Assembly: GCA_965248925.1 (NCBI GenBank)
Contig: CBDFLE010000006.1
Span: 4,864,001 to 4,928,000 of the forward strand
Source: Candidatus Multivoradales bacterium
GTDB lineage: Bacteria; Acidobacteriota; Thermoanaerobaculia; Multivoradales; J023
Direction: 5' to 3'
Length of the DNA: 64,000 nucleotides
Under the pieces are notes generated by a model. It did not search any database and had not been told where the DNA came from. It saw only the letters and a list, made by a program, of their open reading frames with translations. Numbering within the stretch: position 1 is the first letter of the stretch; each line of letters starts with the position of its first letter. Below, piece after piece: positions 1 to 64,000 of the stretch. The position numbers were made by a program, and so were the translations under genes.

Positions 1-69
1 TCTGAAGAAATTCGCCGCCGCCGACCCGCCCGGCTGGGCCGGCGGCTCTGTCGCAGAACTAGGAAGAGG

Positions 70-2439
70 ATGCAGACGATGTCGATCAGTCCGAGAACGA
101 GAGTCTTGTGCGCCATGGTGGCGCTCGTCGGCCTGCTGCTGGCCCCGGTCGCTTTTGCCGACCCCCAGACCAGCGCCGAACAAGCCGATAGCGGCCTCTA
201 CATCATTCGTTTCAGTGAGCAATCACTAGCTATGTACAGCGGCGGTGTTGAGGGCTTGGCAGCCACCAATGCTCGCTCCCTCGGCGCCCGCAAGCTGAAC
301 GCCCGCAGCCCAGCTAGCTTGGCTTATCTGGACTTCCTCGCCGAGCGGCAAACGGCACACATGGACGCTATCGAACAGAGCATCGGCCGTTCGGTCGAGG
401 TGCGGCATTTCTACCGGGCGGTGCTCAACGGCGTGGCGGCGCGGATCGACGCCAGCGAGGCTGCGGCGGTGACACAGTTGCCGGGAGTCATCTCGGTGAC
501 CAAGGATCGGGCCTTTGCTCTGGACACCGACGCTGGCCCTTCCTTCATCGGCGCGCCGGCCATTTGGGATGGCATCGCCACCGCCGGCCTGATGGGCTCA
601 AAAGGCGAGGGTGTGGTGCTTGGCAGTCTCGACGGCGGCCTCAACCAGATCCATCCCTCCTTCTCCGATAGCCCGTCCGATGCCTACGTCTACACCAACC
701 CGTTCGGCGCTGGCACCTTCTCGGGCTGGTGCGATCCGGGGAATCCGAATTTCTCGCCAATCTACGCCTGTAACGACAAGCGTGTTGGCGGTTGGGACTA
801 CGCCGATGCTAGTTGGGGCGATGAAACCGACGGTCCTGGCGACAACGGTGGCCATGGCAGCCACACCGCTTCTACCGCCGCCGGCAACTCCCTCGACAGC
901 CCGGCGATCTCGGGGGTCGCGCCGCATGCCTCCGTTGTCAACTTCGATGTCTGCGGCCTGGCTGGCTCGTGCTTCACCAGCGACTCGATCGCCGCCACCA
1001 ATCAAGCGGTGATAGACGGCGTCGACGCCATCAACTTTTCGATCGGTGGCGGCGGCTCGCCGTGGAGTGATGCTGATTCGGGCTTTCTCGATGCGGTGAC
1101 CGCGGGCGTCTTCGTCGCCGCTAGCTCGGGCAATGGCGGTCCCGGCGCCGGCTCCACGGGTCACCACGGTCCGTGGGTGATGACGGTTGGTAACTCGACC
1201 CACGATCGGGTCAACAATGAGAATGATCTGGTGAGTATGTCTGGCGGCGGCGCGCCGCCGGCCGACATCGACGGCGCCAGCTTGACCACCGGCTATGGCC
1301 CGGCGCCGGTGGTCTTTGCGGGGGATTTCGCCAATGGCGATGTCGATCCGGAGCAGTGCCTGACCGCGTTTCCTGGTGGTACCTGGAGCAGTGGTGAAAT
1401 CGTGGTCTGCGACCGCGGCGCGATTGCCCGAGTGCTGAAGTGCCAGAACGTGAGTGACGGCGGTGCTGGCGGCTGTATCTTGGCCAACGTCGCCGGTGGC
1501 GCTGCGACGATTGTCGGTGACGCCCATGTGATACCGGCGATCCACGTCCTGGAAGCTGATGGCGATGCCTTGCGCGCTTGGTTGGCGAGCGGTTCAGGGC
1601 ATATGGCGACCATCACCGGTTCGGCGTTGGTCACTGATCCGGCGGTGGGCGACATCATGGCCGGTTCGAGTTCGCGCGGACCCACTAGCATCAACGTTAT
1701 CAAGCCCGATGTCACCAATCCGGGTACGGCGGTGTTTGCGGCGGTCAATGTCGATGCGATCCCTGGTTTCACCGGCCCGCCGTTCGGCTTCCTGTCGGGC
1801 ACCTCGATGTCGAGCCCGCACACCGCTGGCGCGGCGATGTTGTTGATCTCGGTGCACCCGGCCTGGACGCCGATGATGGTCAAGTCGGCCCTGATGATGA
1901 CCGCCGACACCACCGTGTTCAAGGAAAATGGCACCACCGATGCCGATGCCTTCGACTATGGCGCTGGCCGGGTGGATCTGACCCAGGCCGCTGAAACCGG
2001 CTTGGTGATGGACGAGACCGGGGCTAACTTCGTCGCCGCCAACCCGGCGACCGGTGGTGATCCTCGGACATTGAATATCGCCAGCTACCAGGACTCAGCC
2101 TGCGATGGCACTTGCGGCTTCAGCCGGGTGCTGACCAAGACCATCTTCGGCGCCGGAGCCAACTGGACCACCGGTACCACCGATCCGGCGGGGATCAACT
2201 TCACCGCCACGGCGATCGACAATGGGGCCACCATCGATCTGCGAGTGACGATCGACGTCAGCGACGACACGCCAACCGGCTTCCTCTTCGGCGAGGTGCA
2301 GTTGTTCGCCGACGATCTGGCGTTGCCCGATCTGCACTTGCCGGTGGCGATCATTCCCACCGGCGTCTCGACGCTGATCTTCGGAGATGGTTTCGAGTCT
2401 AACGACGTCACCCTGTGGTCGGGGTCGGTCGGTATCTAA
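70..2439 (+). CDS. Secreted S8 (subtilisin-like) serine protease with I9 propeptide and PA domain
   Basis: Signal peptide; catalytic motifs LDGG, HGSHTASTAAG, GTSMSSPH; PA-domain IVVCDRG; C-terminal LIFGDGFESND tail; AGAGG RBS. Confidence 0.95.
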   Translation: MQTMSISPRTRVLCAMVALVGLLLAPVAFADPQTSAEQADSGLYIIRFSEQSLAMYSGGVEGLAATNARSLGARKLNARSPASLAYLDFLAERQTAHMDAIEQSIGRSVEVRHFYRAVLNGVAARIDASEAAAVTQLPGVISVTKDRAFALDTDAGPSFIGAPAIWDGIATAGLMGSKGEGVVLGSLDGGLNQIHPSFSDSPSDAYVYTNPFGAGTFSGWCDPGNPNFSPIYACNDKRVGGWDYADASWGDETDGPGDNGGHGSHTASTAAGNSLDSPAISGVAPHASVVNFDVCGLAGSCFTSDSIAATNQAVIDGVDAINFSIGGGGSPWSDADSGFLDAVTAGVFVAASSGNGGPGAGSTGHHGPWVMTVGNSTHDRVNNENDLVSMSGGGAPPADIDGASLTTGYGPAPVVFAGDFANGDVDPEQCLTAFPGGTWSSGEIVVCDRGAIARVLKCQNVSDGGAGGCILANVAGGAATIVGDAHVIPAIHVLEADGDALRAWLASGSGHMATITGSALVTDPAVGDIMAGSSSRGPTSINVIKPDVTNPGTAVFAAVNVDAIPGFTGPPFGFLSGTSMSSPHTAGAAMLLISVHPAWTPMMVKSALMMTADTTVFKENGTTDADAFDYGAGRVDLTQAAETGLVMDETGANFVAANPATGGDPRTLNIASYQDSACDGTCGFSRVLTKTIFGAGANWTTGTTDPAGINFTATAIDNGATIDLRVTIDVSDDTPTGFLFGEVQLFADDLALPDLHLPVAIIPTGVSTLIFGDGFESNDVTLWSGSVGI

Positions 2440-2471
2440 GCGGCTGATTTTCGATCCGAGAATTGACCCTG

Positions 2472-2508
2472 ACGCCCCGGCTCGACTCGCTGTCGACCGG
2501 GGCGTTTT
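2472..2508 (+). terminator. Intrinsic terminator between convergent genes
   Basis: ACGCCCCGG...CCGGGGCGT stem followed by TTT, just downstream of the protease stop. Confidence 0.7.
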
Positions 2509-2530
2509 CGCGTTTGGCGAGCGGCAAACT

Positions 2531-2944
2531 TCAGATCTGTTCGAGCAAGATCCAGCACAGCTCACAGCCCAGCTCACAGCCTTGGCCGCTACCGCGGCAC
2601 GAGCAGGCTCGGCGCCCGCACCTAGTTTCGAGCCCGGCCTCGGTCTCGGTGTCGGAGTTAGTGGCCTGACCGAGTGGCAGGGTGATGCTGCGCGCCAGGC
2701 CCTCGACCTCGAAGTGGACCTCGTCGTCACGCCAGCTCAGGTGGCCAGGCAGGGCTGTGCGGACGAGCGTTTTGGGCACCACACGCGAGGTCTTCCCCTG
2801 GCGTTTGATGAAGGCATGATCGCTGTGGGTGGGGGTAGCCGCTGCCTGGCTCGCGGCGGCTTGTTCTGAGCTTGAACCGGCCAGGGCGGTGCCGACCAGC
2901 AGGCCGCATCCAAGAATCGCCGAGGCTTTGTCAGCTAGTCGCAT
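2531..2944 (-). CDS. Small secreted protein with Cys-rich C-terminus
   Basis: GGAGG RBS, hydrophobic N-terminus, tail CGRRACSCRGSGQGCELGCELCW. Confidence 0.7.
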   Translation of the reverse strand: MRLADKASAILGCGLLVGTALAGSSSEQAAASQAAATPTHSDHAFIKRQGKTSRVVPKTLVRTALPGHLSWRDDEVHFEVEGLARSITLPLGQATNSDTETEAGLETRCGRRACSCRGSGQGCELGCELCWILLEQI

Positions 2945-3150
2945 GGTTTACCTCCGATCGCAATTGCTAATATTACGATTATTCTATTTTAGAATCAAGC
3001 CAGTTGCGATGATCGACAACCCTAGGTGGACTGAACGTGCCGGCTGAAGCTGTCACCGGGGCAAGGGGAGGGGTTCGATGCTGCCGAGATGAGTTCCAGG
3101 CGATTAATCTGGTGCCAGATACCTTTGCGTCAGCAAGTCTGGCAGGCTTT

Positions 3151-3675
3151 CTAACCCTTGTTGTTGGGGGCGGGCGGTGGCCCGCTGGTCGAAGTCTGGG
3201 TGCAAGTGCCAACACAAGGATTGGCGAAACTTCCTCCCCGGCAGATGAAGCTGGTGCAAGATCCACCGGACCCTGGGGTGCAGCCGGACAGGGTGCAGCC
3301 ACCACCGCCATTGCAACTGAAGCCGCACTGAACCTCCCTCAACTGTAGCTCTCCATCCTCGTCGAAATATTCGTAGCTCCGGGTGGTGACACGACTACAA
3401 CTTGAGCTATCGAGACTGGCGCTGCCACTGGCGGTGAGCTTGCCATCGGCGTCTTCATCATAGTCACGGGTCATCGTTCGTCCCTGCGACTGCGAAATGA
3501 GCTTCACGTCGCCAACCGGGACGAGGGTGTAGGCATCCTCAGCCAGCGACACCGCAACCTCGTCTGCGGTGAGATCCTCGATGCCAATACAAATTGCGGG
3601 ATCTTCCTCGGCTCCGGCAGCTAGAGGGCAGCAGAAGAGCAGAGAAGCAAGGGCTAGGGACGGTAAACGACGCAT
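3151..3675 (-). CDS. Secreted protein with 8-Cys Gly/Ser-rich C-terminal domain
   Basis: AGGAGG RBS before ATG 3675; signal peptide MRRLPSLALASLLFCCPLAAGA; tail CGFSC..C..GC..C..C..C..C. Confidence 0.75.
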   Translation of the reverse strand: MRRLPSLALASLLFCCPLAAGAEEDPAICIGIEDLTADEVAVSLAEDAYTLVPVGDVKLISQSQGRTMTRDYDEDADGKLTASGSASLDSSSCSRVTTRSYEYFDEDGELQLREVQCGFSCNGGGGCTLSGCTPGSGGSCTSFICRGGSFANPCVGTCTQTSTSGPPPAPNNKG

Positions 3676-4628
3676 GACAAATCCTCCTGAGGCTAATACT
3701 TTCAACTTCTCTGGATCAACCTACGCTTTCTCTCTGTCTTCGTCAACCGATCAGCGGTAGTCAAGCTCCGCAGCAATCCCTGGTAGCCGTGAGGGTAGGG
3801 CGCCGTGGGGTGGGTCAGAAGTGCTGGGCCTAGAGGAACGCGGGGCAACAAAAAACCCCCGCCCGCGAGGAGTACCCTCACGGGCTGAGCCTCTCGGAGC
3901 AGGCGGCCAAGCCTCGCTCGGGGGGCGCGGAGTTTAGCCATCGCTGGGGGTACCGCTGAAGACCTACATGGAAGACCGTCGGCTGGAGACTGCGGTTGAG
4001 CTATTGCGCCACGAAGATCTGCGGATCAGAGAAATCAGCAAGCTGATGGGCTGTTATTCGAACGTTTCGGTCTTCAGCCGCGCTTTCACGCGCTGGAGCA
4101 ATCTGCAGGCGAAAACACTGCGCCAACAGCTACAAGCCAAGTCGCCACTGCCCAGCGTGCCGACCAGCGAGATGCTGACCCGAGGTTTTTGGTACCCGGC
4201 GATGCTGGGCAAATTGGATGCGGAGCAAGAATATCGATTCTGCCGCCATGTCCAGGCGCTCTACCCCAAGAGCCTCAGCCTTGCCACCGCGGAGTCGAAT
4301 GACAGCTCCGCGCCGCGCCCGGAGCGCGTTGACGGACGCCTGCTTGAGCGCTGTAGGGGCGAAGAGATCTGGCAAGAGATCGCCGATCGACCGCAACAAC
4401 AGCAACGCCAGCGGGTACTGGGGGTGGAGTTGCGTAGCACCGAATTTTTCGACCTCCTGGTCCGCAGGAGCCGCGAGGAAGGCCGCAAAGACCGCCAACG
4501 AGGGGTCGATATCGCCCTCTTGGCCCTCGACACCATCGACGCCAGTTCTGACTTGTTGACCGAGGACCCCGCGGAGTTGCATGCCAGAGGCTGGGCCTGG
4601 GTCCAGAACTCCTGACATACCCTTTTTC

Positions 4629-7022
4629 TCAAATGTCCGGTTGAGCCTCTCCGGAGGTGTTCCGAGGCCCTGGGAAGGCCAGGCTCCGGGGTGGCGCCTT
4701 CTTGATCGCGAACCGCATCCGTAGCTCGGTGCCGGGGAAGTGGGTGGCGGTAGCGTTGAGTTCTTCGCAGACGGCGGCGATCGCCGCCGTCTTGTGGGGA
4801 GAGCTGAGCGGGTCGATGGAAAGGAGCAGCACGGTGTCGGTAACCTCCATATCGCCGCCGGCCGCGAAAGCGCTTTGGATCAGGGTGCGTCCCTCCTGCT
4901 CGGTGCGGCGGTAGTGGGGTGATAGGAGCCGGAGAAGATCACCTTCGGCCTGGTAGGCGACCATCTTGAGAATATCGGTGAGGTGCTTGCGCTCGACGGA
5001 CAGCTTGATGACATCCGCTTCGACGACCTCTTGGACGGGGACGCGGACGGGGAGGGTCGCGCGCTGGTTCTCGAGTTCGGTGATCTGCTCTATCGCTGCC
5101 CGGACCCTGGCGGAGATGGCGGCGTTGGCGATCTTGAATCCGCGCATCGTGCGCCGCCGATCCTCGCGGTTTTCAAGAGCAGCGATCCCGATGTGGGCCC
5201 GGAGCTGCTCGAGATGTGCGTGAGCTTTGCGCAGCTCTGCATTGATCTTGCCGCGCTCGGGATTCGGCACATCGCGGGCAGCGTCCGCTGGCTCGGTGCC
5301 ATAGTCCACCAGGGCATCGAGTGCGAATTCTTCGCGCAGGTATTTGAAGAAGTTCTCTTGCCTCCAACGATCGAACATGCGGTAGGCGACCTCGAGTGTG
5401 GAGAGGTCGCGGCGGGAGGTGATGATGGACGTCTGGTGGCCGTTGTCGCAGAGGCGGGTGACCTGGCGCAGGTACAGCCGCTTGCGCTTCTTCCTCGGGC
5501 CATACTCGAGGTAGATACGCTGATCGGCGAGGAGGTACTCGAGCTTCCGCCCGTGGATCGTGTCCTTGATCTGCCCGAACTTGCTCAACGGCACCGGACG
5601 AAAGGGGGCCTTTCGGTATGTGAGGATGTCGAACTTCTTGGCGATGAGCTTCGCAAACAGCTTCGGGCTCCAACCCCCACGGTCGAAGACGACGGTGACT
5701 CGCCGGTCTCCGAGTAGCTTTCGTACCTCTTCGAGAATGAGGGGAAGCATCGTCGCAAGCCCCTTGTTGGCCTCGGTGGGGACCACGAAGAGAGGCTCGC
5801 TCTCAGCATCGTTGACCCAGTAGTCGGTGGTGGCCGGCATCGCGATCCGCATCCGCGCTACGTGTGTCTTGGGAATCTCTCGGCCACCGTGGTAGGCGCG
5901 CACATGCCCGTCCACGTAGAGGAAGCCCATGGCATGGCCCCTGGTGGCGACCCGGCGCTGAGCGAGGGCGCGACCGAGATCCGCGGCCAGGCCATGCGCG
6001 GCCAGCCGAGCGAGCTTGTTGCGCAAGGTTTTCACTTCCGGCGCTCGGTCGAGCCCGAGAAGCTGACCCAAATGCCGGGGTGAGCGCTCCTTGAGCCCTT
6101 CGGGTCGCTTGACCCGCAACAGTGCCATCAGCAGCAGGGTTACCAGAGTGGTGCGCAGCCCATAGAAGGCCGGCCCGATGCTGCCGTACAGCTCCTGCGC
6201 GATGGAGAGCACGCCGCTGTCCACCAGGGCGGGAATCGCCAGCAGAGCACCGGCGCCCGGTAGCTGGGTCGCCGCTCCGAAGATCGGCGCCGCATCATCG
6301 AGGAATCCCAGCCTCGCCAGCAGCCGATCGCTGGCGCGATCCGCTGGATCGAGGTCCAGCGAGAGGGGAACCTGATCTTGCTCGGACGCAGAAGCGGACA
6401 GTTTTGGGTCCGCAGCCGCTGGGTCACCGCCACCCTCAGCGTCGAGCGCAAGATCCGCAGTTTTCAGGGGGCCGTCGACCTGCTGCTCATCAGAGGCGGA
6501 CAGTTTTGGGTCCGCACTCTCGAAGGGCATCGTCATCTGCACTACCGACCGCTCTTTCCAGCCCAGGCGCTTGGCGAGCTTGCGAACGGCCTTCTCATCG
6601 ATGCCCAGCCGCCGGCCAATCTCGCGATTCGACACACCCTCGGCCTTCCAGCCGTTGACCGCGTCCAGGCGGCCCTGCGCTACCCGAGACTGACCCCGGG
6701 GAAAACCGCGCGGCCGGCCCAGAGCAGCCAGCCCACCTTCTTCGAAGCGGCGCTGATTCCGGCGCACAGTCCGCACATCACAAGCGAACGCAAGGGCCAC
6801 CTCGCGTTGCTGTGCCCAGCCCAATTCAACGAGACTCACCATCGCGTGGGCCTCGCCTGTCCTGTCGCCGGCAGCGAAGTGAGCGAGCGGCATGCCGCTG
6901 ACCACCACCACCCGATAGCCGCCCCTCTGCTGGAGGCGGCAGCGGTCGTTGATCACCACAACCCCATCGGGGACCCCGGCGTGGTCTGGGAACAGGACGG
7001 TGTGCTCGCTCGTCAGTGCCAT
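4629..7022 (-). CDS. DDE transposase (IS4-superfamily-like signature) with N-terminal tandem HTH, 797 aa
   Basis: YVDGH, VFDRGGWS, RWRQENFFK motifs; two HTH-like segments near N-terminus; lies between IRs. Confidence 0.9.
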   Translation of the reverse strand: MALTSEHTVLFPDHAGVPDGVVVINDRCRLQQRGGYRVVVVSGMPLAHFAAGDRTGEAHAMVSLVELGWAQQREVALAFACDVRTVRRNQRRFEEGGLAALGRPRGFPRGQSRVAQGRLDAVNGWKAEGVSNREIGRRLGIDEKAVRKLAKRLGWKERSVVQMTMPFESADPKLSASDEQQVDGPLKTADLALDAEGGGDPAAADPKLSASASEQDQVPLSLDLDPADRASDRLLARLGFLDDAAPIFGAATQLPGAGALLAIPALVDSGVLSIAQELYGSIGPAFYGLRTTLVTLLLMALLRVKRPEGLKERSPRHLGQLLGLDRAPEVKTLRNKLARLAAHGLAADLGRALAQRRVATRGHAMGFLYVDGHVRAYHGGREIPKTHVARMRIAMPATTDYWVNDAESEPLFVVPTEANKGLATMLPLILEEVRKLLGDRRVTVVFDRGGWSPKLFAKLIAKKFDILTYRKAPFRPVPLSKFGQIKDTIHGRKLEYLLADQRIYLEYGPRKKRKRLYLRQVTRLCDNGHQTSIITSRRDLSTLEVAYRMFDRWRQENFFKYLREEFALDALVDYGTEPADAARDVPNPERGKINAELRKAHAHLEQLRAHIGIAALENREDRRRTMRGFKIANAAISARVRAAIEQITELENQRATLPVRVPVQEVVEADVIKLSVERKHLTDILKMVAYQAEGDLLRLLSPHYRRTEQEGRTLIQSAFAAGGDMEVTDTVLLLSIDPLSSPHKTAAIAAVCEELNATATHFPGTELRMRFAIKKAPPRSLAFPGPRNTSGEAQPDI

Positions 7023-7070
7023 GCTCGATCATGCCTCGGCACCGAAAAAAGCGGACAGTTTTGGGTCCGC
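6394..7070 (-). repeat. Three copies of 20-bp palindrome GCGGAC-CCAAAACT-GTCCGC (6394-6413, 6496-6515, 7051-7070)
   Basis: Read directly from sequence; identical copies. Confidence 0.92.
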
Positions 7071-8417
7071 ACCACCTCTGAGGGGCGGTCCTGTGTTTTC
7101 AGAGGGTTAGGAGGGGTAGGTCAGGAGGTCTGGGGTCGGCAACGCTCGCCGTCTGGCGCTCGATTTACCCGGCGCCGAACAGGCTTTCAACCGGGCAGAA
7201 ATAGACCTGGCGTCGCGACTTGGGGGCCGAGCGCTCTTTGCCAAGGCCGAGATCTGGCTCTGCCGGGCAGGTCTCCGCCTCGATCAGCGGCGTTTCGATG
7301 AGGCGCTCGAACTGGTCAGTCTGGCAGTACCAATTCTCGACAAATCAGATGATCTACACCGGCTTGTCGAAGCCCGGATCTTCCGGGCTCGCGTTCGCTG
7401 CTATAGCGGTGATGTCGAAGTAGGTGAAGAACTCGGAGGACTTATCCGCAGATTGGCGAAGAATCCAGACATGCGGCTCGAGTTTTCTGCCCTCACACTT
7501 CTCGCTTCGGCCCAAGCCTTGAGTGGCCAGCATCAGCTTGCTCATGCCACGGTGGACCGGGCCAAGGAGATTGCTGCTGGTCTCTCCGACCTGTCTTCAT
7601 TCTGCTTACTGGACTGGCTAGAAGGCTTGGTGGCCAGTGCCCAAGGAGAGATTCCGGCCGCCAACGCTCTCCTGCTTTCTGCTAAGGCAGGCTTCCAGCG
7701 CTCTGGTGCCTTTGGCCATATGGCGAGCGTGGCTTTGGACCTGGCAATCCTCTATGACAGCCAGGACCGCTACCCAGAGGTGATGAGCCTGATGGCCGAG
7801 TCCCTGCCGATCCTCCTTGCACTCAAACTCGACAGTGAGTCCACCGAGGCGCTCGCCTTGCTGGAGAAAGCGATCAAATCGGGCGAACGCCTGTTGGAGA
7901 AACTGATGCAGGTCAGGATGGCTCTTCAGACAGTCCTCCGGCTACCACCCTTGCTGATCGCACCTGTCTAGCCGTGCCCTAGCCTTGATCAGCCGAGAGG
8001 ATCGGCGCTAGGGTAGAACCCAGAGGGGTAGGCGTTCGAGTAGCACCCGAGAGCATAGGCGATAGGTAGATACCCTGTCGGCGCTGGGTACCGCACACCC
8101 TTCAAAGTCGAATTCCCCATAGCTAACTCCTTCTTCCGGTCGGCGCAAGCCGGCTCGGCATGATCCGGCTGCCCTATTGGAGGTGGTGAACCCTAGCGGG
8201 AATCCAGCCTCTTGCACATCCCAAGTGCTAACTGACCCTGCCGATAGCACACGAAAAAGGTCAATAGCTGAGTTCTGGAACCGGTGGGACCCGCGGGACG
8301 GGCGAAGCCGGCGAGCATCTTGCTCGCGCGGCGTTTCAGACTTTGGCTACGCCGCAACAGAAGATCTCGACAGCAAGAACGACCGCCACCGCAGCCGGTC
8401 ACCCTGTGGAGATCACC

Positions 8418-8669
8418 GTGCAAGACCCCGAGTTCAAGACCACCCCCCAGCCACCACCCGGCTGGCGCTACTCGTCCAATGGCCGGGCGACTCTCGACAA
8501 GGACTACGCCTTCGCCCACTGGCGTGAGGCGCTGATCTTTGTCGAGTTGGTGCTCTACCTCGGCGAGCTGGCCGGCTTGCAGCCGGGGATCGTGATCTGC
8601 GGCTCGCGGGTGGCGATCAAGCTTGGGGCTGATGAAGTTCAGTTCGCTCGCCTTCTCGACGCGCCTTGA
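8418..8669 (+). CDS. PCD/DCoH (pterin-4a-carbinolamine dehydratase)-fold protein A, degenerate active site
   Basis: PGWR..LDKDYAFAHWREALIFV pattern; no HHP motif; GGAG RBS before GTG 8418 (alt start 8343); paralog of 48126-48413. Confidence 0.7.
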   Translation: MQDPEFKTTPQPPPGWRYSSNGRATLDKDYAFAHWREALIFVELVLYLGELAGLQPGIVICGSRVAIKLGADEVQFARLLDAP

Positions 8670-8714
8670 ATGGGTGGGCACCAGACTTTGTGGGTGGGTG
8701 CCCGCGTCCCTCCC

Positions 8715-8758
8715 CCTCCGGGCCGGAGATTGCTGTCGCCGGTCCGGAGGTACTTTTT
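8715..8758 (+). terminator. Terminator-like hairpin between PCD-like genes A and B
   Basis: CCTCCGGGCCGG-loop-CCGGTCCGGAGG-TACTTTTT. Confidence 0.75.
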
Positions 8759-8787
8759 CTATCTCTCACCTCGAAGGAAGGATCGCG

Positions 8788-9096
8788 ATGAAACCAGAAC
8801 GCATTCAACTCGGCCTCAAGAGCCTGATCCACTGGCGCCAGTCTGGCGAGACGGAGCAAGCCATCGTCCGTCATTACCGCTTTGTCGACTCGGCCGCGAC
8901 CGTCCGCTTCCTGCGCGAAAGCCTGGAGCTGGCGGAGCACCAGCAGCTGCCGATCGAGCTGCACCTGAAGAACGACGCGCTGAGTGCGCGGCTGCCCGGC
9001 GATTCAGCCTCTGAGCTGACTGAAAGGCACTTTTCTTTGGCCAGAGCGATCGAGAGCAGAGCCCTCGGCGTCACCTTGGTGATCCGCGGTGAGTAG
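8788..9096 (+). CDS. PCD/DCoH-fold protein B, degenerate active site
   Basis: MKPERIQ..W..IVRHYRFVD..ELTERHFSLARAIE (PCD LTxxDxxLAxxI-like ending); AAGGAAGG RBS; paralog of 48515-48826. Confidence 0.75.
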   Translation: MKPERIQLGLKSLIHWRQSGETEQAIVRHYRFVDSAATVRFLRESLELAEHQQLPIELHLKNDALSARLPGDSASELTERHFSLARAIESRALGVTLVIRGE

Positions 9097-9484
9097 CCAG
9101 CGGCAGAACGGCCGCTCGCCCGACAGCCTGCCGATAGGCGATCACGAGCTAAGGCGGCTGGTGCATCAATGCACCGACCGGCTTCTCGAGGTTGAGAGGC
9201 TGCTCAATGTTCCCCGCCTGCACCGGCTCACCGGCACCAAGATCAGCAGATCGACCCGTCCCGTGGATCTTGGTGCGATCCTCCTGAATGGCCTCTATCA
9301 ATGCTCCGTCAAGCCTGCGGCAGCGACGCTCCAGGTGATCGAGATGGCGATAGATCCCGACTGCGGGGTTTCAGACCAAGCCACAGAGATGCTCTTCGAC
9401 TTGCTCCTACACCCGCTGACACCTCCAGACGCGGAGGAAACGGCACCGGGGATACGCGATGACGATTGGGAGGAAGAATCATGA
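9089..9484 (+). CDS. Hypothetical helical protein (cassette gene C)
   Basis: 8-bp overlap with gene B; aligns by eye with 48819-49238 (D.ELR..Q, ST..DL..L..L..C..PA.A.L, QA..L..L). Confidence 0.7.
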   Translation: MSSQRQNGRSPDSLPIGDHELRRLVHQCTDRLLEVERLLNVPRLHRLTGTKISRSTRPVDLGAILLNGLYQCSVKPAAATLQVIEMAIDPDCGVSDQATEMLFDLLLHPLTPPDAEETAPGIRDDDWEEES

Positions 9485-9563
9485 TCCGCGATGCCAGGGA
9501 CCCATCTGACCCAGCGCTGGCCGGATCCTCCGCCGAGCTGTGCTTGGGAAGCGAGGCCACGCT

Positions 9564-10262
9564 GTGAGTGACCCGCAAGACACCAATTTCTACTTGCTCA
9601 AGTTCATGGAAGAGGTCACGGAGAACTTCGAGACGGACGAGTTCGAGAGCTACCCCCAAGAGATCCAGAACAGCCTGCGGGCTCTGCATCACGGCGTGCT
9701 CTCGAAGATGTACCAGGCCAAGGTGCAGGATGCTGAGCTGAGCAGTTTCATCGAGCCTTTTCTGGCGGCGATCGAGGCCGCGACCAAGAGCCTCGCCGGA
9801 CCACAGGATCGTACTAACGAGGCCGCCACTTACGAGCCAGCAAAGCCATTCGACGCCCACCCGCTGAAGCTCACCATGCCTGATGGCACCCTAGAAGGTG
9901 AGGTCTTCTGCCTCTACCTCAACCATCCCTTCCGAGAATCTTGTTTGTCCGAACTCTCACCCGCCCGCTCTGAGCTGGTGCGCCGCTTCGGCATCCTGAT
10001 GTACACCGCGCTGGGTGCGCCGGCAATCTCCGGGCACGACCGAGAATGGGAGGTCCGCGGTGGACTGCTCGACATCGAGCGCGCATTGCGGGCGTTCGAT
10101 ATGTACTCGGACTATGGCCAGACACCGCTGAGCGGACCACTCAAGGGCTGGTGTAATCGCCTGCAGGTGATTGCCACCGAAATGCGCGAGGCTTTCGGCC
10201 GGCTGCCCGGCGAGCTGCCGGGCTCGGCTGCTGCCCAAGGAAGGTCTCCTATCCACGGCTGA
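9564..10262 (+). CDS. Hypothetical protein
   Basis: Long ORF with protein-like composition; GTG start overlaps the stop of a 28-aa ORF (9481-9567) that itself overlaps gene C by ATGA. Confidence 0.65.
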   Translation: MSDPQDTNFYLLKFMEEVTENFETDEFESYPQEIQNSLRALHHGVLSKMYQAKVQDAELSSFIEPFLAAIEAATKSLAGPQDRTNEAATYEPAKPFDAHPLKLTMPDGTLEGEVFCLYLNHPFRESCLSELSPARSELVRRFGILMYTALGAPAISGHDREWEVRGGLLDIERALRAFDMYSDYGQTPLSGPLKGWCNRLQVIATEMREAFGRLPGELPGSAAAQGRSPIHG

Positions 10263-10383
10263 CGATCGATGGCAGGGGGCTAAGGCACTGCCGATATACT
10301 ACGACCCGGAAACCGGCGACAGCTGGTCTGGCCTCGATCGCAGACCGAATTGGCTGAGAGAGCGGCCCGGCGAGACAAACTGA
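10255..10383 (+). CDS. Tiny H-NS C-terminal DNA-binding-domain-like ORF (start uncertain, possibly pseudogene)
   Basis: PIYYDPETGDSWSGLDRRPNWL resembles H-NS PKYxxPxTGxTWSGRGRxPxW; expected start position reads ACG. Confidence 0.5.
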   Translation, partial: TADDRWQGAKALPIYYDPETGDSWSGLDRRPNWLRERPGETN

Positions 10384-10559
10384 GAATACGCTGCAATCTT
10401 TGGCAGCCGTGAGTGCGGAGTTCTTGAGTCGAGGCTGGTGGGCGAAGAGTTTTCTTCGCTCTTTGGTAACAAAAAGGCCCGGGCAAACGACTATGAAGAA
10501 ATAGGGGAGCGATCTCGAATAGTTCGACTGTTATTCACTGTAGTTCCAGGAGGTTCATC

Positions 10560-11155
10560 ATGCGTTCTAAGCTATCCGCCAGCTTGATCCTACTCACCGT
10601 CTTTTCTATGCCCCGGTCGTTGCGGGACAGCGCATCAATACTTTGCTCAATTCTCTGGGTACTGGCAAGAGCGACGAATGGGGAACCATCAGCTTCTTTA
10701 CCGACAATGCCGAGGAGGTGCTCTGCCTGAGTGTCACTTCCCGTACCGACCCGCCGCAGTTTAACCCCCGCGCGGTGCGGGTGCGGGTGGAGTACGGGGC
10801 AAGTGAAAAGGCCGGCAAGCGCTCTAAGGCGCTCAAGTTCCGCCTCAAAGGCCGCGCCGAGAAGCTCGATAGTGGTCGTCTGGTCTGGTCGAACTGCATT
10901 GCTCGACCCGAGGTTTCGGCGGACGATCTGCTCTATGTCGAGGTGCTGCCTTTGCAGCGTCAGCAGAAGCTGGCCGGGGACAGCAATCCTGGAGTGGTCA
11001 ACCGCATCAGCATGCCCGTACCGGGGGTTAGCTTTGGCGCTGAAATCCGCCGAACAGGGACTTCAGTGATGACCTGGGTGCCGCTCGAGAATCGCAACTT
11101 CGACCTGGACGGCAGTCAGCTAGACGAAGTGGAGAAAGCATCTTCCGGCGACTAG
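10560..11155 (+). pseudogene. Secreted hypothetical protein, frameshifted in signal peptide
   Basis: AGGAGG RBS + ATG 10560 (MRSKLSASLILLTVF) is out of frame with APVVAGQRINTLLNSLG..; shift near 10605. Confidence 0.55.
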
Positions 11156-11159
11156 GCAC

Positions 11160-11870
11160 TCAGACCGAGCGGGTGATGCCACCGTCGACGCGCAGGTTCT
11201 GGCCGGTGATGTAGGCCGCGGCCGGCGATACCAAGAAGGCGGCAGTGGCGCCGATCTCGTCGACCGAGCCGTAGCGGCCGGCCGGGATCTTGGCTAGGAC
11301 TTCTTCGCTTTCCGGATAAGAGTCGATATATCCCGGCAAAATGTTGTTGATGCGGATGCCGTCGCCCGCGTATTGATCGGCATAGAGTTTGGTGAAGCTG
11401 CCCAGGGCTGCTCGCAGGCTGGCCGAGATGGGAAACCCAGGATCGGGCTCGTAGGCGGCGAAGGTCGAGATGTTGACAATCGCGCCCCCACTCTGGCGGC
11501 GCAGGATCGGCGTCACTAGCTGGCACATCCGCACTACGTTGAGCAGCACCAGGTCGAGGCCTTGGTGCCATTGCTCGGCGCTGAGTTCGAGTAGGGCGCC
11601 CTTGGCCGGGTGGCCAGTGTTGTTGACCACCGCGTCGAGGCGGCCCCAACGCTCTTCACACAGCTTCACCAGCGCCTTCAGATCGTCGTTCGAGGTCACC
11701 GAACCGTTGATCGCCACCGCGCGGTCTTGACCGAGTTCCTGTGCCAACTCAGTGGCGCCGCCGCCGTTCGACATCAAGGCCAAGCGAAATCCATCTTTGG
11801 CCAAGGCGCGGGCGATCGCCGCCCCCATACCCTTGCCGGCGGCGGTGACGATGGCAGCTTTCTGTGACAT
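11160..11870 (-). CDS. SDR family oxidoreductase
   Basis: TAAGKGMG, VNNTG, ITGQNLRVDGG motifs. Confidence 0.93.
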   Translation of the reverse strand: MSQKAAIVTAAGKGMGAAIARALAKDGFRLALMSNGGGATELAQELGQDRAVAINGSVTSNDDLKALVKLCEERWGRLDAVVNNTGHPAKGALLELSAEQWHQGLDLVLLNVVRMCQLVTPILRRQSGGAIVNISTFAAYEPDPGFPISASLRAALGSFTKLYADQYAGDGIRINNILPGYIDSYPESEEVLAKIPAGRYGSVDEIGATAAFLVSPAAAYITGQNLRVDGGITRSV

Positions 11871-12027
11871 GCGCGGCGACTCCCTGTTTCGTAGTTGCAA
11901 GGTACGGACGCAGCATAGCGGATTGTGGAGAGCGTAACTACGGCGCTGTGGCCGGGGTGGGCGGGCGTCTCTTCCTCGCCGTCTCCGGACTAGTTACTGA
12001 CTTCGATCAAGGCCGAACGGCTGCTGA

Positions 12028-12357
12028 TCAGCTAGTGGGTGGGCACCACAGACAGTTGGCGCAGTAGCCGCCAACGCACTGTGGCAAACAGGGACAGATC
12101 TTCGTGCATTGTTCGTCGTAGGTACATTGCCGTTTCTCGGCCAGGTTGGCGATCTCCATCCAGCCGGCGTCTTGCGGGCTGGGGGTGGCGGCGTCGCAGA
12201 GCGGAGCCGGCTGCGGCTGCGGCTGCGAGACCAGCAGCTCGGGCGCCTGGTCGGTGATCGGGGTGTCTGGGGTATCTGGGGTGGCCTGTAGCGGCAGGCA
12301 GATCAGGAGCAAACTAGCGAGCAGGGCAAGTTTCGGGGTCAAGCTACGATGGGTCAT
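12028..12357 (-). CDS. Secreted Cys-rich peptide precursor (signal-pro-KR-8 Cys core)
   Basis: GGAGG RBS before ATG 12357; signal peptide; Pro/Asp-rich spacer; KR then QCTYDEQCTKICPCLPQCVGGYCANCLWCPPTS. Confidence 0.75.
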   Translation of the reverse strand: MTHRSLTPKLALLASLLLICLPLQATPDTPDTPITDQAPELLVSQPQPQPAPLCDAATPSPQDAGWMEIANLAEKRQCTYDEQCTKICPCLPQCVGGYCANCLWCPPTS

Positions 12358-12538
12358 CAGAACCTCCAAGGTGTATGGGTCACGGTGTACTAAGTACGGT
12401 GATTCGAGTCGACGGAAGAAGAGACGTTGATCAGTATAGAGCACGCCTGTGACTTCTCTGGGCCGGGTGCAAAGGCCGGGGCGAGACTCTAGGTTGGCGA
12501 AATTTCTCTGCTCTCCAGGCCCCGCCAGCAGCGAAAAA

Positions 12539-15500
12539 TCAATGCCAATCGTGACTGGGGGTCGGTGCGAGCTGCTCGATGGGCCAGAACTTTTCCGCTC
12601 TGACCGATAGCGAGCCGTCTTTCTTTTGCAGAATCCCTTCGATGACCAGGCCCGGGGAGCGGGTGATCAGCAGGCGCTGGCGTTGCAGTAGGTCGGGGCG
12701 TACCAACGCTTGGGCCATGCCGGTTTCGTCTTCCAAGGTGATGAACAGCATGCCCTTGGCGGTGCCGGGGCGTTGGCGGACGATCACCGAGCCAGCAAAA
12801 CGCACCCGCTTGCCGGCCGGGTGCGCCGGTAGCTCGGCGGTGCTCAACACTCCCTGTCCCTTGAGTTTTTGGCGGGCGTAGGCGATCGGGTGATGGCCGA
12901 CGGTGAGGCCGGTGGAGGAGAAATCGGCGACGGTTTGCTCCAGCGGCGTCATCTCGGCCAGCGGCGAGGGGGTGCGCGCCGGCTCAGCGGCGAAGAGCGG
13001 TCCGGCGCTGCGCCCCAGACGGGCCGCTTGCCATTGCGCTTCGCGGCGGCTCAAGCCGAAGCCGGCCAGGGCGCCGGAGTAGGCCAGTTTGTCGAGCTGG
13101 TCGTGGCGTAGCCGGCAGCGATGGGCGAGATCCTCGGCGCTGGAGAAAGGTTGCTGCCGTCCCTCGGCTTCGATCCGCAGACCGACCTCGCGGGGTAGCC
13201 CGCGGACGTAGCGTAGGCCGAGGCGGATCGCCCCAGGAGGGCGACGCCGTCGATCTGGCGGTAGCTGCTCTTCGTCGTCGCGATCTTCCCAGCTGCAACG
13301 CCACTGGGAGCAGCGCACGTCTACCGGCCGTACCACCACGCCGTGGCGGCGGGCGTCTTGGATCAGGGTTGCCGGATGGTAGAAGCCCATCGGCCAGGCG
13401 TTGAGCAGCGCCAGGGTGAAGGAGGTCGGGTGGTGCACCTTGAGATAGGCGCTGGCGTAGGCGATCAGCGCGAAGCTGGCGGCGTGCGATTCGGGGAAAC
13501 CATAGAGGGCGAAGGAAGTGATCGATTGCACGATCTGGTCTTGTGCCTGGCCGACGATGCCGCGCCGGGTCATGCCGCGGCGCAGCCGCTCTTCGATCGA
13601 TTCCATCCGCTCGGCGGAGCGTTTGAAGCCCATCGCTCGGCGCAGTTCCTCGGCTTCGCCGCCACTGAAACCAGCCGCCACCATGGCCAGGCGCAGCAGC
13701 TGCTCCTGGAAAATCGGTATGCCCAGGGTGCGTTCCAGGATCGGCTGCAGGCTGGGGTGGGGATATTCCACCGGTTGGCGGCCTTGGCGGCGCTCGAAAA
13801 AGGGATGCACCATACCGCCGACGATCGGTCCGGGACGGATGATCGCCACTTGGATCACCAGATCGTAGAAGCGCCGCGGCGCGTTGCGCGGTAACGAGGC
13901 CATCTGTGCCCGGCTCTCGATCTGGAACACCCCCACCGTATCGGCGCGGCGCAGGGCGCGGTAGACCGCCGGATCGTCGGCTGGCAGGTGGGCCAGGTCG
14001 AGGTTGACCTTCTCCTTGGTGCGCACCAACGGTACTGCCTCTTCGAGGGCGTTCAACATGCCGAGACCGAGCAGGTCGACTTTGATGATGCCCAGGTCGG
14101 CGCAGTCGTCCTTATCCCACTGCACGACGACTCGACCGGGCATCGAGGCGGGTTCGAGCGGTACCACCTCGTCGAGCCGGCCGGCGGCGATCACCATGCC
14201 GCCGGAATGTTGACCCAGGTGGCGCGGCAGGTTGTGGACCTGCTGCCACAGTTTGCCGAAAAGTTGCACCCGGCGCTCCTCGGGATCGAAACCGGCGGCG
14301 CGCAGCTCGTCCGGTAGTGAACGTTGATCGCCGCGGCTGGCGTCGTAGCGCATCGAGCCGAGTTGCCGCGACAGCTTACCGATTTGCTCGGTGGAGAAAC
14401 CCAGTGCCTTGCCCACTTCGCGGGCCGCCAGCCGGTCGCGGTAGGTGATCACATTGGCGGTCATCGCCGCGCCGTGGGGGCCGTAGCGTCCGTAGACGTA
14501 TTGGATCACCCGCTCGCGCTTCTCTCCTGATGGCAGGTCGAGGTCGATGTCAGGCCACTCGCCGCGCTCCTCGGAGAGGAAGCGTTCGAAGAGCAGATCC
14601 ATCTTCACCGGATCGACGGCGGTGATCGACAGGGCGTAGCACACCGCGCTGTTGGCCGCCGAGCCACGCCCCTGGGCGAGAATGCCCTGGCGCAGGCAGA
14701 AGCGCACGATGTCCCAGACGATCAGAAAGTAGCCCGCCAGTTCGAGCTTCTCGATCACCGCCAATTCCTTGGCGATTTGCTCCTGAGCGCGAGCGCTGAA
14801 AGGGCGGAAGCGGGCACGGGCGCAATTCCAGGTCACCTCGCGCAAGTAGGAGCTGGCGCTCTCGCCCGGTGGCAGCGGATAGGCGGGAAAGCGGTAGCCC
14901 AAGTCGGCGAGGGTGAAGCTGCAAGCCTCGGCCAGGCGCAGGCTCTCGTCCAGCGCTGCCGGCAGGTCGGCGAATAGCTCGGCCATCTCGGTGGCGCTCT
15001 TCAGATGCCGTTCACGCTCCATCGCCAGCTGGCGGCCAGCAATGTCCAGGTGGGTGCCGTGGCGCAGGCAGGTGAAGACATCGTGCAGCGGCTTGTCCCG
15101 GCGCCTGGCGTAGCGCACGCCGTTGGTGGCGACCAGCGGCAAGCGCAGGCGTTGGGCGAGGGCCAGCAGAGCTTGGTTGCGGTGCTCCTCGTCGCGCAGC
15201 CGGTGACGCTGCAATTCGACGTGCAAGCGGCCGTCGAAGGTTGCCGCCAGCTGCTCGAGCACCTGCCGGGCGGCCCCCAGATCCCGCGCCAACGCCTGGC
15301 TCAGTGGCCCTTCCGGCCCGCCGCTCAGGCAATGCAGTCCAGCGGCATGCTCGGCCAACATCTGCCAGCTGACCCGCGGGTCGCCCTTGGGCCGATCGCG
15401 GGCGGCGGCGGTGAGCAGTCGGCAGAGGTTGCGGTAACCCTGGTGGTCACGGGCCAGGAGGGTCACCCGCTGAGCGCTGATCGATTGTCGACTGGCCTCG

Positions 15501-15901
15501 CGGCGGGTGATCCGCGAGCGTGGCCCGGCGCCGCGAGACAGGTCGTCGATCAGCGCCACCTCCGCGCCCACCAGCGCCCGCAGGCCGGCTTCCTTAGCCG
15601 CTTTGTGCAGCCGCGGTGCGCCGTAGACTCCGCCCCGGTCGGTCAGCGCGATCGCCGGCAGGCCGAGCTTGGCGGCTTGCTCGACCAGATCCTCCGGCGG
15701 CGAGGAGCCATCGAGAAATGAAAACGCTGAGATCGCATGCAACTCGGCATAGCGCCGCGGTGAGCGCTTGGGAGGCCGGCTGTAGGTGCGCCGCCGCAGG
15801 TTTTCCTTGCGCGCGCCGGGCCCCAGGGCGCGCCGTTTGCCGTCGCCACTGCTGCTGCCGAGGTTGCGGGGGGGAGGGGTGGTGAGGGTGGGTGGGGGCA
15901 T
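12539..15901 (-). CDS. dnaE2: Error-prone DNA polymerase III alpha subunit
   Basis: YAELH..S.FSFLDG, GRGSAANS, PDIDLD, YGFPESHAASFA, RQRPGTAKG, C-terminal SHDWH (SRDFH-like). Confidence 0.96.
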   Translation of the reverse strand: MPPPTLTTPPPRNLGSSSGDGKRRALGPGARKENLRRRTYSRPPKRSPRRYAELHAISAFSFLDGSSPPEDLVEQAAKLGLPAIALTDRGGVYGAPRLHKAAKEAGLRALVGAEVALIDDLSRGAGPRSRITRREASRQSISAQRVTLLARDHQGYRNLCRLLTAAARDRPKGDPRVSWQMLAEHAAGLHCLSGGPEGPLSQALARDLGAARQVLEQLAATFDGRLHVELQRHRLRDEEHRNQALLALAQRLRLPLVATNGVRYARRRDKPLHDVFTCLRHGTHLDIAGRQLAMERERHLKSATEMAELFADLPAALDESLRLAEACSFTLADLGYRFPAYPLPPGESASSYLREVTWNCARARFRPFSARAQEQIAKELAVIEKLELAGYFLIVWDIVRFCLRQGILAQGRGSAANSAVCYALSITAVDPVKMDLLFERFLSEERGEWPDIDLDLPSGEKRERVIQYVYGRYGPHGAAMTANVITYRDRLAAREVGKALGFSTEQIGKLSRQLGSMRYDASRGDQRSLPDELRAAGFDPEERRVQLFGKLWQQVHNLPRHLGQHSGGMVIAAGRLDEVVPLEPASMPGRVVVQWDKDDCADLGIIKVDLLGLGMLNALEEAVPLVRTKEKVNLDLAHLPADDPAVYRALRRADTVGVFQIESRAQMASLPRNAPRRFYDLVIQVAIIRPGPIVGGMVHPFFERRQGRQPVEYPHPSLQPILERTLGIPIFQEQLLRLAMVAAGFSGGEAEELRRAMGFKRSAERMESIEERLRRGMTRRGIVGQAQDQIVQSITSFALYGFPESHAASFALIAYASAYLKVHHPTSFTLALLNAWPMGFYHPATLIQDARRHGVVVRPVDVRCSQWRCSWEDRDDEEQLPPDRRRRPPGAIRLGLRYVRGLPREVGLRIEAEGRQQPFSSAEDLAHRCRLRHDQLDKLAYSGALAGFGLSRREAQWQAARLGRSAGPLFAAEPARTPSPLAEMTPLEQTVADFSSTGLTVGHHPIAYARQKLKGQGVLSTAELPAHPAGKRVRFAGSVIVRQRPGTAKGMLFITLEDETGMAQALVRPDLLQRQRLLITRSPGLVIEGILQKKDGSLSVRAEKFWPIEQLAPTPSHDWH

Positions 15902-15936
15902 GAGTTGGGCGTTTGAGGGTTCTTGGTCAAGGGATT

Positions 15937-15965
15937 AGTTTAGGCGTAAGTAGAGCGTAAGTCAA
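15937..15965 (-). promoter_or_regulatory. Sigma70-type promoter of dnaE2 overlapped by a direct repeat
   Basis: Minus strand TTGACT-N17-TAAACT; ACTTACGC repeated at 11-bp spacing (15944-15962). Confidence 0.6.
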
Positions 15966-16099
15966 ATTGGCCGACAACCCAATTTCTTGGATTTGCCGCT
16001 GTGTTTACGATTCGCTGCTGTCGAGAAGGGCGATAGGATGGCGCGGTCCGATCTACGAATCAAGCAGGTATGAGCCAAGCAAGATAGTGAGGAGCAAGG

Positions 16100-16690
16100 A
16101 TGAGTGAGATCTACGTTGTGCAAGTCGAACTCGAGAATGTCCATCCACGCATATGGCGCAAACTGGAGATCCGAGTGAATGCCACCTTCTGGGCTCTGCA
16201 CTGCGCGATTCAGAATGTGATGCCGTGGCAGGACTACCACCTCCACGAGTTTCGCTTTCCAGTCGGTGATGTCGATATGCAGATTGGGATAGTCGATCCT
16301 GGGCCGGATCTGGACCTGGAGTTCCTGACCAGCTGGGGCAGCCTGGTGAAGGATTGGTTTCCATCGTTGCCGAGTCAATGTCTGTATGTCTATGACTTCG
16401 GTGACAATTGGCAGCATCGAGTAACGCTGCAGGAGCGCAAGGAGGGGCGCCAAAATGTCCGCTATCCACACTGCGTCGGTGGAGAAGGCAGGTGCCCGCC
16501 AGAGGATGTCGGCGGCATCCCCGGATTCACTCGCTTCAAGGAGGCCATGGCAGACCCAGAGCACGAAGAGCATCAGGATCTCATCGATTGGTTCGGCTCG
16601 GTCTGGAAGGAGCTGAAGTTTGATCCGGGGTCAGTAAAGTTCAGCTCGCCAACCCGTCGGCTACGAGAGGCTGGCCTTGGTCAGGAATGA
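16100..16690 (+). CDS. Plasmid pRiA4b ORF-3 family protein
   Basis: PRIWR, LHCAIQ..M.W.D.HLHEF, Y.YDFGDNW.H, CPPEDVGG motifs. Confidence 0.92.
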   Translation: MSEIYVVQVELENVHPRIWRKLEIRVNATFWALHCAIQNVMPWQDYHLHEFRFPVGDVDMQIGIVDPGPDLDLEFLTSWGSLVKDWFPSLPSQCLYVYDFGDNWQHRVTLQERKEGRQNVRYPHCVGGEGRCPPEDVGGIPGFTRFKEAMADPEHEEHQDLIDWFGSVWKELKFDPGSVKFSSPTRRLREAGLGQE

Positions 16691-16728
16691 CCTGAAGCGC
16701 TACGCGCCGAGGGGTCGGAGGGTTGCGG

Positions 16729-16831
16729 CCGATCACCTAATCCACTGATCGATGAGCCCTGGGGAGTCCGCCGATCCCACCTCGGGGACCTCAATAGTGT
16801 CATCATCAACCTCATGGCCCACCTTGAGTAG
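16729..16831 (+). pseudogene. C-terminal remnant of VOC/glyoxalase-family gene
   Basis: PIT(Y)PLIDEPWGVRRSHLGDLNSVIINLMAHLE* resembles PLTDEPWGVRRFFVRDPNG. Confidence 0.5.
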
Positions 16832-16912
16832 GTGCGGCCCTACGTGCGAGCGAGGGCAGAACCGAGTTAGACCCACTAGTCACCAGGACCATCACTTCAG
16901 GGAAGCACCGAC

Positions 16913-17878
16913 ATGAGCGAGTTCGATACAGCCACTTTGCTTTGGGTCGACCGCGACTCTTTCTCCCAGGAAGCCGATGCCCGGCAGGCAGCCGGAAAGC
17001 TCTCAGAAGCAGGGCGCGAGCAGCTCGAAAGCTGGCGCCGCGACGGCTATCTGGCGCTGCGAGGCGCTATCGCGCCGTCTTTGATCGATGCGTTGCTCGA
17101 CGATTACGAACAAGCGTAGCGCGACCGCCCGCCGGTCCAGGTGTTGGTCGAGGGCAAGGGTGATCAGCTCTTTGCCAACGTTGCGCCGCGGCAGGAACTC
17201 ACTCATCACCACTTCCGTATCAACGACTTCCACGAGCATTCCGCCGCCGCTCGCCAGATCATGTTCGATGAGCGGGTGGTCGGTGCCCTCAGCGCTATCT
17301 TCGATGCGCCACCGGTGGCCATGCAGAGCCTGCTCTTCGAATTTGGCAGCGAGCAGCGCATCCACCAGGATTTCCCCTACGTTTCGGCGCAAATTCCGTC
17401 GCACTTGGTCGGCTGCTGGATTGCTCTCGAAGATGTCGACGAAGACAACGGGCCGCTGTTTTATCTGCCGGGATCGCACCGCGTGCCGTGCTTCGATTGG
17501 GGCGGCGGCAAGCTGATCTTCAGTGGCCGTGACGAAAGCCAGGTGGCCGCTTTCGAGGACTACCTCGAGCAGACCTGCGCCGCGGCTGGGCTGGAGAGAA
17601 TCACCCTGCACGCCAAGAAGGGCGATGTGCTGCTCTGGCATGCCGCCCTCGCCCATGGCGGCTCGCCGGTGCATGACGCTGAGCGCACCCGCAAGAGTTT
17701 CGTCATTCACTTCTCGACCCGCGAAGCTTATCCCCGTGATCGCCGCTGGCCGCACCGCGAGCCGCAGATAGAGGAGATTGGCGGCGGCTTGCTTTACCTG
17801 CGGCCACCGGGGGCGAAGGCGGAGCGCGGCCTGCTACGCCGAGTCGCGGGGCGGCTGCGACGTGTCTTGCGCGGCTGA
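16913..17878 (+). pseudogene. Phytanoyl-CoA dioxygenase (PhyH) family with in-frame TAG at 17117-17119
   Basis: HQD, WIALED..NGPL..PGSH, GDVLLWH..L.HGG motifs; both ORF parts are in one frame. Confidence 0.85.
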
Positions 17879-18201
17879 ATCAGCGTGGAGATGAGTGGTA
17901 CCTTGCGTGACTCACCTTCCTCGCGCTCTTCCCGCACCGCCGAGCGTACCGTGGCAGCCGCATCTTTGGGCTGAAGAAGATCCCAGAAATCGGCCGGCAG
18001 CCGATCACTACCCAGGCGGATGAGGCCGGCTGCGGCGAGATTTGCCAGTTCACCTTCGGTGTCGCGCGAGGGGCCCAGCACGGCAATCGGGCGTCCGTGT
18101 TCGGTGACTAAGATCTGCTCGCCAGCCTTGACCAGACGAAGGCTCTCAGAGAGTCGTGCCTTGAGTTCAGAAACCGACAGAGACTTTCCGGACAGATCCA
18201 T
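17794..18201 (-). CDS. Phd/YefM-family antitoxin (no adjacent toxin)
   Basis: SVSELKARLS..LRLVKAGEQILVTEHGRPIAVL. Confidence 0.85.
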   Translation of the reverse strand: MDLSGKSLSVSELKARLSESLRLVKAGEQILVTEHGRPIAVLGPSRDTEGELANLAAAGLIRLGSDRLPADFWDLLQPKDAAATVRSAVREEREEGESRKVPLISTLIQPRKTRRSRPATRRSRPRSAFAPGGRR

Positions 18202-18354
18202 CTGACTACTTTAGTCGTAGTCGTTTCTTCAGGCGAGCAAACTAGCGGATGCTATGCTGCCGGTTTCCATGTAGGAATCTCCCGCCTCGCCCTGTCCGCT
18301 TTCGGCTAGGTGCGTGTGGTGCGGGTGTCACCGAAGAATCGAGGTCGTGAGAAC

Positions 18355-20715
18355 GTGATTCGCCGCAGACTGTGTGCCCTGATTGTTCTTGGAGTGGTAG
18401 CCGTCGGCCCCACCTTGGCCTTCGCGCAGCAGCCAAATACCCTCGATATCGGAGTCCTTGCCGACGAAATGGGCGCGCAATCAGAGCAGGCCCTCAGCCG
18501 CCTGGTCGACGAGATCACCGCGGTGGTAGGCACCGATGCGACGATCCGTTTCTCGGTCGAGAATCTGCTGCAGACGGACTACGACCTGGGTCGCGCGCAG
18601 GCGATGTATCAGGCTCTGCTCGACGGCACTCCAGATGTCATTCTGGCGTTTGGACCGGTCAGCGCGCAGGCCGTGGCCAGTCGATCTGACTATCCGAAGC
18701 CGACTATACTCTTCGGCGCCGTCAACCGTGACCTCGTCGCCTTCGACGAAGAACGGACCGGTTCTGGCATCAGCAATTTCACCTATGTCGTCACTTCGCA
18801 GTCCTACGCCAGCGATCTGGCGACTTTTCGCACCCTCCACGCTTTCGACAATGTGGGTGTGGCGTTGCCGGGGGATCAGCTAGCGGTGCTGCCGGTGCGG
18901 CAGGCGTTGGAGCGAGAGTTTGCCGCTTCAGGCGGATCGTTCGAGCTGATTTCCTACAGTTCTCCGGCCAGCCTCGACCCATATCTCGGTACCATCGATG
19001 CCTTCTACCTGGCCGACGGTTGGGGCATTCCCGAAGCTGAAATCCGCGCCATCGCGACCAAGCTGATCGAACACCGCATCCCCTCGTTTTCGGGATCGCG
19101 TCGTCAGGACGTTGAGATGGGGCTCATGGCCACGACCCATCCCGAGGAGAACGTCACTCAGCTGTTCCGGCGCATCGCCCTTCATGTGGAGGCGGTGGCA
19201 AATGGTGAGGATCTCTCCGAGCGTCCCATCTTTGTCGATTTTTCCGAGCGCTTGACGGTGAACTTCAACACCGCCCAACGAGTCGGCGTTCCGCTGCGCT
19301 ACAGCCTGATCGCGACGACTGAATTTGTCGGTGATTTCGTCAATGTTCTGGCCGAACAGACTTACGAACTCGCCGATCTCGTGGATCAGGCCCTGGCTGA
19401 GAACCTGGTCATCAGAGCCGGGCGCCGAGATGTCGATCTGGCACAGCAGGAGCTACGGGTGGCTCGTAGCTCCTACCTCCCGGCGCTCTCGGCGCAGGGC
19501 ACGGCCAGCACGGTCGACCAGCGCTTGGCGGAAATTTCCGGCGGCCAGAATCCGCAGTACTCAACCTCGGCCTCGATGGTCTTGAACCAATTGCTCTATT
19601 CTCCCGGCGCGCGCGCCAACATCGACATCCAGCGAAAGCTGCTCGAGGCTCAGCAACAGAACCTGCGCGCGGCGGAGCAAGACCTGGTTCTGGAAGCTGC
19701 GAATGCCTTCTTCAACGCGCTCACGGCGAGAGCCAGCGTTCGCATCCAAAGCGAGAATCTAGAAGTTACCAGGCGAAATCTCAGGGTCGCGGAATCGAAC
19801 TTTTCGGCCGGCCAGTCTGGGCGAGGAGACGTGCTACGCCTGCGCAGCAATGCTGCTCGCGACATGCAGTCGCTGATCGAGTCGATCAATCGACTAGAGC
19901 AGGCGTTCTATACGATCAATGAGCTGTTGGACAACCCGGTCAATCGGCAGATTGACATCCGCGATCCTCTAGACGATGGAGATCCCTCCTCGAGGGAGGG
20001 ATTCGGCCAGCTGAGTGCCTTAATGGACGATCCCTCTAGTCGCGTACTTTTTGAAGACTATCTGGTGGCCAAGGCGCTTGAAAACGCGCCCGAACTCACT
20101 GCCATCGACTTCAATCGGGCAGCCGTGGACCGCACTATCGCGCTGCAGGGCAAGCAGAGATTCCTGCCGCAGATTGCCGCCTTTGCCCAATATGATCACA
20201 CCATAGATCAAGGAGGCGCGGGGACTCCAGACTCGGCCCTTCCCTCCCAGGACGGCTTCTACAGTGCTGGCGTGAACTTCTCTTTTTCGCTTTTCGATTC
20301 CAATTTGCGGAACATTGACCGCCAGAGCGCTCAGTTACAACGCGATCAACTGGACTTGAATCATCAGTCGACAACGCTGGCCATCGAAAAACGCGTCCGC
20401 GACGTAGTCTTGGAATTGATCAACCAGCTCACCAACATCGAGCTATCCGGCGTCTCGGAGGAGGCCGCCGCCGAGAGCTTGGAGCTAACCCAGGCTGCCT
20501 ACAGCTATGGCTCGGTGGGTGTGGTGGACCTGCTCGACGCGCAAACCAATCTGTTGCAGGCGCAACAGGCTCAAGTCAGCGCTGCCTATGGTTTTATGTC
20601 GACCGGGATGAGTCTCGGTCGGTTGGTGGGCCATTTCTTCATTCTCAGTTCGGAGGCCGAGAACCAAGAGTTCTTTGGCGGCTTCCAGGCTTTTTCGGGA
20701 ATAGCATCGAGGTGA
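18355..20715 (+). CDS. TolC-family outer membrane protein with N-terminal ABC substrate-binding-like domain
   Basis: Signal peptide; ~330-aa N-domain ending LTVNFNTAQRVG; two OEP-like repeats (YLPAL, FLPQI, DLLDAQ); start uncertain (18310/18355). Confidence 0.85.
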   Translation: MIRRRLCALIVLGVVAVGPTLAFAQQPNTLDIGVLADEMGAQSEQALSRLVDEITAVVGTDATIRFSVENLLQTDYDLGRAQAMYQALLDGTPDVILAFGPVSAQAVASRSDYPKPTILFGAVNRDLVAFDEERTGSGISNFTYVVTSQSYASDLATFRTLHAFDNVGVALPGDQLAVLPVRQALEREFAASGGSFELISYSSPASLDPYLGTIDAFYLADGWGIPEAEIRAIATKLIEHRIPSFSGSRRQDVEMGLMATTHPEENVTQLFRRIALHVEAVANGEDLSERPIFVDFSERLTVNFNTAQRVGVPLRYSLIATTEFVGDFVNVLAEQTYELADLVDQALAENLVIRAGRRDVDLAQQELRVARSSYLPALSAQGTASTVDQRLAEISGGQNPQYSTSASMVLNQLLYSPGARANIDIQRKLLEAQQQNLRAAEQDLVLEAANAFFNALTARASVRIQSENLEVTRRNLRVAESNFSAGQSGRGDVLRLRSNAARDMQSLIESINRLEQAFYTINELLDNPVNRQIDIRDPLDDGDPSSREGFGQLSALMDDPSSRVLFEDYLVAKALENAPELTAIDFNRAAVDRTIALQGKQRFLPQIAAFAQYDHTIDQGGAGTPDSALPSQDGFYSAGVNFSFSLFDSNLRNIDRQSAQLQRDQLDLNHQSTTLAIEKRVRDVVLELINQLTNIELSGVSEEAAAESLELTQAAYSYGSVGVVDLLDAQTNLLQAQQAQVSAAYGFMSTGMSLGRLVGHFFILSSEAENQEFFGGFQAFSGIASR

Positions 20716-21818
20716 CAAACCTGACCATGAAAACACCCAGAATCCGAAGCGCGCTATTAGGTGGAATGGCGCTGCTCGCCGCGGCATGTGGCAGCAGCGA
20801 GGTGGAAGAGGAGCGAGCCCCGCGGCCGGTGCGCCAGCATGTGGTGGGCTATGCCGAGGGCGCCGTGGCTCGCACCTTCAGCGGCACCGCCGAAACCGGA
20901 AGAATCGTCAATCTCAGTTTTCGCAGCGGCGGCGTGATCACCAAGTTCGATGTTCGGCTAGGGCAAACGGTCCGCGCTCGTCAACTGCTCGCTCGCCTCG
21001 ACAACGTCGCCGCGCGACTCGCCTATGAACAGGCCATCTCGGCGCTGAATAGCGCTGCCTCGCAGATGAACACCGCCAAGTTGGCGCTCGACCGAACCCG
21101 TTCCCTGTACGAGGTCGGCACTGCTTCGCTCGGTGATTTGGAGAGCGCCAAGAATTCGTTCCGTACCGCCGAGGCCAGTCACGAGTCGAATCGAAGGAGC
21201 GTCGAGATCCAGCAGGATCAGCTCCAGTTTGGCTTCATCTACGCTCCCGAAGCGGGCACCATTGCCGCCGTGACCGCCGAGATCAACGAGAATGTGAGCG
21301 CCGGGCAGACGGTCGCGGTGCTCAATGCCGGCAGTGAGATGGAAATCGCCCTGGGGCTGCCCGAGAGTGTGATCAATCGAGTGAATTCGAGCATGGAGGT
21401 CGGAGTCTCGTTCTCTGCGCTGCCCGATCAGCCCTTCAGCGGGCGGGTTACGGAGGTTTCGCCTTCGGTCGATTCTTCGACGGCGACCTATCCGGTACGC
21501 ATCACCATCGACGATCCGTCGGTGGACATTCGCACCGGGATGGCGGCCAACGTGGTGTTCGACTTTGGCTCCGGGGAGCCGGCCAATAGTGCGTTGGTGG
21601 TGCCATCCAACTCGGTTGGCGAAGACTCCCAGGGTCGCTTCGTTTTTGTGATTCAGCGCGGCGAGGGTGACCATGCCGCGGTGCAAAAGCGGCACGTTAC
21701 GGTCGGTCCGCTGACCGCCGAGGGCTTTGTGATTCGGGAGGGCTTGGACGCTGGTCAGTCGATCGCTACCGCCGGCCTTCAGACTCTCTTGGACGGCCAG
21801 CTTGTGCGGGTCCAATAG
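20712..21818 (+). CDS. RND efflux periplasmic adaptor (MFP) lipoprotein
   Basis: LAAAC lipobox, lipoyl-like halves, coiled hairpin, GM.A.V. Confidence 0.93.
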   Translation: MTNLTMKTPRIRSALLGGMALLAAACGSSEVEEERAPRPVRQHVVGYAEGAVARTFSGTAETGRIVNLSFRSGGVITKFDVRLGQTVRARQLLARLDNVAARLAYEQAISALNSAASQMNTAKLALDRTRSLYEVGTASLGDLESAKNSFRTAEASHESNRRSVEIQQDQLQFGFIYAPEAGTIAAVTAEINENVSAGQTVAVLNAGSEMEIALGLPESVINRVNSSMEVGVSFSALPDQPFSGRVTEVSPSVDSSTATYPVRITIDDPSVDIRTGMAANVVFDFGSGEPANSALVVPSNSVGEDSQGRFVFVIQRGEGDHAAVQKRHVTVGPLTAEGFVIREGLDAGQSIATAGLQTLLDGQLVRVQ

Positions 21819-21830
21819 GAGCGATGGAGG

Positions 21831-24800
21831 ATGAACCTAGCCCGGTTTTCCATTGAGAAGAGCAGGATCACCGTCATGGTCCTGGCCACCATCGTCATCA
21901 TGGGATTGGTCACCTACGGCGGCCTTGCTCGCGACAGCATGCCGCCATACACCGTGCGAGTTGCCACGGTTGTTTCTTCTTTTCCGGGAGCAAGTCCCGA
22001 GCGGATAGAACAGCTGGTTACCGACAAGATAGAAAAAATTACCCAAGAACTGCCGGAGCTCAAAGAAGTCACGAGTACTTCGCGCACCGGCTTGTCGATT
22101 GTCTCCGTGACTCTCAAGAACGAAGTCGATCCGAAGCAGTTACAACCGGTCTGGGACCGCCTGCGCCGCAAGCTGCAGCAGATGGACGATCTGCCGTCCG
22201 GCGTCTCCCCCAGTCTCAAAGACGACGGCATCGGCGATGTCTACGGCATCGTCGTCGCGCTGACCAGCGATGGTTTTTCCTACGGCGAAATGAGGGACCG
22301 GGCAGATGAGCTGCGCAATGCGCTGATCAGACTCGAAAGTGCCGCCAAGGTCGAAATCGGTGGCATCCAAGACGAGCGAGTGTTCGTCGAGTTCGACAAC
22401 GCGTCCCTGCGCGAGTACAACCTCTCCGCAAGTATTTTGCAGAATTCGATCGGCGCCACGAACATCCTCAGTTCCGGCGGCCAGATCAATCTCGAAGACG
22501 AACGGATAGTCCTCGAGCCGACCGGTAACTTCAATGCCATCGACGACATCAAGAAAACTCTGGTTCCGGTCGGCGACGGTAGTCAGCTGGTCTATCTAGA
22601 AGACATCGCTACGGTGCGCAGAGGCTACGCCGACCCTCCGACGCAGCTCGTTCGGGTCAACGGCCGCGAGGCTTTGACCCTGCATGTGAACCTGAAGCGT
22701 GGCGCCAACATCATCACCCTGGGTCAGCAGGTCGACCTAGTGGTTGACGCCTGGGGGAGGCAGCTACCTATCGGCTTGGAGGTTCAGCGAGTAGCGTCAC
22801 AGGATCGCTACATCGATTCGAAGGTCAGTTCCTTCATTGTCAATCTGCTGCAAGCGATTGTCATCGTGCTGGTGGTGATGGTGCTGTTTCTCGGCCTGCG
22901 CACCGGGCTGGTGATTGCTAGCCTGATTCCGATTGTCACCATCATGACCCTGATGCTGATGGGAGTGCTTCACATCGGGCTCAATCAGGTGACGCTGGCT
23001 GCTTTGATCATGGCCTTGGGCATGATGGTCGACAACGCAATTGTCGTTGCCGAGTCGGTAGCGGTGAGGATGGAAGAAGGCGTTGCTCCCAAGCAAGCAG
23101 CGATCGATTCCTGTGCCGAATTGTTCACTCCGCTGCTGATCTCCACGTTGACCACCTGCGCGGCTTTCTTGGCTTTCTACCTGGCTGAGTCAGTGATGGG
23201 CGATATCGTGGGTCCCATTTTCGTGGTGATTTCGCTGGCGCTGCTGTCCTCGTGGCTAGTAGCGCTGACCGTAGTCACGATGTTCTGCTTTCTGTTTCTG
23301 CGCGCAAGTACTACTCAGAAGTCGAGCTTTGTCGACCGGGTGATTCTCAAGCTGAAAGCGATCTATAAGGACCTCATCCTGATGGCGTTGGCGCGCAAAT
23401 ACGTCGTGGTGGTGGGAGTCATGGGCCTCTTTGCCATTTCGCTGGTCGGATTCGGCTTGATCCCATTTGTGTTCTTCCCGGACAGCGATCGCAACCTGGT
23501 TACGGTAGATATCAATCTACCACTGGGTACTCGGATTGAACGAACGGCCGAGATCGTCGGCCAATTCGAGCAATTCATGGCGGAGTCGATGCGGGTCGAG
23601 GATGGGGATTCAGCCGGGGTCTTGGATTGGTCGTCCTTCATTGGCCAGGGGCCTGATTCGTACGACATGGGTTATTCTCCCGATGAGGCTAACTCCGGCT
23701 ACGCCCACTTATTGGTGACCACCTCCGCTTTCGAGCACAACAACGCCGTTGTTTCACGTCTCGACGATTTCGGCTTCAATGCATTTCCCAATGCCGATAT
23801 CAAGGTCGGCGTGCTGGGCTCGGGGGGCGGTGGCACGCCGATCGAGATCAAGGTGTCGGGCTCGGATCCTGATGTGTTGGCGCAGATTGCTGAGCAGGTC
23901 AAGCTGCGGCTCTCGGCGATCCGTGGCACCAAGAACGTCAAAGACGATTGGGGTCCCAAGAGCAAGAAATTCGTGGTAGCTATCGATCAATCAAGAGCCC
24001 AGGCCGCGGCGGTGACTAGTCAAGATATCGCCACCTCCTTGCGCACCGTGTTGGATGGGTTCAACACCGGTGAGTACCGTGAAGGTGACAAGTCCATTCC
24101 GATCTTGATGCGCAGCACCACCAGTCAGCAGCAAACCTTGGCGGCGCTCGAGACGATGAACGTTTTCGCTCAGAATAGCGGTGCGAGCGTGCCCTTGTTG
24201 CAAGTGGCCAAAGTGGTTCCAGAGTGGCAGTATTCGAGGATCAAACGCCTCGACTTGAATCGCACGGTGACGATCTCCAGCGAGTTGGTAGCGACCGGGA
24301 ATGCAGCCGAGGTGGCGGCTGAAATTACGCCGTTCCTTGACGAGGAAGCCAAGACTTGGCCAGCGGGCTACGGCTACGAGCTAGGCGGCGATGCGAAAAG
24401 CACGGCCGAGAACATGGGGGCCGTCGTCAAGTACCTGCCCCTCTCGGGGTTTATTATTGTTTTGTTGCTGATCATCCAATTCAACTCAGCGCGTAAAATG
24501 GTCATGGTGGTGATGACTATTCCGCTAGCCGTCATCGGCGTCGTAGTCGGCTTATTGGTGTTCCGCGAGCCCTTTGGTTTTATGCCTTTTCTCGGGGTGA
24601 TTTCTCTCGCTGGCATCGTCATCAACAATGCCATCGTCTTGCTGGACCGTATCCAGATCGAGCAGACGGAACTCAAACGCAACGAACAAGACGGCGTCAT
24701 CATGGCCTGCTTGCAACGGTTCCGGCCGATCATGCTGGCCACCTTCACCACCGTCTTTGGCCTCCTTCCTCTCTATTTGAGCGGCGGCGAAATGTGGGAG

Positions 24801-24935
24801 GGGATGGCGATTGGCATCATGGTGGGCCTGATGTTCGGCACGATCATCACCCTTGTTTTCATCCCGTCGCTGTATAGCATTCTGTTCAAAGTGGACTACC
24901 GTGGCTATCAGTTCGGAGATACCGAGTCCTCCTAG
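21831..24935 (+). CDS. RND efflux permease (AcrB/AcrD/AcrF family)
   Basis: 1034 aa; PGASPE.IE, GMMVDNAIVV.E, GIVINNAI, RFRPIML. Confidence 0.96.
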   Translation: MNLARFSIEKSRITVMVLATIVIMGLVTYGGLARDSMPPYTVRVATVVSSFPGASPERIEQLVTDKIEKITQELPELKEVTSTSRTGLSIVSVTLKNEVDPKQLQPVWDRLRRKLQQMDDLPSGVSPSLKDDGIGDVYGIVVALTSDGFSYGEMRDRADELRNALIRLESAAKVEIGGIQDERVFVEFDNASLREYNLSASILQNSIGATNILSSGGQINLEDERIVLEPTGNFNAIDDIKKTLVPVGDGSQLVYLEDIATVRRGYADPPTQLVRVNGREALTLHVNLKRGANIITLGQQVDLVVDAWGRQLPIGLEVQRVASQDRYIDSKVSSFIVNLLQAIVIVLVVMVLFLGLRTGLVIASLIPIVTIMTLMLMGVLHIGLNQVTLAALIMALGMMVDNAIVVAESVAVRMEEGVAPKQAAIDSCAELFTPLLISTLTTCAAFLAFYLAESVMGDIVGPIFVVISLALLSSWLVALTVVTMFCFLFLRASTTQKSSFVDRVILKLKAIYKDLILMALARKYVVVVGVMGLFAISLVGFGLIPFVFFPDSDRNLVTVDINLPLGTRIERTAEIVGQFEQFMAESMRVEDGDSAGVLDWSSFIGQGPDSYDMGYSPDEANSGYAHLLVTTSAFEHNNAVVSRLDDFGFNAFPNADIKVGVLGSGGGGTPIEIKVSGSDPDVLAQIAEQVKLRLSAIRGTKNVKDDWGPKSKKFVVAIDQSRAQAAAVTSQDIATSLRTVLDGFNTGEYREGDKSIPILMRSTTSQQQTLAALETMNVFAQNSGASVPLLQVAKVVPEWQYSRIKRLDLNRTVTISSELVATGNAAEVAAEITPFLDEEAKTWPAGYGYELGGDAKSTAENMGAVVKYLPLSGFIIVLLLIIQFNSARKMVMVVMTIPLAVIGVVVGLLVFREPFGFMPFLGVISLAGIVINNAIVLLDRIQIEQTELKRNEQDGVIMACLQRFRPIMLATFTTVFGLLPLYLSGGEMWEGMAIGIMVGLMFGTIITLVFIPSLYSILFKVDYRGYQFGDTESS

Positions 24936-24954
24936 AGCGCCTGTTGGAGTAGCC

Positions 24955-25620
24955 ATGTGGTCAGAATCTCAGATCAAGCATACTGAAGGTTGGGGCTATC
25001 CCATCCTGCTGACCCTGCTGCTGGCAATGTTTGTGGTTCAGGCTTGGGCCAGCCATTTGGCGATGGGTGACGCCCTGGTGCAACTCACCTACAGCGCCAT
25101 CATTGTAGGTGCTTTGATCGTGGTCAAACTCAGGCGTTGGTTCATGGTTAGTGGACTGGCACTGGTTGTCATCGGTGTCGTTCTCGACCAGGTCGCAGGG
25201 ACCTCCGCAGATCCTGCCTCCGTACTGTCGAGCGGGTGTTCGCTAGCAGTGCTGCTGATCGTGATAGGTATTCTCTTGGCTGATGTGCTGCGGCATCCCC
25301 ATGTAACCGTGGGTACCATCAGCGGTTCGATTTGTGTCTTCGTCTTGATCGGCATTGCGTGGACGTTGATGTACACCATCGCGGACCAGCTCCTGCCGGA
25401 TGCCTTTCATGGCCTGGTGGCTGGGGAGGGCCAGCAGCGCTCTGGCGAGTTGTTCTACTTCAGCTTCGTGACTCTCACGACTCTCGGCTACGGTGACATC
25501 ACGCCAGCTCGTCCCGAGACGATGTCGCTGGCGACTCTCGAGGCCGTTGTTGGCCAGCTCTACCTGGTGGTGATGGTGGCTAGCTTCGTCGGCAGGCGGG
25601 GTGAGAAGGCCGTCAGGTAG
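24955..25620 (+). CDS. Potassium channel family protein
   Basis: YFSFVTLTTLGYGDITP pore motif, multiple TM helices. Confidence 0.9.
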   Translation: MWSESQIKHTEGWGYPILLTLLLAMFVVQAWASHLAMGDALVQLTYSAIIVGALIVVKLRRWFMVSGLALVVIGVVLDQVAGTSADPASVLSSGCSLAVLLIVIGILLADVLRHPHVTVGTISGSICVFVLIGIAWTLMYTIADQLLPDAFHGLVAGEGQQRSGELFYFSFVTLTTLGYGDITPARPETMSLATLEAVVGQLYLVVMVASFVGRRGEKAVR

Positions 25621-25913
25621 GCGCTTTTCAGAGCCTTTCGGCGGATTGGCGACATCCGCGCAAAGCTCGTCTGCAGGCATGCAATCGTCGCCGGCCCGGA
25701 CTTGCAACAGCTTGGTCCACGCAAAAGCCGGGCGAGAGCGTGTTCGTCACGACAGACCCAACGCGGGGATGTCCCCACGCCGGAGCCCAGCGCGCCGCTC
25801 TTCCCCCCACTTTCGCCACCCCAGACTCGAACCTACGCCGCCGTAACTGTTCGCTCTTTTTCACAGTCATTGACCAGGTTCAGCGCTGGATCTCGCGTCC
25901 TTTCTAAACGGAT

Positions 25914-26222
25914 GTGCTGACCTATGGCTTCAATATTAGAAGCTCGGCGACATGGGACAAGTACCTTTCGCCGCTTGCCGCGTCCGAATTCCATAGCACT
26001 CGGTTCTATATCGACTCGGGATTCGACACCGGCAAAGAGCCGTCGATCCAATACGTGGCCGGTCCTAACAACTATCTCACGACGACCGTCACGGCCACGC
26101 CGCGCTCTGATGTGACGCTCACTTACTACCTGCAAGTTTGCAAGCTCAAACTGAACAACGGGGTCATCGCGCCAGTTGGGGCTTACGGAATCGACCCAAC
26201 GATCACGATCAAGGCCGCCTAG
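25914..26222 (+). CDS. Hypothetical protein or fragment
   Basis: Beta-rich, protein-like composition only. Confidence 0.35.
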   Translation: MLTYGFNIRSSATWDKYLSPLAASEFHSTRFYIDSGFDTGKEPSIQYVAGPNNYLTTTVTATPRSDVTLTYYLQVCKLKLNNGVIAPVGAYGIDPTITIKAA

Positions 26223-26227
26223 AAGCG

Positions 26228-27142
26228 TCAGGGTCGGAGTTCGCGACCGCTTGCCAGTGGGTCCATCAGGCTCAGCTGTGGCGCCGCGCCGGTTTGTGCG
26301 GCAAAGGCCAGCGGCAGGTCGGTGCTGTTGGCGCCTGCTATTGTGCTGCTGCCACTGATCGAGGCGTTGTCGTTACTCAGGAAATAGATGCCGGTCGCTG
26401 AGTCGTAGAAACCGAGGGTCACCGAGCCGCTGCTGTCCCAATCACCGGTGACTGGCTTGAGTTTTGTAGAACCGAGCACTAAATCCTGCACCAAGATTCC
26501 GGAGGGCTGCGTGAGCTGTAGATGAGCTCGGCCAGTGGCCGGATCGAAGAATGCCAGCTCGGTCTTGCCGTCGCCGTCTCAATCATCGTGGATCGCCGTC
26601 CAACCGATCAGGTCGAGTCCGCTGTCAAGTTCCAGGCATTCGAGTTTGCCGTGAGAGCCCTCGCAGAGCACAAAGCGGGAGAGGAAACTGGCGAATGCTG
26701 CGAGTTCTCCCGCCGGATCGTCATTCCAATCGCCAGCGATGGGCTGAAAGCGAACGCTGACCCGAATAGAGACCTGCGCCGCTAGCCGTAGGTGGCCATC
26801 GAGCCTGCTCTGCCAACTGTAGGTGAAGACATCGAAGCCGACGAAGCCGGCAGCTGGCTGATAGTAAAACTCTCCGCGACCGCCCCTCAACCTACCGTTT
26901 AGGGGACGGTCGATGATCACTATCGCCGCCGGATCTGAAGGCCCCTGGAAGTCGTTGTTGAGCAGGCGACTGCCACTGAACTCCAGGGGTACGTCGCTAG
27001 CGGTGACCAACAAATCGGCATTGACTGTCGGTTGGGACAGAAAATCGGACTTTGCAAGCTCTCCGGCAACTGGGTTTGCAAGACCGAGACAGACGACACC
27101 AAGACAAAATCCAGCAAGGGACTTCCGGAAATGAAACCTCAT
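26228..27142 (-). pseudogene. Secreted Ig-like + GDWDGDG (FG-GAP/VCBS-like) repeat protein with in-frame TGA at 26579-26581
   Basis: LLNND, Y.P..GF.G.D.FTY; repeats PIAGDWND, IHDD*DGDGKTEL, PVTGDWDS all in one frame. Confidence 0.75.
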
Positions 27143-27209
27143 GGTGACTCTCTCTAGTTGATGGTTTCAAGGCACTTCTTAGATTCCAATGCCGATGCAG
27201 AGGCGACAG

Positions 27210-28850
27210 CTACTGAATGTACGAGACCTTCTGCCAGGAGACATAGTCGTCGAACTCCAAGGAGCCCTGGGTGCCATCGTCGACCCCGAGGGCGCCGAAG
27301 TAGAAAATCTCCACCACCCGGCCGGTGTTCTGAATTCCCAGCGCTTCGTCGACGAAGACACCGTCAAGGAAGAGGCGCACGTAGCCATCGTCAACATCAC
27401 TGGCAGTGGCTGCCCGCCACCGCATCTCGACCAAATGCTCGCCGCGAGTCAGCTGTTGCCAGGCGGTCTTGGCGAGGACTCCGGCGTCATCTTTGGCGTC
27501 GGCGCGGATCTCGAAGTCGTTGCCCACCGGCTGCAAACGTAGGTGCAGGTGATTATTGGCGGCGGGGTCGTCCGCATAACCGATCAACAGGTGTAATTGG
27601 TCACCAGCGGCCATGATGAGTCCGGAGGTGTCGACGCTGAAGCGGGTGGACAACTCGGTCGCGTTGGTGGGGCCGGGTTCGCGCAGGTAGGCGCCCCAGC
27701 CCAGGGTGCCGTTGAGGCTGAGCACTAGGGTTTCGGCGGAGGGTGAGATCGAGACGCTGCCTGCCGCTTGGGTCACCGCTTCCCAGGCACTCAAGTCACC
27801 ATCGAAGTCTTCGGCCAATAGCAGGATCCACATCGGGCTGACGGTGCTGCGGGCGACTTTCAAATAGTCGACCATGATGTTCTGCTGGATGTAGGGGACC
27901 CCATCGAGCTGGCCGATGGCGAGGCCATTCATGGCTCCTCCTTCGAGATCTGTTGGCACCATCTCGAGCAGGGCGCGGTCATCGGCCCAGACTCGCAATA
28001 GCCCATCACCTAGGGTCGAAGCCTCCAGACGCAGGCGGCGGACACCTTGTTTGAGCACCGGGGCATTGTTGGGGTTGGTGAGCGCGTAGGTGCCCTCGCC
28101 ATCGATGTCGAAGCGTCCTTGCAGCACCGTCTTGTTCGAGGAGTAGCCCACCCGAACTTCGGCAATTGACTTGCCCTGCGGGTTGAGGGTGCTGAGCAGA
28201 GACCAAAAACCCGGATCCGGCGGCGTCACGATGCCGCCTCCTGGCGGCGGCGGAATGTCGATGGTGACGTGGATCTCGCCGCTCGAACCGTTGCCCTGTG
28301 GCACGCCATGATTTGGGATGCCGAGAGCTTCGGCGTCGAAGGAACCATGGCCTGGTGGTGAAACAGGAGTGACCTCGCGGTAGATGCCGAGCGCCCCAAC
28401 CATGGCGCCCGCGGCACTGATCTCCAGGGGGTCGCCGTGGGTGACCGGCAGCGGCTCGTTGTTCTCGAAGCTCGACACCAACACCAGGTTGTGATCGATC
28501 GCGACCAACAGCACGGTGACGTTGCCGGAACCGAGGCCGCCGCTCCAGCTGATCTCGAAGCGGTCGTGGCCGTGGCTCCAGAAGTCGAGAGCTGGGGAGA
28601 AGGCCAGCGAGCCGCCCGCCGGATCGACTTTGAGCGAGCCGTGGGTAGGGGCCTGCTCGACGGTGACTATGTCGGCGCTCATCGGCACTCCGGCGGCTGC
28701 CCAGGTAAAGTTGCTCGTGCCGGTCCGTTGTACCGAGAGCGGGCCGGTGGGCGCCGCCCCCACGGCAGCCGTTGCTAGCCAGCAGAGGCCCACGGCTAAC
28801 AGCCACCGCGCTGCTGGGTGAACTGGTGGATTGTGTTTGCAGTTCGTCAT
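27210..28850 (-). CDS. Secreted protein with Ig-like and two ConA/LamG-like domains
   Basis: GGAGAG RBS, signal peptide, PTHGSL..F.P..F..D.F, internal LLAEDFDGDLSAW, DG.VRLFLDG. Confidence 0.7.
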   Translation of the reverse strand: MTNCKHNPPVHPAARWLLAVGLCWLATAAVGAAPTGPLSVQRTGTSNFTWAAAGVPMSADIVTVEQAPTHGSLKVDPAGGSLAFSPALDFWSHGHDRFEISWSGGLGSGNVTVLLVAIDHNLVLVSSFENNEPLPVTHGDPLEISAAGAMVGALGIYREVTPVSPPGHGSFDAEALGIPNHGVPQGNGSSGEIHVTIDIPPPPGGGIVTPPDPGFWSLLSTLNPQGKSIAEVRVGYSSNKTVLQGRFDIDGEGTYALTNPNNAPVLKQGVRRLRLEASTLGDGLLRVWADDRALLEMVPTDLEGGAMNGLAIGQLDGVPYIQQNIMVDYLKVARSTVSPMWILLLAEDFDGDLSAWEAVTQAAGSVSISPSAETLVLSLNGTLGWGAYLREPGPTNATELSTRFSVDTSGLIMAAGDQLHLLIGYADDPAANNHLHLRLQPVGNDFEIRADAKDDAGVLAKTAWQQLTRGEHLVEMRWRAATASDVDDGYVRLFLDGVFVDEALGIQNTGRVVEIFYFGALGVDDGTQGSLEFDDYVSWQKVSYIQ

Positions 28851-29025
28851 TTCTCTCTCCTTGGTCCCGAGCCCCGCCCCCAACAGGTGTGACTCCCTCT
28901 GCTCTAAAACGCGAAGTTTCGCCCTCAAACTTGCAATCTTTTTTATACTCCTGAACCATAATAGAATCGAGCGGGCGGACTGGCAACGAAAGCCCTCGTC
29001 CTATCGCTCACCGGGTCGACCCACG

Positions 29026-29628
29026 ATGGATTCCACACCCCCTAACAAGCCCAAGACACCTCCTGCCGAGCCGGTAGATCTCACCGAGCTGCTACTGGCT
29101 TGGGGAGAGGGCGACTCTGGGGCGCGGGACCAGTTGATGGCCGAGGTCAACGGCCAGTTGCGGGTGCAGGCCCGAGGCCAGTTGGCCCGCGAGCGTTCCG
29201 GCCACACTCTGCAGCCAACGGCGCTGGTCAACGAAGTCTATCTCCGCTTGGTCGATCGCGATCGGGTGCAGTGGCGCAATCGGGCCCATTTCTTTGGCTT
29301 TGCCGCCCAGACCATGCGACGGATCTTGGTCGATCACGCGCGGATCAGGAACGCCCAGAAGCGGGGGGCGGGGTGGGTGGTGGTGGCGCTCGAAGATGTT
29401 GGCGAGATCGCCCAGAAGTCGACCGTGGATTTGTTGGCCCTCGACGACCTGCTGGCGGTACTCGCCGCCCGCAGTCGGCGCCAGGCCAAGATCGTCGAGC
29501 TGCGCTTTTTCGGCGGCCTGACCCTTGAGGAAACTGCCGCTGTCCTCGGTATCAGCGCCTCACTGGTGAGCAGCGATTGGACTTTGGCCAGAACCTGGCT
29601 CTACCGTGAGCTGCGCGGCGAGTCGTGA
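29026..29628 (+). CDS. ECF sigma-70 factor (TIGR02999-like)
   Basis: HTLQPTALVNEVYLRL, WRNRAHFF, MRRILVDHAR, VELRFFGGLT.EE. Confidence 0.93.
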   Translation: MDSTPPNKPKTPPAEPVDLTELLLAWGEGDSGARDQLMAEVNGQLRVQARGQLARERSGHTLQPTALVNEVYLRLVDRDRVQWRNRAHFFGFAAQTMRRILVDHARIRNAQKRGAGWVVVALEDVGEIAQKSTVDLLALDDLLAVLAARSRRQAKIVELRFFGGLTLEETAAVLGISASLVSSDWTLARTWLYRELRGES

Positions 29629-32381
29629 ATCCCGAACGCTGGCAGCAGGTGCAGGATTTATTCTCCGCCGCTCTCGTGCTAGAGGTCGAGAGTCGCGGGT
29701 TCGTCGCCGCCCAGGCCGGTGAGGATCATCAGCTGCGGGACGAGGTGCTGTCGTTGTTGGCCGCTCACGCTCAGGCCGCTGAGACCACATTTCTTGCCCA
29801 TCCCACGGCCACTGGCGGCCCGGTCGGTGACTTGCCCCAGGACCTGCCGGAGATCGAGCGCTACCATTGGATCGGCCGCCTGGGGGAAGGCGGTATGGGT
29901 ACCGTGTACCTGGCGGTGCGGTCTGACGACGCTTACCAGCAGCAGGTGGCGATCAAATTGCTGCGCCGCGACCTCGATCGTCAGGGGTTGATTCGCCGTT
30001 TCCATCGTGAGCGGCAGATCCTGGCCGAACTCGATCACCCCAACATTGCTCGTCTGCTCGACGGCGGCACGGCTTCGGACGGCCGTCCTTACTTGGTGAT
30101 GGAGTACGTCGCCGGCTGGCCGATCGATGTCTATTGTCAACAGCACCAACTCGGCATCGAAGACCGGCTGCGGCTGGTGGGCAAGGTCTGTTCGGCGGTG
30201 CATGCCGCCCATCAGCGGCTGATCGTGCATCGCGATCTCAAACCGGCCAACATCCTGGTCAACGCCGAAGGCGAGCCCAAACTGCTCGACTTTGGCATCG
30301 CCAAAGCGCTCGATCCAGCGCATCAGACGAGCGGCGCAGAGACTGTTCCGGGGCGCATGCCGATGACCCCCGAGTACGCCAGCCCGGAGCAGATGCGCGG
30401 CTTGACGGTGACCACGGTCAGCGACATATATTCTCTGGGGGTGCTGCTCTACGAGCTGCTCACCAGCCGCCGGCCGCTGGCGGTGGCGGTCCTGCCGGCC
30501 GAGCGTGCCCTGCGGCGCTTGTTGGAGGATATTCCCACCCGGCCCTCGACCGTTATCGCATCGCTGGCGGAGGAGGCTGAAGGCACCCCGGCCGCGGTGG
30601 ACGATTGGCTGGGAGAAGCGGGCTCTCGGCGCCGATCTGGGTGGGCGAAGCGGCTGATCGGCGATCTCGACAGCATCGTGCTGACCGCGCTGGCCAAAGA
30701 GCCTGGACGGCGCTATGGCTCCGCCGAGGCGCTGGCAGAGGATCTCGATCGCCACTTGCAAGGTTTGCCGGTGGTGGCGCGAGGCAACTCCCGGACCTAC
30801 CTGGTGGGTCGCTTTGTCCGCCGCCACCGCTCGCCGGTGGCCATAGCTCTGGTGGCCTTGCTCGGGCAGACCGCGGTGATGGTCGGCTTGGCATTGCAGC
30901 GGGCCGAAACCCTGCGCCAGCGGGACCGGGCCAGCGCCGTGACCGAGACTCTGGTGGAGATCTTCGATAAGGCCGATCCCGGCCACGCTCGCGGTGCCAC
31001 CTTGACCGCGCGCTCGGTGCTCGACAGTGGACGGCAGCGCATCGCAGGGTTGGCCGATCAGCCCCAACTGCAAGCGGACTTGCAGCTCACCATGGGTCGG
31101 GTGTACACCAGTTTGGGATTGTTGCCGCCGGCCTTGGAGCTGCTCGGCGAGGCCCTCGACACTCGGCGTCGTCAGCACCAGGGCGACCATCGTGAAGTGG
31201 CCGAGGCTGCCGAGCTGCTGGCTCAGGCGCTGCACGATGCTGATCGCAGCGCAGAAGCCAGCCAGCTGCTCAGCGAAGCGCTGGCGATGCGCCGCCGGCT
31301 GCACGGACACAGCGATGGCCGAGTGGCCGAGTCGCTGTTGCTGCTGGGCACGGCGCTTCATCGGCAAGGAGAGTACGGCCTTGCCCGGCAGCACTATGCC
31401 GAAGCGGTGGAGATTCGGCGCCGCGGAACGGATGTCGAAGCCCTGGGACGAACCTTGAATGCTCTCGGAACCTTCGAGCGCGACCTGGGCGACTACTCGC
31501 GGGCCGAAATGCTGCATCGCGAAGCGGTGGCCCTGCTGGAACTGGAGAGATCGGCCGCGGCCGAACCTGAGCTGGCTTGGGCGCTGGCTAACCTCGGCAC
31601 TGCTTTGCGGCGCCAAGCCAGCTACGATCAAGCAGAGCAGTGCTACCAGCGGGCCGAGCAGATCCAGCGCCGGCTCTACCATGAGCCCCATCAGGTGCTT
31701 GCCTACACCCTCGATCAGTTCGGCCTGCTGCGCTTGTCCCAGTCGCGGCTCGACGCTGCCGAGGGGCTGCTGCAAGAAGCGCTGAGGATGCATCTCGTGG
31801 TCTTTGGCGACGACCATGCGAGGGTTGCTGATAGTCGCGCCAACCTGGCCAAGGTGGCTCTGGTGAGGGGTGATCTCGAGGCTGCCCAGGAAGGCTTTGG
31901 TGCAGCCTTGAAAATGCTGCGAGAAGTGCTCCCGGCCGGCCACAAGGACCTGGCGACAGCGATGAATCATCACGCCGATGTGCTGGTTCACCAGGGTGAG
32001 TTCAAAGCCGCCGAAGAGCTGTTCGAAGAGGCGTTGGCGATCGAGCGCCGCCACTTTGGCGATCGCCACCGCTCGGTGGCCTTGATAATGAGCAACCTGG
32101 CCCGCAGCCTGAGTGCCCGCGGCGAGCACCGGCGGGCTGTCAGTCTGCGAGAAGAGTCCGTCGACATCTTGCGCCAGCACCTGGGTCCCGAGCACCCGGA
32201 CCTGGCCGCTCTGCTTTACAACCTGGGGGTCTCCTACCACTACGCTGGTGAGTTCGATGCAGCTGCGGAGCGCTACCGGCAGGCTCTGGCCATTGCCGAG
32301 CCAGCGCTGGGCGCCGAGCATTCTTTGGTGGTGGTGTTACACCAGGTCTTGGCCGATCTCGAAAGCGGTGGCGAGGGCTAG
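29625..32381 (+). CDS. Ser/Thr protein kinase with TM and TPR repeats
   Basis: GEGGMGTVY, HRDLKPANIL, DFG, TPEYASPEQ; TPR array; GTGA overlap with ECF. Confidence 0.95.
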   Translation: MNPERWQQVQDLFSAALVLEVESRGFVAAQAGEDHQLRDEVLSLLAAHAQAAETTFLAHPTATGGPVGDLPQDLPEIERYHWIGRLGEGGMGTVYLAVRSDDAYQQQVAIKLLRRDLDRQGLIRRFHRERQILAELDHPNIARLLDGGTASDGRPYLVMEYVAGWPIDVYCQQHQLGIEDRLRLVGKVCSAVHAAHQRLIVHRDLKPANILVNAEGEPKLLDFGIAKALDPAHQTSGAETVPGRMPMTPEYASPEQMRGLTVTTVSDIYSLGVLLYELLTSRRPLAVAVLPAERALRRLLEDIPTRPSTVIASLAEEAEGTPAAVDDWLGEAGSRRRSGWAKRLIGDLDSIVLTALAKEPGRRYGSAEALAEDLDRHLQGLPVVARGNSRTYLVGRFVRRHRSPVAIALVALLGQTAVMVGLALQRAETLRQRDRASAVTETLVEIFDKADPGHARGATLTARSVLDSGRQRIAGLADQPQLQADLQLTMGRVYTSLGLLPPALELLGEALDTRRRQHQGDHREVAEAAELLAQALHDADRSAEASQLLSEALAMRRRLHGHSDGRVAESLLLLGTALHRQGEYGLARQHYAEAVEIRRRGTDVEALGRTLNALGTFERDLGDYSRAEMLHREAVALLELERSAAAEPELAWALANLGTALRRQASYDQAEQCYQRAEQIQRRLYHEPHQVLAYTLDQFGLLRLSQSRLDAAEGLLQEALRMHLVVFGDDHARVADSRANLAKVALVRGDLEAAQEGFGAALKMLREVLPAGHKDLATAMNHHADVLVHQGEFKAAEELFEEALAIERRHFGDRHRSVALIMSNLARSLSARGEHRRAVSLREESVDILRQHLGPEHPDLAALLYNLGVSYHYAGEFDAAAERYRQALAIAEPALGAEHSLVVVLHQVLADLESGGEG

Positions 32382-32601
32382 TGGTTGTTTCGCCGCTGCT
32401 CCGATAACACATGTGCGTGAATTGTGTATGGCCTGAGCAGTGGATGTTCATCCCTGAGACTGTCGATCCCGAACTGGCTGCCCTTGATTCAATTAAGATG
32501 TTTGTTTTCGGCTAATTACAGAAGTAGGCTCAGAATAGGCATCCTCCTTGCGTTGGGTGAGTTCGTCGCGAGAGCGGCTGAACCCAAACAAGGAGGATCG
32601 C

Positions 32602-33270
32602 ATGAACTATTTCGGACGTTGGACACAAGCGGTGGTCTCGCGCATCGATCACCTGGTCACTCAGGTGGAGAATCACGAGAGCTTGGCCGAGAGCACTTTG
32701 CGCGACGTGCAGCGTTCCCTGGCGCGAGCGCGGGTGCGGCTGACTAAGGTGTTGCGAGATGGTCGGCGGTTGGAAGAGCAACGGCGCAGCGCCCAGCAAG
32801 ACGCACAAAAGTGGCAAGAGCGGGCCCTGGCGACGCCGGAGGATCAGAAATCGCGGGCCTTGGAGTGTCTCCGGCGAAGCCAGACCCTCGAACGGCATGC
32901 GGCCGATCTCGAAGTGCGGGTAGGTGAGCATCGGGTGGCCGAGAAGCGGCTGCAGCGCGACGTGGCGCGGGTAGAGACTCGCTTTTGCGAGCTGAAAGAG
33001 AAACTCAACCTGTTGCGCACCCGCCAGTCGCGAGCCGAGGCGCTGAGTGCCAGCCGGGTGGCCGATCAATGCGGCGGCCTGCGCCTCGACCAGGTTTTCG
33101 AACGCTGGGAGGAGCGCATCACCACTATCGAACTCGATGATGACGAGCCGACTTCGGCGACCGACAGTTTTGAAATGGACTTTCTTGAGCAGGAAGAACT
33201 GGGAAATCTCGAGGCTCAGCTCGAGGCCCTGCGCAGTGAACACTCAGCGGCGGGAGCGGCGGACTCATGA
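32602..33270 (+). CDS. PspA/IM30 family protein
   Basis: AAGGAGG RBS; coiled coil, ENHE.L, W.ERA..A.E.L.R, FERWEERI. Confidence 0.85.
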   Translation: MNYFGRWTQAVVSRIDHLVTQVENHESLAESTLRDVQRSLARARVRLTKVLRDGRRLEEQRRSAQQDAQKWQERALATPEDQKSRALECLRRSQTLERHAADLEVRVGEHRVAEKRLQRDVARVETRFCELKEKLNLLRTRQSRAEALSASRVADQCGGLRLDQVFERWEERITTIELDDDEPTSATDSFEMDFLEQEELGNLEAQLEALRSEHSAAGAADS

Positions 33271-34684
33271 ACCCCTACATCGATCCCGAGCCCACGGACT
33301 GTCGGCTGCTCGACACACCGCGCCCACAGGTCCCAGAAGATCCAATAGGTACCGAGGAGCTGAACATGAACCCTGCTACCAAGACCTTTGATTCCCTATC
33401 TCCCGAGACCGTGCCACCCAAGCAGAAAATGCAAGGGCTGTCGCGCCTACTGCGCATCGTCGGCGCCACTGTCTTGATGGCCGCTGCCTCGGTTTTTCTC
33501 TTTCAGCAATGGGGCGCGGGCAACGATGTGGCCCGTTACGCCAGCTTGGCGGGCATGACTCTGCTGATCAGCATCGCCGGCTTCCTCTGTGGCTCCAGAT
33601 TGGGTGAGAGCAAGAGTGCCCGCACTCTTCTCGGGCTGGTGCTCTCCGTGTGCCAGTGCATTTCGCGGTGCTGGGTGGTTTTGTCTACAGCCAGATCTCG
33701 TGGGATGGCTTGCCGATTTCGGTGCCTGCCTTTGCCGTTTGGACCATCGGTAGCCCGCTGGCAGCGGTGGGGCTAGCGGCGGCGGCCACCGCCATGCTGC
33801 TGCCGATTGCTTACTTGTCATTCATGACCTTGGCGCGAGCCCAGGCCAAGTATTTGACCTTGCTCTTCGGCGCTTGCAATCTGGCATTGTTGCTACCGCT
33901 GCGCTCTCCGGGGGGCATCGCCTTGGCGGCGGCGATTCAGGCTGGAGCGTTGATTCTGCACGAGCTTCAGCGAGTGCCGGGCCAAACCGCGATGCGAACT
34001 CCCGAAGGACGTTTCTGCCGTCTCTTGCTGACCGTGCCGCTGGCGATCATGGTTGGACGTTGTTTGATGTACGAGCCGTCGCTGGCGGTGGGCGGCGTAT
34101 TGATTTTGGCGGTCGCCTTGGCCGTCCACCGGCTTGCCGCGCGCTGGTCGTCGAAGCAGGAGATCCAGCTTTATCTACGTACCGGTGCCGCCCTGGCCGG
34201 CTGCCTTGGCTGGTTGGCGATCGTCGCTAGCATGTTCGATCGTTGGGCCTTCCCGGAGAGCTGGATACTGATGTTCTTTGCCCTGCCTTGCTCGGCTCTG
34301 CTGCTCGGCGCGGCGGCGGTGGGAGAGGGTGAGACCAAGGCCCTGCGTTTTCTTGCTCTGGCGGTGACGGCGGTCGGGGCGGCGTTCAACTTGGCTCTGT
34401 TGCCCAACGTTGGCACCGCTTTGGTGGCGGTGGGAGTCGGCATCGCGGTGCTCGCCTATGGTTATTGGGTGGGCAGCGGTCCTTTGATCGGTCTGGCGGC
34501 GGTGCTCGGCGGCTTTGGTGTGTGGATCGAGATGAAACTTGCGGTCGAGATCTTCGGCATCGGACGCTGGGGTGCTCTGGCGCTGCTCGGCATCGTGACC
34601 ATCTTGGCCAGCGCCGTGCTCGAACGCTACGGCGAGCAGCTGCGGACGGCCTTGCCGCGGCTGGTGGGGAAGCTCGGCAAATGA
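33267..34684 (+). pseudogene. Multi-pass membrane protein downstream of PspA, frameshift near 33650
   Basis: TM-rich 33267 frame (..LLGLVLSV) continues as PVHFAVLGG.. in the 33650 frame. Confidence 0.7.
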
Positions 34685-34731
34685 GGCTAGCGCGGCTGGA
34701 GCAGCTTGCTCACTGCTCCAGCTTGAGGCAT

Positions 34732-35844
34732 CTACGGTGTCGGCGCCCACTGAGCGGCGATCGAAGCGTGCACCGACCACAATTCAGGTAGCAAGCCGGT
34801 ACCCCAGAAGTAGTCGCCGTTGTTGGCGCTGGAACGCCAGTTGAACATCAACACGCCGACGTTGCGGGGATCGTTCAGCAGATAAGTGCTCCAGTTTTGA
34901 TTGGCAATGCCGATCTTCCACAGCGATTGGAAGGGTGGATGGTCGTCGGGGTTCGGTTGGTTGCCGACGGTCGAATTGGCTTTGGGGCAGTTGACTCCCC
35001 ACAGCGACTCGATGTTGGAGGATGACGGGGGCTGGGGAGCACAGAAACCCTTGAGCACGCCGATGGTCATCTGATGGGGAAACAAGGCCGCACTCAGCTT
35101 GGATGACACGTTGCTCCAGGGGTCGCTGCCGACATTCAAAGGATGGGAGGGTTGGCTCGGATTGAAGACATCGTAGGCGAAGTAGGCGATCACATCGAGA
35201 CCGCTGGGGAATTTTGCAGCTTGCTGACTGCCGATGCTGATGCCGTTAGTGACCGGAAAGCCTCTGCCAGAGCCGTTGAGACTGCCCAGATCATAGGCTG
35301 CCGCGATGTAGATCGGGCCGTAAGTAGCAACTTCGTCGAGCTTGGAGCGAACGTAGTTCGCAGCCACAGAGATCTTCCAACTCTGAACACAGTTGTTATT
35401 GACCTCTGGATGAACCGATAGCGCGATAACTTTCGGCGCACCTTGAAATATCGCAGCGTTAGTAGCGAAGAACTGATCCAAGCGATGCTGATAGTCCCCG
35501 CGCAGCGTGTAGTTGTTTTTGGTCTCCGACAATCCACCGCGCTCGTAGTGAGTACAGTTGATGCCGGAGACCTTAGTCGGGTTGAATATCAAGCCCAGGA
35601 TTCCAACAACCACTGGCCCGGAGAGGTTGCGGGCAGCGTTGACTTCTTGAACGATAGAAGTAGTGGGTTCGCCAGCAAATACGTGAGAAGTACTGACCTG
35701 GCCGATACTTGCGATCACTCCGTCAGCCCCGTCGAGTGGTGCCCTGAAAGTGTAGCCGAAGAATGAGTTTTGTGTTTGGCCGCTAGCCGTCATTGCGGCG
35801 CCGAGGCATGCCATAACGGCGATGATCTTGAAGACATTCTGCAT
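34732..35844 (-). CDS. Secreted hypothetical protein (possible TIM-barrel glycosidase-like)
   Basis: AAGGAG RBS, signal peptide, Asn-rich; HPE, DVIAYFAY, GVLMFNW spacing is only suggestive. Confidence 0.7.
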   Translation of the reverse strand: MQNVFKIIAVMACLGAAMTASGQTQNSFFGYTFRAPLDGADGVIASIGQVSTSHVFAGEPTTSIVQEVNAARNLSGPVVVGILGLIFNPTKVSGINCTHYERGGLSETKNNYTLRGDYQHRLDQFFATNAAIFQGAPKVIALSVHPEVNNNCVQSWKISVAANYVRSKLDEVATYGPIYIAAAYDLGSLNGSGRGFPVTNGISIGSQQAAKFPSGLDVIAYFAYDVFNPSQPSHPLNVGSDPWSNVSSKLSAALFPHQMTIGVLKGFCAPQPPSSSNIESLWGVNCPKANSTVGNQPNPDDHPPFQSLWKIGIANQNWSTYLLNDPRNVGVLMFNWRSSANNGDYFWGTGLLPELWSVHASIAAQWAPTP

Positions 35845-35991
35845 GATGAAGTACTCCTTGTCGGAAGTTTGTTGTTTGCCCTCGCCAGGAAACGCGCAGG
35901 AAAGTGGTAGATTCCCCAGAAATTCTGTGTCAGCAGAGAAGATGTCGAATCGCGCCTGCCGCCAGTCCCCGCGGCCGCGGTGGGTTTGCCG

Positions 35992-37505
35992 CTAGCTGCC
36001 GCCCAGGCTGGTGACCTCATCGATCACCACTCGATCGATGAGCAAGGTCGGATCACCTGTCGCCAGCTGCTCGATCACCAACTGGTGGGGTTCGGAAGAA
36101 TGCGGGATGAAGAGCTGGCTGGCGGTGATCTGCACGAAGGGAGTGGAATACACTTCCTTGGCATCGACCGCCGGTACGGCGATTCCGCTTTCGATTTCCA
36201 CCCCACCGAGTTCAATGCGCAGGATGGGTGTCGGATAGACGCACGGCGGGCTTGAGTTTCTGGCGTTGGCCCAGATCCGAACCCGGTACTTCTTGCCGTG
36301 TTCGAACCCCGGCACTAGCTGGGTGATCGAACTCTGCTGTTTGAGGAAACAGGCGAATATTCCATCCATCGGCTGACCATAGTCAAAGAAGGCATGGGGA
36401 ATACATCGCCGGTTTCTTGCTTGTCGATCCAGTTGCGGCACGTTTTGTTCGGATTGTCGACCGTCCATTCTGGCAGGGTCGTGCCTTCGCTGACTCGGCC
36501 TTGGGGTTGGCTTAGCTCGCCTTCTTCACAACTGTGGTTGACGGTGTCGACATCGGTGAAGTCGCCTTCCAGATAGTAGAGGGCCCAGGTCGAGCCCCGC
36601 AGGTCTTCCTCATTCTGATGATGACATCCCTTCTCGATGCCCCTTTCGCTGGTGCGCAGAAAGCCCTTGCCGGAGAGTAAGCCAAAACTTCTTTGCCCCT
36701 GAACATGTCCATAACTGTCGCTGACGAATGAGCCTGCCCCAGGTGCCGGGCAGAGGTATCCCGGATTGGCCTCAACTAGCAAGAAGTCGCTACTCGGGTT
36801 GGAGAAGGAGGCGGCTTGAAAATTCACACCATCGAGGGAGTACTCGAAGTATCTATGGGTCTCAAACAGAGTGCTTCCCACCCAGACGCCGACCTGGCCG
36901 TCGATTGGCGGCACGAAGTCGCCTTCGCCGGTTTCGTTGTACAACCGCCAGCCGTCGGTGGTCAACCGCGCCAAACAGACTTGAACGAAACTGGCGACGA
37001 AGGAACCCATGGGGTTGCCGCCGCCCGGTGGATGATTGGGGTTGTCGACGTCAAAGATTACGGGCGAGCATTCGTAGTAGAGCAGAGTCCAATCGGCTTC
37101 GTTCGACATCGGCCTGTCGATGATGGTTAGAGAACAGATGTTGAGGGCATCGAAGGGGTTATGTTTGGCCGGGTCGCCGCCAGCGGAATGGAGAGCGACT
37201 TGCGGGTCGAGTTCACTCTGGCCCGGCTGGACGGTCGCGGTGTAGATGGCATCGTGTCTCTGACCGTTGCTAGGGAACTCCTCAGAGCTGCACCACCAGG
37301 CGCTCAGGGAGCCGCCGGTGTTCCACCGTGCCGACCCTTGGTTGTCCGAGATTCCGACGTTGTCGATCAGTGGCTCATGCTGGCCGTGAGTTTCTTGAAA
37401 GAAGACCGGCGATGCTAAATCTTCAGCGTTGGCGGTCGTGTTGACCGCGAGCATGATCAGCAAGAGTCTGCTGATGATTCTGAGCGGTGGTCGTAGTTTC
37501 TTCAT
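35992..37505 (-). pseudogene. Secreted hypothetical protein, frameshift near 36400
   Basis: Signal peptide MKKLRPP..TTANA; protein-like sequence passes to the 35992-36468 frame (PHAFFDYG..YRVRIWANAR..). Confidence 0.55.
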
Positions 37506-37749
37506 GGTGTTTCTTCGGTTTTCATTCAAGGTTGCGCTCTGGCCTGCCGCTTCTCTCTAAGCAGGAGGATGAAGCGTGGTTGCGATAGAGAACGCGCAGA
37601 AACAGACCGTATTCCCTAGCGAAGATTGGCAGGTAGAGAAGAAGGCGAGGCGCCGGGGTGGGCTGGCGCTCGCCAGCAGCACGCTGCTATGGGTAAGCTC
37701 GGATGAAACGGGTTTGTGAGCAGAGTTGCCGGCCCAAAAAAGAGCGAAA

Positions 37750-40700
37750 ATGCCTCGGCCAGTCACTCCTCGGTCTAAACTCGACCTACCAATGCACTAC
37801 GATGCCTTCATCTCCTACGGTCATGGGGCCGGCGCGCGGCTGCCGCGGGCTCTGCAGTTGGCTTTGGAGCGCCTGGCGCGACCCTGGTACAAGCGCCGCG
37901 CGCTGCGAGTCTTTCGCGACGACACCGACCTCTCGGCCAGCCCTGGGCTGTGGACGGCAATTCAACGTGGGCTCGACCAAAGCAGCTACCTCATCTTGCT
38001 GGCTTCCACCGATGCGGCGCAGTCGACCTGGGTGCAGCGGGAAGTCGACCATTGGTTGCGCAGCGGTAGAGTTCAGCGTTTGCTGTTGGTGCTCTGTGAT
38101 GGCGAGATCAAGTGGAACCCAGCGGCGGTAGATTTCGATTGGCGTCGCACCACAGCGCTGCCGAAGGTGCTGCGCGGAGCATTTGAGGAAGAGCCGCTGT
38201 GGGTAGATCTACGTTGGGCGGCGGTGGATGCGGAACTGAGCCTGGCCAATCAAAACTTCAAGAACGACGCGGCCAGCATTGCCGCCCCTCTTCACGGCTG
38301 TTCCAAGGACGACTTGGTCGGTGGCGATCTGTTGCAGTATCGGCGACCTTGGTGGTGGGTTATCGGTGTGCTGGCGGTTTTGGGGTTGGTGGGCGTCCTG
38401 GGCGGATTCCAGTGGTTGGGCAAGGTCGCGGAACGCCAAGCCAAAGGGTGGCAAGAGCATGGTCGGCAGGTGGCACGGCTGGCGGCGGAGTCGCTGGCGG
38501 CCCAGGATGGTGATCTGGGCTTGCTGCTCGCTGTCGAGGCTGCTCGGCGGCAGCAGGAGATGGGGGTGCCGCAGCAGCTCGAAGTCGACCAGGCTCTGCG
38601 CCGGTCGTTGGCGGTGCGGCCGCGTCTCGAGGCCAGCTTGCGGCATCAGGTGGCGGTGCGGTCGATGGCCTTCGCCGCTGATGGCGAAAGCTTGGCCACC
38701 GCGGATGTGGGTGGTCAGCTGCGAGTTTGGCAGGCGAATGGCCGTGAGTTGGTGCGTTTGGAACACGGCAGTCCGGTGACCGCCTTGGCGTGGAGTGCCG
38801 AGGGCCGGTGGTTGGCCAGTGCCGATGAGCAGGGCACCGCCAGCGTTTGGCTGGCTGCAACCGGCAGTGAACGGATGCGTTTCGAAGCCGCCGACGGAGC
38901 GCGCATCTGGGATCTCGAGTTCAGCCCTGGCGCCGAGTATTTGGCCATCGCCAGTGCCGATCGGAGCGCAAGGGTATTCGATATCGCCAGCCGTTCTGAG
39001 GTCGCCCGCTTGCCTCATCCGTGGTCGGTCTTCCAGGTCAATTTTGTCGCCGCTCGCTCGTCGGAGAATCCCGGCGAGTGGCTGTTGACCCGTGCCGCTT
39101 CTCAATTGCGACTGTGGCGCTGGAGCCGCGGCCGCGAGCAATTCATCTTGTCGCCAGCGGACCCGGCGATCCAGGAAGTAGTGGCGGATGTCGACCCTAG
39201 CGGCGGCTTTCTGGCGCGTGCCATCCAAGTTACCGGAGGTCAGGAGACGACCCTCTACGAAATGCCCGGGGGACAGCGCTGGGGACACTTCGGGGATGAT
39301 TCCGGCGGTTCGGGGCAGGATGTCGAGTGGCAGCTTGGCAGCTCAATGACCGCGGAGCGCATCTCGTGGGGTTCGCGCGGCCGGCTGTTGGCGGTCGCCG
39401 GCAGGGTTGACGGGGCGGCGGTGGTGCTCGATGTGGAGCGCCTGGGCAGTGGGCGGGATCCGGTGGTCACCCGGCTGCGACCGCCAGAGGGCATCCGCGG
39501 TGTCGAGATGTTGCCGGGAGGCCGCTTGGTGACCCGCTCCGATCGGGCGGTGCGCATCTGGGAGACCGCCAGCGGCGCCATGTTGAGTGAGATTAGAGCG
39601 GCACCGGCGATCGACCAGATGATCGTGGCCTCGGCCGGGGAACGCTTGGCAGTGCGCTCTGGCAACACGGTCAGTGTTTGGCAGCTGCAAGGCTACCAAG
39701 AGCAGCTGAAGATCGCCGACCGGGCCCCCTGGCGGGATCTGTGGAGTTTTGACGGCCGCTTTCTCCTAGGTCAAGAGGGGACTCAGGAGATTACCCTGCG
39801 GGAGGCAGTCAGCGGCAATATCGCTGCCCGTCTGGCGGTGGACAGCGCGCTCTATGCGGGTGTGAAGGCGACCACCTTCAGTCCCGATGGGCGCTGGTTG
39901 GCGGCGGCGCTGGAGCAGGCGGTGGTCGTTTTCGACATGAGCAGCGGCCAGGCGGCGGCCCGCATTCAGCTGGCTGAGCAACCCTTGCGAGTGAGCTGGA
40001 GCGGCTCCGGCCGGTTGGCTTTGGTGACTCGCAACCAACTCGAATTCTGGGATGTGGTTTCGAATCAGCGGATTTTCCGCTTGCCGCTGCCGGCGGTACT
40101 CGGGGAGCTGGCCGCGAGTCCCGATGGACGCCGTCTGGCGTTGACTTTCGGTGATCATTTGCGGTTGATCGATACCGCGGATGGCCGCCAACTTGCCGCC
40201 TTGCCGTGGCTTGGCCAGGCGGGACTGATGACCTGGAATGTCGCCAGTGAGCGCCTGGCGACAGCCGACTCAGCTGGCTTGCGCCTGTGGGATGCGGAGG
40301 GTCGGCAGGTGGGTGAGTTCGAAGTTGTCGAAGCAGGCATTCTCGCCCTTGAGTTTTCCCCCGATGGCGAGCTCTTGGCCACCGGTTCCGAGTCTGGGGC
40401 GTTGGTGTTGTGGCGGGTTGCCGACGGGGTAGAAGTGCAACGAAGGCAGCTTGTGGGCCAGGTAGCAAGGCTCGATTTCAGCGCCGACGGCGCTTATCTG
40501 GCAAGCGCCGCGGGCGGCTTGCTGGAGAGCCGTGGTCAGGCTCAGATCTGGCAGGCCGAAGGGCTGCGTCCCCTAGCAGACCTCGAGCACTCGCGCGGGC
40601 TGCTGGCGATGGAATTCTCACCCGATGGACGCTGGCTGGCAACCCGCACCGCCGAGCCCATGTTGCGAGTCTGGGCGTGGCGGCCGGCAGACTTGATCGC

Positions 40701-41487
40701 TGAGGCTTGTCAGCGCTTGACCCGCAATCTCAGCGCTGAAGAATGGCGTTACTATTTCGCCGGCGCAGTCGCTGGCGCAACTCAGCCCTATCGCGAGACC
40801 TGTCCCGGTCTTGACTCTGAGCCTGCCAGCCACGCAGCTACCGCCGCGGAAGCCAGAAATCTGAGCGGTCGATCGCCAGCGGGGCCAGCGATTCGGACCC
40901 TCGCCCTGGAGCAGGCAGTCTTGATCCCCGAGGCGCCCCTTGCCGACGGCCAAACCGAGCCCTCGCCGGCCGTGGCGGACCCGGCCCCGGCAGCAGAGCC
41001 GCCGCCGGTCGAATCCAGCCCAGCGACCGATCCCACCCCCAAGCCTGCAACTCCGCCGCCGGCCGCCGCAGCTGATGAGCTGAGTGTGAGCGACATTGCC
41101 CGGTTGGGATCGGAACTCAAGCGCCTCAGTGTTCGTATTGTCGACGAGTACGAGGACTTTCTCGATCGTGAAGACTATGACACCGAGGGCGAGGAAGACG
41201 ATATCGAAGAGTTGCTCGAAGACTTTGCCGAGGCCGCCAGTGATTTTGCCGGCACTGCCCGTCGGGCGAGCGGCAAGGGAGGCGCGCTGAGCGTGGCCTT
41301 GCGCGGCGGCAAACGCAAGTCGCAAAAGAGAGCGGAGGATAACCTGCGCCAGAAGCGCCGCCAGATGCTGCGCTATGGTGGTCGTCTACGACCGTTGATG
41401 TTACGTTATCCGGTCGGCTCGGCGGCTGAACGCAGTTGGCGGCGGATCGATCAATTGCTCGGCCGGCTTGCTGCCGAGAGTATTTAG
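37750..41487 (+). CDS. TIR domain + TM + WD40 beta-propeller protein with Pro-rich linker and acidic C-terminal domain
   Basis: YDAFISY..RVFRD..S.WVQRE; TM WWVIGVLAVLGLVGVLGGF; many FSPDG..LA..W repeats; AC.RL.RNLS.EEW..PY..TCP; start 37750 or 37792. Confidence 0.92.
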   Translation: MPRPVTPRSKLDLPMHYDAFISYGHGAGARLPRALQLALERLARPWYKRRALRVFRDDTDLSASPGLWTAIQRGLDQSSYLILLASTDAAQSTWVQREVDHWLRSGRVQRLLLVLCDGEIKWNPAAVDFDWRRTTALPKVLRGAFEEEPLWVDLRWAAVDAELSLANQNFKNDAASIAAPLHGCSKDDLVGGDLLQYRRPWWWVIGVLAVLGLVGVLGGFQWLGKVAERQAKGWQEHGRQVARLAAESLAAQDGDLGLLLAVEAARRQQEMGVPQQLEVDQALRRSLAVRPRLEASLRHQVAVRSMAFAADGESLATADVGGQLRVWQANGRELVRLEHGSPVTALAWSAEGRWLASADEQGTASVWLAATGSERMRFEAADGARIWDLEFSPGAEYLAIASADRSARVFDIASRSEVARLPHPWSVFQVNFVAARSSENPGEWLLTRAASQLRLWRWSRGREQFILSPADPAIQEVVADVDPSGGFLARAIQVTGGQETTLYEMPGGQRWGHFGDDSGGSGQDVEWQLGSSMTAERISWGSRGRLLAVAGRVDGAAVVLDVERLGSGRDPVVTRLRPPEGIRGVEMLPGGRLVTRSDRAVRIWETASGAMLSEIRAAPAIDQMIVASAGERLAVRSGNTVSVWQLQGYQEQLKIADRAPWRDLWSFDGRFLLGQEGTQEITLREAVSGNIAARLAVDSALYAGVKATTFSPDGRWLAAALEQAVVVFDMSSGQAAARIQLAEQPLRVSWSGSGRLALVTRNQLEFWDVVSNQRIFRLPLPAVLGELAASPDGRRLALTFGDHLRLIDTADGRQLAALPWLGQAGLMTWNVASERLATADSAGLRLWDAEGRQVGEFEVVEAGILALEFSPDGELLATGSESGALVLWRVADGVEVQRRQLVGQVARLDFSADGAYLASAAGGLLESRGQAQIWQAEGLRPLADLEHSRGLLAMEFSPDGRWLATRTAEPMLRVWAWRPADLIAEACQRLTRNLSAEEWRYYFAGAVAGATQPYRETCPGLDSEPASHAATAAEARNLSGRSPAGPAIRTLALEQAVLIPEAPLADGQTEPSPAVADPAPAAEPPPVESSPATDPTPKPATPPPAAAADELSVSDIARLGSELKRLSVRIVDEYEDFLDREDYDTEGEEDDIEELLEDFAEAASDFAGTARRASGKGGALSVALRGGKRKSQKRAEDNLRQKRRQMLRYGGRLRPLMLRYPVGSAAERSWRRIDQLLGRLAAESI

Positions 41488-41502
41488 AAGGGGTGAGGAT
41501 TC

Positions 41503-43140
41503 ATGCAACGGTCACAGAAGACCGCCCTGACGCTGGCGTTGGCGACCTCAGTGGTGGCCAATTTCGGGTTGATTTATTTGCTCTGGCGCCACCGTCGACA
41601 ACTTGGTTCCTTGGCGGGCTTGATGGGTGCGACCCCCAGCCAGTTCGTGTTCCTGCCGATGGTCTTTCCGCTGGCGGTTTATTTTGTGGCGCGGGCGGGT
41701 TGGATGGTGGCGGAATTGACCCAGCGGGCACCCCTGCGGCGACCGCGGGCAGTGGCGCTGGTGGCCTCGCAAGGACGTTGGATAGCGATCGGCGCGGTGG
41801 TGTCGATCGCCTTGGCGACCCTCTACTTCGCCGGTAGGGAAGCCAATTCCCACGCTCTCTACCTGCTCGAACGGCCTTATGCCGCGGCCGCGGGCCATGC
41901 TGCTCGCACTCTGTTTGTCGATCGCGGCCATGCTGAGCGGGTCGCGCGGTTGTTGCCCGAGGTGGTGGCCAGCGAGCCACGGCAGCGCCTGGAGGAAGCC
42001 CAGCGGCTGGCTCTCGACCTCGACCAGGGACGGCTGGATTCTTTCACTCTCGATCAGGCTGCGCGCTACTTGGCGATCGCCTATCAGGCGCCTCGCTCGG
42101 CGACCGAGGAACGCCTGCCGATCGATCCTTGGGCGCGATTTTTCGAGTCGTTGTCGGTGGCGCTGGCTTGTTTTGTCGGTTGGTTGCTGATCGGCTATGT
42201 TCTGCTGCTGACTCTCTACCGCTTGCGTGGCCTGCGGCCGAAACGAGCTTTCAAAGGGGTTTTCAACAGTGCCGCGTTGGCGGCCTCGATGTTCGGCGCT
42301 TGGTTGGGGCTGCGCTTTTTTAGCCTGCGCGAGATCGAGCTCTTCTTGCTCCACCGGCATCACCCCGACCGGGCCTTTCTTTGGCAGGTGGCGGCGATCT
42401 TGATGGTGTTGGGGGGCTTGCTGGCTATTCTGTCCGTCGGCTGGCTGCGCCCACCCGAGCGCCCTGCATGGCGCTACGCCTTGAGTCGCTTGTTGCCGCT
42501 GGCGGTGCCAGGGATAGTGGTCAGTATTCTGGCCTTGCGTTGGCCAGGGGTCATTCGTGAAGGGGTGGGCTCAGTGGCTGGCTGGGGGCAGCTGCTGCCG
42601 GCGGCCTTGCTGTTGGCGCTGATCGCTGGCTTGTTGACTTTCTCGCAGCCCTTCGTGGTGCGCTGGCGGGATTGCGACTTTCCCGTCTTGCGTCACCGGC
42701 TCTTTGTCAGTTACAGCCATCGCGATACTGCTTGGTGTTTGCTGATGAAGAACTTCCTGGCTAGTCGGTCGCGAACTCAAGAGGAGGAGCTAGCGATTTG
42801 GAATGATCAAGAAATTCGTTCAGCGAGCGATTTTCGGCAGGCTATCGCCAGAGCGGTGGACGAGAGCCAGGCAGCTTTGCTGCTGGTCAGCCCCTCTTTT
42901 CTGAATTCAGAGTTCATCCAACGAAGCGAGCTACCTTTGTTGCGCTCGGCGCGGCAACAAGAGGGTGAAGACTTCAAGATTTTCTGGCTCAAGCTTGAGG
43001 ATTGCGAGATTGACGAGCCATTAATCGAGCAGGTGCAGGCTTTGTACGATCCTTCCCGTCCGCTCGATAAACTACCGATCGAGACGTTGGAGAATGCCCT
43101 GGCCCGTGCCGCCGATGAGATTGCTGCTGGCTTGGTGTGA
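41503..43140 (+). CDS. Multi-TM membrane protein with C-terminal TIR domain
   Basis: About 8 hydrophobic helices; LFVSYSHRD, IWND..I, LLLVSPSFLNSEFIQRSEL; 15 bp after previous gene. Confidence 0.88.
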   Translation: MQRSQKTALTLALATSVVANFGLIYLLWRHRRQLGSLAGLMGATPSQFVFLPMVFPLAVYFVARAGWMVAELTQRAPLRRPRAVALVASQGRWIAIGAVVSIALATLYFAGREANSHALYLLERPYAAAAGHAARTLFVDRGHAERVARLLPEVVASEPRQRLEEAQRLALDLDQGRLDSFTLDQAARYLAIAYQAPRSATEERLPIDPWARFFESLSVALACFVGWLLIGYVLLLTLYRLRGLRPKRAFKGVFNSAALAASMFGAWLGLRFFSLREIELFLLHRHHPDRAFLWQVAAILMVLGGLLAILSVGWLRPPERPAWRYALSRLLPLAVPGIVVSILALRWPGVIREGVGSVAGWGQLLPAALLLALIAGLLTFSQPFVVRWRDCDFPVLRHRLFVSYSHRDTAWCLLMKNFLASRSRTQEEELAIWNDQEIRSASDFRQAIARAVDESQAALLLVSPSFLNSEFIQRSELPLLRSARQQEGEDFKIFWLKLEDCEIDEPLIEQVQALYDPSRPLDKLPIETLENALARAADEIAAGLV

Positions 43141-43157
43141 CCACCCTCGGCGCGGGA

Positions 43158-43185
43158 CGGCGGAGTCGTCAAAGACGCTCCGCCG
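43158..43185 (+). terminator. Hairpin closing the TIR locus
   Basis: CGGCGGAG-TCGTC-AAA-GACG-CTCCGCCG; no U tract. Confidence 0.4.
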
Positions 43186-43531
43186 CCCGGACTCGCGAGC
43201 CGGACTAGTGGAAGATCCAGCCTGGGTTGTTGAAGTACGGATAGAACCAGTTGGCCGGATCTCCGTTGCTGGCGTGAGGTGCTCCCCATGGTTGTACCAT
43301 TGCCAATGAAAATTTTGACACACTCTCACTTTATCCTTGCTCATCGCACCAGCAAACTCAGCCGGTGGCAGGTTCCCCAACTAGCTATGGGGACGTACAT
43401 GGTTGTAGTTCAGTCGCTGCCCCGACTCCACTTGGTCGAGAACTCGGATGATCTGCTCTTCACTGAATCCAGACCTCCTGACCTACCCCTCCTAACCCTC
43501 TGAAAACACAGGACCGCCCCTCAGAGGTGGT

Positions 43532-44208
43532 GCGGACCCAAAACTGTCCGCTTTTTTCGGTGCCGAGGCATGATCGAGCATGGCACTGACGAGCGAGCAC
43601 ACCGTCCTGTTCCCAGACCACGCCGGGGTCCCCGATGGGGTTGTGGTGATCAACGACCGCTGCCGCCTCCAGCAGAGGGGCGGCTATCGGGTGGTGGTGG
43701 TCAGCGGCATGCCGCTCGCTCACTTCGCTGCCGGCGACAGGACAGGCGAGGCCCACGCGATGGTGAGTCTCGTTGAATTGGGCTGGGCACAGCAACGCGA
43801 GGTGGCCCTTGCGTTCGCTTGTGATGTGCGGACTGTGCGCCGGAATCAGCGCCGCTTCGAAGAAGGTGGGCTGGCTGCTCTGGGCCGGCCGCGCGGTTTT
43901 CCCCGGGGTCAGTCTCGGGTAGCGCAGGGCCGCCTGGACGCGGTCAACGGCTGGAAGGCCGAGGGTGTGTCGAATCGCGAGATTGGCCGGCGGCTGGGCA
44001 TCGATGAGAAGGCCGTTCGCAAGCTCGCCAAGCGCCTGGGCTGGAAAGAGCGGTCGGTAGTGCAGATGACGATGCCCTTCGAGAGTGCGGACCCAAAACT
44101 GTCCGCCTCTGATGAGCAGCAGGTCGACGGCCCCCTGAAAACTGCGGATCTTGCGCTCGACGCTGAGGGTGGCGGTGACCCAGCGGCTGCGGACCCAAAA
44201 CTGTCCGC
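43532..44208 (+). repeat. Three copies of 20-bp palindrome GCGGACCCAAAACTGTCCGC (43532-43551, 44087-44106, 44189-44208)
   Basis: Read directly; first copy is followed by TTTTTT, the others encode ADPKLSA. Confidence 0.92.
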
Positions 44209-45973
44209 TTCTGCGTCCGAGCAAGATCAGGTTCCCCTCTCGCTGGACCTCGATCCAGCGGATCGCGCCAGCGATCGGCTGCTGGCGAGGCTGGGATTCC
44301 TCGATGATGCGGCGCCGATCTTCGGAGCGGCGACCCAGCTACCGGGCGCCGGTGCTCTGCTGGCGATTCCCGCCCTGGTGGACAGCGGCGTGCTCTCCAT
44401 CGCGCAGGAGCTGTACGGCAGCATCGGGCCGGCCTTCTATGGGCTGCGCACCACTCTGGTAACCCTGCTGCTGATGGCACTGTTGCGGGTCAAGCGACCC
44501 GAAGGGCTCAAGGAGCGCTCACCCCGGCATTTGGGTCAGCTTCTCGGGCTCGACCGAGCGCCGGAAGTGAAAACCTTGCGCAACAAGCTCGCTCGGCTGG
44601 CCGCGCATGGCCTGGCCGCGGATCTCGGTCGCGCCCTCGCTCAGCGCCGGGTCGCCACCAGGGGCCATGCCATGGGCTTCCTCTACGTGGACGGGCATGT
44701 GCGCGCCTACCACGGTGGCCGAGAGATTCCCAAGACACACGTAGCGCGGATGCGGATCGCGATGCCGGCCACCACCGACTACTGGGTCAACGATGCTGAG
44801 AGCGAGCCTCTCTTCGTGGTTCCCACCGAGGCCAACAAGGGGCTTGCGACGATGCTTCCCCTCATTCTCGAAGAGGTACGAAAGCTACTCGGAGACCGGC
44901 GAGTCACCGTCGTCTTCGACCGTGGGGGTTGGAGCCCGAAGCTGTTTGCGAAGCTCATCGCCAAGAAGTTCGACATCCTCACATACCGAAAGGCCCCCTT
45001 TCGTCCGGTGCCGTTGAGCAAGTTCGGGCAGATCAAGGACACGATCCACGGGCGGAAGCTCGAGTACCTCCTCGCCGATCAGCGTATCTACCTCGAGTAT
45101 GGCCCGAGGAAGAAGCGCAAGCGGCTGTACCTGCGCCAGGTCACCCGCCTCTGCGACAACGGCCACCAGACGTCCATCATCACCTCCCGCCGCGACCTCT
45201 CCACACTCGAGGTCGCCTACCGCATGTTCGATCGTTGGAGGCAAGAGAACTTCTTCAAATACCTGCGCGAAGAATTCGCACTCGATGCCCTGGTGGACTA
45301 TGGCACCGAGCCAGCGGACGCCGCCCGCGATGTGCCGAATCCCGAGCGCGGCAAGATCAATGCAGAGCTGCGCAAAGCTCACGCACATCTCGAGCAGCTT
45401 CGGGCCCACATCGGGATCGCTGCTCTTGAAAACCGCGAGGATCGGCGGCGCACGATGCGCGGATTCAAGATCGCCAACGCCGCCATCTCCGCCAGGGTCC
45501 GGGCAGCGATAGAGCAGATCACCGAACTCGAGAACCAGCGCGCGACCCTCCCCGTCCGCGTCCCCGTCCAAGAGGTCGTCGAAGCGGATGTCATCAAGCT
45601 GTCCGTCGAGCGCAAGCACCTCACCGATATTCTCAAGATGGTCGCCTACCAGGCCGAAGGTGATCTTCTCCGGCTCCTATCACCCCACTACCGCCGCACC
45701 GAGCAGGAGGGACGCACCCTGATCCAAAGCGCTTTCGCGGCCGGCGGCGATATGGAGGTTACCGACACCGTGCTGCTCCTTTCCATCGACCCGCTCAGCT
45801 CTCCCCACAAGACGGCGGCGATCGCCGCCGTCTGCGAAGAACTCAACGCTACCGCCACCCACTTCCCCGGCACCGAGCTACGGATGCGGTTCGCGATCAA
45901 GAAGGCGCCACCCCGGAGCCTGGCCTTCCCAGGGCCTCGGAACACCTCCGGAGAGGCTCAACCGGACATTTGA
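43580..45973 (+). CDS. DDE transposase, protein identical to 4629-7022
   Basis: Identical 797-aa translation. Confidence 0.9.
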   Translation: MALTSEHTVLFPDHAGVPDGVVVINDRCRLQQRGGYRVVVVSGMPLAHFAAGDRTGEAHAMVSLVELGWAQQREVALAFACDVRTVRRNQRRFEEGGLAALGRPRGFPRGQSRVAQGRLDAVNGWKAEGVSNREIGRRLGIDEKAVRKLAKRLGWKERSVVQMTMPFESADPKLSASDEQQVDGPLKTADLALDAEGGGDPAAADPKLSASASEQDQVPLSLDLDPADRASDRLLARLGFLDDAAPIFGAATQLPGAGALLAIPALVDSGVLSIAQELYGSIGPAFYGLRTTLVTLLLMALLRVKRPEGLKERSPRHLGQLLGLDRAPEVKTLRNKLARLAAHGLAADLGRALAQRRVATRGHAMGFLYVDGHVRAYHGGREIPKTHVARMRIAMPATTDYWVNDAESEPLFVVPTEANKGLATMLPLILEEVRKLLGDRRVTVVFDRGGWSPKLFAKLIAKKFDILTYRKAPFRPVPLSKFGQIKDTIHGRKLEYLLADQRIYLEYGPRKKRKRLYLRQVTRLCDNGHQTSIITSRRDLSTLEVAYRMFDRWRQENFFKYLREEFALDALVDYGTEPADAARDVPNPERGKINAELRKAHAHLEQLRAHIGIAALENREDRRRTMRGFKIANAAISARVRAAIEQITELENQRATLPVRVPVQEVVEADVIKLSVERKHLTDILKMVAYQAEGDLLRLLSPHYRRTEQEGRTLIQSAFAAGGDMEVTDTVLLLSIDPLSSPHKTAAIAAVCEELNATATHFPGTELRMRFAIKKAPPRSLAFPGPRNTSGEAQPDI

Positions 45974-46542
45974 GAAAAAGGGTATGTCAGGAGTTCTGGA
46001 ATCTGGGGAGCACTTCAGGTGGAGCTGGGAAAGAGAGAACAGGCCACCGAAGACCTCTCTCCGCGTCTTTCCACCAACAGTGCCCAGCGGTCCAATCTTG
46101 ACCGCAGGAAGTATGACTGAGGGTATGCACCCGACCCTCTCAGGGTACATCGCAGAGCCTTGACGCCATAGCAGCCCGCTATCGTGTACCCTGGCGGGGT
46201 AAGTTCCGGCACGGAGGGGGCTGAGCAAGTTCTGCTTTGCCAGAGAGTCTACTCCTTTCTAGAGAAGTACCCGTCCCGGGACTTCTCGCTTGCGCCAACA
46301 ATTGGAGAGAATCGCTCAAGTCCCTCGCCTAGTTGCCTAGCAGCAAGGCGAAGAGTCTTCAATGAAGCCCAAAGTACGGATCCGCTGCTAGCTTGGTGGG
46401 CACCGCCTGCACAGAGCGACCGCAGTGGAGCGGCCTCGGGAGAGGCGGGTACAGGGGAATTCGATGGCCATAAAATTCGCTTTAACAGCTGCTGCTGGAA
46501 TCAATTGGGGGGCCCTAGTTGATCCGACAGGCTGAGCTAGAA

Positions 46543-47916
46543 CTACCGTGAAAGCCTGTTTCCAGACAGGAGCCGGCTGCGCGGATGCCGACCTAGCCTG
46601 CGCGCACCGGCCAATTTTGTTCGGATATCCTCCAGCAGGACTGCTTTCGTCGTGAGCCAGTCGAGTCTGGCGAACTCAATCAACGCGGCTTCGCAGATCG
46701 AGTTCGTCTCTTGATTCATTAACAGCTTCCGAGTGTCCTGGACCACAGTTTGGACTTCACCGAACTTACCCAAGGCGATCTTCGTTTCGGCTAGGTCAAC
46801 GCTAGCCAGGGCCATATCGAAGGGGTTGATGGTCGCAAACAGCTCCACAGCCGCAGCCATTCGTGCTTCTGCCTCCTCCAGGTCACCAACTTTCCAACTC
46901 GCAGTTGCTTCAGTCCGGAGTAGCCAAGCTTCGAGGTACGGTGCTCTCTCCCTCGGTAGGAGAGACCTCGCAAGTGTTAGGTGAGTAGCCGCATCCGAAA
47001 ATCTCTGCTTCTGCAACAGCCAGTCCGCAGCATGTTGGTGCATGCCGAGGCGCAACTTCCATCCAGCGCCGTCTAGGAGTTGCAGATACCGGGACAACTG
47101 CCGATCATCCATTGTTCTCAGCAAGATGCTGCATCGAGCTAGGGAAAGTTCGGCCTCGTAGTAGGCCACCTCGCGGGCATCCGCCATCCGCAAGGCTTCT
47201 TCAAAATGTCGCTGTGCTTCAGCGTACTTTCCCTGACAAACGAGGAGCTGTCCGGCTGCTTGATACCGGCCAGAGGCATCATTGCCGCAAGCAGGATTGA
47301 CCATGCTCTGGGAAGCTCGAATAGCTGATTCTAACCAGCCACCGAGGCGGTAAGCCGTCACGAGTGAAATAACCGCCCTTTGTGCTGCTTGACAGTTCCC
47401 TCCAGCGCCCCCGGCACCCTCGACGAGCGCCCTAGCTAGCTTCGCCGAGGCACCCGGATCTCTGAAGCGAACGATGGCCAGATGCTCACAAGCTACTTCC
47501 ACCGCCTGCAACGTTCTCCAGCACTCCTCCTCGCGAAAATGCTGGGCCAGTGCCGGCTCCGGTAGCACTTCGAGTAGCAACTGAAGCCTTTGCGGCTCTG
47601 TAGAGCAGCAGGAGGCAGTCTCGCCAAGGAACGCCGCACGCAGAGCAACACTGACGCCTGGATCGCCACGGCTGGTACCGAGGAACTCGGCCGGGTCGAG
47701 CCCGGTCACCCTATTGAAGAACTCTTTGGGCGACACCCTCATCGCCGCCAGCACCAGATCCAAGCTTGGCAAGCTCATCGCGCCAGTGTTCAGCGCGCGA
47801 CTCAAGTAGCCGATGCTGAGGCCAGCTCGGACATCGATTTCTCTCTTCAGCAGCGGGTGAGCCTCGACCATCCGGCTCAGAACTTCGATCACCCTTGATA
47901 GTAGCTCCCCCTCCAT
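46543..47916 (-). CDS. XRE-like HTH + TPR-like regulator
   Basis: REIDVRAGLSIGYLSRALN..L..VL.AM.VSP.EFF N-terminus; TPR-like helices; C-terminal MALASVDLA segment resembles MASVALDLA in the 7453-7971 part. Confidence 0.75.
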   Translation of the reverse strand: MEGELLSRVIEVLSRMVEAHPLLKREIDVRAGLSIGYLSRALNTGAMSLPSLDLVLAAMRVSPKEFFNRVTGLDPAEFLGTSRGDPGVSVALRAAFLGETASCCSTEPQRLQLLLEVLPEPALAQHFREEECWRTLQAVEVACEHLAIVRFRDPGASAKLARALVEGAGGAGGNCQAAQRAVISLVTAYRLGGWLESAIRASQSMVNPACGNDASGRYQAAGQLLVCQGKYAEAQRHFEEALRMADAREVAYYEAELSLARCSILLRTMDDRQLSRYLQLLDGAGWKLRLGMHQHAADWLLQKQRFSDAATHLTLARSLLPRERAPYLEAWLLRTEATASWKVGDLEEAEARMAAAVELFATINPFDMALASVDLAETKIALGKFGEVQTVVQDTRKLLMNQETNSICEAALIEFARLDWLTTKAVLLEDIRTKLAGARRLGRHPRSRLLSGNRLSR

Positions 47917-47978
47917 CGCATGACGCTCCTATTCTGATTTCCCCGCAGCCTAGCACGACAGGCAAATCGTCAATCCAG

Positions 47979-48037
47979 TCAGCAAGAATGCTGATCCATC
48001 TGCTGCCATACGGCGATGAAATCAGCATCTTTGCTGA
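47979..48037. promoter_or_regulatory. Two palindromic operator candidates TCAGCA-N4-TGCTGA (47979-47994, 48022-48037)
   Basis: Both perfect palindromes, 43 bp apart, in the divergent intergenic region. Confidence 0.65.
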
Positions 48038-48125
48038 TTCTTCTAAATTTTGCTCAGAGAGTTCCGCCTGTTCTCTAGGCTCTTCGTATGCCTGAATCGT
48101 TCCTACTTGAAAGTAGATCGCCCCG

Positions 48126-48413
48126 ATGACCGAAGACCAAATCCAAGCCGCCCTGAGCCCCCTGATCGGCTGGCGCCGCGCCCAAGACGTCCAAGCGATC
48201 GGCAAGCACTTCCTGCTCGACACCTGGCGCGACGCCATGATCTTCGTCGACTTCGTGCTTTTCACCGGCGAGCGGCAGGCGATCACCCCGCGAGTCGTCA
48301 TCGTTGGCCGGCGGCTCAGTGTCCAGATCGGACCCCGACCCCCAGCCAGCCTGAACAGCAGGCATTTCGAATATGCCCACTCCCTCGACCTCCCATGCGG
48401 ATCCGGCGGATAA
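48126..48413 (+). CDS. PCD/DCoH-fold protein A', degenerate active site
   Basis: MTEDQIQAALSPLIGWR..IGKHF..WRDAMIFV..LNSRHFEYAHSLD; no HHP. Confidence 0.75.
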   Translation: MTEDQIQAALSPLIGWRRAQDVQAIGKHFLLDTWRDAMIFVDFVLFTGERQAITPRVVIVGRRLSVQIGPRPPASLNSRHFEYAHSLDLPCGSGG

Positions 48414-48440
48414 ACCCTGAGGCCGCCGGAGCCCTTCCTA

Positions 48441-48482
48441 CCTCCGGGCCGGGCCTCTCTCCCGGCCCGGAGGCTCTTTTTT
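48441..48482 (+). terminator. Terminator-like hairpin between A' and B'
   Basis: CCTCCGGGCCGGG-CCTCTCT-CCCGGCCCGGAGG-CTCTTTTTT. Confidence 0.8.
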
Positions 48483-48514
48483 CACCCGGTAAGACCCTCA
48501 CCAGGAGAATAGCA

Positions 48515-48826
48515 ATGAAACCAGAACGCATCCAACTCGGCTTGCAGGGCTTGGTCCACTGGCGTCAACCCAGTACCGCAGATCAGGTCATCAGCCGGCA
48601 GATCGGCCTCGCCAACTTCACCAGCGCCAGCGACCTGCTGCGCAAGAGCCTCGTGCTGGCCAAGAGGCTGGAGATGCCGCTCGATCTGCACCTCCAAGGC
48701 AGCACCTTGAAAGTGCGCCTGCCCTGTGCTCCCGAAACCGAACTCACCGAGCGCCACCTTTCCCTGGCCCGCGCCATCGAGAGCCTAGCCGCCGAGGTAG
48801 AGCAGCGGGCACCCCGCCATGGATAG
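48515..48826 (+). CDS. PCD/DCoH-fold protein B'
   Basis: AGGAG RBS; MKPERIQLGL..ELTERHLSLARAIES; paralog of 8788-9096. Confidence 0.78.
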   Translation: MKPERIQLGLQGLVHWRQPSTADQVISRQIGLANFTSASDLLRKSLVLAKRLEMPLDLHLQGSTLKVRLPCAPETELTERHLSLARAIESLAAEVEQRAPRHG

Positions 48827-49238
48827 CGGGACAGAGCAGCTAGACGACGTTGAGCTGCGCGCGCCGCTGCGCCAGGTCGCCTCTCAAGTCACCGGTGCCT
48901 CCCTGCGCTTGGAGCATTCCTGGATCGTGGCGCGGGCCAAGCTCCAAGTGACCCCCAGCACCTCCACTGGAGACCTTGCCGGCAGCTTCCTGGCGAGCCT
49001 TAATCGCTGCTACTTGGAGCCCGCATCCGCCATCCTCTGGTTCGTCGACAAAGTCCTCGACTCGCGCCGTGGTGGTCACCGGCAAGCCGAGCAGTTTCTG
49101 CGCACTCTGGCCGAGCGACACCCCATCCCAAGGCACGGGCAGCGCCGCTGCGAAGCCATGGACCAGCTGGCCAACACCCTCACGCAATGTGCCCTCGAAA
49201 CAGCTCTGGCCGCGAGCCAAGTCAATGACCGCCGGTGA
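48819..49238 (+). CDS. Hypothetical helical protein (cassette gene C')
   Basis: 8-bp overlap with B'; paralog of 9089-9484. Confidence 0.7.
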   Translation: MDSGTEQLDDVELRAPLRQVASQVTGASLRLEHSWIVARAKLQVTPSTSTGDLAGSFLASLNRCYLEPASAILWFVDKVLDSRRGGHRQAEQFLRTLAERHPIPRHGQRRCEAMDQLANTLTQCALETALAASQVNDRR

Positions 49239-49332
49239 AATTTTTCGAGGCCTGTTGTAACGATGCCGGCCCTTTTACGCCTATAGATACTGAAGCGACC
49301 GAAACCCGTGTCCGCGAAAGGAGCAAACCCCA

Positions 49333-50004
49333 ATGCCGAGCCATCACGTCCCTTCTGCCTTGCCGGTTCTCTTACTCACCGCCCTGCTCACCCTGCCATC
49401 CCCAACCCAGGCTCTCGACCTGACCTTCGACAGCCACGCAGCCACCGCCGTCGGCCTGGCGGCCGACACCCCGGTGGCCTGGCTGTGGACCGGGCGGGTG
49501 GTCGAGGGCTATTCCACCCGCGTTGAACTCGAAACCCGCGCCGGCCTGGCCGACCGCTCTGGGGCGGTGCGGCTCCTGAGCGAGCGCCCCTTGCCCGAGC
49601 AGTCGATCTGGGCATTGGCTGACCTCCGCAGCGGCGACCTGCTGCTCGATTGGCCAGCAGCCTCGCGAGCCAGCCTGCTGGAACTGCCAGCCGTGGACTT
49701 GGAGCCCGACCGCCTGACCCTCGCCGGTCGCCGCTACCAGGCTCTGCTGATCCGCCCCGGCGTCGGCGCCTGGTCTGCCCTGGTGACCGATGGCGGCGAC
49801 GCCGATGCCGACGGCGAACAGAACGCCAGCGTCACCGTAGCGGTGGAGCACTTGCTGCCGCTGAATGAGGAAACCCCCGCCACCGCCGAGCGCTTGAAGC
49901 CGGGTGATCGCCTGCTGCTGGCCGACCCCGACCACCTACGTCTGTGGGTCGCCGCCATCGATCGCGAATCATTCAAGGATCCGTCCCCCAGCACCTCTCG
50001 CTGA
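49333..50004 (+). CDS. Secreted hypothetical protein preceding RHS gene
   Basis: AAGGAG RBS, signal peptide (TQA), DGGDADADG loop; 17 bp before RHS start. Confidence 0.8.
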   Translation: MPSHHVPSALPVLLLTALLTLPSPTQALDLTFDSHAATAVGLAADTPVAWLWTGRVVEGYSTRVELETRAGLADRSGAVRLLSERPLPEQSIWALADLRSGDLLLDWPAASRASLLELPAVDLEPDRLTLAGRRYQALLIRPGVGAWSALVTDGGDADADGEQNASVTVAVEHLLPLNEETPATAERLKPGDRLLLADPDHLRLWVAAIDRESFKDPSPSTSR

Positions 50005-50021
50005 ACACCGAGGAAAAGACT

Positions 50022-53000
50022 ATGAAAACCACCCCCCAGCCCTTCCGTCTGTTCTCCGCCGGCTGCCTGCCGGCCTTGATTCTGGCCCTGCTGCCAGTGC
50101 TCTTCCTCTTGTTACCCGCAATTACTCATGGTGCGCAGCAGCATCCCACTAGCGAGCGTGGATTCGACGCCAAGAAAGCCTACGCCTTTGCCGATACCGA
50201 TCACGTCAGCCTCTACAACGGCGCCCTCACCCTAACCTTCCCCATCGGCCCCACATACAGGGTAGGTCGCGGTCTGTCCTACGCGCTAACCTTGGTTTAC
50301 AGCTCCAAATTGTGGGACTGGGAATTCGAATGTGGCACGGGTAACTGTGGGTCGGTGGCTTGGGCCAACCGCGACAGCAACGGCGGCTTCGGTTGGCAGC
50401 TTTCGCTCGGAAGGCTGGTGGCTCCGCTGACCCCGCCGCGCAACGACACCCCTCGCTGGCTATACATTTCAAGCGATGGTAGCGAACATTTTTTTTACGA
50501 TTCATTGGTCAACGAAGCCCCGGTGGCCAACGTTTACTACAGCCGCGACAGCACTTACTTGCGGCTGAAGAAGGCAGGTAGCCAGTGGCAGCTCGAAGAC
50601 GGCAGCGGTATCACCCACACCTTCAACGCCAATGGCGACCTGCGCCGGCAAGAGGACGCCTTCGGGAACTACCTGACCATCGGCTATGGCGCCAACACCT
50701 GGGATATCGCCGACAGCACCGGCCGTACCCACACCTTGACCTTCGCCAACAAGCTACTTGACGGCGCCCAAGTACCGCACCTCACTCGCGCCAACCTGGC
50801 GGCCTTCGGCGGCCAGCGGGCACTTTGGGACTTCACCTACCAGCTCGCCACCGTCGACCGTCCCGCCCCGTCGCCGAACGAGGGCGCCTACGCGCCGCCG
50901 AGAGCGCATTTCCTGACGAAGATCTCGCTGCCCCACGGCCAGAGCTACGAGATGGGGCCGGTGGCCCAGCGTTACCACCTGTCGCGAGCCACGGACCCCC
51001 GTAGCGTCGGTCAGATCAAAGCGGTCGATTTGCCCACCGGCGGCCTGGTGGCCTGGACGTACGAAGACTACAAATTCTACACTAACGGCGAACCGCTGAG
51101 CGGTCCGGGACGTCCGCGGCTTGAGTTTCAGCTCTCCTCAGGGGTCAGCTCGCGGCGCCTGGTCGACACCGATGGTGGCGAGTTGGGCAAGTGGACTTAC
51201 AGCCAGGCGGTAACCTCGGAGAGTGGCAATCCGGCGGTCGAGTCGGTCACCACGGTCCGGGCACCCTCGGGGCAGAAGACGATCCACTTTTTCTCGACCT
51301 ACCAAGGGGGCACCACCAGCGTTACCACCGCCAACGAACTCGATCTGGGGCTGCCCTTCACGCCGAAGAACCCGGTGGGTGAGCGGCGCCTGTCGCAGCG
51401 GGTACTGTCGGCCGGCGGCACCGACCTTCGCCGGGTCGAGGTAGGCTACAAACGAGACGCCGCCGCGCCAATTAGGGATGTGCAGGTCCGTGGTCAGCTC
51501 GCCCCCGCGGCGCGCGATCGTAATCAACGAATATTCGTTACCCGTACGATCTACAAGGACGACGGCAACAGGTACGCCGAGAACCGCATGTCGGGCTATG
51601 ACGGCGTGGGCCACTATCGGCGCACAGTGCGCAAGGACAACTTCGACGGGGTGAAAACGCGCAACCAGTTCACCCGATATCATCCCGGCGGCATGCCCAA
51701 CACTAACCAAGCCTGGGTCCTCGGAACCTACGACTACCAGACCACCGTCGACACCGGCGGCGCTACCTTGCGCCGTGACACCTGCTTTGATCCGGCGACC
51801 GGCTTCTTGAAAGTCGAGCGGGTGCGCAAGGCCAACCCCTCGCCAAGCTCGGACGACGTGGTGCTCACGATGAGCTACGACCTCGATCCCGGCAGCAAGA
51901 TCGAAACCGTGGTCGTGCGCCATTTCGGCGGTGATACGGGCGCCGTGGCGGCGCCCGGCGACGTCTGTGCGCTGAATCCGGCGCACAGCACTAGCCACGT
52001 TGCTCTGGAACACAAGTGGCAGTACGGCTCGGGCCGCTCAAGCCAATTCTTGAAACTCGATGGCAGCCGCTTCTCCTTCTTCGAAGTGCTCCAGGCGGTT
52101 GATCGGAACAGCGGCCTGATCAGTGCGAGCACCGACCGCTCGGGATTGGTCACCACTCTCAAGTACGACCTTCTTGGCCGCCGAATCGAGTCCAAGCCCT
52201 CTGCCGGCCACGGCGCATGGACGCTATACGCCTACGCCAACACCTTCAACTCGGCTGGCCCCAAGATCGAGATCCGTCACATCGACCGCGATACCACCGC
52301 CTCTCTGGCCAAGCGCGAGCTACGCTTCGACGGTATCGGCCGGTTGATCTTAGAGCGCCAGCGCCAGCCTAGCGGGCTGTGGGCCAAACGGGTGACCGCC
52401 TACAGCGGCGAGGGTTGGACCCAGAGTCAGTCCGAGTGGTACCGCCCCGCGAGCACCGTCCACCGCACTTATTTCGATCACGACGCCTTTGGCCGGGTGA
52501 TCAAGGTCGTGCCTCCCGATGGCGCAACCCACGATGTGCGAGTGACCTACGTTGGCGATCGGCGGGTGAAGCGCTGGGGGCGGGTGGGAACCTCGGTGGC
52601 TGGGAACGGCAGCGTCAACCAAACCCAGTTTGCCACCGAAGAGACTTACGATGGCTATGGCCGGCTGGTGCGGGTATCCGAGCCCGCAGGCGGTCTGCTG
52701 GCGACCTACTTTTACGACTCCGGCGATCGGTTGAAACAGGCTAATCTGAAGGGCGGTAGCACCACCCAGATTCGTACTTTCGAGTACGACGGTCGAGGCT
52801 TTCTCCGCTCCGAGAATCACCCCGAGGCGCAGCAGATCACCTACAGCAACTACGACTCTCGTGGCAAGGCCCGCCGCCGGGTGCAGGCCGGCGTCGACCT
52901 GTCCTACACCTATGATCGGGCCGAGCGCTTGACCTTGGTTCGCGAAGGCTCGGCCGGCAATAGGGTCCTCAAAGAGCTGACCTACGCCACCACCAACGTG

Positions 53001-54959
53001 GGCAGCAACCGACGCCGAGGCAAGCTAGAGAAGGCGGTGCGCCACAACTACGTCTTCAGCCCCCTCCTCCCCGGCAAGGTGCTCGACGCGACGGTCACCG
53101 AGACTTACACCTACAAAGGCCGCGACGGGCGACCCTCAAGCAGGCGCACCCGCGCCGAGGTCAACGGTACGCTAGTGACCGACTTCAACCAGTCATGGGC
53201 TTTCGACGGCCTCGGCCAAGTAACCCAGCTGGGCTACCCGCGCTGCTCAGGCATCACCAATTGCCCCAACGTGACAGCGCCCTCGCCCAACCGCAGTTTC
53301 ACCCACGCCCTGGGCTACTTGGTAGCGGTGCCGGGCTACGCCAGCTCCCTGACCTACCATCCAAGCGGTATGATAGCCAACGTTGTGCATACCAACGGCC
53401 TCACCGATGTTTGGGACGAAGATCTAGGCCGGCCCCGGCCGAGCAGGATCAGTGTCACCGGTACGGTAGCCACCAGCCTGGGTGACCACAGCTATGACGG
53501 ATCCGGAAACCTGGTCCGCCGCCGCTTTGCCGGCGTCTTCGACGATCATTACACTTACGACGGCTTGAACCGAATCAAGGTCTTCGAAGATTCCTCCGGC
53601 GACCAAGGCTATCAATACGATCCGTTCGGCAATCTGACCGGCATCACCGGAGTCAACGGCCGCACCCTGGCCGTCAATCGAGCCACCAATCGGCTCAGCG
53701 GCGCGGTGGTCTACGACGGTCGTGGCAACGTCCTCGCCTGGGGCTCGCAGCTTTATTCCTACGATGCTTTAGGCATGATGAGCACCCGCAACTATCCCGA
53801 AGACACCTACATCTACACCGCAGACGAAGAGCGCCTGTGGACCTTCCACTGGCAGGGCTCCTTCGAGAGCCTGGTCGAGACCTGGACCGTCCGCGATCTT
53901 GACGCCAAAGTGCTGTCGATCTTCGAGAACCCCAAAGGCACCAATCCCTGGACCTTCCTCAAGGACTACGTATATCGCGGCGGCCAGCTGCTGGCCGCCG
54001 ACACTCATTTGACGAGCCGCCGGTCGCGACAGCACTTCAGCCTTGACCACCTGGGCAGTTCGCGGCTGACTACCGACCGCAACGGTGCGCCGATCGCCAG
54101 CCACACTTACTACCCGTATGGCGAGGAGGTGGCTACCGCTTTTGACTCAGAGCAACTCAGGTTTACTGGGCACGAGCGAGATTTTGCTGGCGGAACCTAT
54201 GATTTGGACTACATGCATGCTCGGCATTGCAGTCCGCAGCTGGGGCGGTTCTTGAGTGTGGATCCGGTTCTGCTTTCCAGCGTCGCTCTTCCGGCCCCCC
54301 AACAGTGGAACCGCTTCAACTATGCGATCAACAACCCGCTCAATGTCACAGACCCAACTGGGATGTATGTAGTTAACTGCGCTGGCGATCCAAAGTGCAA
54401 GTATAACTCAAATAGATTTGAGAAAGCTCGCCAGAGTAACCTGGGGGCCACTAGAGAAGGAGTGGCAGCAACAGCTTCTGCCTATGGGGGCCCAGGAGTA
54501 AAAAATGGTGTTGAAGTTGTGTTTGGGTCTACGAAGCCCGGTTCCGCAGCCAATGCGAGCTTCGACATTACCTTCAAACAAGGCAGCGGATTTAGCCTTG
54601 CTGCGATCATTACTATTCAACCCAGCCTGGACAACGATGAAATGCGGGCAACCGTTGGACACGAAGGGCAGCACTTGGTCGACGCTCAGGCATTTTTCAA
54701 CACTTTCACGGACGCAGGCACCTATGATTCCTCAAAGAACTTAACGACTTTTCAAACAGAGACGAACGCCTTTTGGATAACGCAACGGATTCTAAGCCTC
54801 GACAATAGTTCCTTTGCTTACGAGGTAAAGGGTGCCAGTACGGTTCGCCTTAAGGGCATGGATTCTAAAGCGCGCGTTGAGTCGAAGATCAATAAGATCT
54901 TGTCGGGGTCGTTGTATAGAAACGAACTGAAACGTCTGATGTTTCCTAATTTGCCGTAA
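50022..54959 (+). CDS. RHS/YD-repeat protein with signal peptide and C-terminal HExxH domain
   Basis: YD repeats; core DHLGS.R, YYPYGEE, FTGHERD, GRFLSVDP, Y..NNPL..TDPTG; tip VGHEGQH..TETNAF. Confidence 0.93.
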   Translation: MKTTPQPFRLFSAGCLPALILALLPVLFLLLPAITHGAQQHPTSERGFDAKKAYAFADTDHVSLYNGALTLTFPIGPTYRVGRGLSYALTLVYSSKLWDWEFECGTGNCGSVAWANRDSNGGFGWQLSLGRLVAPLTPPRNDTPRWLYISSDGSEHFFYDSLVNEAPVANVYYSRDSTYLRLKKAGSQWQLEDGSGITHTFNANGDLRRQEDAFGNYLTIGYGANTWDIADSTGRTHTLTFANKLLDGAQVPHLTRANLAAFGGQRALWDFTYQLATVDRPAPSPNEGAYAPPRAHFLTKISLPHGQSYEMGPVAQRYHLSRATDPRSVGQIKAVDLPTGGLVAWTYEDYKFYTNGEPLSGPGRPRLEFQLSSGVSSRRLVDTDGGELGKWTYSQAVTSESGNPAVESVTTVRAPSGQKTIHFFSTYQGGTTSVTTANELDLGLPFTPKNPVGERRLSQRVLSAGGTDLRRVEVGYKRDAAAPIRDVQVRGQLAPAARDRNQRIFVTRTIYKDDGNRYAENRMSGYDGVGHYRRTVRKDNFDGVKTRNQFTRYHPGGMPNTNQAWVLGTYDYQTTVDTGGATLRRDTCFDPATGFLKVERVRKANPSPSSDDVVLTMSYDLDPGSKIETVVVRHFGGDTGAVAAPGDVCALNPAHSTSHVALEHKWQYGSGRSSQFLKLDGSRFSFFEVLQAVDRNSGLISASTDRSGLVTTLKYDLLGRRIESKPSAGHGAWTLYAYANTFNSAGPKIEIRHIDRDTTASLAKRELRFDGIGRLILERQRQPSGLWAKRVTAYSGEGWTQSQSEWYRPASTVHRTYFDHDAFGRVIKVVPPDGATHDVRVTYVGDRRVKRWGRVGTSVAGNGSVNQTQFATEETYDGYGRLVRVSEPAGGLLATYFYDSGDRLKQANLKGGSTTQIRTFEYDGRGFLRSENHPEAQQITYSNYDSRGKARRRVQAGVDLSYTYDRAERLTLVREGSAGNRVLKELTYATTNVGSNRRRGKLEKAVRHNYVFSPLLPGKVLDATVTETYTYKGRDGRPSSRRTRAEVNGTLVTDFNQSWAFDGLGQVTQLGYPRCSGITNCPNVTAPSPNRSFTHALGYLVAVPGYASSLTYHPSGMIANVVHTNGLTDVWDEDLGRPRPSRISVTGTVATSLGDHSYDGSGNLVRRRFAGVFDDHYTYDGLNRIKVFEDSSGDQGYQYDPFGNLTGITGVNGRTLAVNRATNRLSGAVVYDGRGNVLAWGSQLYSYDALGMMSTRNYPEDTYIYTADEERLWTFHWQGSFESLVETWTVRDLDAKVLSIFENPKGTNPWTFLKDYVYRGGQLLAADTHLTSRRSRQHFSLDHLGSSRLTTDRNGAPIASHTYYPYGEEVATAFDSEQLRFTGHERDFAGGTYDLDYMHARHCSPQLGRFLSVDPVLLSSVALPAPQQWNRFNYAINNPLNVTDPTGMYVVNCAGDPKCKYNSNRFEKARQSNLGATREGVAATASAYGGPGVKNGVEVVFGSTKPGSAANASFDITFKQGSGFSLAAIITIQPSLDNDEMRATVGHEGQHLVDAQAFFNTFTDAGTYDSSKNLTTFQTETNAFWITQRILSLDNSSFAYEVKGASTVRLKGMDSKARVESKINKILSGSLYRNELKRLMFPNLP

Positions 54960-54980
54960 TCAACAACTTCGAGGTCCATT

Positions 54981-55205
54981 ATGCAAGATTTAGCTCGAAC
55001 TGCCTGGGTTGCCTGCATTCTCTCTTTGAGTTTCTTGCATTGCGGGCTCACGAACGCGGCAGAGCACGAGTTGAGCCCGTTGCGAGAAGTAAAAACGGCA
55101 ACAATTTTCGTTCTCGTAGTTTATGATCGGGGGCGAATAAGGAGACCTGACGATTGGCTCCTGTCGCCCATCAACTTTCAGGCCCTGTCTACGCCGGGAA
55201 ACTAG
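54981..55205 (+). CDS. Short secreted ORF, possible truncated immunity gene
   Basis: GAGG RBS, signal peptide, directly after RHS; LSPLREV resembles LSPLDHV of 55507. Confidence 0.5.
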   Translation: MQDLARTAWVACILSLSFLHCGLTNAAEHELSPLREVKTATIFVLVVYDRGRIRRPDDWLLSPINFQALSTPGN

Positions 55206-55346
55206 AAAAAGTGACTCTCCTCAACTTGCAGTGGGTGATTTCAGCCGGCAAGGGTAGAGAAATGCCCTGAACACCGGTGTTTACGGCACCTGAGCCTCTC
55301 CCAGCTCCTTGCACACACGCCTGAGCCCCGATCGCCGCCGCCGCCG

Positions 55347-55414
55347 GCCCTGTGGGAGGGGCGGTAAGCCGCGGCAGGGCGGGGGTCTCCGGCTTTCCGC
55401 GCCTTCCACAGGGC
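55347..55414. repeat. Long imperfect inverted repeat (REP-like hairpin)
   Basis: GCCCTGTGGGAGGGGCGGTAAG ... CTTTCCGCGCCTTCCACAGGGC. Confidence 0.65.
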
Positions 55415-55506
55415 ATCTGCAAAGCCACCAAGGAACCCACTCCTATTTGAGGAGAGCCGAAAAAGTCTTGTTTCCAAACTTTCAATAGAGAAGCGAGGAG
55501 ATCAGA

Positions 55507-56118
55507 ATGCAGATTCAAGTCGAACGTCTTTGTTTCGTTATCCTAGTCTTTGTGGGCCTTGGCTCAGCGTGCCACGGCGACATGCTTCGCCCGCTCAGCC
55601 CACTCGACCATGTCACATCAGTATCACTGTCCATCTTGGTTGGTTCGAAGATGGGTCTCGAAGAAGACTCCACAACTTGTGAGATCTTCTATGGCGAACC
55701 TCAAAGGGAACAACGGTTTCAGGACGCAGTGTCCCGAGCGCTAGCGCCAGCGCTCCATGCCTCTGGCATTGCGCTCGACAACAATGCAAAAAGCGAGATT
55801 CTCGTGTACGTGTACGGCCACGGCCGTCGAGAGAATGATGGGAGCTGTGACCAGTACGTCTACCTGGTCGCAGTTGACGCCTATAACGCCGAGGTCGAGC
55901 CGGAAGAGTATGGGGAGATCGATCGAATCATTGGGCTCGTAGAAGGCGAGGCTCTTGAGGCTGTTTTGGCGAATACAGCCATTGAGATTGTGATACGCGA
56001 AATCGAAGGGCGTGTTGCCGCGGGCGAGCCCCGATCCTACCTGATTAGTTCTTCGCGCTTCAAGATAGTTCCGAATGCGTCTGCTGCTAGCGCTAGGAAA
56101 GAGATGGAGGACCCCTAG
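55507..56118 (+). CDS. Exported hypothetical protein, candidate RHS immunity
   Basis: GAGGAG RBS, hydrophobic N-terminus, AT-richer codons, position in post-RHS array. Confidence 0.7.
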   Translation: MQIQVERLCFVILVFVGLGSACHGDMLRPLSPLDHVTSVSLSILVGSKMGLEEDSTTCEIFYGEPQREQRFQDAVSRALAPALHASGIALDNNAKSEILVYVYGHGRRENDGSCDQYVYLVAVDAYNAEVEPEEYGEIDRIIGLVEGEALEAVLANTAIEIVIREIEGRVAAGEPRSYLISSSRFKIVPNASAASARKEMEDP

Positions 56119-56186
56119 CTCCACTTAGTCAGAGTCCAAGATTAACTTTCACAATGTCAATGAGAAGAAACCAGACGAGGTCTATT

Positions 56187-56666
56187 ATGTCGTGTTCAGG
56201 GATTTCTAGACCGCTTCTCTTATTGTTGCTAGGTCTACTTGGTTGCGCCCCAGCAACGATTGGATCACCTCCAATCATCGCCGCATACTCTACAGGCGGA
56301 ATTGTTCCGCTTGTAACGCGCATCGACGCCTATCCGGAGCAGCGACTCGTCTTGCTTTCGTCGAGTTACTGCGGCAAGAAGCAGCTGCACTTGTCTCGTC
56401 CGGATATGGAGCAACTTACAGCGCTACTCGAGATGCTCGCAGAACTTGACCTGCCTTCAACTGAAGAACAAGACGACCCAGAAGCGGCCGGATTTTATCT
56501 GGCCATTTTTGGTCACGAGATAAGCGGGCTGAGAGGGCCTGCTGACTCTCAAGTCTCGAGCTTGCTAAGTAAGGTCAGCAGCCTCATTGGCGAGGAAGCG
56601 GGCCGTTATCCTGTTTTCGGGCAAACGAATGCAGCTGCACTAAGGTTCACTAAGCAACGGCAATAA
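56187..56666 (+). CDS. Putative lipoprotein, candidate RHS immunity
   Basis: LLLLLLGLLGC lipobox. Confidence 0.65.
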   Translation: MSCSGISRPLLLLLLGLLGCAPATIGSPPIIAAYSTGGIVPLVTRIDAYPEQRLVLLSSSYCGKKQLHLSRPDMEQLTALLEMLAELDLPSTEEQDDPEAAGFYLAIFGHEISGLRGPADSQVSSLLSKVSSLIGEEAGRYPVFGQTNAAALRFTKQRQ

Positions 56667-56677
56667 GGTGGTTAACG

Positions 56678-57208
56678 ATGCGAAACTACATCAATGTTCT
56701 CCTTTTTACTGCAGTGCTACTAGTGAGTCCATTGGCGGCAACGTCCCTCCTTCGCGTTGATCTCGTAGAGATCACAGAGGCTGCGTTCAGATTCAACGCC
56801 TACCTGAGTTACGGTGCTGACGATGAACTCAAACCACTGGCACGGAAACTGAATTTGGCCGGAAACGGAGGGCGATTCGAAAAACAGCTGAAAAAATGCG
56901 GCGTAACAGCGATTCATAGCGGAGGTATTGGTTCAATTCTTGTTCATGTCGCCTTATGGCCCAGAGAACGTGCCGGCGCGGAAGACGATCGAGTATTGGT
57001 TTCCGTCAGTGTCTACGTGGCACGAAAGGGGTTTGTTGAAAGGGACGCCGGGACAGACCCAGCCTACGTCGAAATCTGGAGTCGCCTGAACGTCCATGAA
57101 CTCGCTAGAGGAGATGTCATCTCCACCGTCCTCGGCGAAACGGAAGATTGGCTCGGCACGCTGTGTTCAGAAATTAGATTTGCCAGGGACTATCTCCAGC
57201 GACAGTAG
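56678..57208 (+). CDS. Exported hypothetical protein, candidate RHS immunity
   Basis: Signal peptide (SPLAA); followed by hairpin at 57218-57244. Confidence 0.7.
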   Translation: MRNYINVLLFTAVLLVSPLAATSLLRVDLVEITEAAFRFNAYLSYGADDELKPLARKLNLAGNGGRFEKQLKKCGVTAIHSGGIGSILVHVALWPRERAGAEDDRVLVSVSVYVARKGFVERDAGTDPAYVEIWSRLNVHELARGDVISTVLGETEDWLGTLCSEIRFARDYLQRQ

Positions 57209-57570
57209 TGCGTAGAATCGGGGGTTCGCTAGTGGGACCCCCGACTCCCGCCAAGGAGGTGCCAATCATATATTGAGAGGAGCACGTCCAGCGCGCCGCG
57301 GTGCTGCTGAAATCAGTCGCTCAGGCCGCTACGCGGAGTGTTTTCTGCGGGCCTGGCGAGGCAACATCGTCTTTCGAGGACAGGGACGCTCGGCAACGCG
57401 CCTGGCACTGACTTTTGGGCAGCCGGTGGCACTGAGCACCCCTCTCGGGTGCAGTCGTCAGCCGGTTAGTTATTCACTAGGATCTCAGAAGTAGTCGACC
57501 GGCCACCTCTACCCGGGTGCCAGAGACTCGACTGGCCGCACCAAGGGCGGTGCTGGTGGAAAGCTGCCGC

Positions 57571-57632
57571 ATCGGCTCTTCCTCATGCCCAGTCTCTCAT
57601 TTTGACTGGACCAGAATCTTGGGAGCACTTCA
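57571..57632 (-). mobile_element. Isolated left end of the same IS3-family element
   Basis: TGAAGTGCTCCCAAGATTCTGGTCCA..GGGC ATG AGG AAG AGC CGA (MRKSR), then similarity stops. Confidence 0.7.
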
Positions 57633-57818
57633 CAGCCAAATCGTTCGCATGCGGGGGATCTCCTGAGAAACGGTCTGAAATGTCTGGCAGGTTCGCGCCG
57701 TGCCACTCGCAAGACTCAAAGGCTGGATCAGCGCGACAGGTAGAACCGAATAACAGTAGATTCGCAATAGGTGCCGAGGATCTGACACGAATTCTGAATT
57801 TCTCCGCAGGAGAAACTG

Positions 57819-58139
57819 ATGATTCTGAGAATGTGGACTGGGTGGACGACGGCAGAGAACGCCGAGGCTTATGAGACGCTGCTGCGCGAGGAGATCTTCC
57901 CGGGTATTGCAGCGAAAGCGGTCGTTGGCTATCGAGGCATTCAGCTCTTGCGTCGGGAATCGGCGGCAGGCGAAGTCGAGTTCGTCACTCTGATGCGCTT
58001 CGACTCCTGGCAGGCAGTGCAGAAATTTGCCGGCGAAGATCTCGAACGCGCCTATGTGCCGGCGAGTGCCCGGCTAGTCCTCAAGCGCTTCGATCAGCGC
58101 TCGCGGCACTTCGAGCTGCGGGCCGACATAGAACCCTGA
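57819..58139 (+). CDS. Antibiotic biosynthesis monooxygenase (ABM)-like protein
   Basis: MI.RMW.G.T..ENA.AYE, EFVT.M.FDS..AV..FAGED. Confidence 0.85.
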   Translation: MILRMWTGWTTAENAEAYETLLREEIFPGIAAKAVVGYRGIQLLRRESAAGEVEFVTLMRFDSWQAVQKFAGEDLERAYVPASARLVLKRFDQRSRHFELRADIEP

Positions 58140-58143
58140 GAGC

Positions 58144-58620
58144 CTAGAGCCAGCGCCGCACGGAACGTTGGTAGGCCGAGTAGGCGTCGCCGAACTTGCT
58201 GCTCAAGTACTCCTCTTCGTGGCGCACCGCGGTGAGGTAGACCAGGGCCAGGGCTAGCGGCACCATGGCCAAGATCCAGCCGTTGGCGCGAAAGGTGGCG
58301 AAGGCGGCCTGGGTCAGCGCCATGCCGACGTACATCGGGTTGCGGGTGTATTTGTAGATCCCGGTCGAGATGATCGCGGGAGTGGGTTGCCACGGCTTGG
58401 GATCTTGGCCGCTGCGGCGGAAAAGGCCGAGGGCGGTAGCTAGCAGAGCGCTGCCGAGGATGGCGAAAAGCAGGGTGGCGGCGCGCAGCTGGCCGGTGGA
58501 ACCTGGCAACGGCAGCGCCAGGACCCAGCGTTGCAAGGCGAAACCGAGCACTATGGTGGCCAGGAACGCTAGCGGCGGCGCCAAGCGCACCTTGGCGTTG
58601 TCTTGGTTTTCAGAACTCAT
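58144..58620 (-). CDS. Isoprenylcysteine carboxyl methyltransferase/PEMT family membrane protein
   Basis: TG.Y.YTRNPMY.G, EE.YL..KFG..Y..Y..VRRW. Confidence 0.92.
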   Translation of the reverse strand: MSSENQDNAKVRLAPPLAFLATIVLGFALQRWVLALPLPGSTGQLRAATLLFAILGSALLATALGLFRRSGQDPKPWQPTPAIISTGIYKYTRNPMYVGMALTQAAFATFRANGWILAMVPLALALVYLTAVRHEEEYLSSKFGDAYSAYQRSVRRWL

Positions 58621-58714
58621 CGGCCGAGACTACCCTACCCACCGTGAATAGCTCACCCACACAGCCGTATTCTAGCTTGGATCCCAATTCACATCCCCCC
58701 TAGGAGACTCAAAA

Positions 58715-59053
58715 ATGCACCACGACGAGTTGCTCTTTGTAGGTACCCATGGCCACGTCCTTGCCCTCAACAAGGCAAACGGCAGGGAGGTTTGGGCGAC
58801 CAGCCTGCCCAAGACTGGTTACTCACTGGTATCGATCTTGGTGGACGATGGAGTGCTCTTCTGTGCCTCAGGCGGCCGCACCTTCGCTCTCGATATCTCT
58901 AACGGTGAGGTCCTGTGGACCAATCAGCTCAAAGGCAAAGGCAGCGGCTTGGTTTACTTGGCCAGCATCAATCAGGCAAGTACTGAGACCCCTTTCGCCA
59001 GTGAAGCGGAGGCAGCCAAGAGGCGAGCCGCGGCGGCTCGCGCCGCATCCTAA
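58715..59053 (+). CDS. Small PQQ-binding-like beta-propeller repeat protein
   Basis: Two ALxxxxGxxxW repeats; AGGAG RBS. Confidence 0.85.
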   Translation: MHHDELLFVGTHGHVLALNKANGREVWATSLPKTGYSLVSILVDDGVLFCASGGRTFALDISNGEVLWTNQLKGKGSGLVYLASINQASTETPFASEAEAAKRRAAAARAAS

Positions 59054-59106
59054 GGAGATTTGGTCCTCCCCTTGAGGAAAAATGCCCCGCCGCAAATCCG
59101 CGGCCC

Positions 59107-62100
59107 TCAGTCTCGCCCCTCCACGGTCCACCGCGGCACCCTTCCTGGAGTCCAGTTGCCGCCGGCGTCCTCGAGTTCTCCCTCTAGCTGCCGCAGGTCG
59201 ACTTCTACTAGCTGGCGGAGACGGGTGAGCAGTGGCGCCAGGGCCTTGCTGGCGACCTGGTAAGCCGTGCGGTAGCTCTCCGTGGGCGCCGAAGTGGAGT
59301 TCCAATGGCCTGAGACGATGTCGTCGACGCAGCTGGAAATCGACGGCGGAGTGGGCGTCGAGCGCGACCTCAAGGTGCTATCGCCGCTCAGCTCGGTGCT
59401 GATCTGGTGCAGCTGATCGCCGAGGGCGCGGGCGCGCTCAAGCAGTGCCAGGTCGGCGGCTGGAGCTTCGAGTATTGAGCGCTCGACCAGGGCCAAGCGG
59501 CCTTCGGTCTCGTCCACGGAGTAGATCGCGCCGAGCATGGCGCGCTGCAAGCTAGCGGTTTGACGCTGGAATTTGCTCAGCTCGGCGCGGTCGGCCGCCG
59601 CTAAAGTGGCACTGCCCAGTGGCGCGGTGGTGAAGTTCTGCGGCTCGCCGAAGGGGGCGGCGACGCCATCGACGACGGTGGCCATTTCGACGGTGAGTAC
59701 CCCGGGCACGGTCAGCGGACCCTGGCGCGGCGGCGAGAAGGGTCCCGGCGCTTGCGGCTCCAACTCGGTGGGCTCGGGGGTGGGGAAGCGTAGATCCCAG
59801 CTAATGCGGTGGAAGCCAGCGCTGACCGGTCCGGTGAGACGGCGGATCACCGCCCCGGTGGCGTCGCGCACGGTCAGGCGCACGGTCGGCGCGATCTCGC
59901 GATCCTCGGCTCGCAGCTCATCCCAACTAGGGAAGGTGGTTGCCTCGCCAGCTTCGCGAGCGTCGCTCTCTGCCTCGTGGCGCCGCTCCTCGCGGGTTTG
60001 CAGACCCTTGGCTAAATAGTAGGTGAAGACCGCGCCGTTGGGCGGGTTCTCGGCGGCGAACAGACCATCGCCCTGGAAGCTCTTGCCGGGAGTGCCCAAA
60101 GGGAAAGCAGTGATGAAAACCGAGGTGTCTTTGACCGGGAAAGCGAGCGCCTGTTGCTGGTCGAGCTGCTCGACAGTGAGGCCGCGCAGGGGTGAGTAGT
60201 CGTCGAGCACCCAGAAGCCGCGACCGAAGGTGCCGAGCACCAGATCGACTTCGCGCTCTTGGATCTCCAGGTCGCGGACAGCGACGGTGGGCAAGCCGCC
60301 GGTGAGTTGGAACCAACGCTCGCCGCCATCGAGGGTGAAGAAGGCGCCGAATTCGGTGCCGGCGAAGAGCAGCTCGGGATGCTCGGGATCTTCGGCCAGG
60401 GCGTAGGTCGAGCCGCGCTCGGGCAGGTCACCGGTGATCGACACCCAACTGCGGCCGCGATCGGTGCTCTTCAGTAGGTAGGGGGCGAAGTCGCCACTTT
60501 TGTGGTTGTTGAAGACGGCATAGACGGTGTCGGCATGGTGGCGCGAGGTCACCAGAGCGTTGACGTAGGTGCGCTCGGGGATGCCCGGAAAGCTCTCTTC
60601 GCGGCGCCAATGCTGGCCGCCGTCTTCGCTGACTTGGATCAGGCCGTCGTCGCTGCCGGCGTAGAGCAGACCGGCGATTCGCGATGATTCAGTCAGCGCC
60701 ACCAGGTTGCCGTAGTTTGAGGTCGAACGGCCGCGGGCCACCGCTCCTTCCTCCCACACACGGCCCATCAATTCGAGTTGGTTGCGGTCTAGTTGGCGGC
60801 TCAAGTCGGGGCTGATGGCGCGCCAGCTGTCGCCCCGATCGTCGCTGCGGAAGACTCGGTTGGCGGCAAAGTACAAACGGCTCGGGGAGTGGGGTGAGAT
60901 CAGCAGCGGCGCATCCCAATTCCAGATCAGCGGCGGTTCGTCGGGTCCGAGCTTGGGCTGAATCTCGATGATCTCGCCGGAGCGCCGGTCGTGGCGCACC
61001 AGGTTGCCGTGCTGCCATTGGGCGTAGACGATGTTGGGGTCTTTAGGATCGACAGCCGGCTCGAAGCCATCGCCACCGACGGTGACGAACCAATCCGAGT
61101 TGATGATACCGGCGCCCGATGTGGTGCGCGACGGGCCGCCGAGGGTGAAGTTGTCTTGGGTGCCGCCGTAGATGTTGTAGAACGGCCGCGCGTCATCGAG
61201 CGCCAGTTTGTAGAACTGGGTGACCGGCAAATTGGCGATGAAGCTCCAGGTGGCGCCGCGGTCCCAAGTCTCGTAGATGCCGCCATCGCAGCCGTTGCGA
61301 AGGTGGCCGGTATCTTCGGGATCGATCCACAGGGCATGATTGTCGACATGTTTGAAGGTCTCGCCGACTCCGTTCCAGGTGCTGCCACCGTCTTCGGAGA
61401 CCTGCATCCAAGTGTCCATCGAGTAGATGCGCTCGGGCCGATGGGGATCGACGATTAGCTCTTGGTAGTACTGCGGACTACCGCTGGTGTAGTCTGACCG
61501 CCGCTGCCAGCTTTCGCCGCGATCCGTGGAGCGGAAGAAGCCACCGTCCTCGCCGCTGGCCTCGACGATGGCGTAGAGCAGATCCGGGTTCGATGGCGCC
61601 ACCGCCAAGCCGATGCGACCGACGTCGCCGCTAGGCAGGCCGCCCTCCAGCCGTCGCCAATGCTCGCCACCGTCGGTCGATTTGTGTACTCCGCCGCCGG
61701 GGCCGCCATTGATGAGATTCCACACCCGCCGTCGCCGTTGGTAGGTCACCGCGTAGAGAGTGTCCGGCTGCCGTGGATCGAGCAGCACTTCTGACACTCC
61801 GGTGTGCTCGTCGATCTCTAGGCTGAGCTGCCAGGTCTCGCCGCCATCGGAGGTCTTGTACAGTCCGCGGTCGCCGCCAGCGTTCCACAGTGGCCCCTGG
61901 GCGGCGACCCAGACCACTTGCGAATCGCGCGGGTCGACTTGGATCATGCCGATGTGCTCAGAGTGCGCCAGTCCCATGTGGGTCCAGCTCTGGCCGCCGT
62001 CGAGCGATTTGTAGACCCCGTCGCCATAGCCGACGCTGCGTTGACTGTTGTTTTCACCGGTGCCCACCCAAACGGTGTGCGGATTGCTCGGGTCGAGGGT

Positions 62101-62421
62101 CACGCAGCCGATCGAGGAAGAGCCCTGTTCGTCGAAGATCGGCGTCCAGGTGGTGCCGGCGTTGGTGGTTTTCCACACCCCCCCCGCCGCCGCCGCGGCG
62201 TAGTAGATCGACGGATTGTCGGGCTGTACCGCCAGGTCGACGATCCGCCCCGAGGTCACTGCCGGACCCAATTCGCGCAATGGTAGGCCGGCGAAGGTCG
62301 TCGTAGTGATCGCTGGTTCTGCTGCCGGAGTGGCTGCTTTCTCTTTCGACTTCTTTTTGCCGAAGGCGGCGGCTGGCAGGAGCAAGAGAACGACTGCGAG
62401 AGCGAAGCAAGTTGAGCGCAC
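59107..62421 (-). CDS. BNR/Asp-box (VPS10-like) glycosyl hydrolase-type protein
   Basis: Signal peptide; many SxDGGxTW Asp-boxes; GP..SGRI, GGTQDN. Confidence 0.93.
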   Translation of the reverse strand: MRSTCFALAVVLLLLPAAAFGKKKSKEKAATPAAEPAITTTTFAGLPLRELGPAVTSGRIVDLAVQPDNPSIYYAAAAAGGVWKTTNAGTTWTPIFDEQGSSSIGCVTLDPSNPHTVWVGTGENNSQRSVGYGDGVYKSLDGGQSWTHMGLAHSEHIGMIQVDPRDSQVVWVAAQGPLWNAGGDRGLYKTSDGGETWQLSLEIDEHTGVSEVLLDPRQPDTLYAVTYQRRRRVWNLINGGPGGGVHKSTDGGEHWRRLEGGLPSGDVGRIGLAVAPSNPDLLYAIVEASGEDGGFFRSTDRGESWQRRSDYTSGSPQYYQELIVDPHRPERIYSMDTWMQVSEDGGSTWNGVGETFKHVDNHALWIDPEDTGHLRNGCDGGIYETWDRGATWSFIANLPVTQFYKLALDDARPFYNIYGGTQDNFTLGGPSRTTSGAGIINSDWFVTVGGDGFEPAVDPKDPNIVYAQWQHGNLVRHDRRSGEIIEIQPKLGPDEPPLIWNWDAPLLISPHSPSRLYFAANRVFRSDDRGDSWRAISPDLSRQLDRNQLELMGRVWEEGAVARGRSTSNYGNLVALTESSRIAGLLYAGSDDGLIQVSEDGGQHWRREESFPGIPERTYVNALVTSRHHADTVYAVFNNHKSGDFAPYLLKSTDRGRSWVSITGDLPERGSTYALAEDPEHPELLFAGTEFGAFFTLDGGERWFQLTGGLPTVAVRDLEIQEREVDLVLGTFGRGFWVLDDYSPLRGLTVEQLDQQQALAFPVKDTSVFITAFPLGTPGKSFQGDGLFAAENPPNGAVFTYYLAKGLQTREERRHEAESDAREAGEATTFPSWDELRAEDREIAPTVRLTVRDATGAVIRRLTGPVSAGFHRISWDLRFPTPEPTELEPQAPGPFSPPRQGPLTVPGVLTVEMATVVDGVAAPFGEPQNFTTAPLGSATLAAADRAELSKFQRQTASLQRAMLGAIYSVDETEGRLALVERSILEAPAADLALLERARALGDQLHQISTELSGDSTLRSRSTPTPPSISSCVDDIVSGHWNSTSAPTESYRTAYQVASKALAPLLTRLRQLVEVDLRQLEGELEDAGGNWTPGRVPRWTVEGRD

Positions 62422-62688
62422 GGGTTCCCCCTAACGGAGAGAGTTGCGGCCGGAGACCGGAAACTGGCATGGTGATGGCGGATTCTAACCTCCCAGCAGG
62501 GGCCGGGCAGGGCGAGATCAGGGAAATCTCGGAGATCTACCCAAGTCGATCTAGGCGCGCCCGTGGGGTCGACTTTTGGGACCACCGGGATCGCTGTAGA
62601 TGTCGATGGGAGAAGATCGGCGGGGAGTGGGATTCTCTCGCTTGCCGAGCGGTTTGAAGATTCGCCTCTTCTCTGCCAGGCTCGTCAG

Positions 62689-63792
62689 ATGGAGGAGAAT
62701 GCGAACCGCCCAGCGTTGTTTGGTTGGTGGGGAGTCGTCCTGGTTTGGCTGGCGTGGGGCTTGGTCAACGTGCTGCGTCTCGGGGCGATGCCCGATTTCA
62801 GCTGGACCCAGGCGCTGAGCTACGGCCTTCCCGATGCCCTGCTCTGGGTTGTCGTCACGCCGCTGCTGGTGGCCGTGTCGCGACGCTTCGAGATCCACGG
62901 TGAACCTTGGCGGCGACACCTCGGGGTGCTGGCCCTGACCTCCGCCTTCGTAGTCTTGGGCCATACGGCAGTCGATTCTGGCCTGGCGGGTGCAGCGGCT
63001 GGGTTGCAGGGTGGCTTCGAGGCGGGGCTGGCAACCTGGTGGTCGGTTTTCATCAACGTGCTGCGTTATGAATTCCACACCCGTTTGCTGATCTGCACGC
63101 TGGTGATCGGCTTCGCCCATTACCAAATCTACGCTCGGCGGTTGGCTGAGCAGCAGTCCCGCGCCAGCCATCTGGCCGCCCAGCTGACCGCGGCCAAGTT
63201 AACCCACCTACGGCGTCAGCTGCGCCCTCACTTCCTGTTCAATGCGCTGAATTCCGTGTCGGCGTCGATGGCAGAATCGCCGCAGCGCGGTAGGCTAGTG
63301 GTGCGACGTCTTGGCGAACTGTTACGCGCCAGCTTGCGCGGTGAGCAGGAGCAGTGGCTCTCCCTGGAGAAGGAACTCGACTTGGTACGCGCCTATCTCG
63401 AGATCGAACAGGTTCGTTTTGAGGATCGGATAGAGATTCGGATCGACGCCGAGCCAACGGCCTTGGCTTGCGCGGTCCCGGCGCTGATCTTGCAACCGAT
63501 TGTCGAGAACGCCGTCTGCCATGGCATCGCTTCGCGCATCGAGGGCGGCACCATCGCCGTGCGCGCCCATCTGGACGGCCCGCGCTTGCTGCTCGAAGTC
63601 GAAGACAATGGCAGCGGCGTGCCAGTTGGCGCCGAACTGTCGCAGGCCGCCGCGGAAGGAATCGGCCTGGCAAACATTCGTCAACGCCTTGAGGTTCTCT
63701 ACGGCAGCGACGCCAGCCTACATTTCGCGGCGGGCGTGGCGGGGGCGCTGGTGCGGATTTCCCTGCCTCGGCGGCAGCGTGAGGCGGCGTGA
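62689..63792 (+). CDS. LytS/YehU-family sensor histidine kinase
   Basis: QLRPHFLFNALN, QPIVENAVCHG, DNG.G, GIGLANI. Confidence 0.93.
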   Translation: MEENANRPALFGWWGVVLVWLAWGLVNVLRLGAMPDFSWTQALSYGLPDALLWVVVTPLLVAVSRRFEIHGEPWRRHLGVLALTSAFVVLGHTAVDSGLAGAAAGLQGGFEAGLATWWSVFINVLRYEFHTRLLICTLVIGFAHYQIYARRLAEQQSRASHLAAQLTAAKLTHLRRQLRPHFLFNALNSVSASMAESPQRGRLVVRRLGELLRASLRGEQEQWLSLEKELDLVRAYLEIEQVRFEDRIEIRIDAEPTALACAVPALILQPIVENAVCHGIASRIEGGTIAVRAHLDGPRLLLEVEDNGSGVPVGAELSQAAAEGIGLANIRQRLEVLYGSDASLHFAAGVAGALVRISLPRRQREAA

Positions 63793-64000
63793 ATACGTTA
63801 TCTGGCGAGCGGTTACGAGTGTTGATCGTCGACGACGAGGCCGCCGGTCGGCGCCTGCTGGCCGATTTGCTCGAGCAAGAACCCGGGATCGACATCGTCG
63901 GCATTTGCAAGCATGGGGACGAAGCGCTGACCGTGCTCGGCGCATGCAGGGTCGACTTGCTTTTTCTCGACATTCGTATGCCGGGGAAGGACGGTTTCGA
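63789..64000 (+). CDS. Response regulator (likely LytTR), truncated by window end
   Basis: RVLIVDDE..DLLFLDIRMPGKDGF; GTGA overlap with kinase. Confidence 0.9.
   Translation, partial: MNTLSGERLRVLIVDDEAAGRRLLADLLEQEPGIDIVGICKHGDEALTVLGACRVDLLFLDIRMPGKDGF

Follow-up and report, generated by a model that had tools for sequence, protein, structure and literature searches.

What does a bacterial genome gain by keeping a regulator of HTH-TPR type beside two genes of the pterin-4a-carbinolamine dehydratase (PCD) fold, A and B, and a third gene, C, of no known family? We addressed this question in a window of 64,000 nucleotides from Candidatus Multivoradales bacterium (GCA_965248925.1, contig CBDFLE010000006.1), in which the arrangement occurs twice. 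The gene order, peptide genes, hypervariable block, palindromes, hairpin before B and RHS neighbours are all directly visible in the sequence. They are best explained, with somewhat more confidence than doubt, by a peptide-sensing transcription switch resembling the RRNPP systems, with PCD-fold proteins as its first outputs and B, C and cargo genes under its gate.

Organization of the module in the window and in the genome

The features of both copies are collected in Table 1. As the first-pass annotation had described, A, B and C are open frames in the same order in both copies, with an 8-bp B/C overlap in each, and the first 27 nucleotides of B1 and B2 agree at 26 positions. Both neighbouring regulators proved to be real, R2 by its Pfam TPR matches and R1 by an AraC-type HTH_18 domain and TPR, although an insertion sequence splits R1. 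An intact paralogue of R1 is located at C6:2762845; in the window, the first copy has this broken regulator and no RHS gene within 40 kb. The sequence 46408-47472 was identical in the DNA runs of one study, perhaps that of the source sample. A sigma-70 promoter was sought in 46000-49400 without success.

Table 1. Positions of module features and neighbouring genes in the window
Feature	Position	Strand	Description
R1 regulator	3968..7971	+	AraC-HTH (HTH_18) + TPR, family of R2; split by IS
IS inside R1	about 4602-7133		transposase 4629-7022
P1 micro-peptide gene	7989..8120	-	43 aa, ends FYPSADPLG; tail-to-tail with R1; AAGGAG RBS
A1	8418..8669	+	PCD-family, HHP-less; Pterin_4a 23.7 bits
Terminator-like hairpin A1/B1	8715..8760	+	-30.0 kcal/mol
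B1	8788..9096	+	KPERIQ-type PCD-family; Pterin_4a 34.9 bits
C1	9089..9484	+	C2 homologue
D	9564..10262	+	232 aa, no known family; common to R1-copy layout
P2 micro-peptide gene	46464..46535	+	23 aa, ends WGALVDPTG; purine-rich RBS; tail-to-tail with R2, end 8 bp from R2 stop; predicted ligand precursor
Hypervariable block	46470..47400		3' part of peptide gene + C-terminal two-thirds of TPR domain
R2 regulator	46543..47916	-	457 aa; helical N-terminal (XRE-like HTH) domain + TPR superhelix; predicted peptide receptor
Palindromes TCAGCA-N4-TGCTGA	47979-47994, 48022-48037		perfect, between R2 and A2
A2	48126..48413	+	95 aa, PCD-family, HHP-less; Pterin_4a 28.5 bits
Terminator-like hairpin A2/B2	48441..48483	+	13-bp GC stem + T run; -31.4 kcal/mol
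B2	48515..48826	+	103 aa, PCD/DCoH-fold, HHP-less; N-terminal KPERIQ motif
C2	48819..49238	+	139 aa, no known family; 8-bp overlap with B2
E	49333..50004	+	223 aa, hydrophobic N-terminus; common to R2-copy layout; no family match
RHS-repeat protein	50022..54959	+	RHS_repeat E 4e-17; likely polymorphic toxin cargo

Instead of a mere pair, the genome was found to contain 26 such loci. A regulator of the R1/R2 type lies within 3.5 kb of 24 of them (random, 5.6%) and RHS genes lie within 5 kb of 22 (random, 12.8%; four queries were combined, counts with one RHS family alone being 6/26 and 5/26), although copies within one genome are kin and such counts overstate their independence. The suggested linkage to HTH-TPR genes is thus beyond chance, and the RHS genes proposed as cargo do stand beside most modules. 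Conversely, 27 of the 51 regulators in the genome have no module. Three layouts of the genome retain the A-B-C order, and neither A nor C occurs in layout IV; B is incomplete in 6 of its 25 copies, and C is missing from two copies. The putative cargo is an RHS gene in the layout of the R2 copy, and elsewhere an rve-type gene (layout III) or RadC (layout IV). The homology of the window's RHS gene to its paralogues ends near 54265-54365, and the three small ORFs on its 3' side (55507-57208), which have no Pfam match, may be immunity genes. The 'H-NS-like ORF' put forward as cargo of the other copy (10171-10383) is a weak candidate, with no Pfam match and no counterpart in the paralogous copies.

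Regulator, convergent peptide gene and operator-like palindromes

At the 3' end of each regulator in the window lies a tiny convergent gene, overlooked in the first-pass annotation, the product of which carries the motif [FYW]GxxIxPxG at its C terminus. Genes for such motif peptides were detected at 31 of the 51 regulators and at 21 of the 24 module-linked ones, compared with 11 of 1671 control genes. Among the 31 peptides there are 29 distinct 9-mers, and 27 of the peptides end at the motif glycine. Within the hypervariable block, nucleotide identity to the C6:1046k paralogue falls to 44–68%, compared with 86–98% in the flanks, and in all four layouts TPR and peptide form one such block between conserved flanks. 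The regulator is therefore swappable, as had been claimed, both in its head (AraC or XRE) and by exchange of the TPR block. The TPR regulator and the tiny peptide are thus a conserved, co-varying unit of predicted receptor and ligand, and each of the about 30 pairs may constitute its own channel. Convergent motif peptides, judged by eye, were also present in 16 of 23 genomes of the family, at one regulator each. A reading of the peptides as RiPPs was rejected: no modifying enzyme recurs beside them, and no NCBIfam model matches.

The Pfam matches of R2 are to TPR models only, and its putative HTH is taken from the helical N-terminal domain of the predicted structure (pLDDT 86); no NCBIfam model matched R2. 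Among its best bacterial fold matches were Rap, NprR, PlcR and AimR (Z 16.5–20.1), including RapJ (Z 20.1, rmsd 4.5, 289 aligned) and NprR (Z 18.9, rmsd 5.2, 309 aligned), in agreement with the earlier assignment of an RRNPP-like architecture, namely, an N-terminal output domain followed by a C-terminal TPR superhelix. The likeness to Rap, NprR, PlcR, Rgg and AimR is one of architecture and may or may not extend to common descent: eukaryotic TPR proteins tie or lead by fold (APPBP2, Z 22.7), and no RRNPP entry was present among the best 60 of 218 sequence matches of R2. When a receptor and its peptide were modelled together with ESMFold2, for the paralogue L140 and not for a window pair, the score was 0.77, against 0.00 for the best of three controls; 116 of 157 solved pairs and 2 of 215 mismatched pairs attained the score mark applied. 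The runs agreed in at least 44% of contacts, the partner pLDDT was 38–50, and the modelled interface comprised peptide residues 22–35, tightest on IxPx. This score may reflect likeness to solved TPR–peptide complexes.

The palindrome in front of A2 has 7 perfect sites in 8 Mb, six of them doubled in three copies that share the HTH of R2. Two different doubled palindromes track two HTH subtypes (6/7 and 8/8 genome-wide sites), suggesting that those between R2 and A2 are likely R2 operators.

PCD-fold proteins, hairpin and gene C

All four A and B proteins match Pfam Pterin_4a at 23.7–34.9 bits (cutoff 26), A1 falling below the cutoff, and structure comparison supports the proposed fold for B2 (Foldseek TM about 0.8 to PCD/DCoH structures; Z 14.7, rmsd 2.2, 94 aligned). 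In the alignment, A1 has a proline-rich stretch in place of the first helix. HHP is the catalytic motif of pterin-4a-carbinolamine dehydratase; alignment with the genome's own HHP-bearing PCD (C6:4328126) verified its reported absence from all four proteins. It is accordingly very improbable that A and B are variant dehydratases or pterin-binding sensors. Three of the four are above the Pfam cutoff and the fold is fully retained in B2, but the motif is missing, A2 and B2 reach only 16.6–26.5 bits where the NCBIfam equivalog (PRK00823) cutoffs are 80–146, the genome has its separate PCD, and among 54 members of the subfamily the matching region shows no conservation. This distinct PCD subfamily is marked by a K[PAS]ER[IV]Q start, present in 52 of the 154 proteins collected. 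B2 has the same fold as PCD/DCoH and the inactive Raf2/acRAF (PDB 2ebb, 3jst, 1f93, 4low); compared with these, the A/B subfamily has many copies per genome and is tied to TPR or XRE regulators, and no Rubisco or hydroxylase gene was seen among the A/B neighbours.

In 19 of 20 cases a B start is preceded, at 34–42 nt, by the end of a hairpin with a T run; this holds for 0 of 10 A starts and 3 of 400 random genes. In layout IV the hairpin is present without gene A and with a different stem sequence; among relatives, only 3 of 36 KxERxQ genes had it. Its position between A and B argues against co-ordinate synthesis of the two proteins.

No match to C2 was detected in Pfam, NCBIfam, PHROG or Atlas, nor to E in Pfam, nor to D and E in NCBIfam and PHROG. 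BLASTP gave no alignment of C1 with C2; they are homologous, as an HMM without C1-type sequences recovered all three C1-type copies (E 1e-9 to 2e-12, where the lowest value from 1000 shuffles was 0.16), and hhalign of the two types gave 95.6%. Kinship of C with the helical proteins encoded 3' of the KxERxQ gene in relatives was rejected (hhalign under 1%). The pN/pS ratios were 0.24 for A2 (5 copies), 0.16 for B2 and 0.24 for C2.

The A-B-C order is lineage-specific, and relatives retain a single HHP-less KxERxQ gene. A regulator was found near 22 of their 39 HHP-less loci, compared with 0 of 20 true PCD loci, and neither an A-B tandem nor C was present in any other-genome locus examined; of the linkage anticipated for homologues elsewhere, the HTH-TPR neighbour was thus observed and the gene trio was not. 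None of 38 relatives' regulator loci chosen by regulator score alone had a PCD-fold gene. Single-protein searches returned five proteins for B2, with a match in 1 of 40 other genomes, and only two for R2, on contigs of the same lengths as those of this genome. Two scans of metagenomes yielded two weak loci, which had no profile match, and no module was confirmed.

Proposed switch, competing explanations and known systems

In the switch that we favour, R2 would bind the C-terminal GxxIxPxG peptide from the convergent gene and act on the paired palindromes ahead of A. From the operator region, transcription would pass through A and halt at the hairpin unless read-through is allowed, and this read-through would gate B, C and the cargo. 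The histidine-less A and B would be first, non-enzymatic outputs and not the switch itself: A might, as a tentative suggestion, bind protein or RNA and assist in opening the gate, and B with C would serve as a downstream adaptor pair. The peptide would leave the cell and return, which is the weakest step in this genome, because none of the 31 peptides has a signal sequence (11-residue hydropathy at most 1.6) that would account for export. The same absence would suit a peptide that stays cytoplasmic and switches its cognate receptor on or off, so that each cassette has a toggle of its own or is protected against cross-talk in a family of about 50 paralogues. Most peptides (lengths 11–43 aa) end at the motif and hence need no processing, and the neighbouring genes shared between loci include no exporter or protease. 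We nevertheless consider this rather unlikely, since in other families of the order the same motif is located on precursors with hydrophobic N-termini and 1–3 repeats; 8 of 8 chosen precursors gave signal-like 11-residue hydropathies of 2.5–3.5, and such precursors have the 'chatterer' layout described for RRNPPA (PMC9765709). The many distinct peptide types suit private channels in either model.

The remaining explanations concern A, B and C. The first-pass annotation had placed the switch in an A/B/C complex; a DCoH-like complex of A and B would, with C, bind the regulator as its exchangeable input. This proposal draws on the DCoH fold of B, on the A-B-C order held in three layouts and on the inactive PCD domains of Raf2, which act by protein binding according to the part of PMC5859369 available. 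In three cases, B and C homologues also lie on JGI contigs of the same length; there is also one JGI protein in which B and C are fused, but it ends out of frame and may be due to a single indel. We regard such a complex as improbable, because the conserved, co-varying unit is the regulator with its peptide, the A-B tandem and C are missing from the loci examined in other genomes, layout IV has neither A nor C, the hairpin separates A from B, and most regulators lack a module. There is a similarly small chance that A, B and C are passengers, early-operon relics of a mobile element spread with toxin cassettes and not the output of the regulator. In its favour, in ten loci of relatives a primase-like gene comes after the KxERxQ gene, which in six of these stands directly 3' of an XRE gene; an rve gene follows in layout III and RadC in layout IV, with neither in the window's layouts, and many copies are broken. 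However, pN/pS for A, B and C is 0.14–0.51, and the hairpin, overlap and palindromes are maintained across diverged layouts; three alignments gave no shared element ends or att sites, and the window contains no tRNA.

RRNPPA systems (NprR/NprX, PlcR/PapR, Rgg/ComR) resemble R2 in their N-terminal DNA-binding head, TPR superhelix and adjacent small peptide gene, and further in many paralogous channels, single and repeated precursors and a frequent mobile-element context; in the available text, that family was found only in Firmicutes, the phylum searched (PMC9765709). In contrast, the host here belongs to Thermoanaerobaculia (Acidobacteriota) and likely has two membranes, the peptide gene is tail-to-tail and without a signal sequence, and AraC as well as XRE-like heads occur. 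The Alo systems of Paenibacillus likewise number more than 25 receptor–peptide pairs per genome, and their recurring small neighbour (spo0E-like), read as an immediate output, is a parallel to A/B; they differ in that the peptide follows the receptor and has a hydrophobic secretion helix, the output is Spo0E-like and not of PCD fold, and the available part of that account makes no RHS link (PMC7425212). Arbitrium (AimR/AimP/AimX) also combines a peptide-TPR receptor with an output gene behind an intrinsic terminator that needs read-through, but AimR has its binding site immediately next to the terminator and depends on the spacing between the two (PMC10769878), whereas the palindromes here are separated from the hairpin by gene A and lie about 400 bp upstream, and the neighbourhood showed no phage genes. 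Our literature search, with most subscription papers and supplements outside its scope, found no description of this system and no paper linking RRNPP with Acidobacteria.

Cytoplasmic peptide-receptor signalling has been described in Gram-positive bacteria and in elements that they carry. A comparable logic would operate here in about 30 distinct channels within one genome of a little-cultured class, the receptor and ligand being exchanged as one block that is tied to RHS toxins. A testable role also emerges for a large PCD subfamily without HHP, which at present carries a wrong dehydratase annotation, and the parts (receptor, 9-residue peptide, 16-bp palindrome, hairpin and 95-aa protein) are small enough to suit an E. 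coli reporter. More speculatively, and on balance unlikely, multi-channel peptide signalling may extend across the two-membrane Thermoanaerobaculia, independent of the RRNPP systems of Bacillota; swappable cassettes would then time RHS toxin release and mobile-element activity, and a dead PCD/DCoH fold would have taken on the part of an antitermination factor, allowing transcription through the terminator before the cargo.

Gene content of the module and its copies in the source genome

The gene block marked by the first-pass annotation is real and non-random. The positions it gave for the PCD-family genes A and B and for C, which overlaps B by 8 bp in both window copies, were confirmed, as was the near-identity of the B starts (26 of the first 27 bases are the same in B1 and B2). 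The assignment to the PCD family also held, in that A1, A2, B1 and B2 all matched Pfam Pterin_4a, and the predicted structure of B2 (pLDDT 88.7) matched PCD/DCoH structures (TM about 0.8 in one comparison, Z 14.7 in another). The HHP motif is missing from all four proteins and is carried by the genome's own PCD. C1 and C2 are homologues by an independent profile test, though BLASTP gives no alignment. R1, the HTH-TPR regulator of copy 1, is interrupted by an IS, a second copy of which lies in the window.

The source genome (8.0 Mb) contains 25 matches to B (19 full length), 18 matches to C and 26 module loci in four layouts, whose RHS, rve and RadC labels were Pfam-confirmed on example proteins. 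A profile seeded from R2, the regulator of copy 2, detected 51 regulators of one TPR family. Of the 26 module loci, 24 have such a regulator at a distance of 3.5 kb or less, compared with 5.6% of random places, and 22 have RHS-homologous sequence at 5 kb or less (random places, 12.8%). The proposed linkage of A-B-C to HTH-TPR genes thus stands in this genome, but neither the A-B tandem nor C was found in any relative's fetched locus.

Positions and gene content of module layouts and other features (window coordinates unless prefixed C4, C5 or C6, contigs of the source genome; L, loci fetched from relatives)
Feature	Position	Description
P1	7989-8120	43 aa; tail-to-tail with R1; RBS
P2	46464-46535	23 aa; tail-to-tail with R2; RBS
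Layout I	window copy 2	divergent regulator, A, B, C, E, RHS
Layout II	window copy 1	AraC-type regulator, A, B, C, D
Layout III		nine units repeated in tandem, in the order giant RHS, regulator, A-B-C, rve gene
Layout IV		RHS, regulator, X, Y, B, RadC
Tandem units	C4:147000-284000 and C5:1-61000	nine, ~20 kb each; most hold a ~5000-aa Ig-plus-RHS protein, regulator, peptide and A-B-C module; B broken in six
IS copies	4602-7133; 43469-46000	near-identical; 797-aa Transposase_29 protein; end matches ~30 genome places
Stretch upstream of P2	46061-46207	150 bp, 75-82% similar to the sequence preceding A in two further copies; contains ACCCT-CTC-AGGGT, resembling the layout-III palindrome; may be a relic promoter, or may let another copy's regulator cross-control P2
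Lone palindrome	C5:1729772	sole perfect TCAGCA-N4-TGCTGA outside modules, immediately 3' of a 330-aa gene; either chance or a remote target
250-bp repeat	55205-55458	99% identical to C6:2414312-2414558, which falls inside a regulator gene; likely a small non-autonomous element
Adjacent pair	37726-43140	1253-aa protein (TIR and WD40-like, by eye) and 545-aa membrane protein with C-terminal TIR_2 domain; possible defence pair
Sigma-kinase pair	28831-32381	ECF-sigma-like gene adjoining Ser/Thr kinase-TPR gene (by eye); pairing common in the genome
Cysteine-rich proteins	12028-12444; 3151-3705	small, hydrophobic N-termini; the latter without Pfam match
Satellite-like elements	L082, L083, L087, L092, L103, L104, L105, L107, L114, L119	regulator, KxERxQ gene, 270-350-aa protein of no known family, polymerase/primase-like gene
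Order loci	L120-L139	helical protein; in many of the loci a 170-200-aa protein and an XRE gene come next

Convergent micro-peptide genes and the regulator family

The regulator of the first-pass module is present, but a tiny convergent ORF beside each window regulator (P1 and P2) had been overlooked. With one rule applied over all genes, a peptide gene was detected at 31 of the 51 regulators versus 11 of 1671 control genes, and at 21 of the 24 module-linked regulators; of the three without one, at least two have truncated regulator frames. The peptides, among which there are 29 distinct 9-mers, share the consensus [FYW]-G-x-x-I-x-P-x-G, where the search rule itself fixes P, the last G and one hydrophobic residue; the G at −8 (21 of 31 peptides) lies outside the rule, as does the aromatic residue at −9. 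A convergent motif peptide was found in 16 of 23 family genomes (one regulator sampled in each, judged by eye, one doubtful row rejected). In other families of the order, the motif occurs one to three times per precursor, and these precursors have hydrophobic N-termini.

The regulator family is present in all 23 family genomes; at E 1e-40 it was detected in 8 of 23 genomes from the same class and in 0 of 227 from other classes (only eight candidates scored per genome). Paralogues in each of the four layouts are less alike over the C-terminal TPR and the peptide gene than in the sequence flanking this block on either side; identity between window copy 2 and its paralogue at C6:1046k is 44–68% inside the block and 86–98% outside. 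Similarity of the receptor C-terminus correlated with that of the peptide (rho 0.42, 0 of 2000 permutations), weakly as an argument because kin share both. The model of R2 is a TPR superhelix with Rap, NprR, PlcR and AimR as best bacterial fold matches, in line with the RRNPP likeness claimed earlier, but eukaryotic TPRs match it at equal or higher score. With ESMFold2, an intact paralogue and a 35-aa peptide scored 0.77 versus 0.00 for the best control; this mark, reached by 116 of the 157 solved pairs and by 2 of the 215 mismatched ones, is rough here, our own alignment having been used. Runs agreed in at least 44% of contacts, the partner pLDDT was 38–50, and the interface comprised peptide residues 22–35, tightest at the motif. 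This modelled complex of a paralogue supports the predicted binding of the peptide by the TPR domain of the regulator.

Putative operators, hairpin and competing mechanisms

The R2–A2 interval contains two perfect TCAGCA-N4-TGCTGA palindromes. Seven such sites occur in the genome, six of them doubled in the three copies with this HTH; the palindrome is absent from three layout-I copies whose heads differ. A second palindrome, AGGACT-N3-AGTCCT, occurs at eight sites, which fall in pairs in four layout-III copies that have one HTH subtype. The sharing of palindromes among copies is partly due to descent. The A–B interval of each window copy holds a GC-rich hairpin accompanied by a T run. Such a hairpin ends 34–42 nt before 19 of 20 tested B starts; the corresponding counts are 0 of 10 for A starts and 3 of 400 for random genes. 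Its stem sequence differs in layout IV, and only 3 of 36 KxERxQ genes (HHP-less PCD-fold genes of relatives) have one.

We favour, with moderate confidence, a reading in which the regulator–peptide pair acts as the switch: A would be made first, from switch-controlled transcription, and the hairpin would gate B, C and the cargo downstream. Action of a peptide receptor through a terminator has a precedent in AimR (PMC10769878), but AimR binds adjacent to the hairpin and the window layout differs. We propose, with low confidence, that A is the factor opening the gate; this is weakened by layout IV, which has the hairpin without A.

The host likely has two membranes, as is general in its phylum. 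Because no peptide of the source genome bears a signal sequence, an intracellular toggle is the main rival, though a rather unlikely one. The conserved A/B/C complex proposed earlier as the switch is disfavoured against the regulator–peptide pair and appears improbable. We consider it just as improbable that A, B and C are passenger relics; they are under purifying selection (pN/pS 0.14–0.51), several copies nonetheless being broken. That A and B are variant enzymes is very hard to credit: both have the PCD fold, but the catalytic-motif and equivalog tests are negative, and Raf2 provides a precedent for an inactive, protein-binding member (PMC5859369).

HHP-less relatives and known systems

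A B profile searched against 1.84 billion representatives gave true PCDs and an HHP-less group starting K[PAS]ER[IV]Q (52 of 154 proteins); in 54 aligned members of this type, only K2, E4, R5, W16 and A85 are near-invariant. We fetched loci for 40 of 57 family matches and 20 order matches, the latter from HHP-less or multi-copy cases. A regulator was seen at 22 of 39 KxERxQ loci versus 0 of 20 HHP loci, judged by eye with a profile from source-genome regulators only; two rows were relabelled HHP-less, one HHP-less motif-less row was dropped, one weak and one 5.7-kb-distant match are included, and contig ends cut some loci. Conversely, a PCD-fold gene was found at 0 of 38 relatives' loci picked by regulator score, the sole positive among 40 fetched regulator loci having been chosen with its PCD-fold gene already known. 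The KxERxQ gene lies ahead of a primase-like gene in ten family loci; in 17 of the 20 order loci it adjoins a 120–145-aa helical protein, with no Pfam, NCBIfam or PHROG match on the examples scanned. The 270–350-aa satellite protein has Atlas neighbours in Myxococcota (score 0.97). Outside the source genome, the C homologues found are four JGI proteins, and for three of them the contig matches in length one that carries a B homologue.

Literature searches found no paper on a regulator–peptide/PCD-fold system. Since the peptides of the source genome lack a secretion signal and common descent would be conjecture, we do not file these regulators as RRNPPA members; the block would work like RRNPPA systems (PMC9765709). 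The closest likeness is to Alo systems, with many channels and a recurring neighbour gene (PMC7425212).
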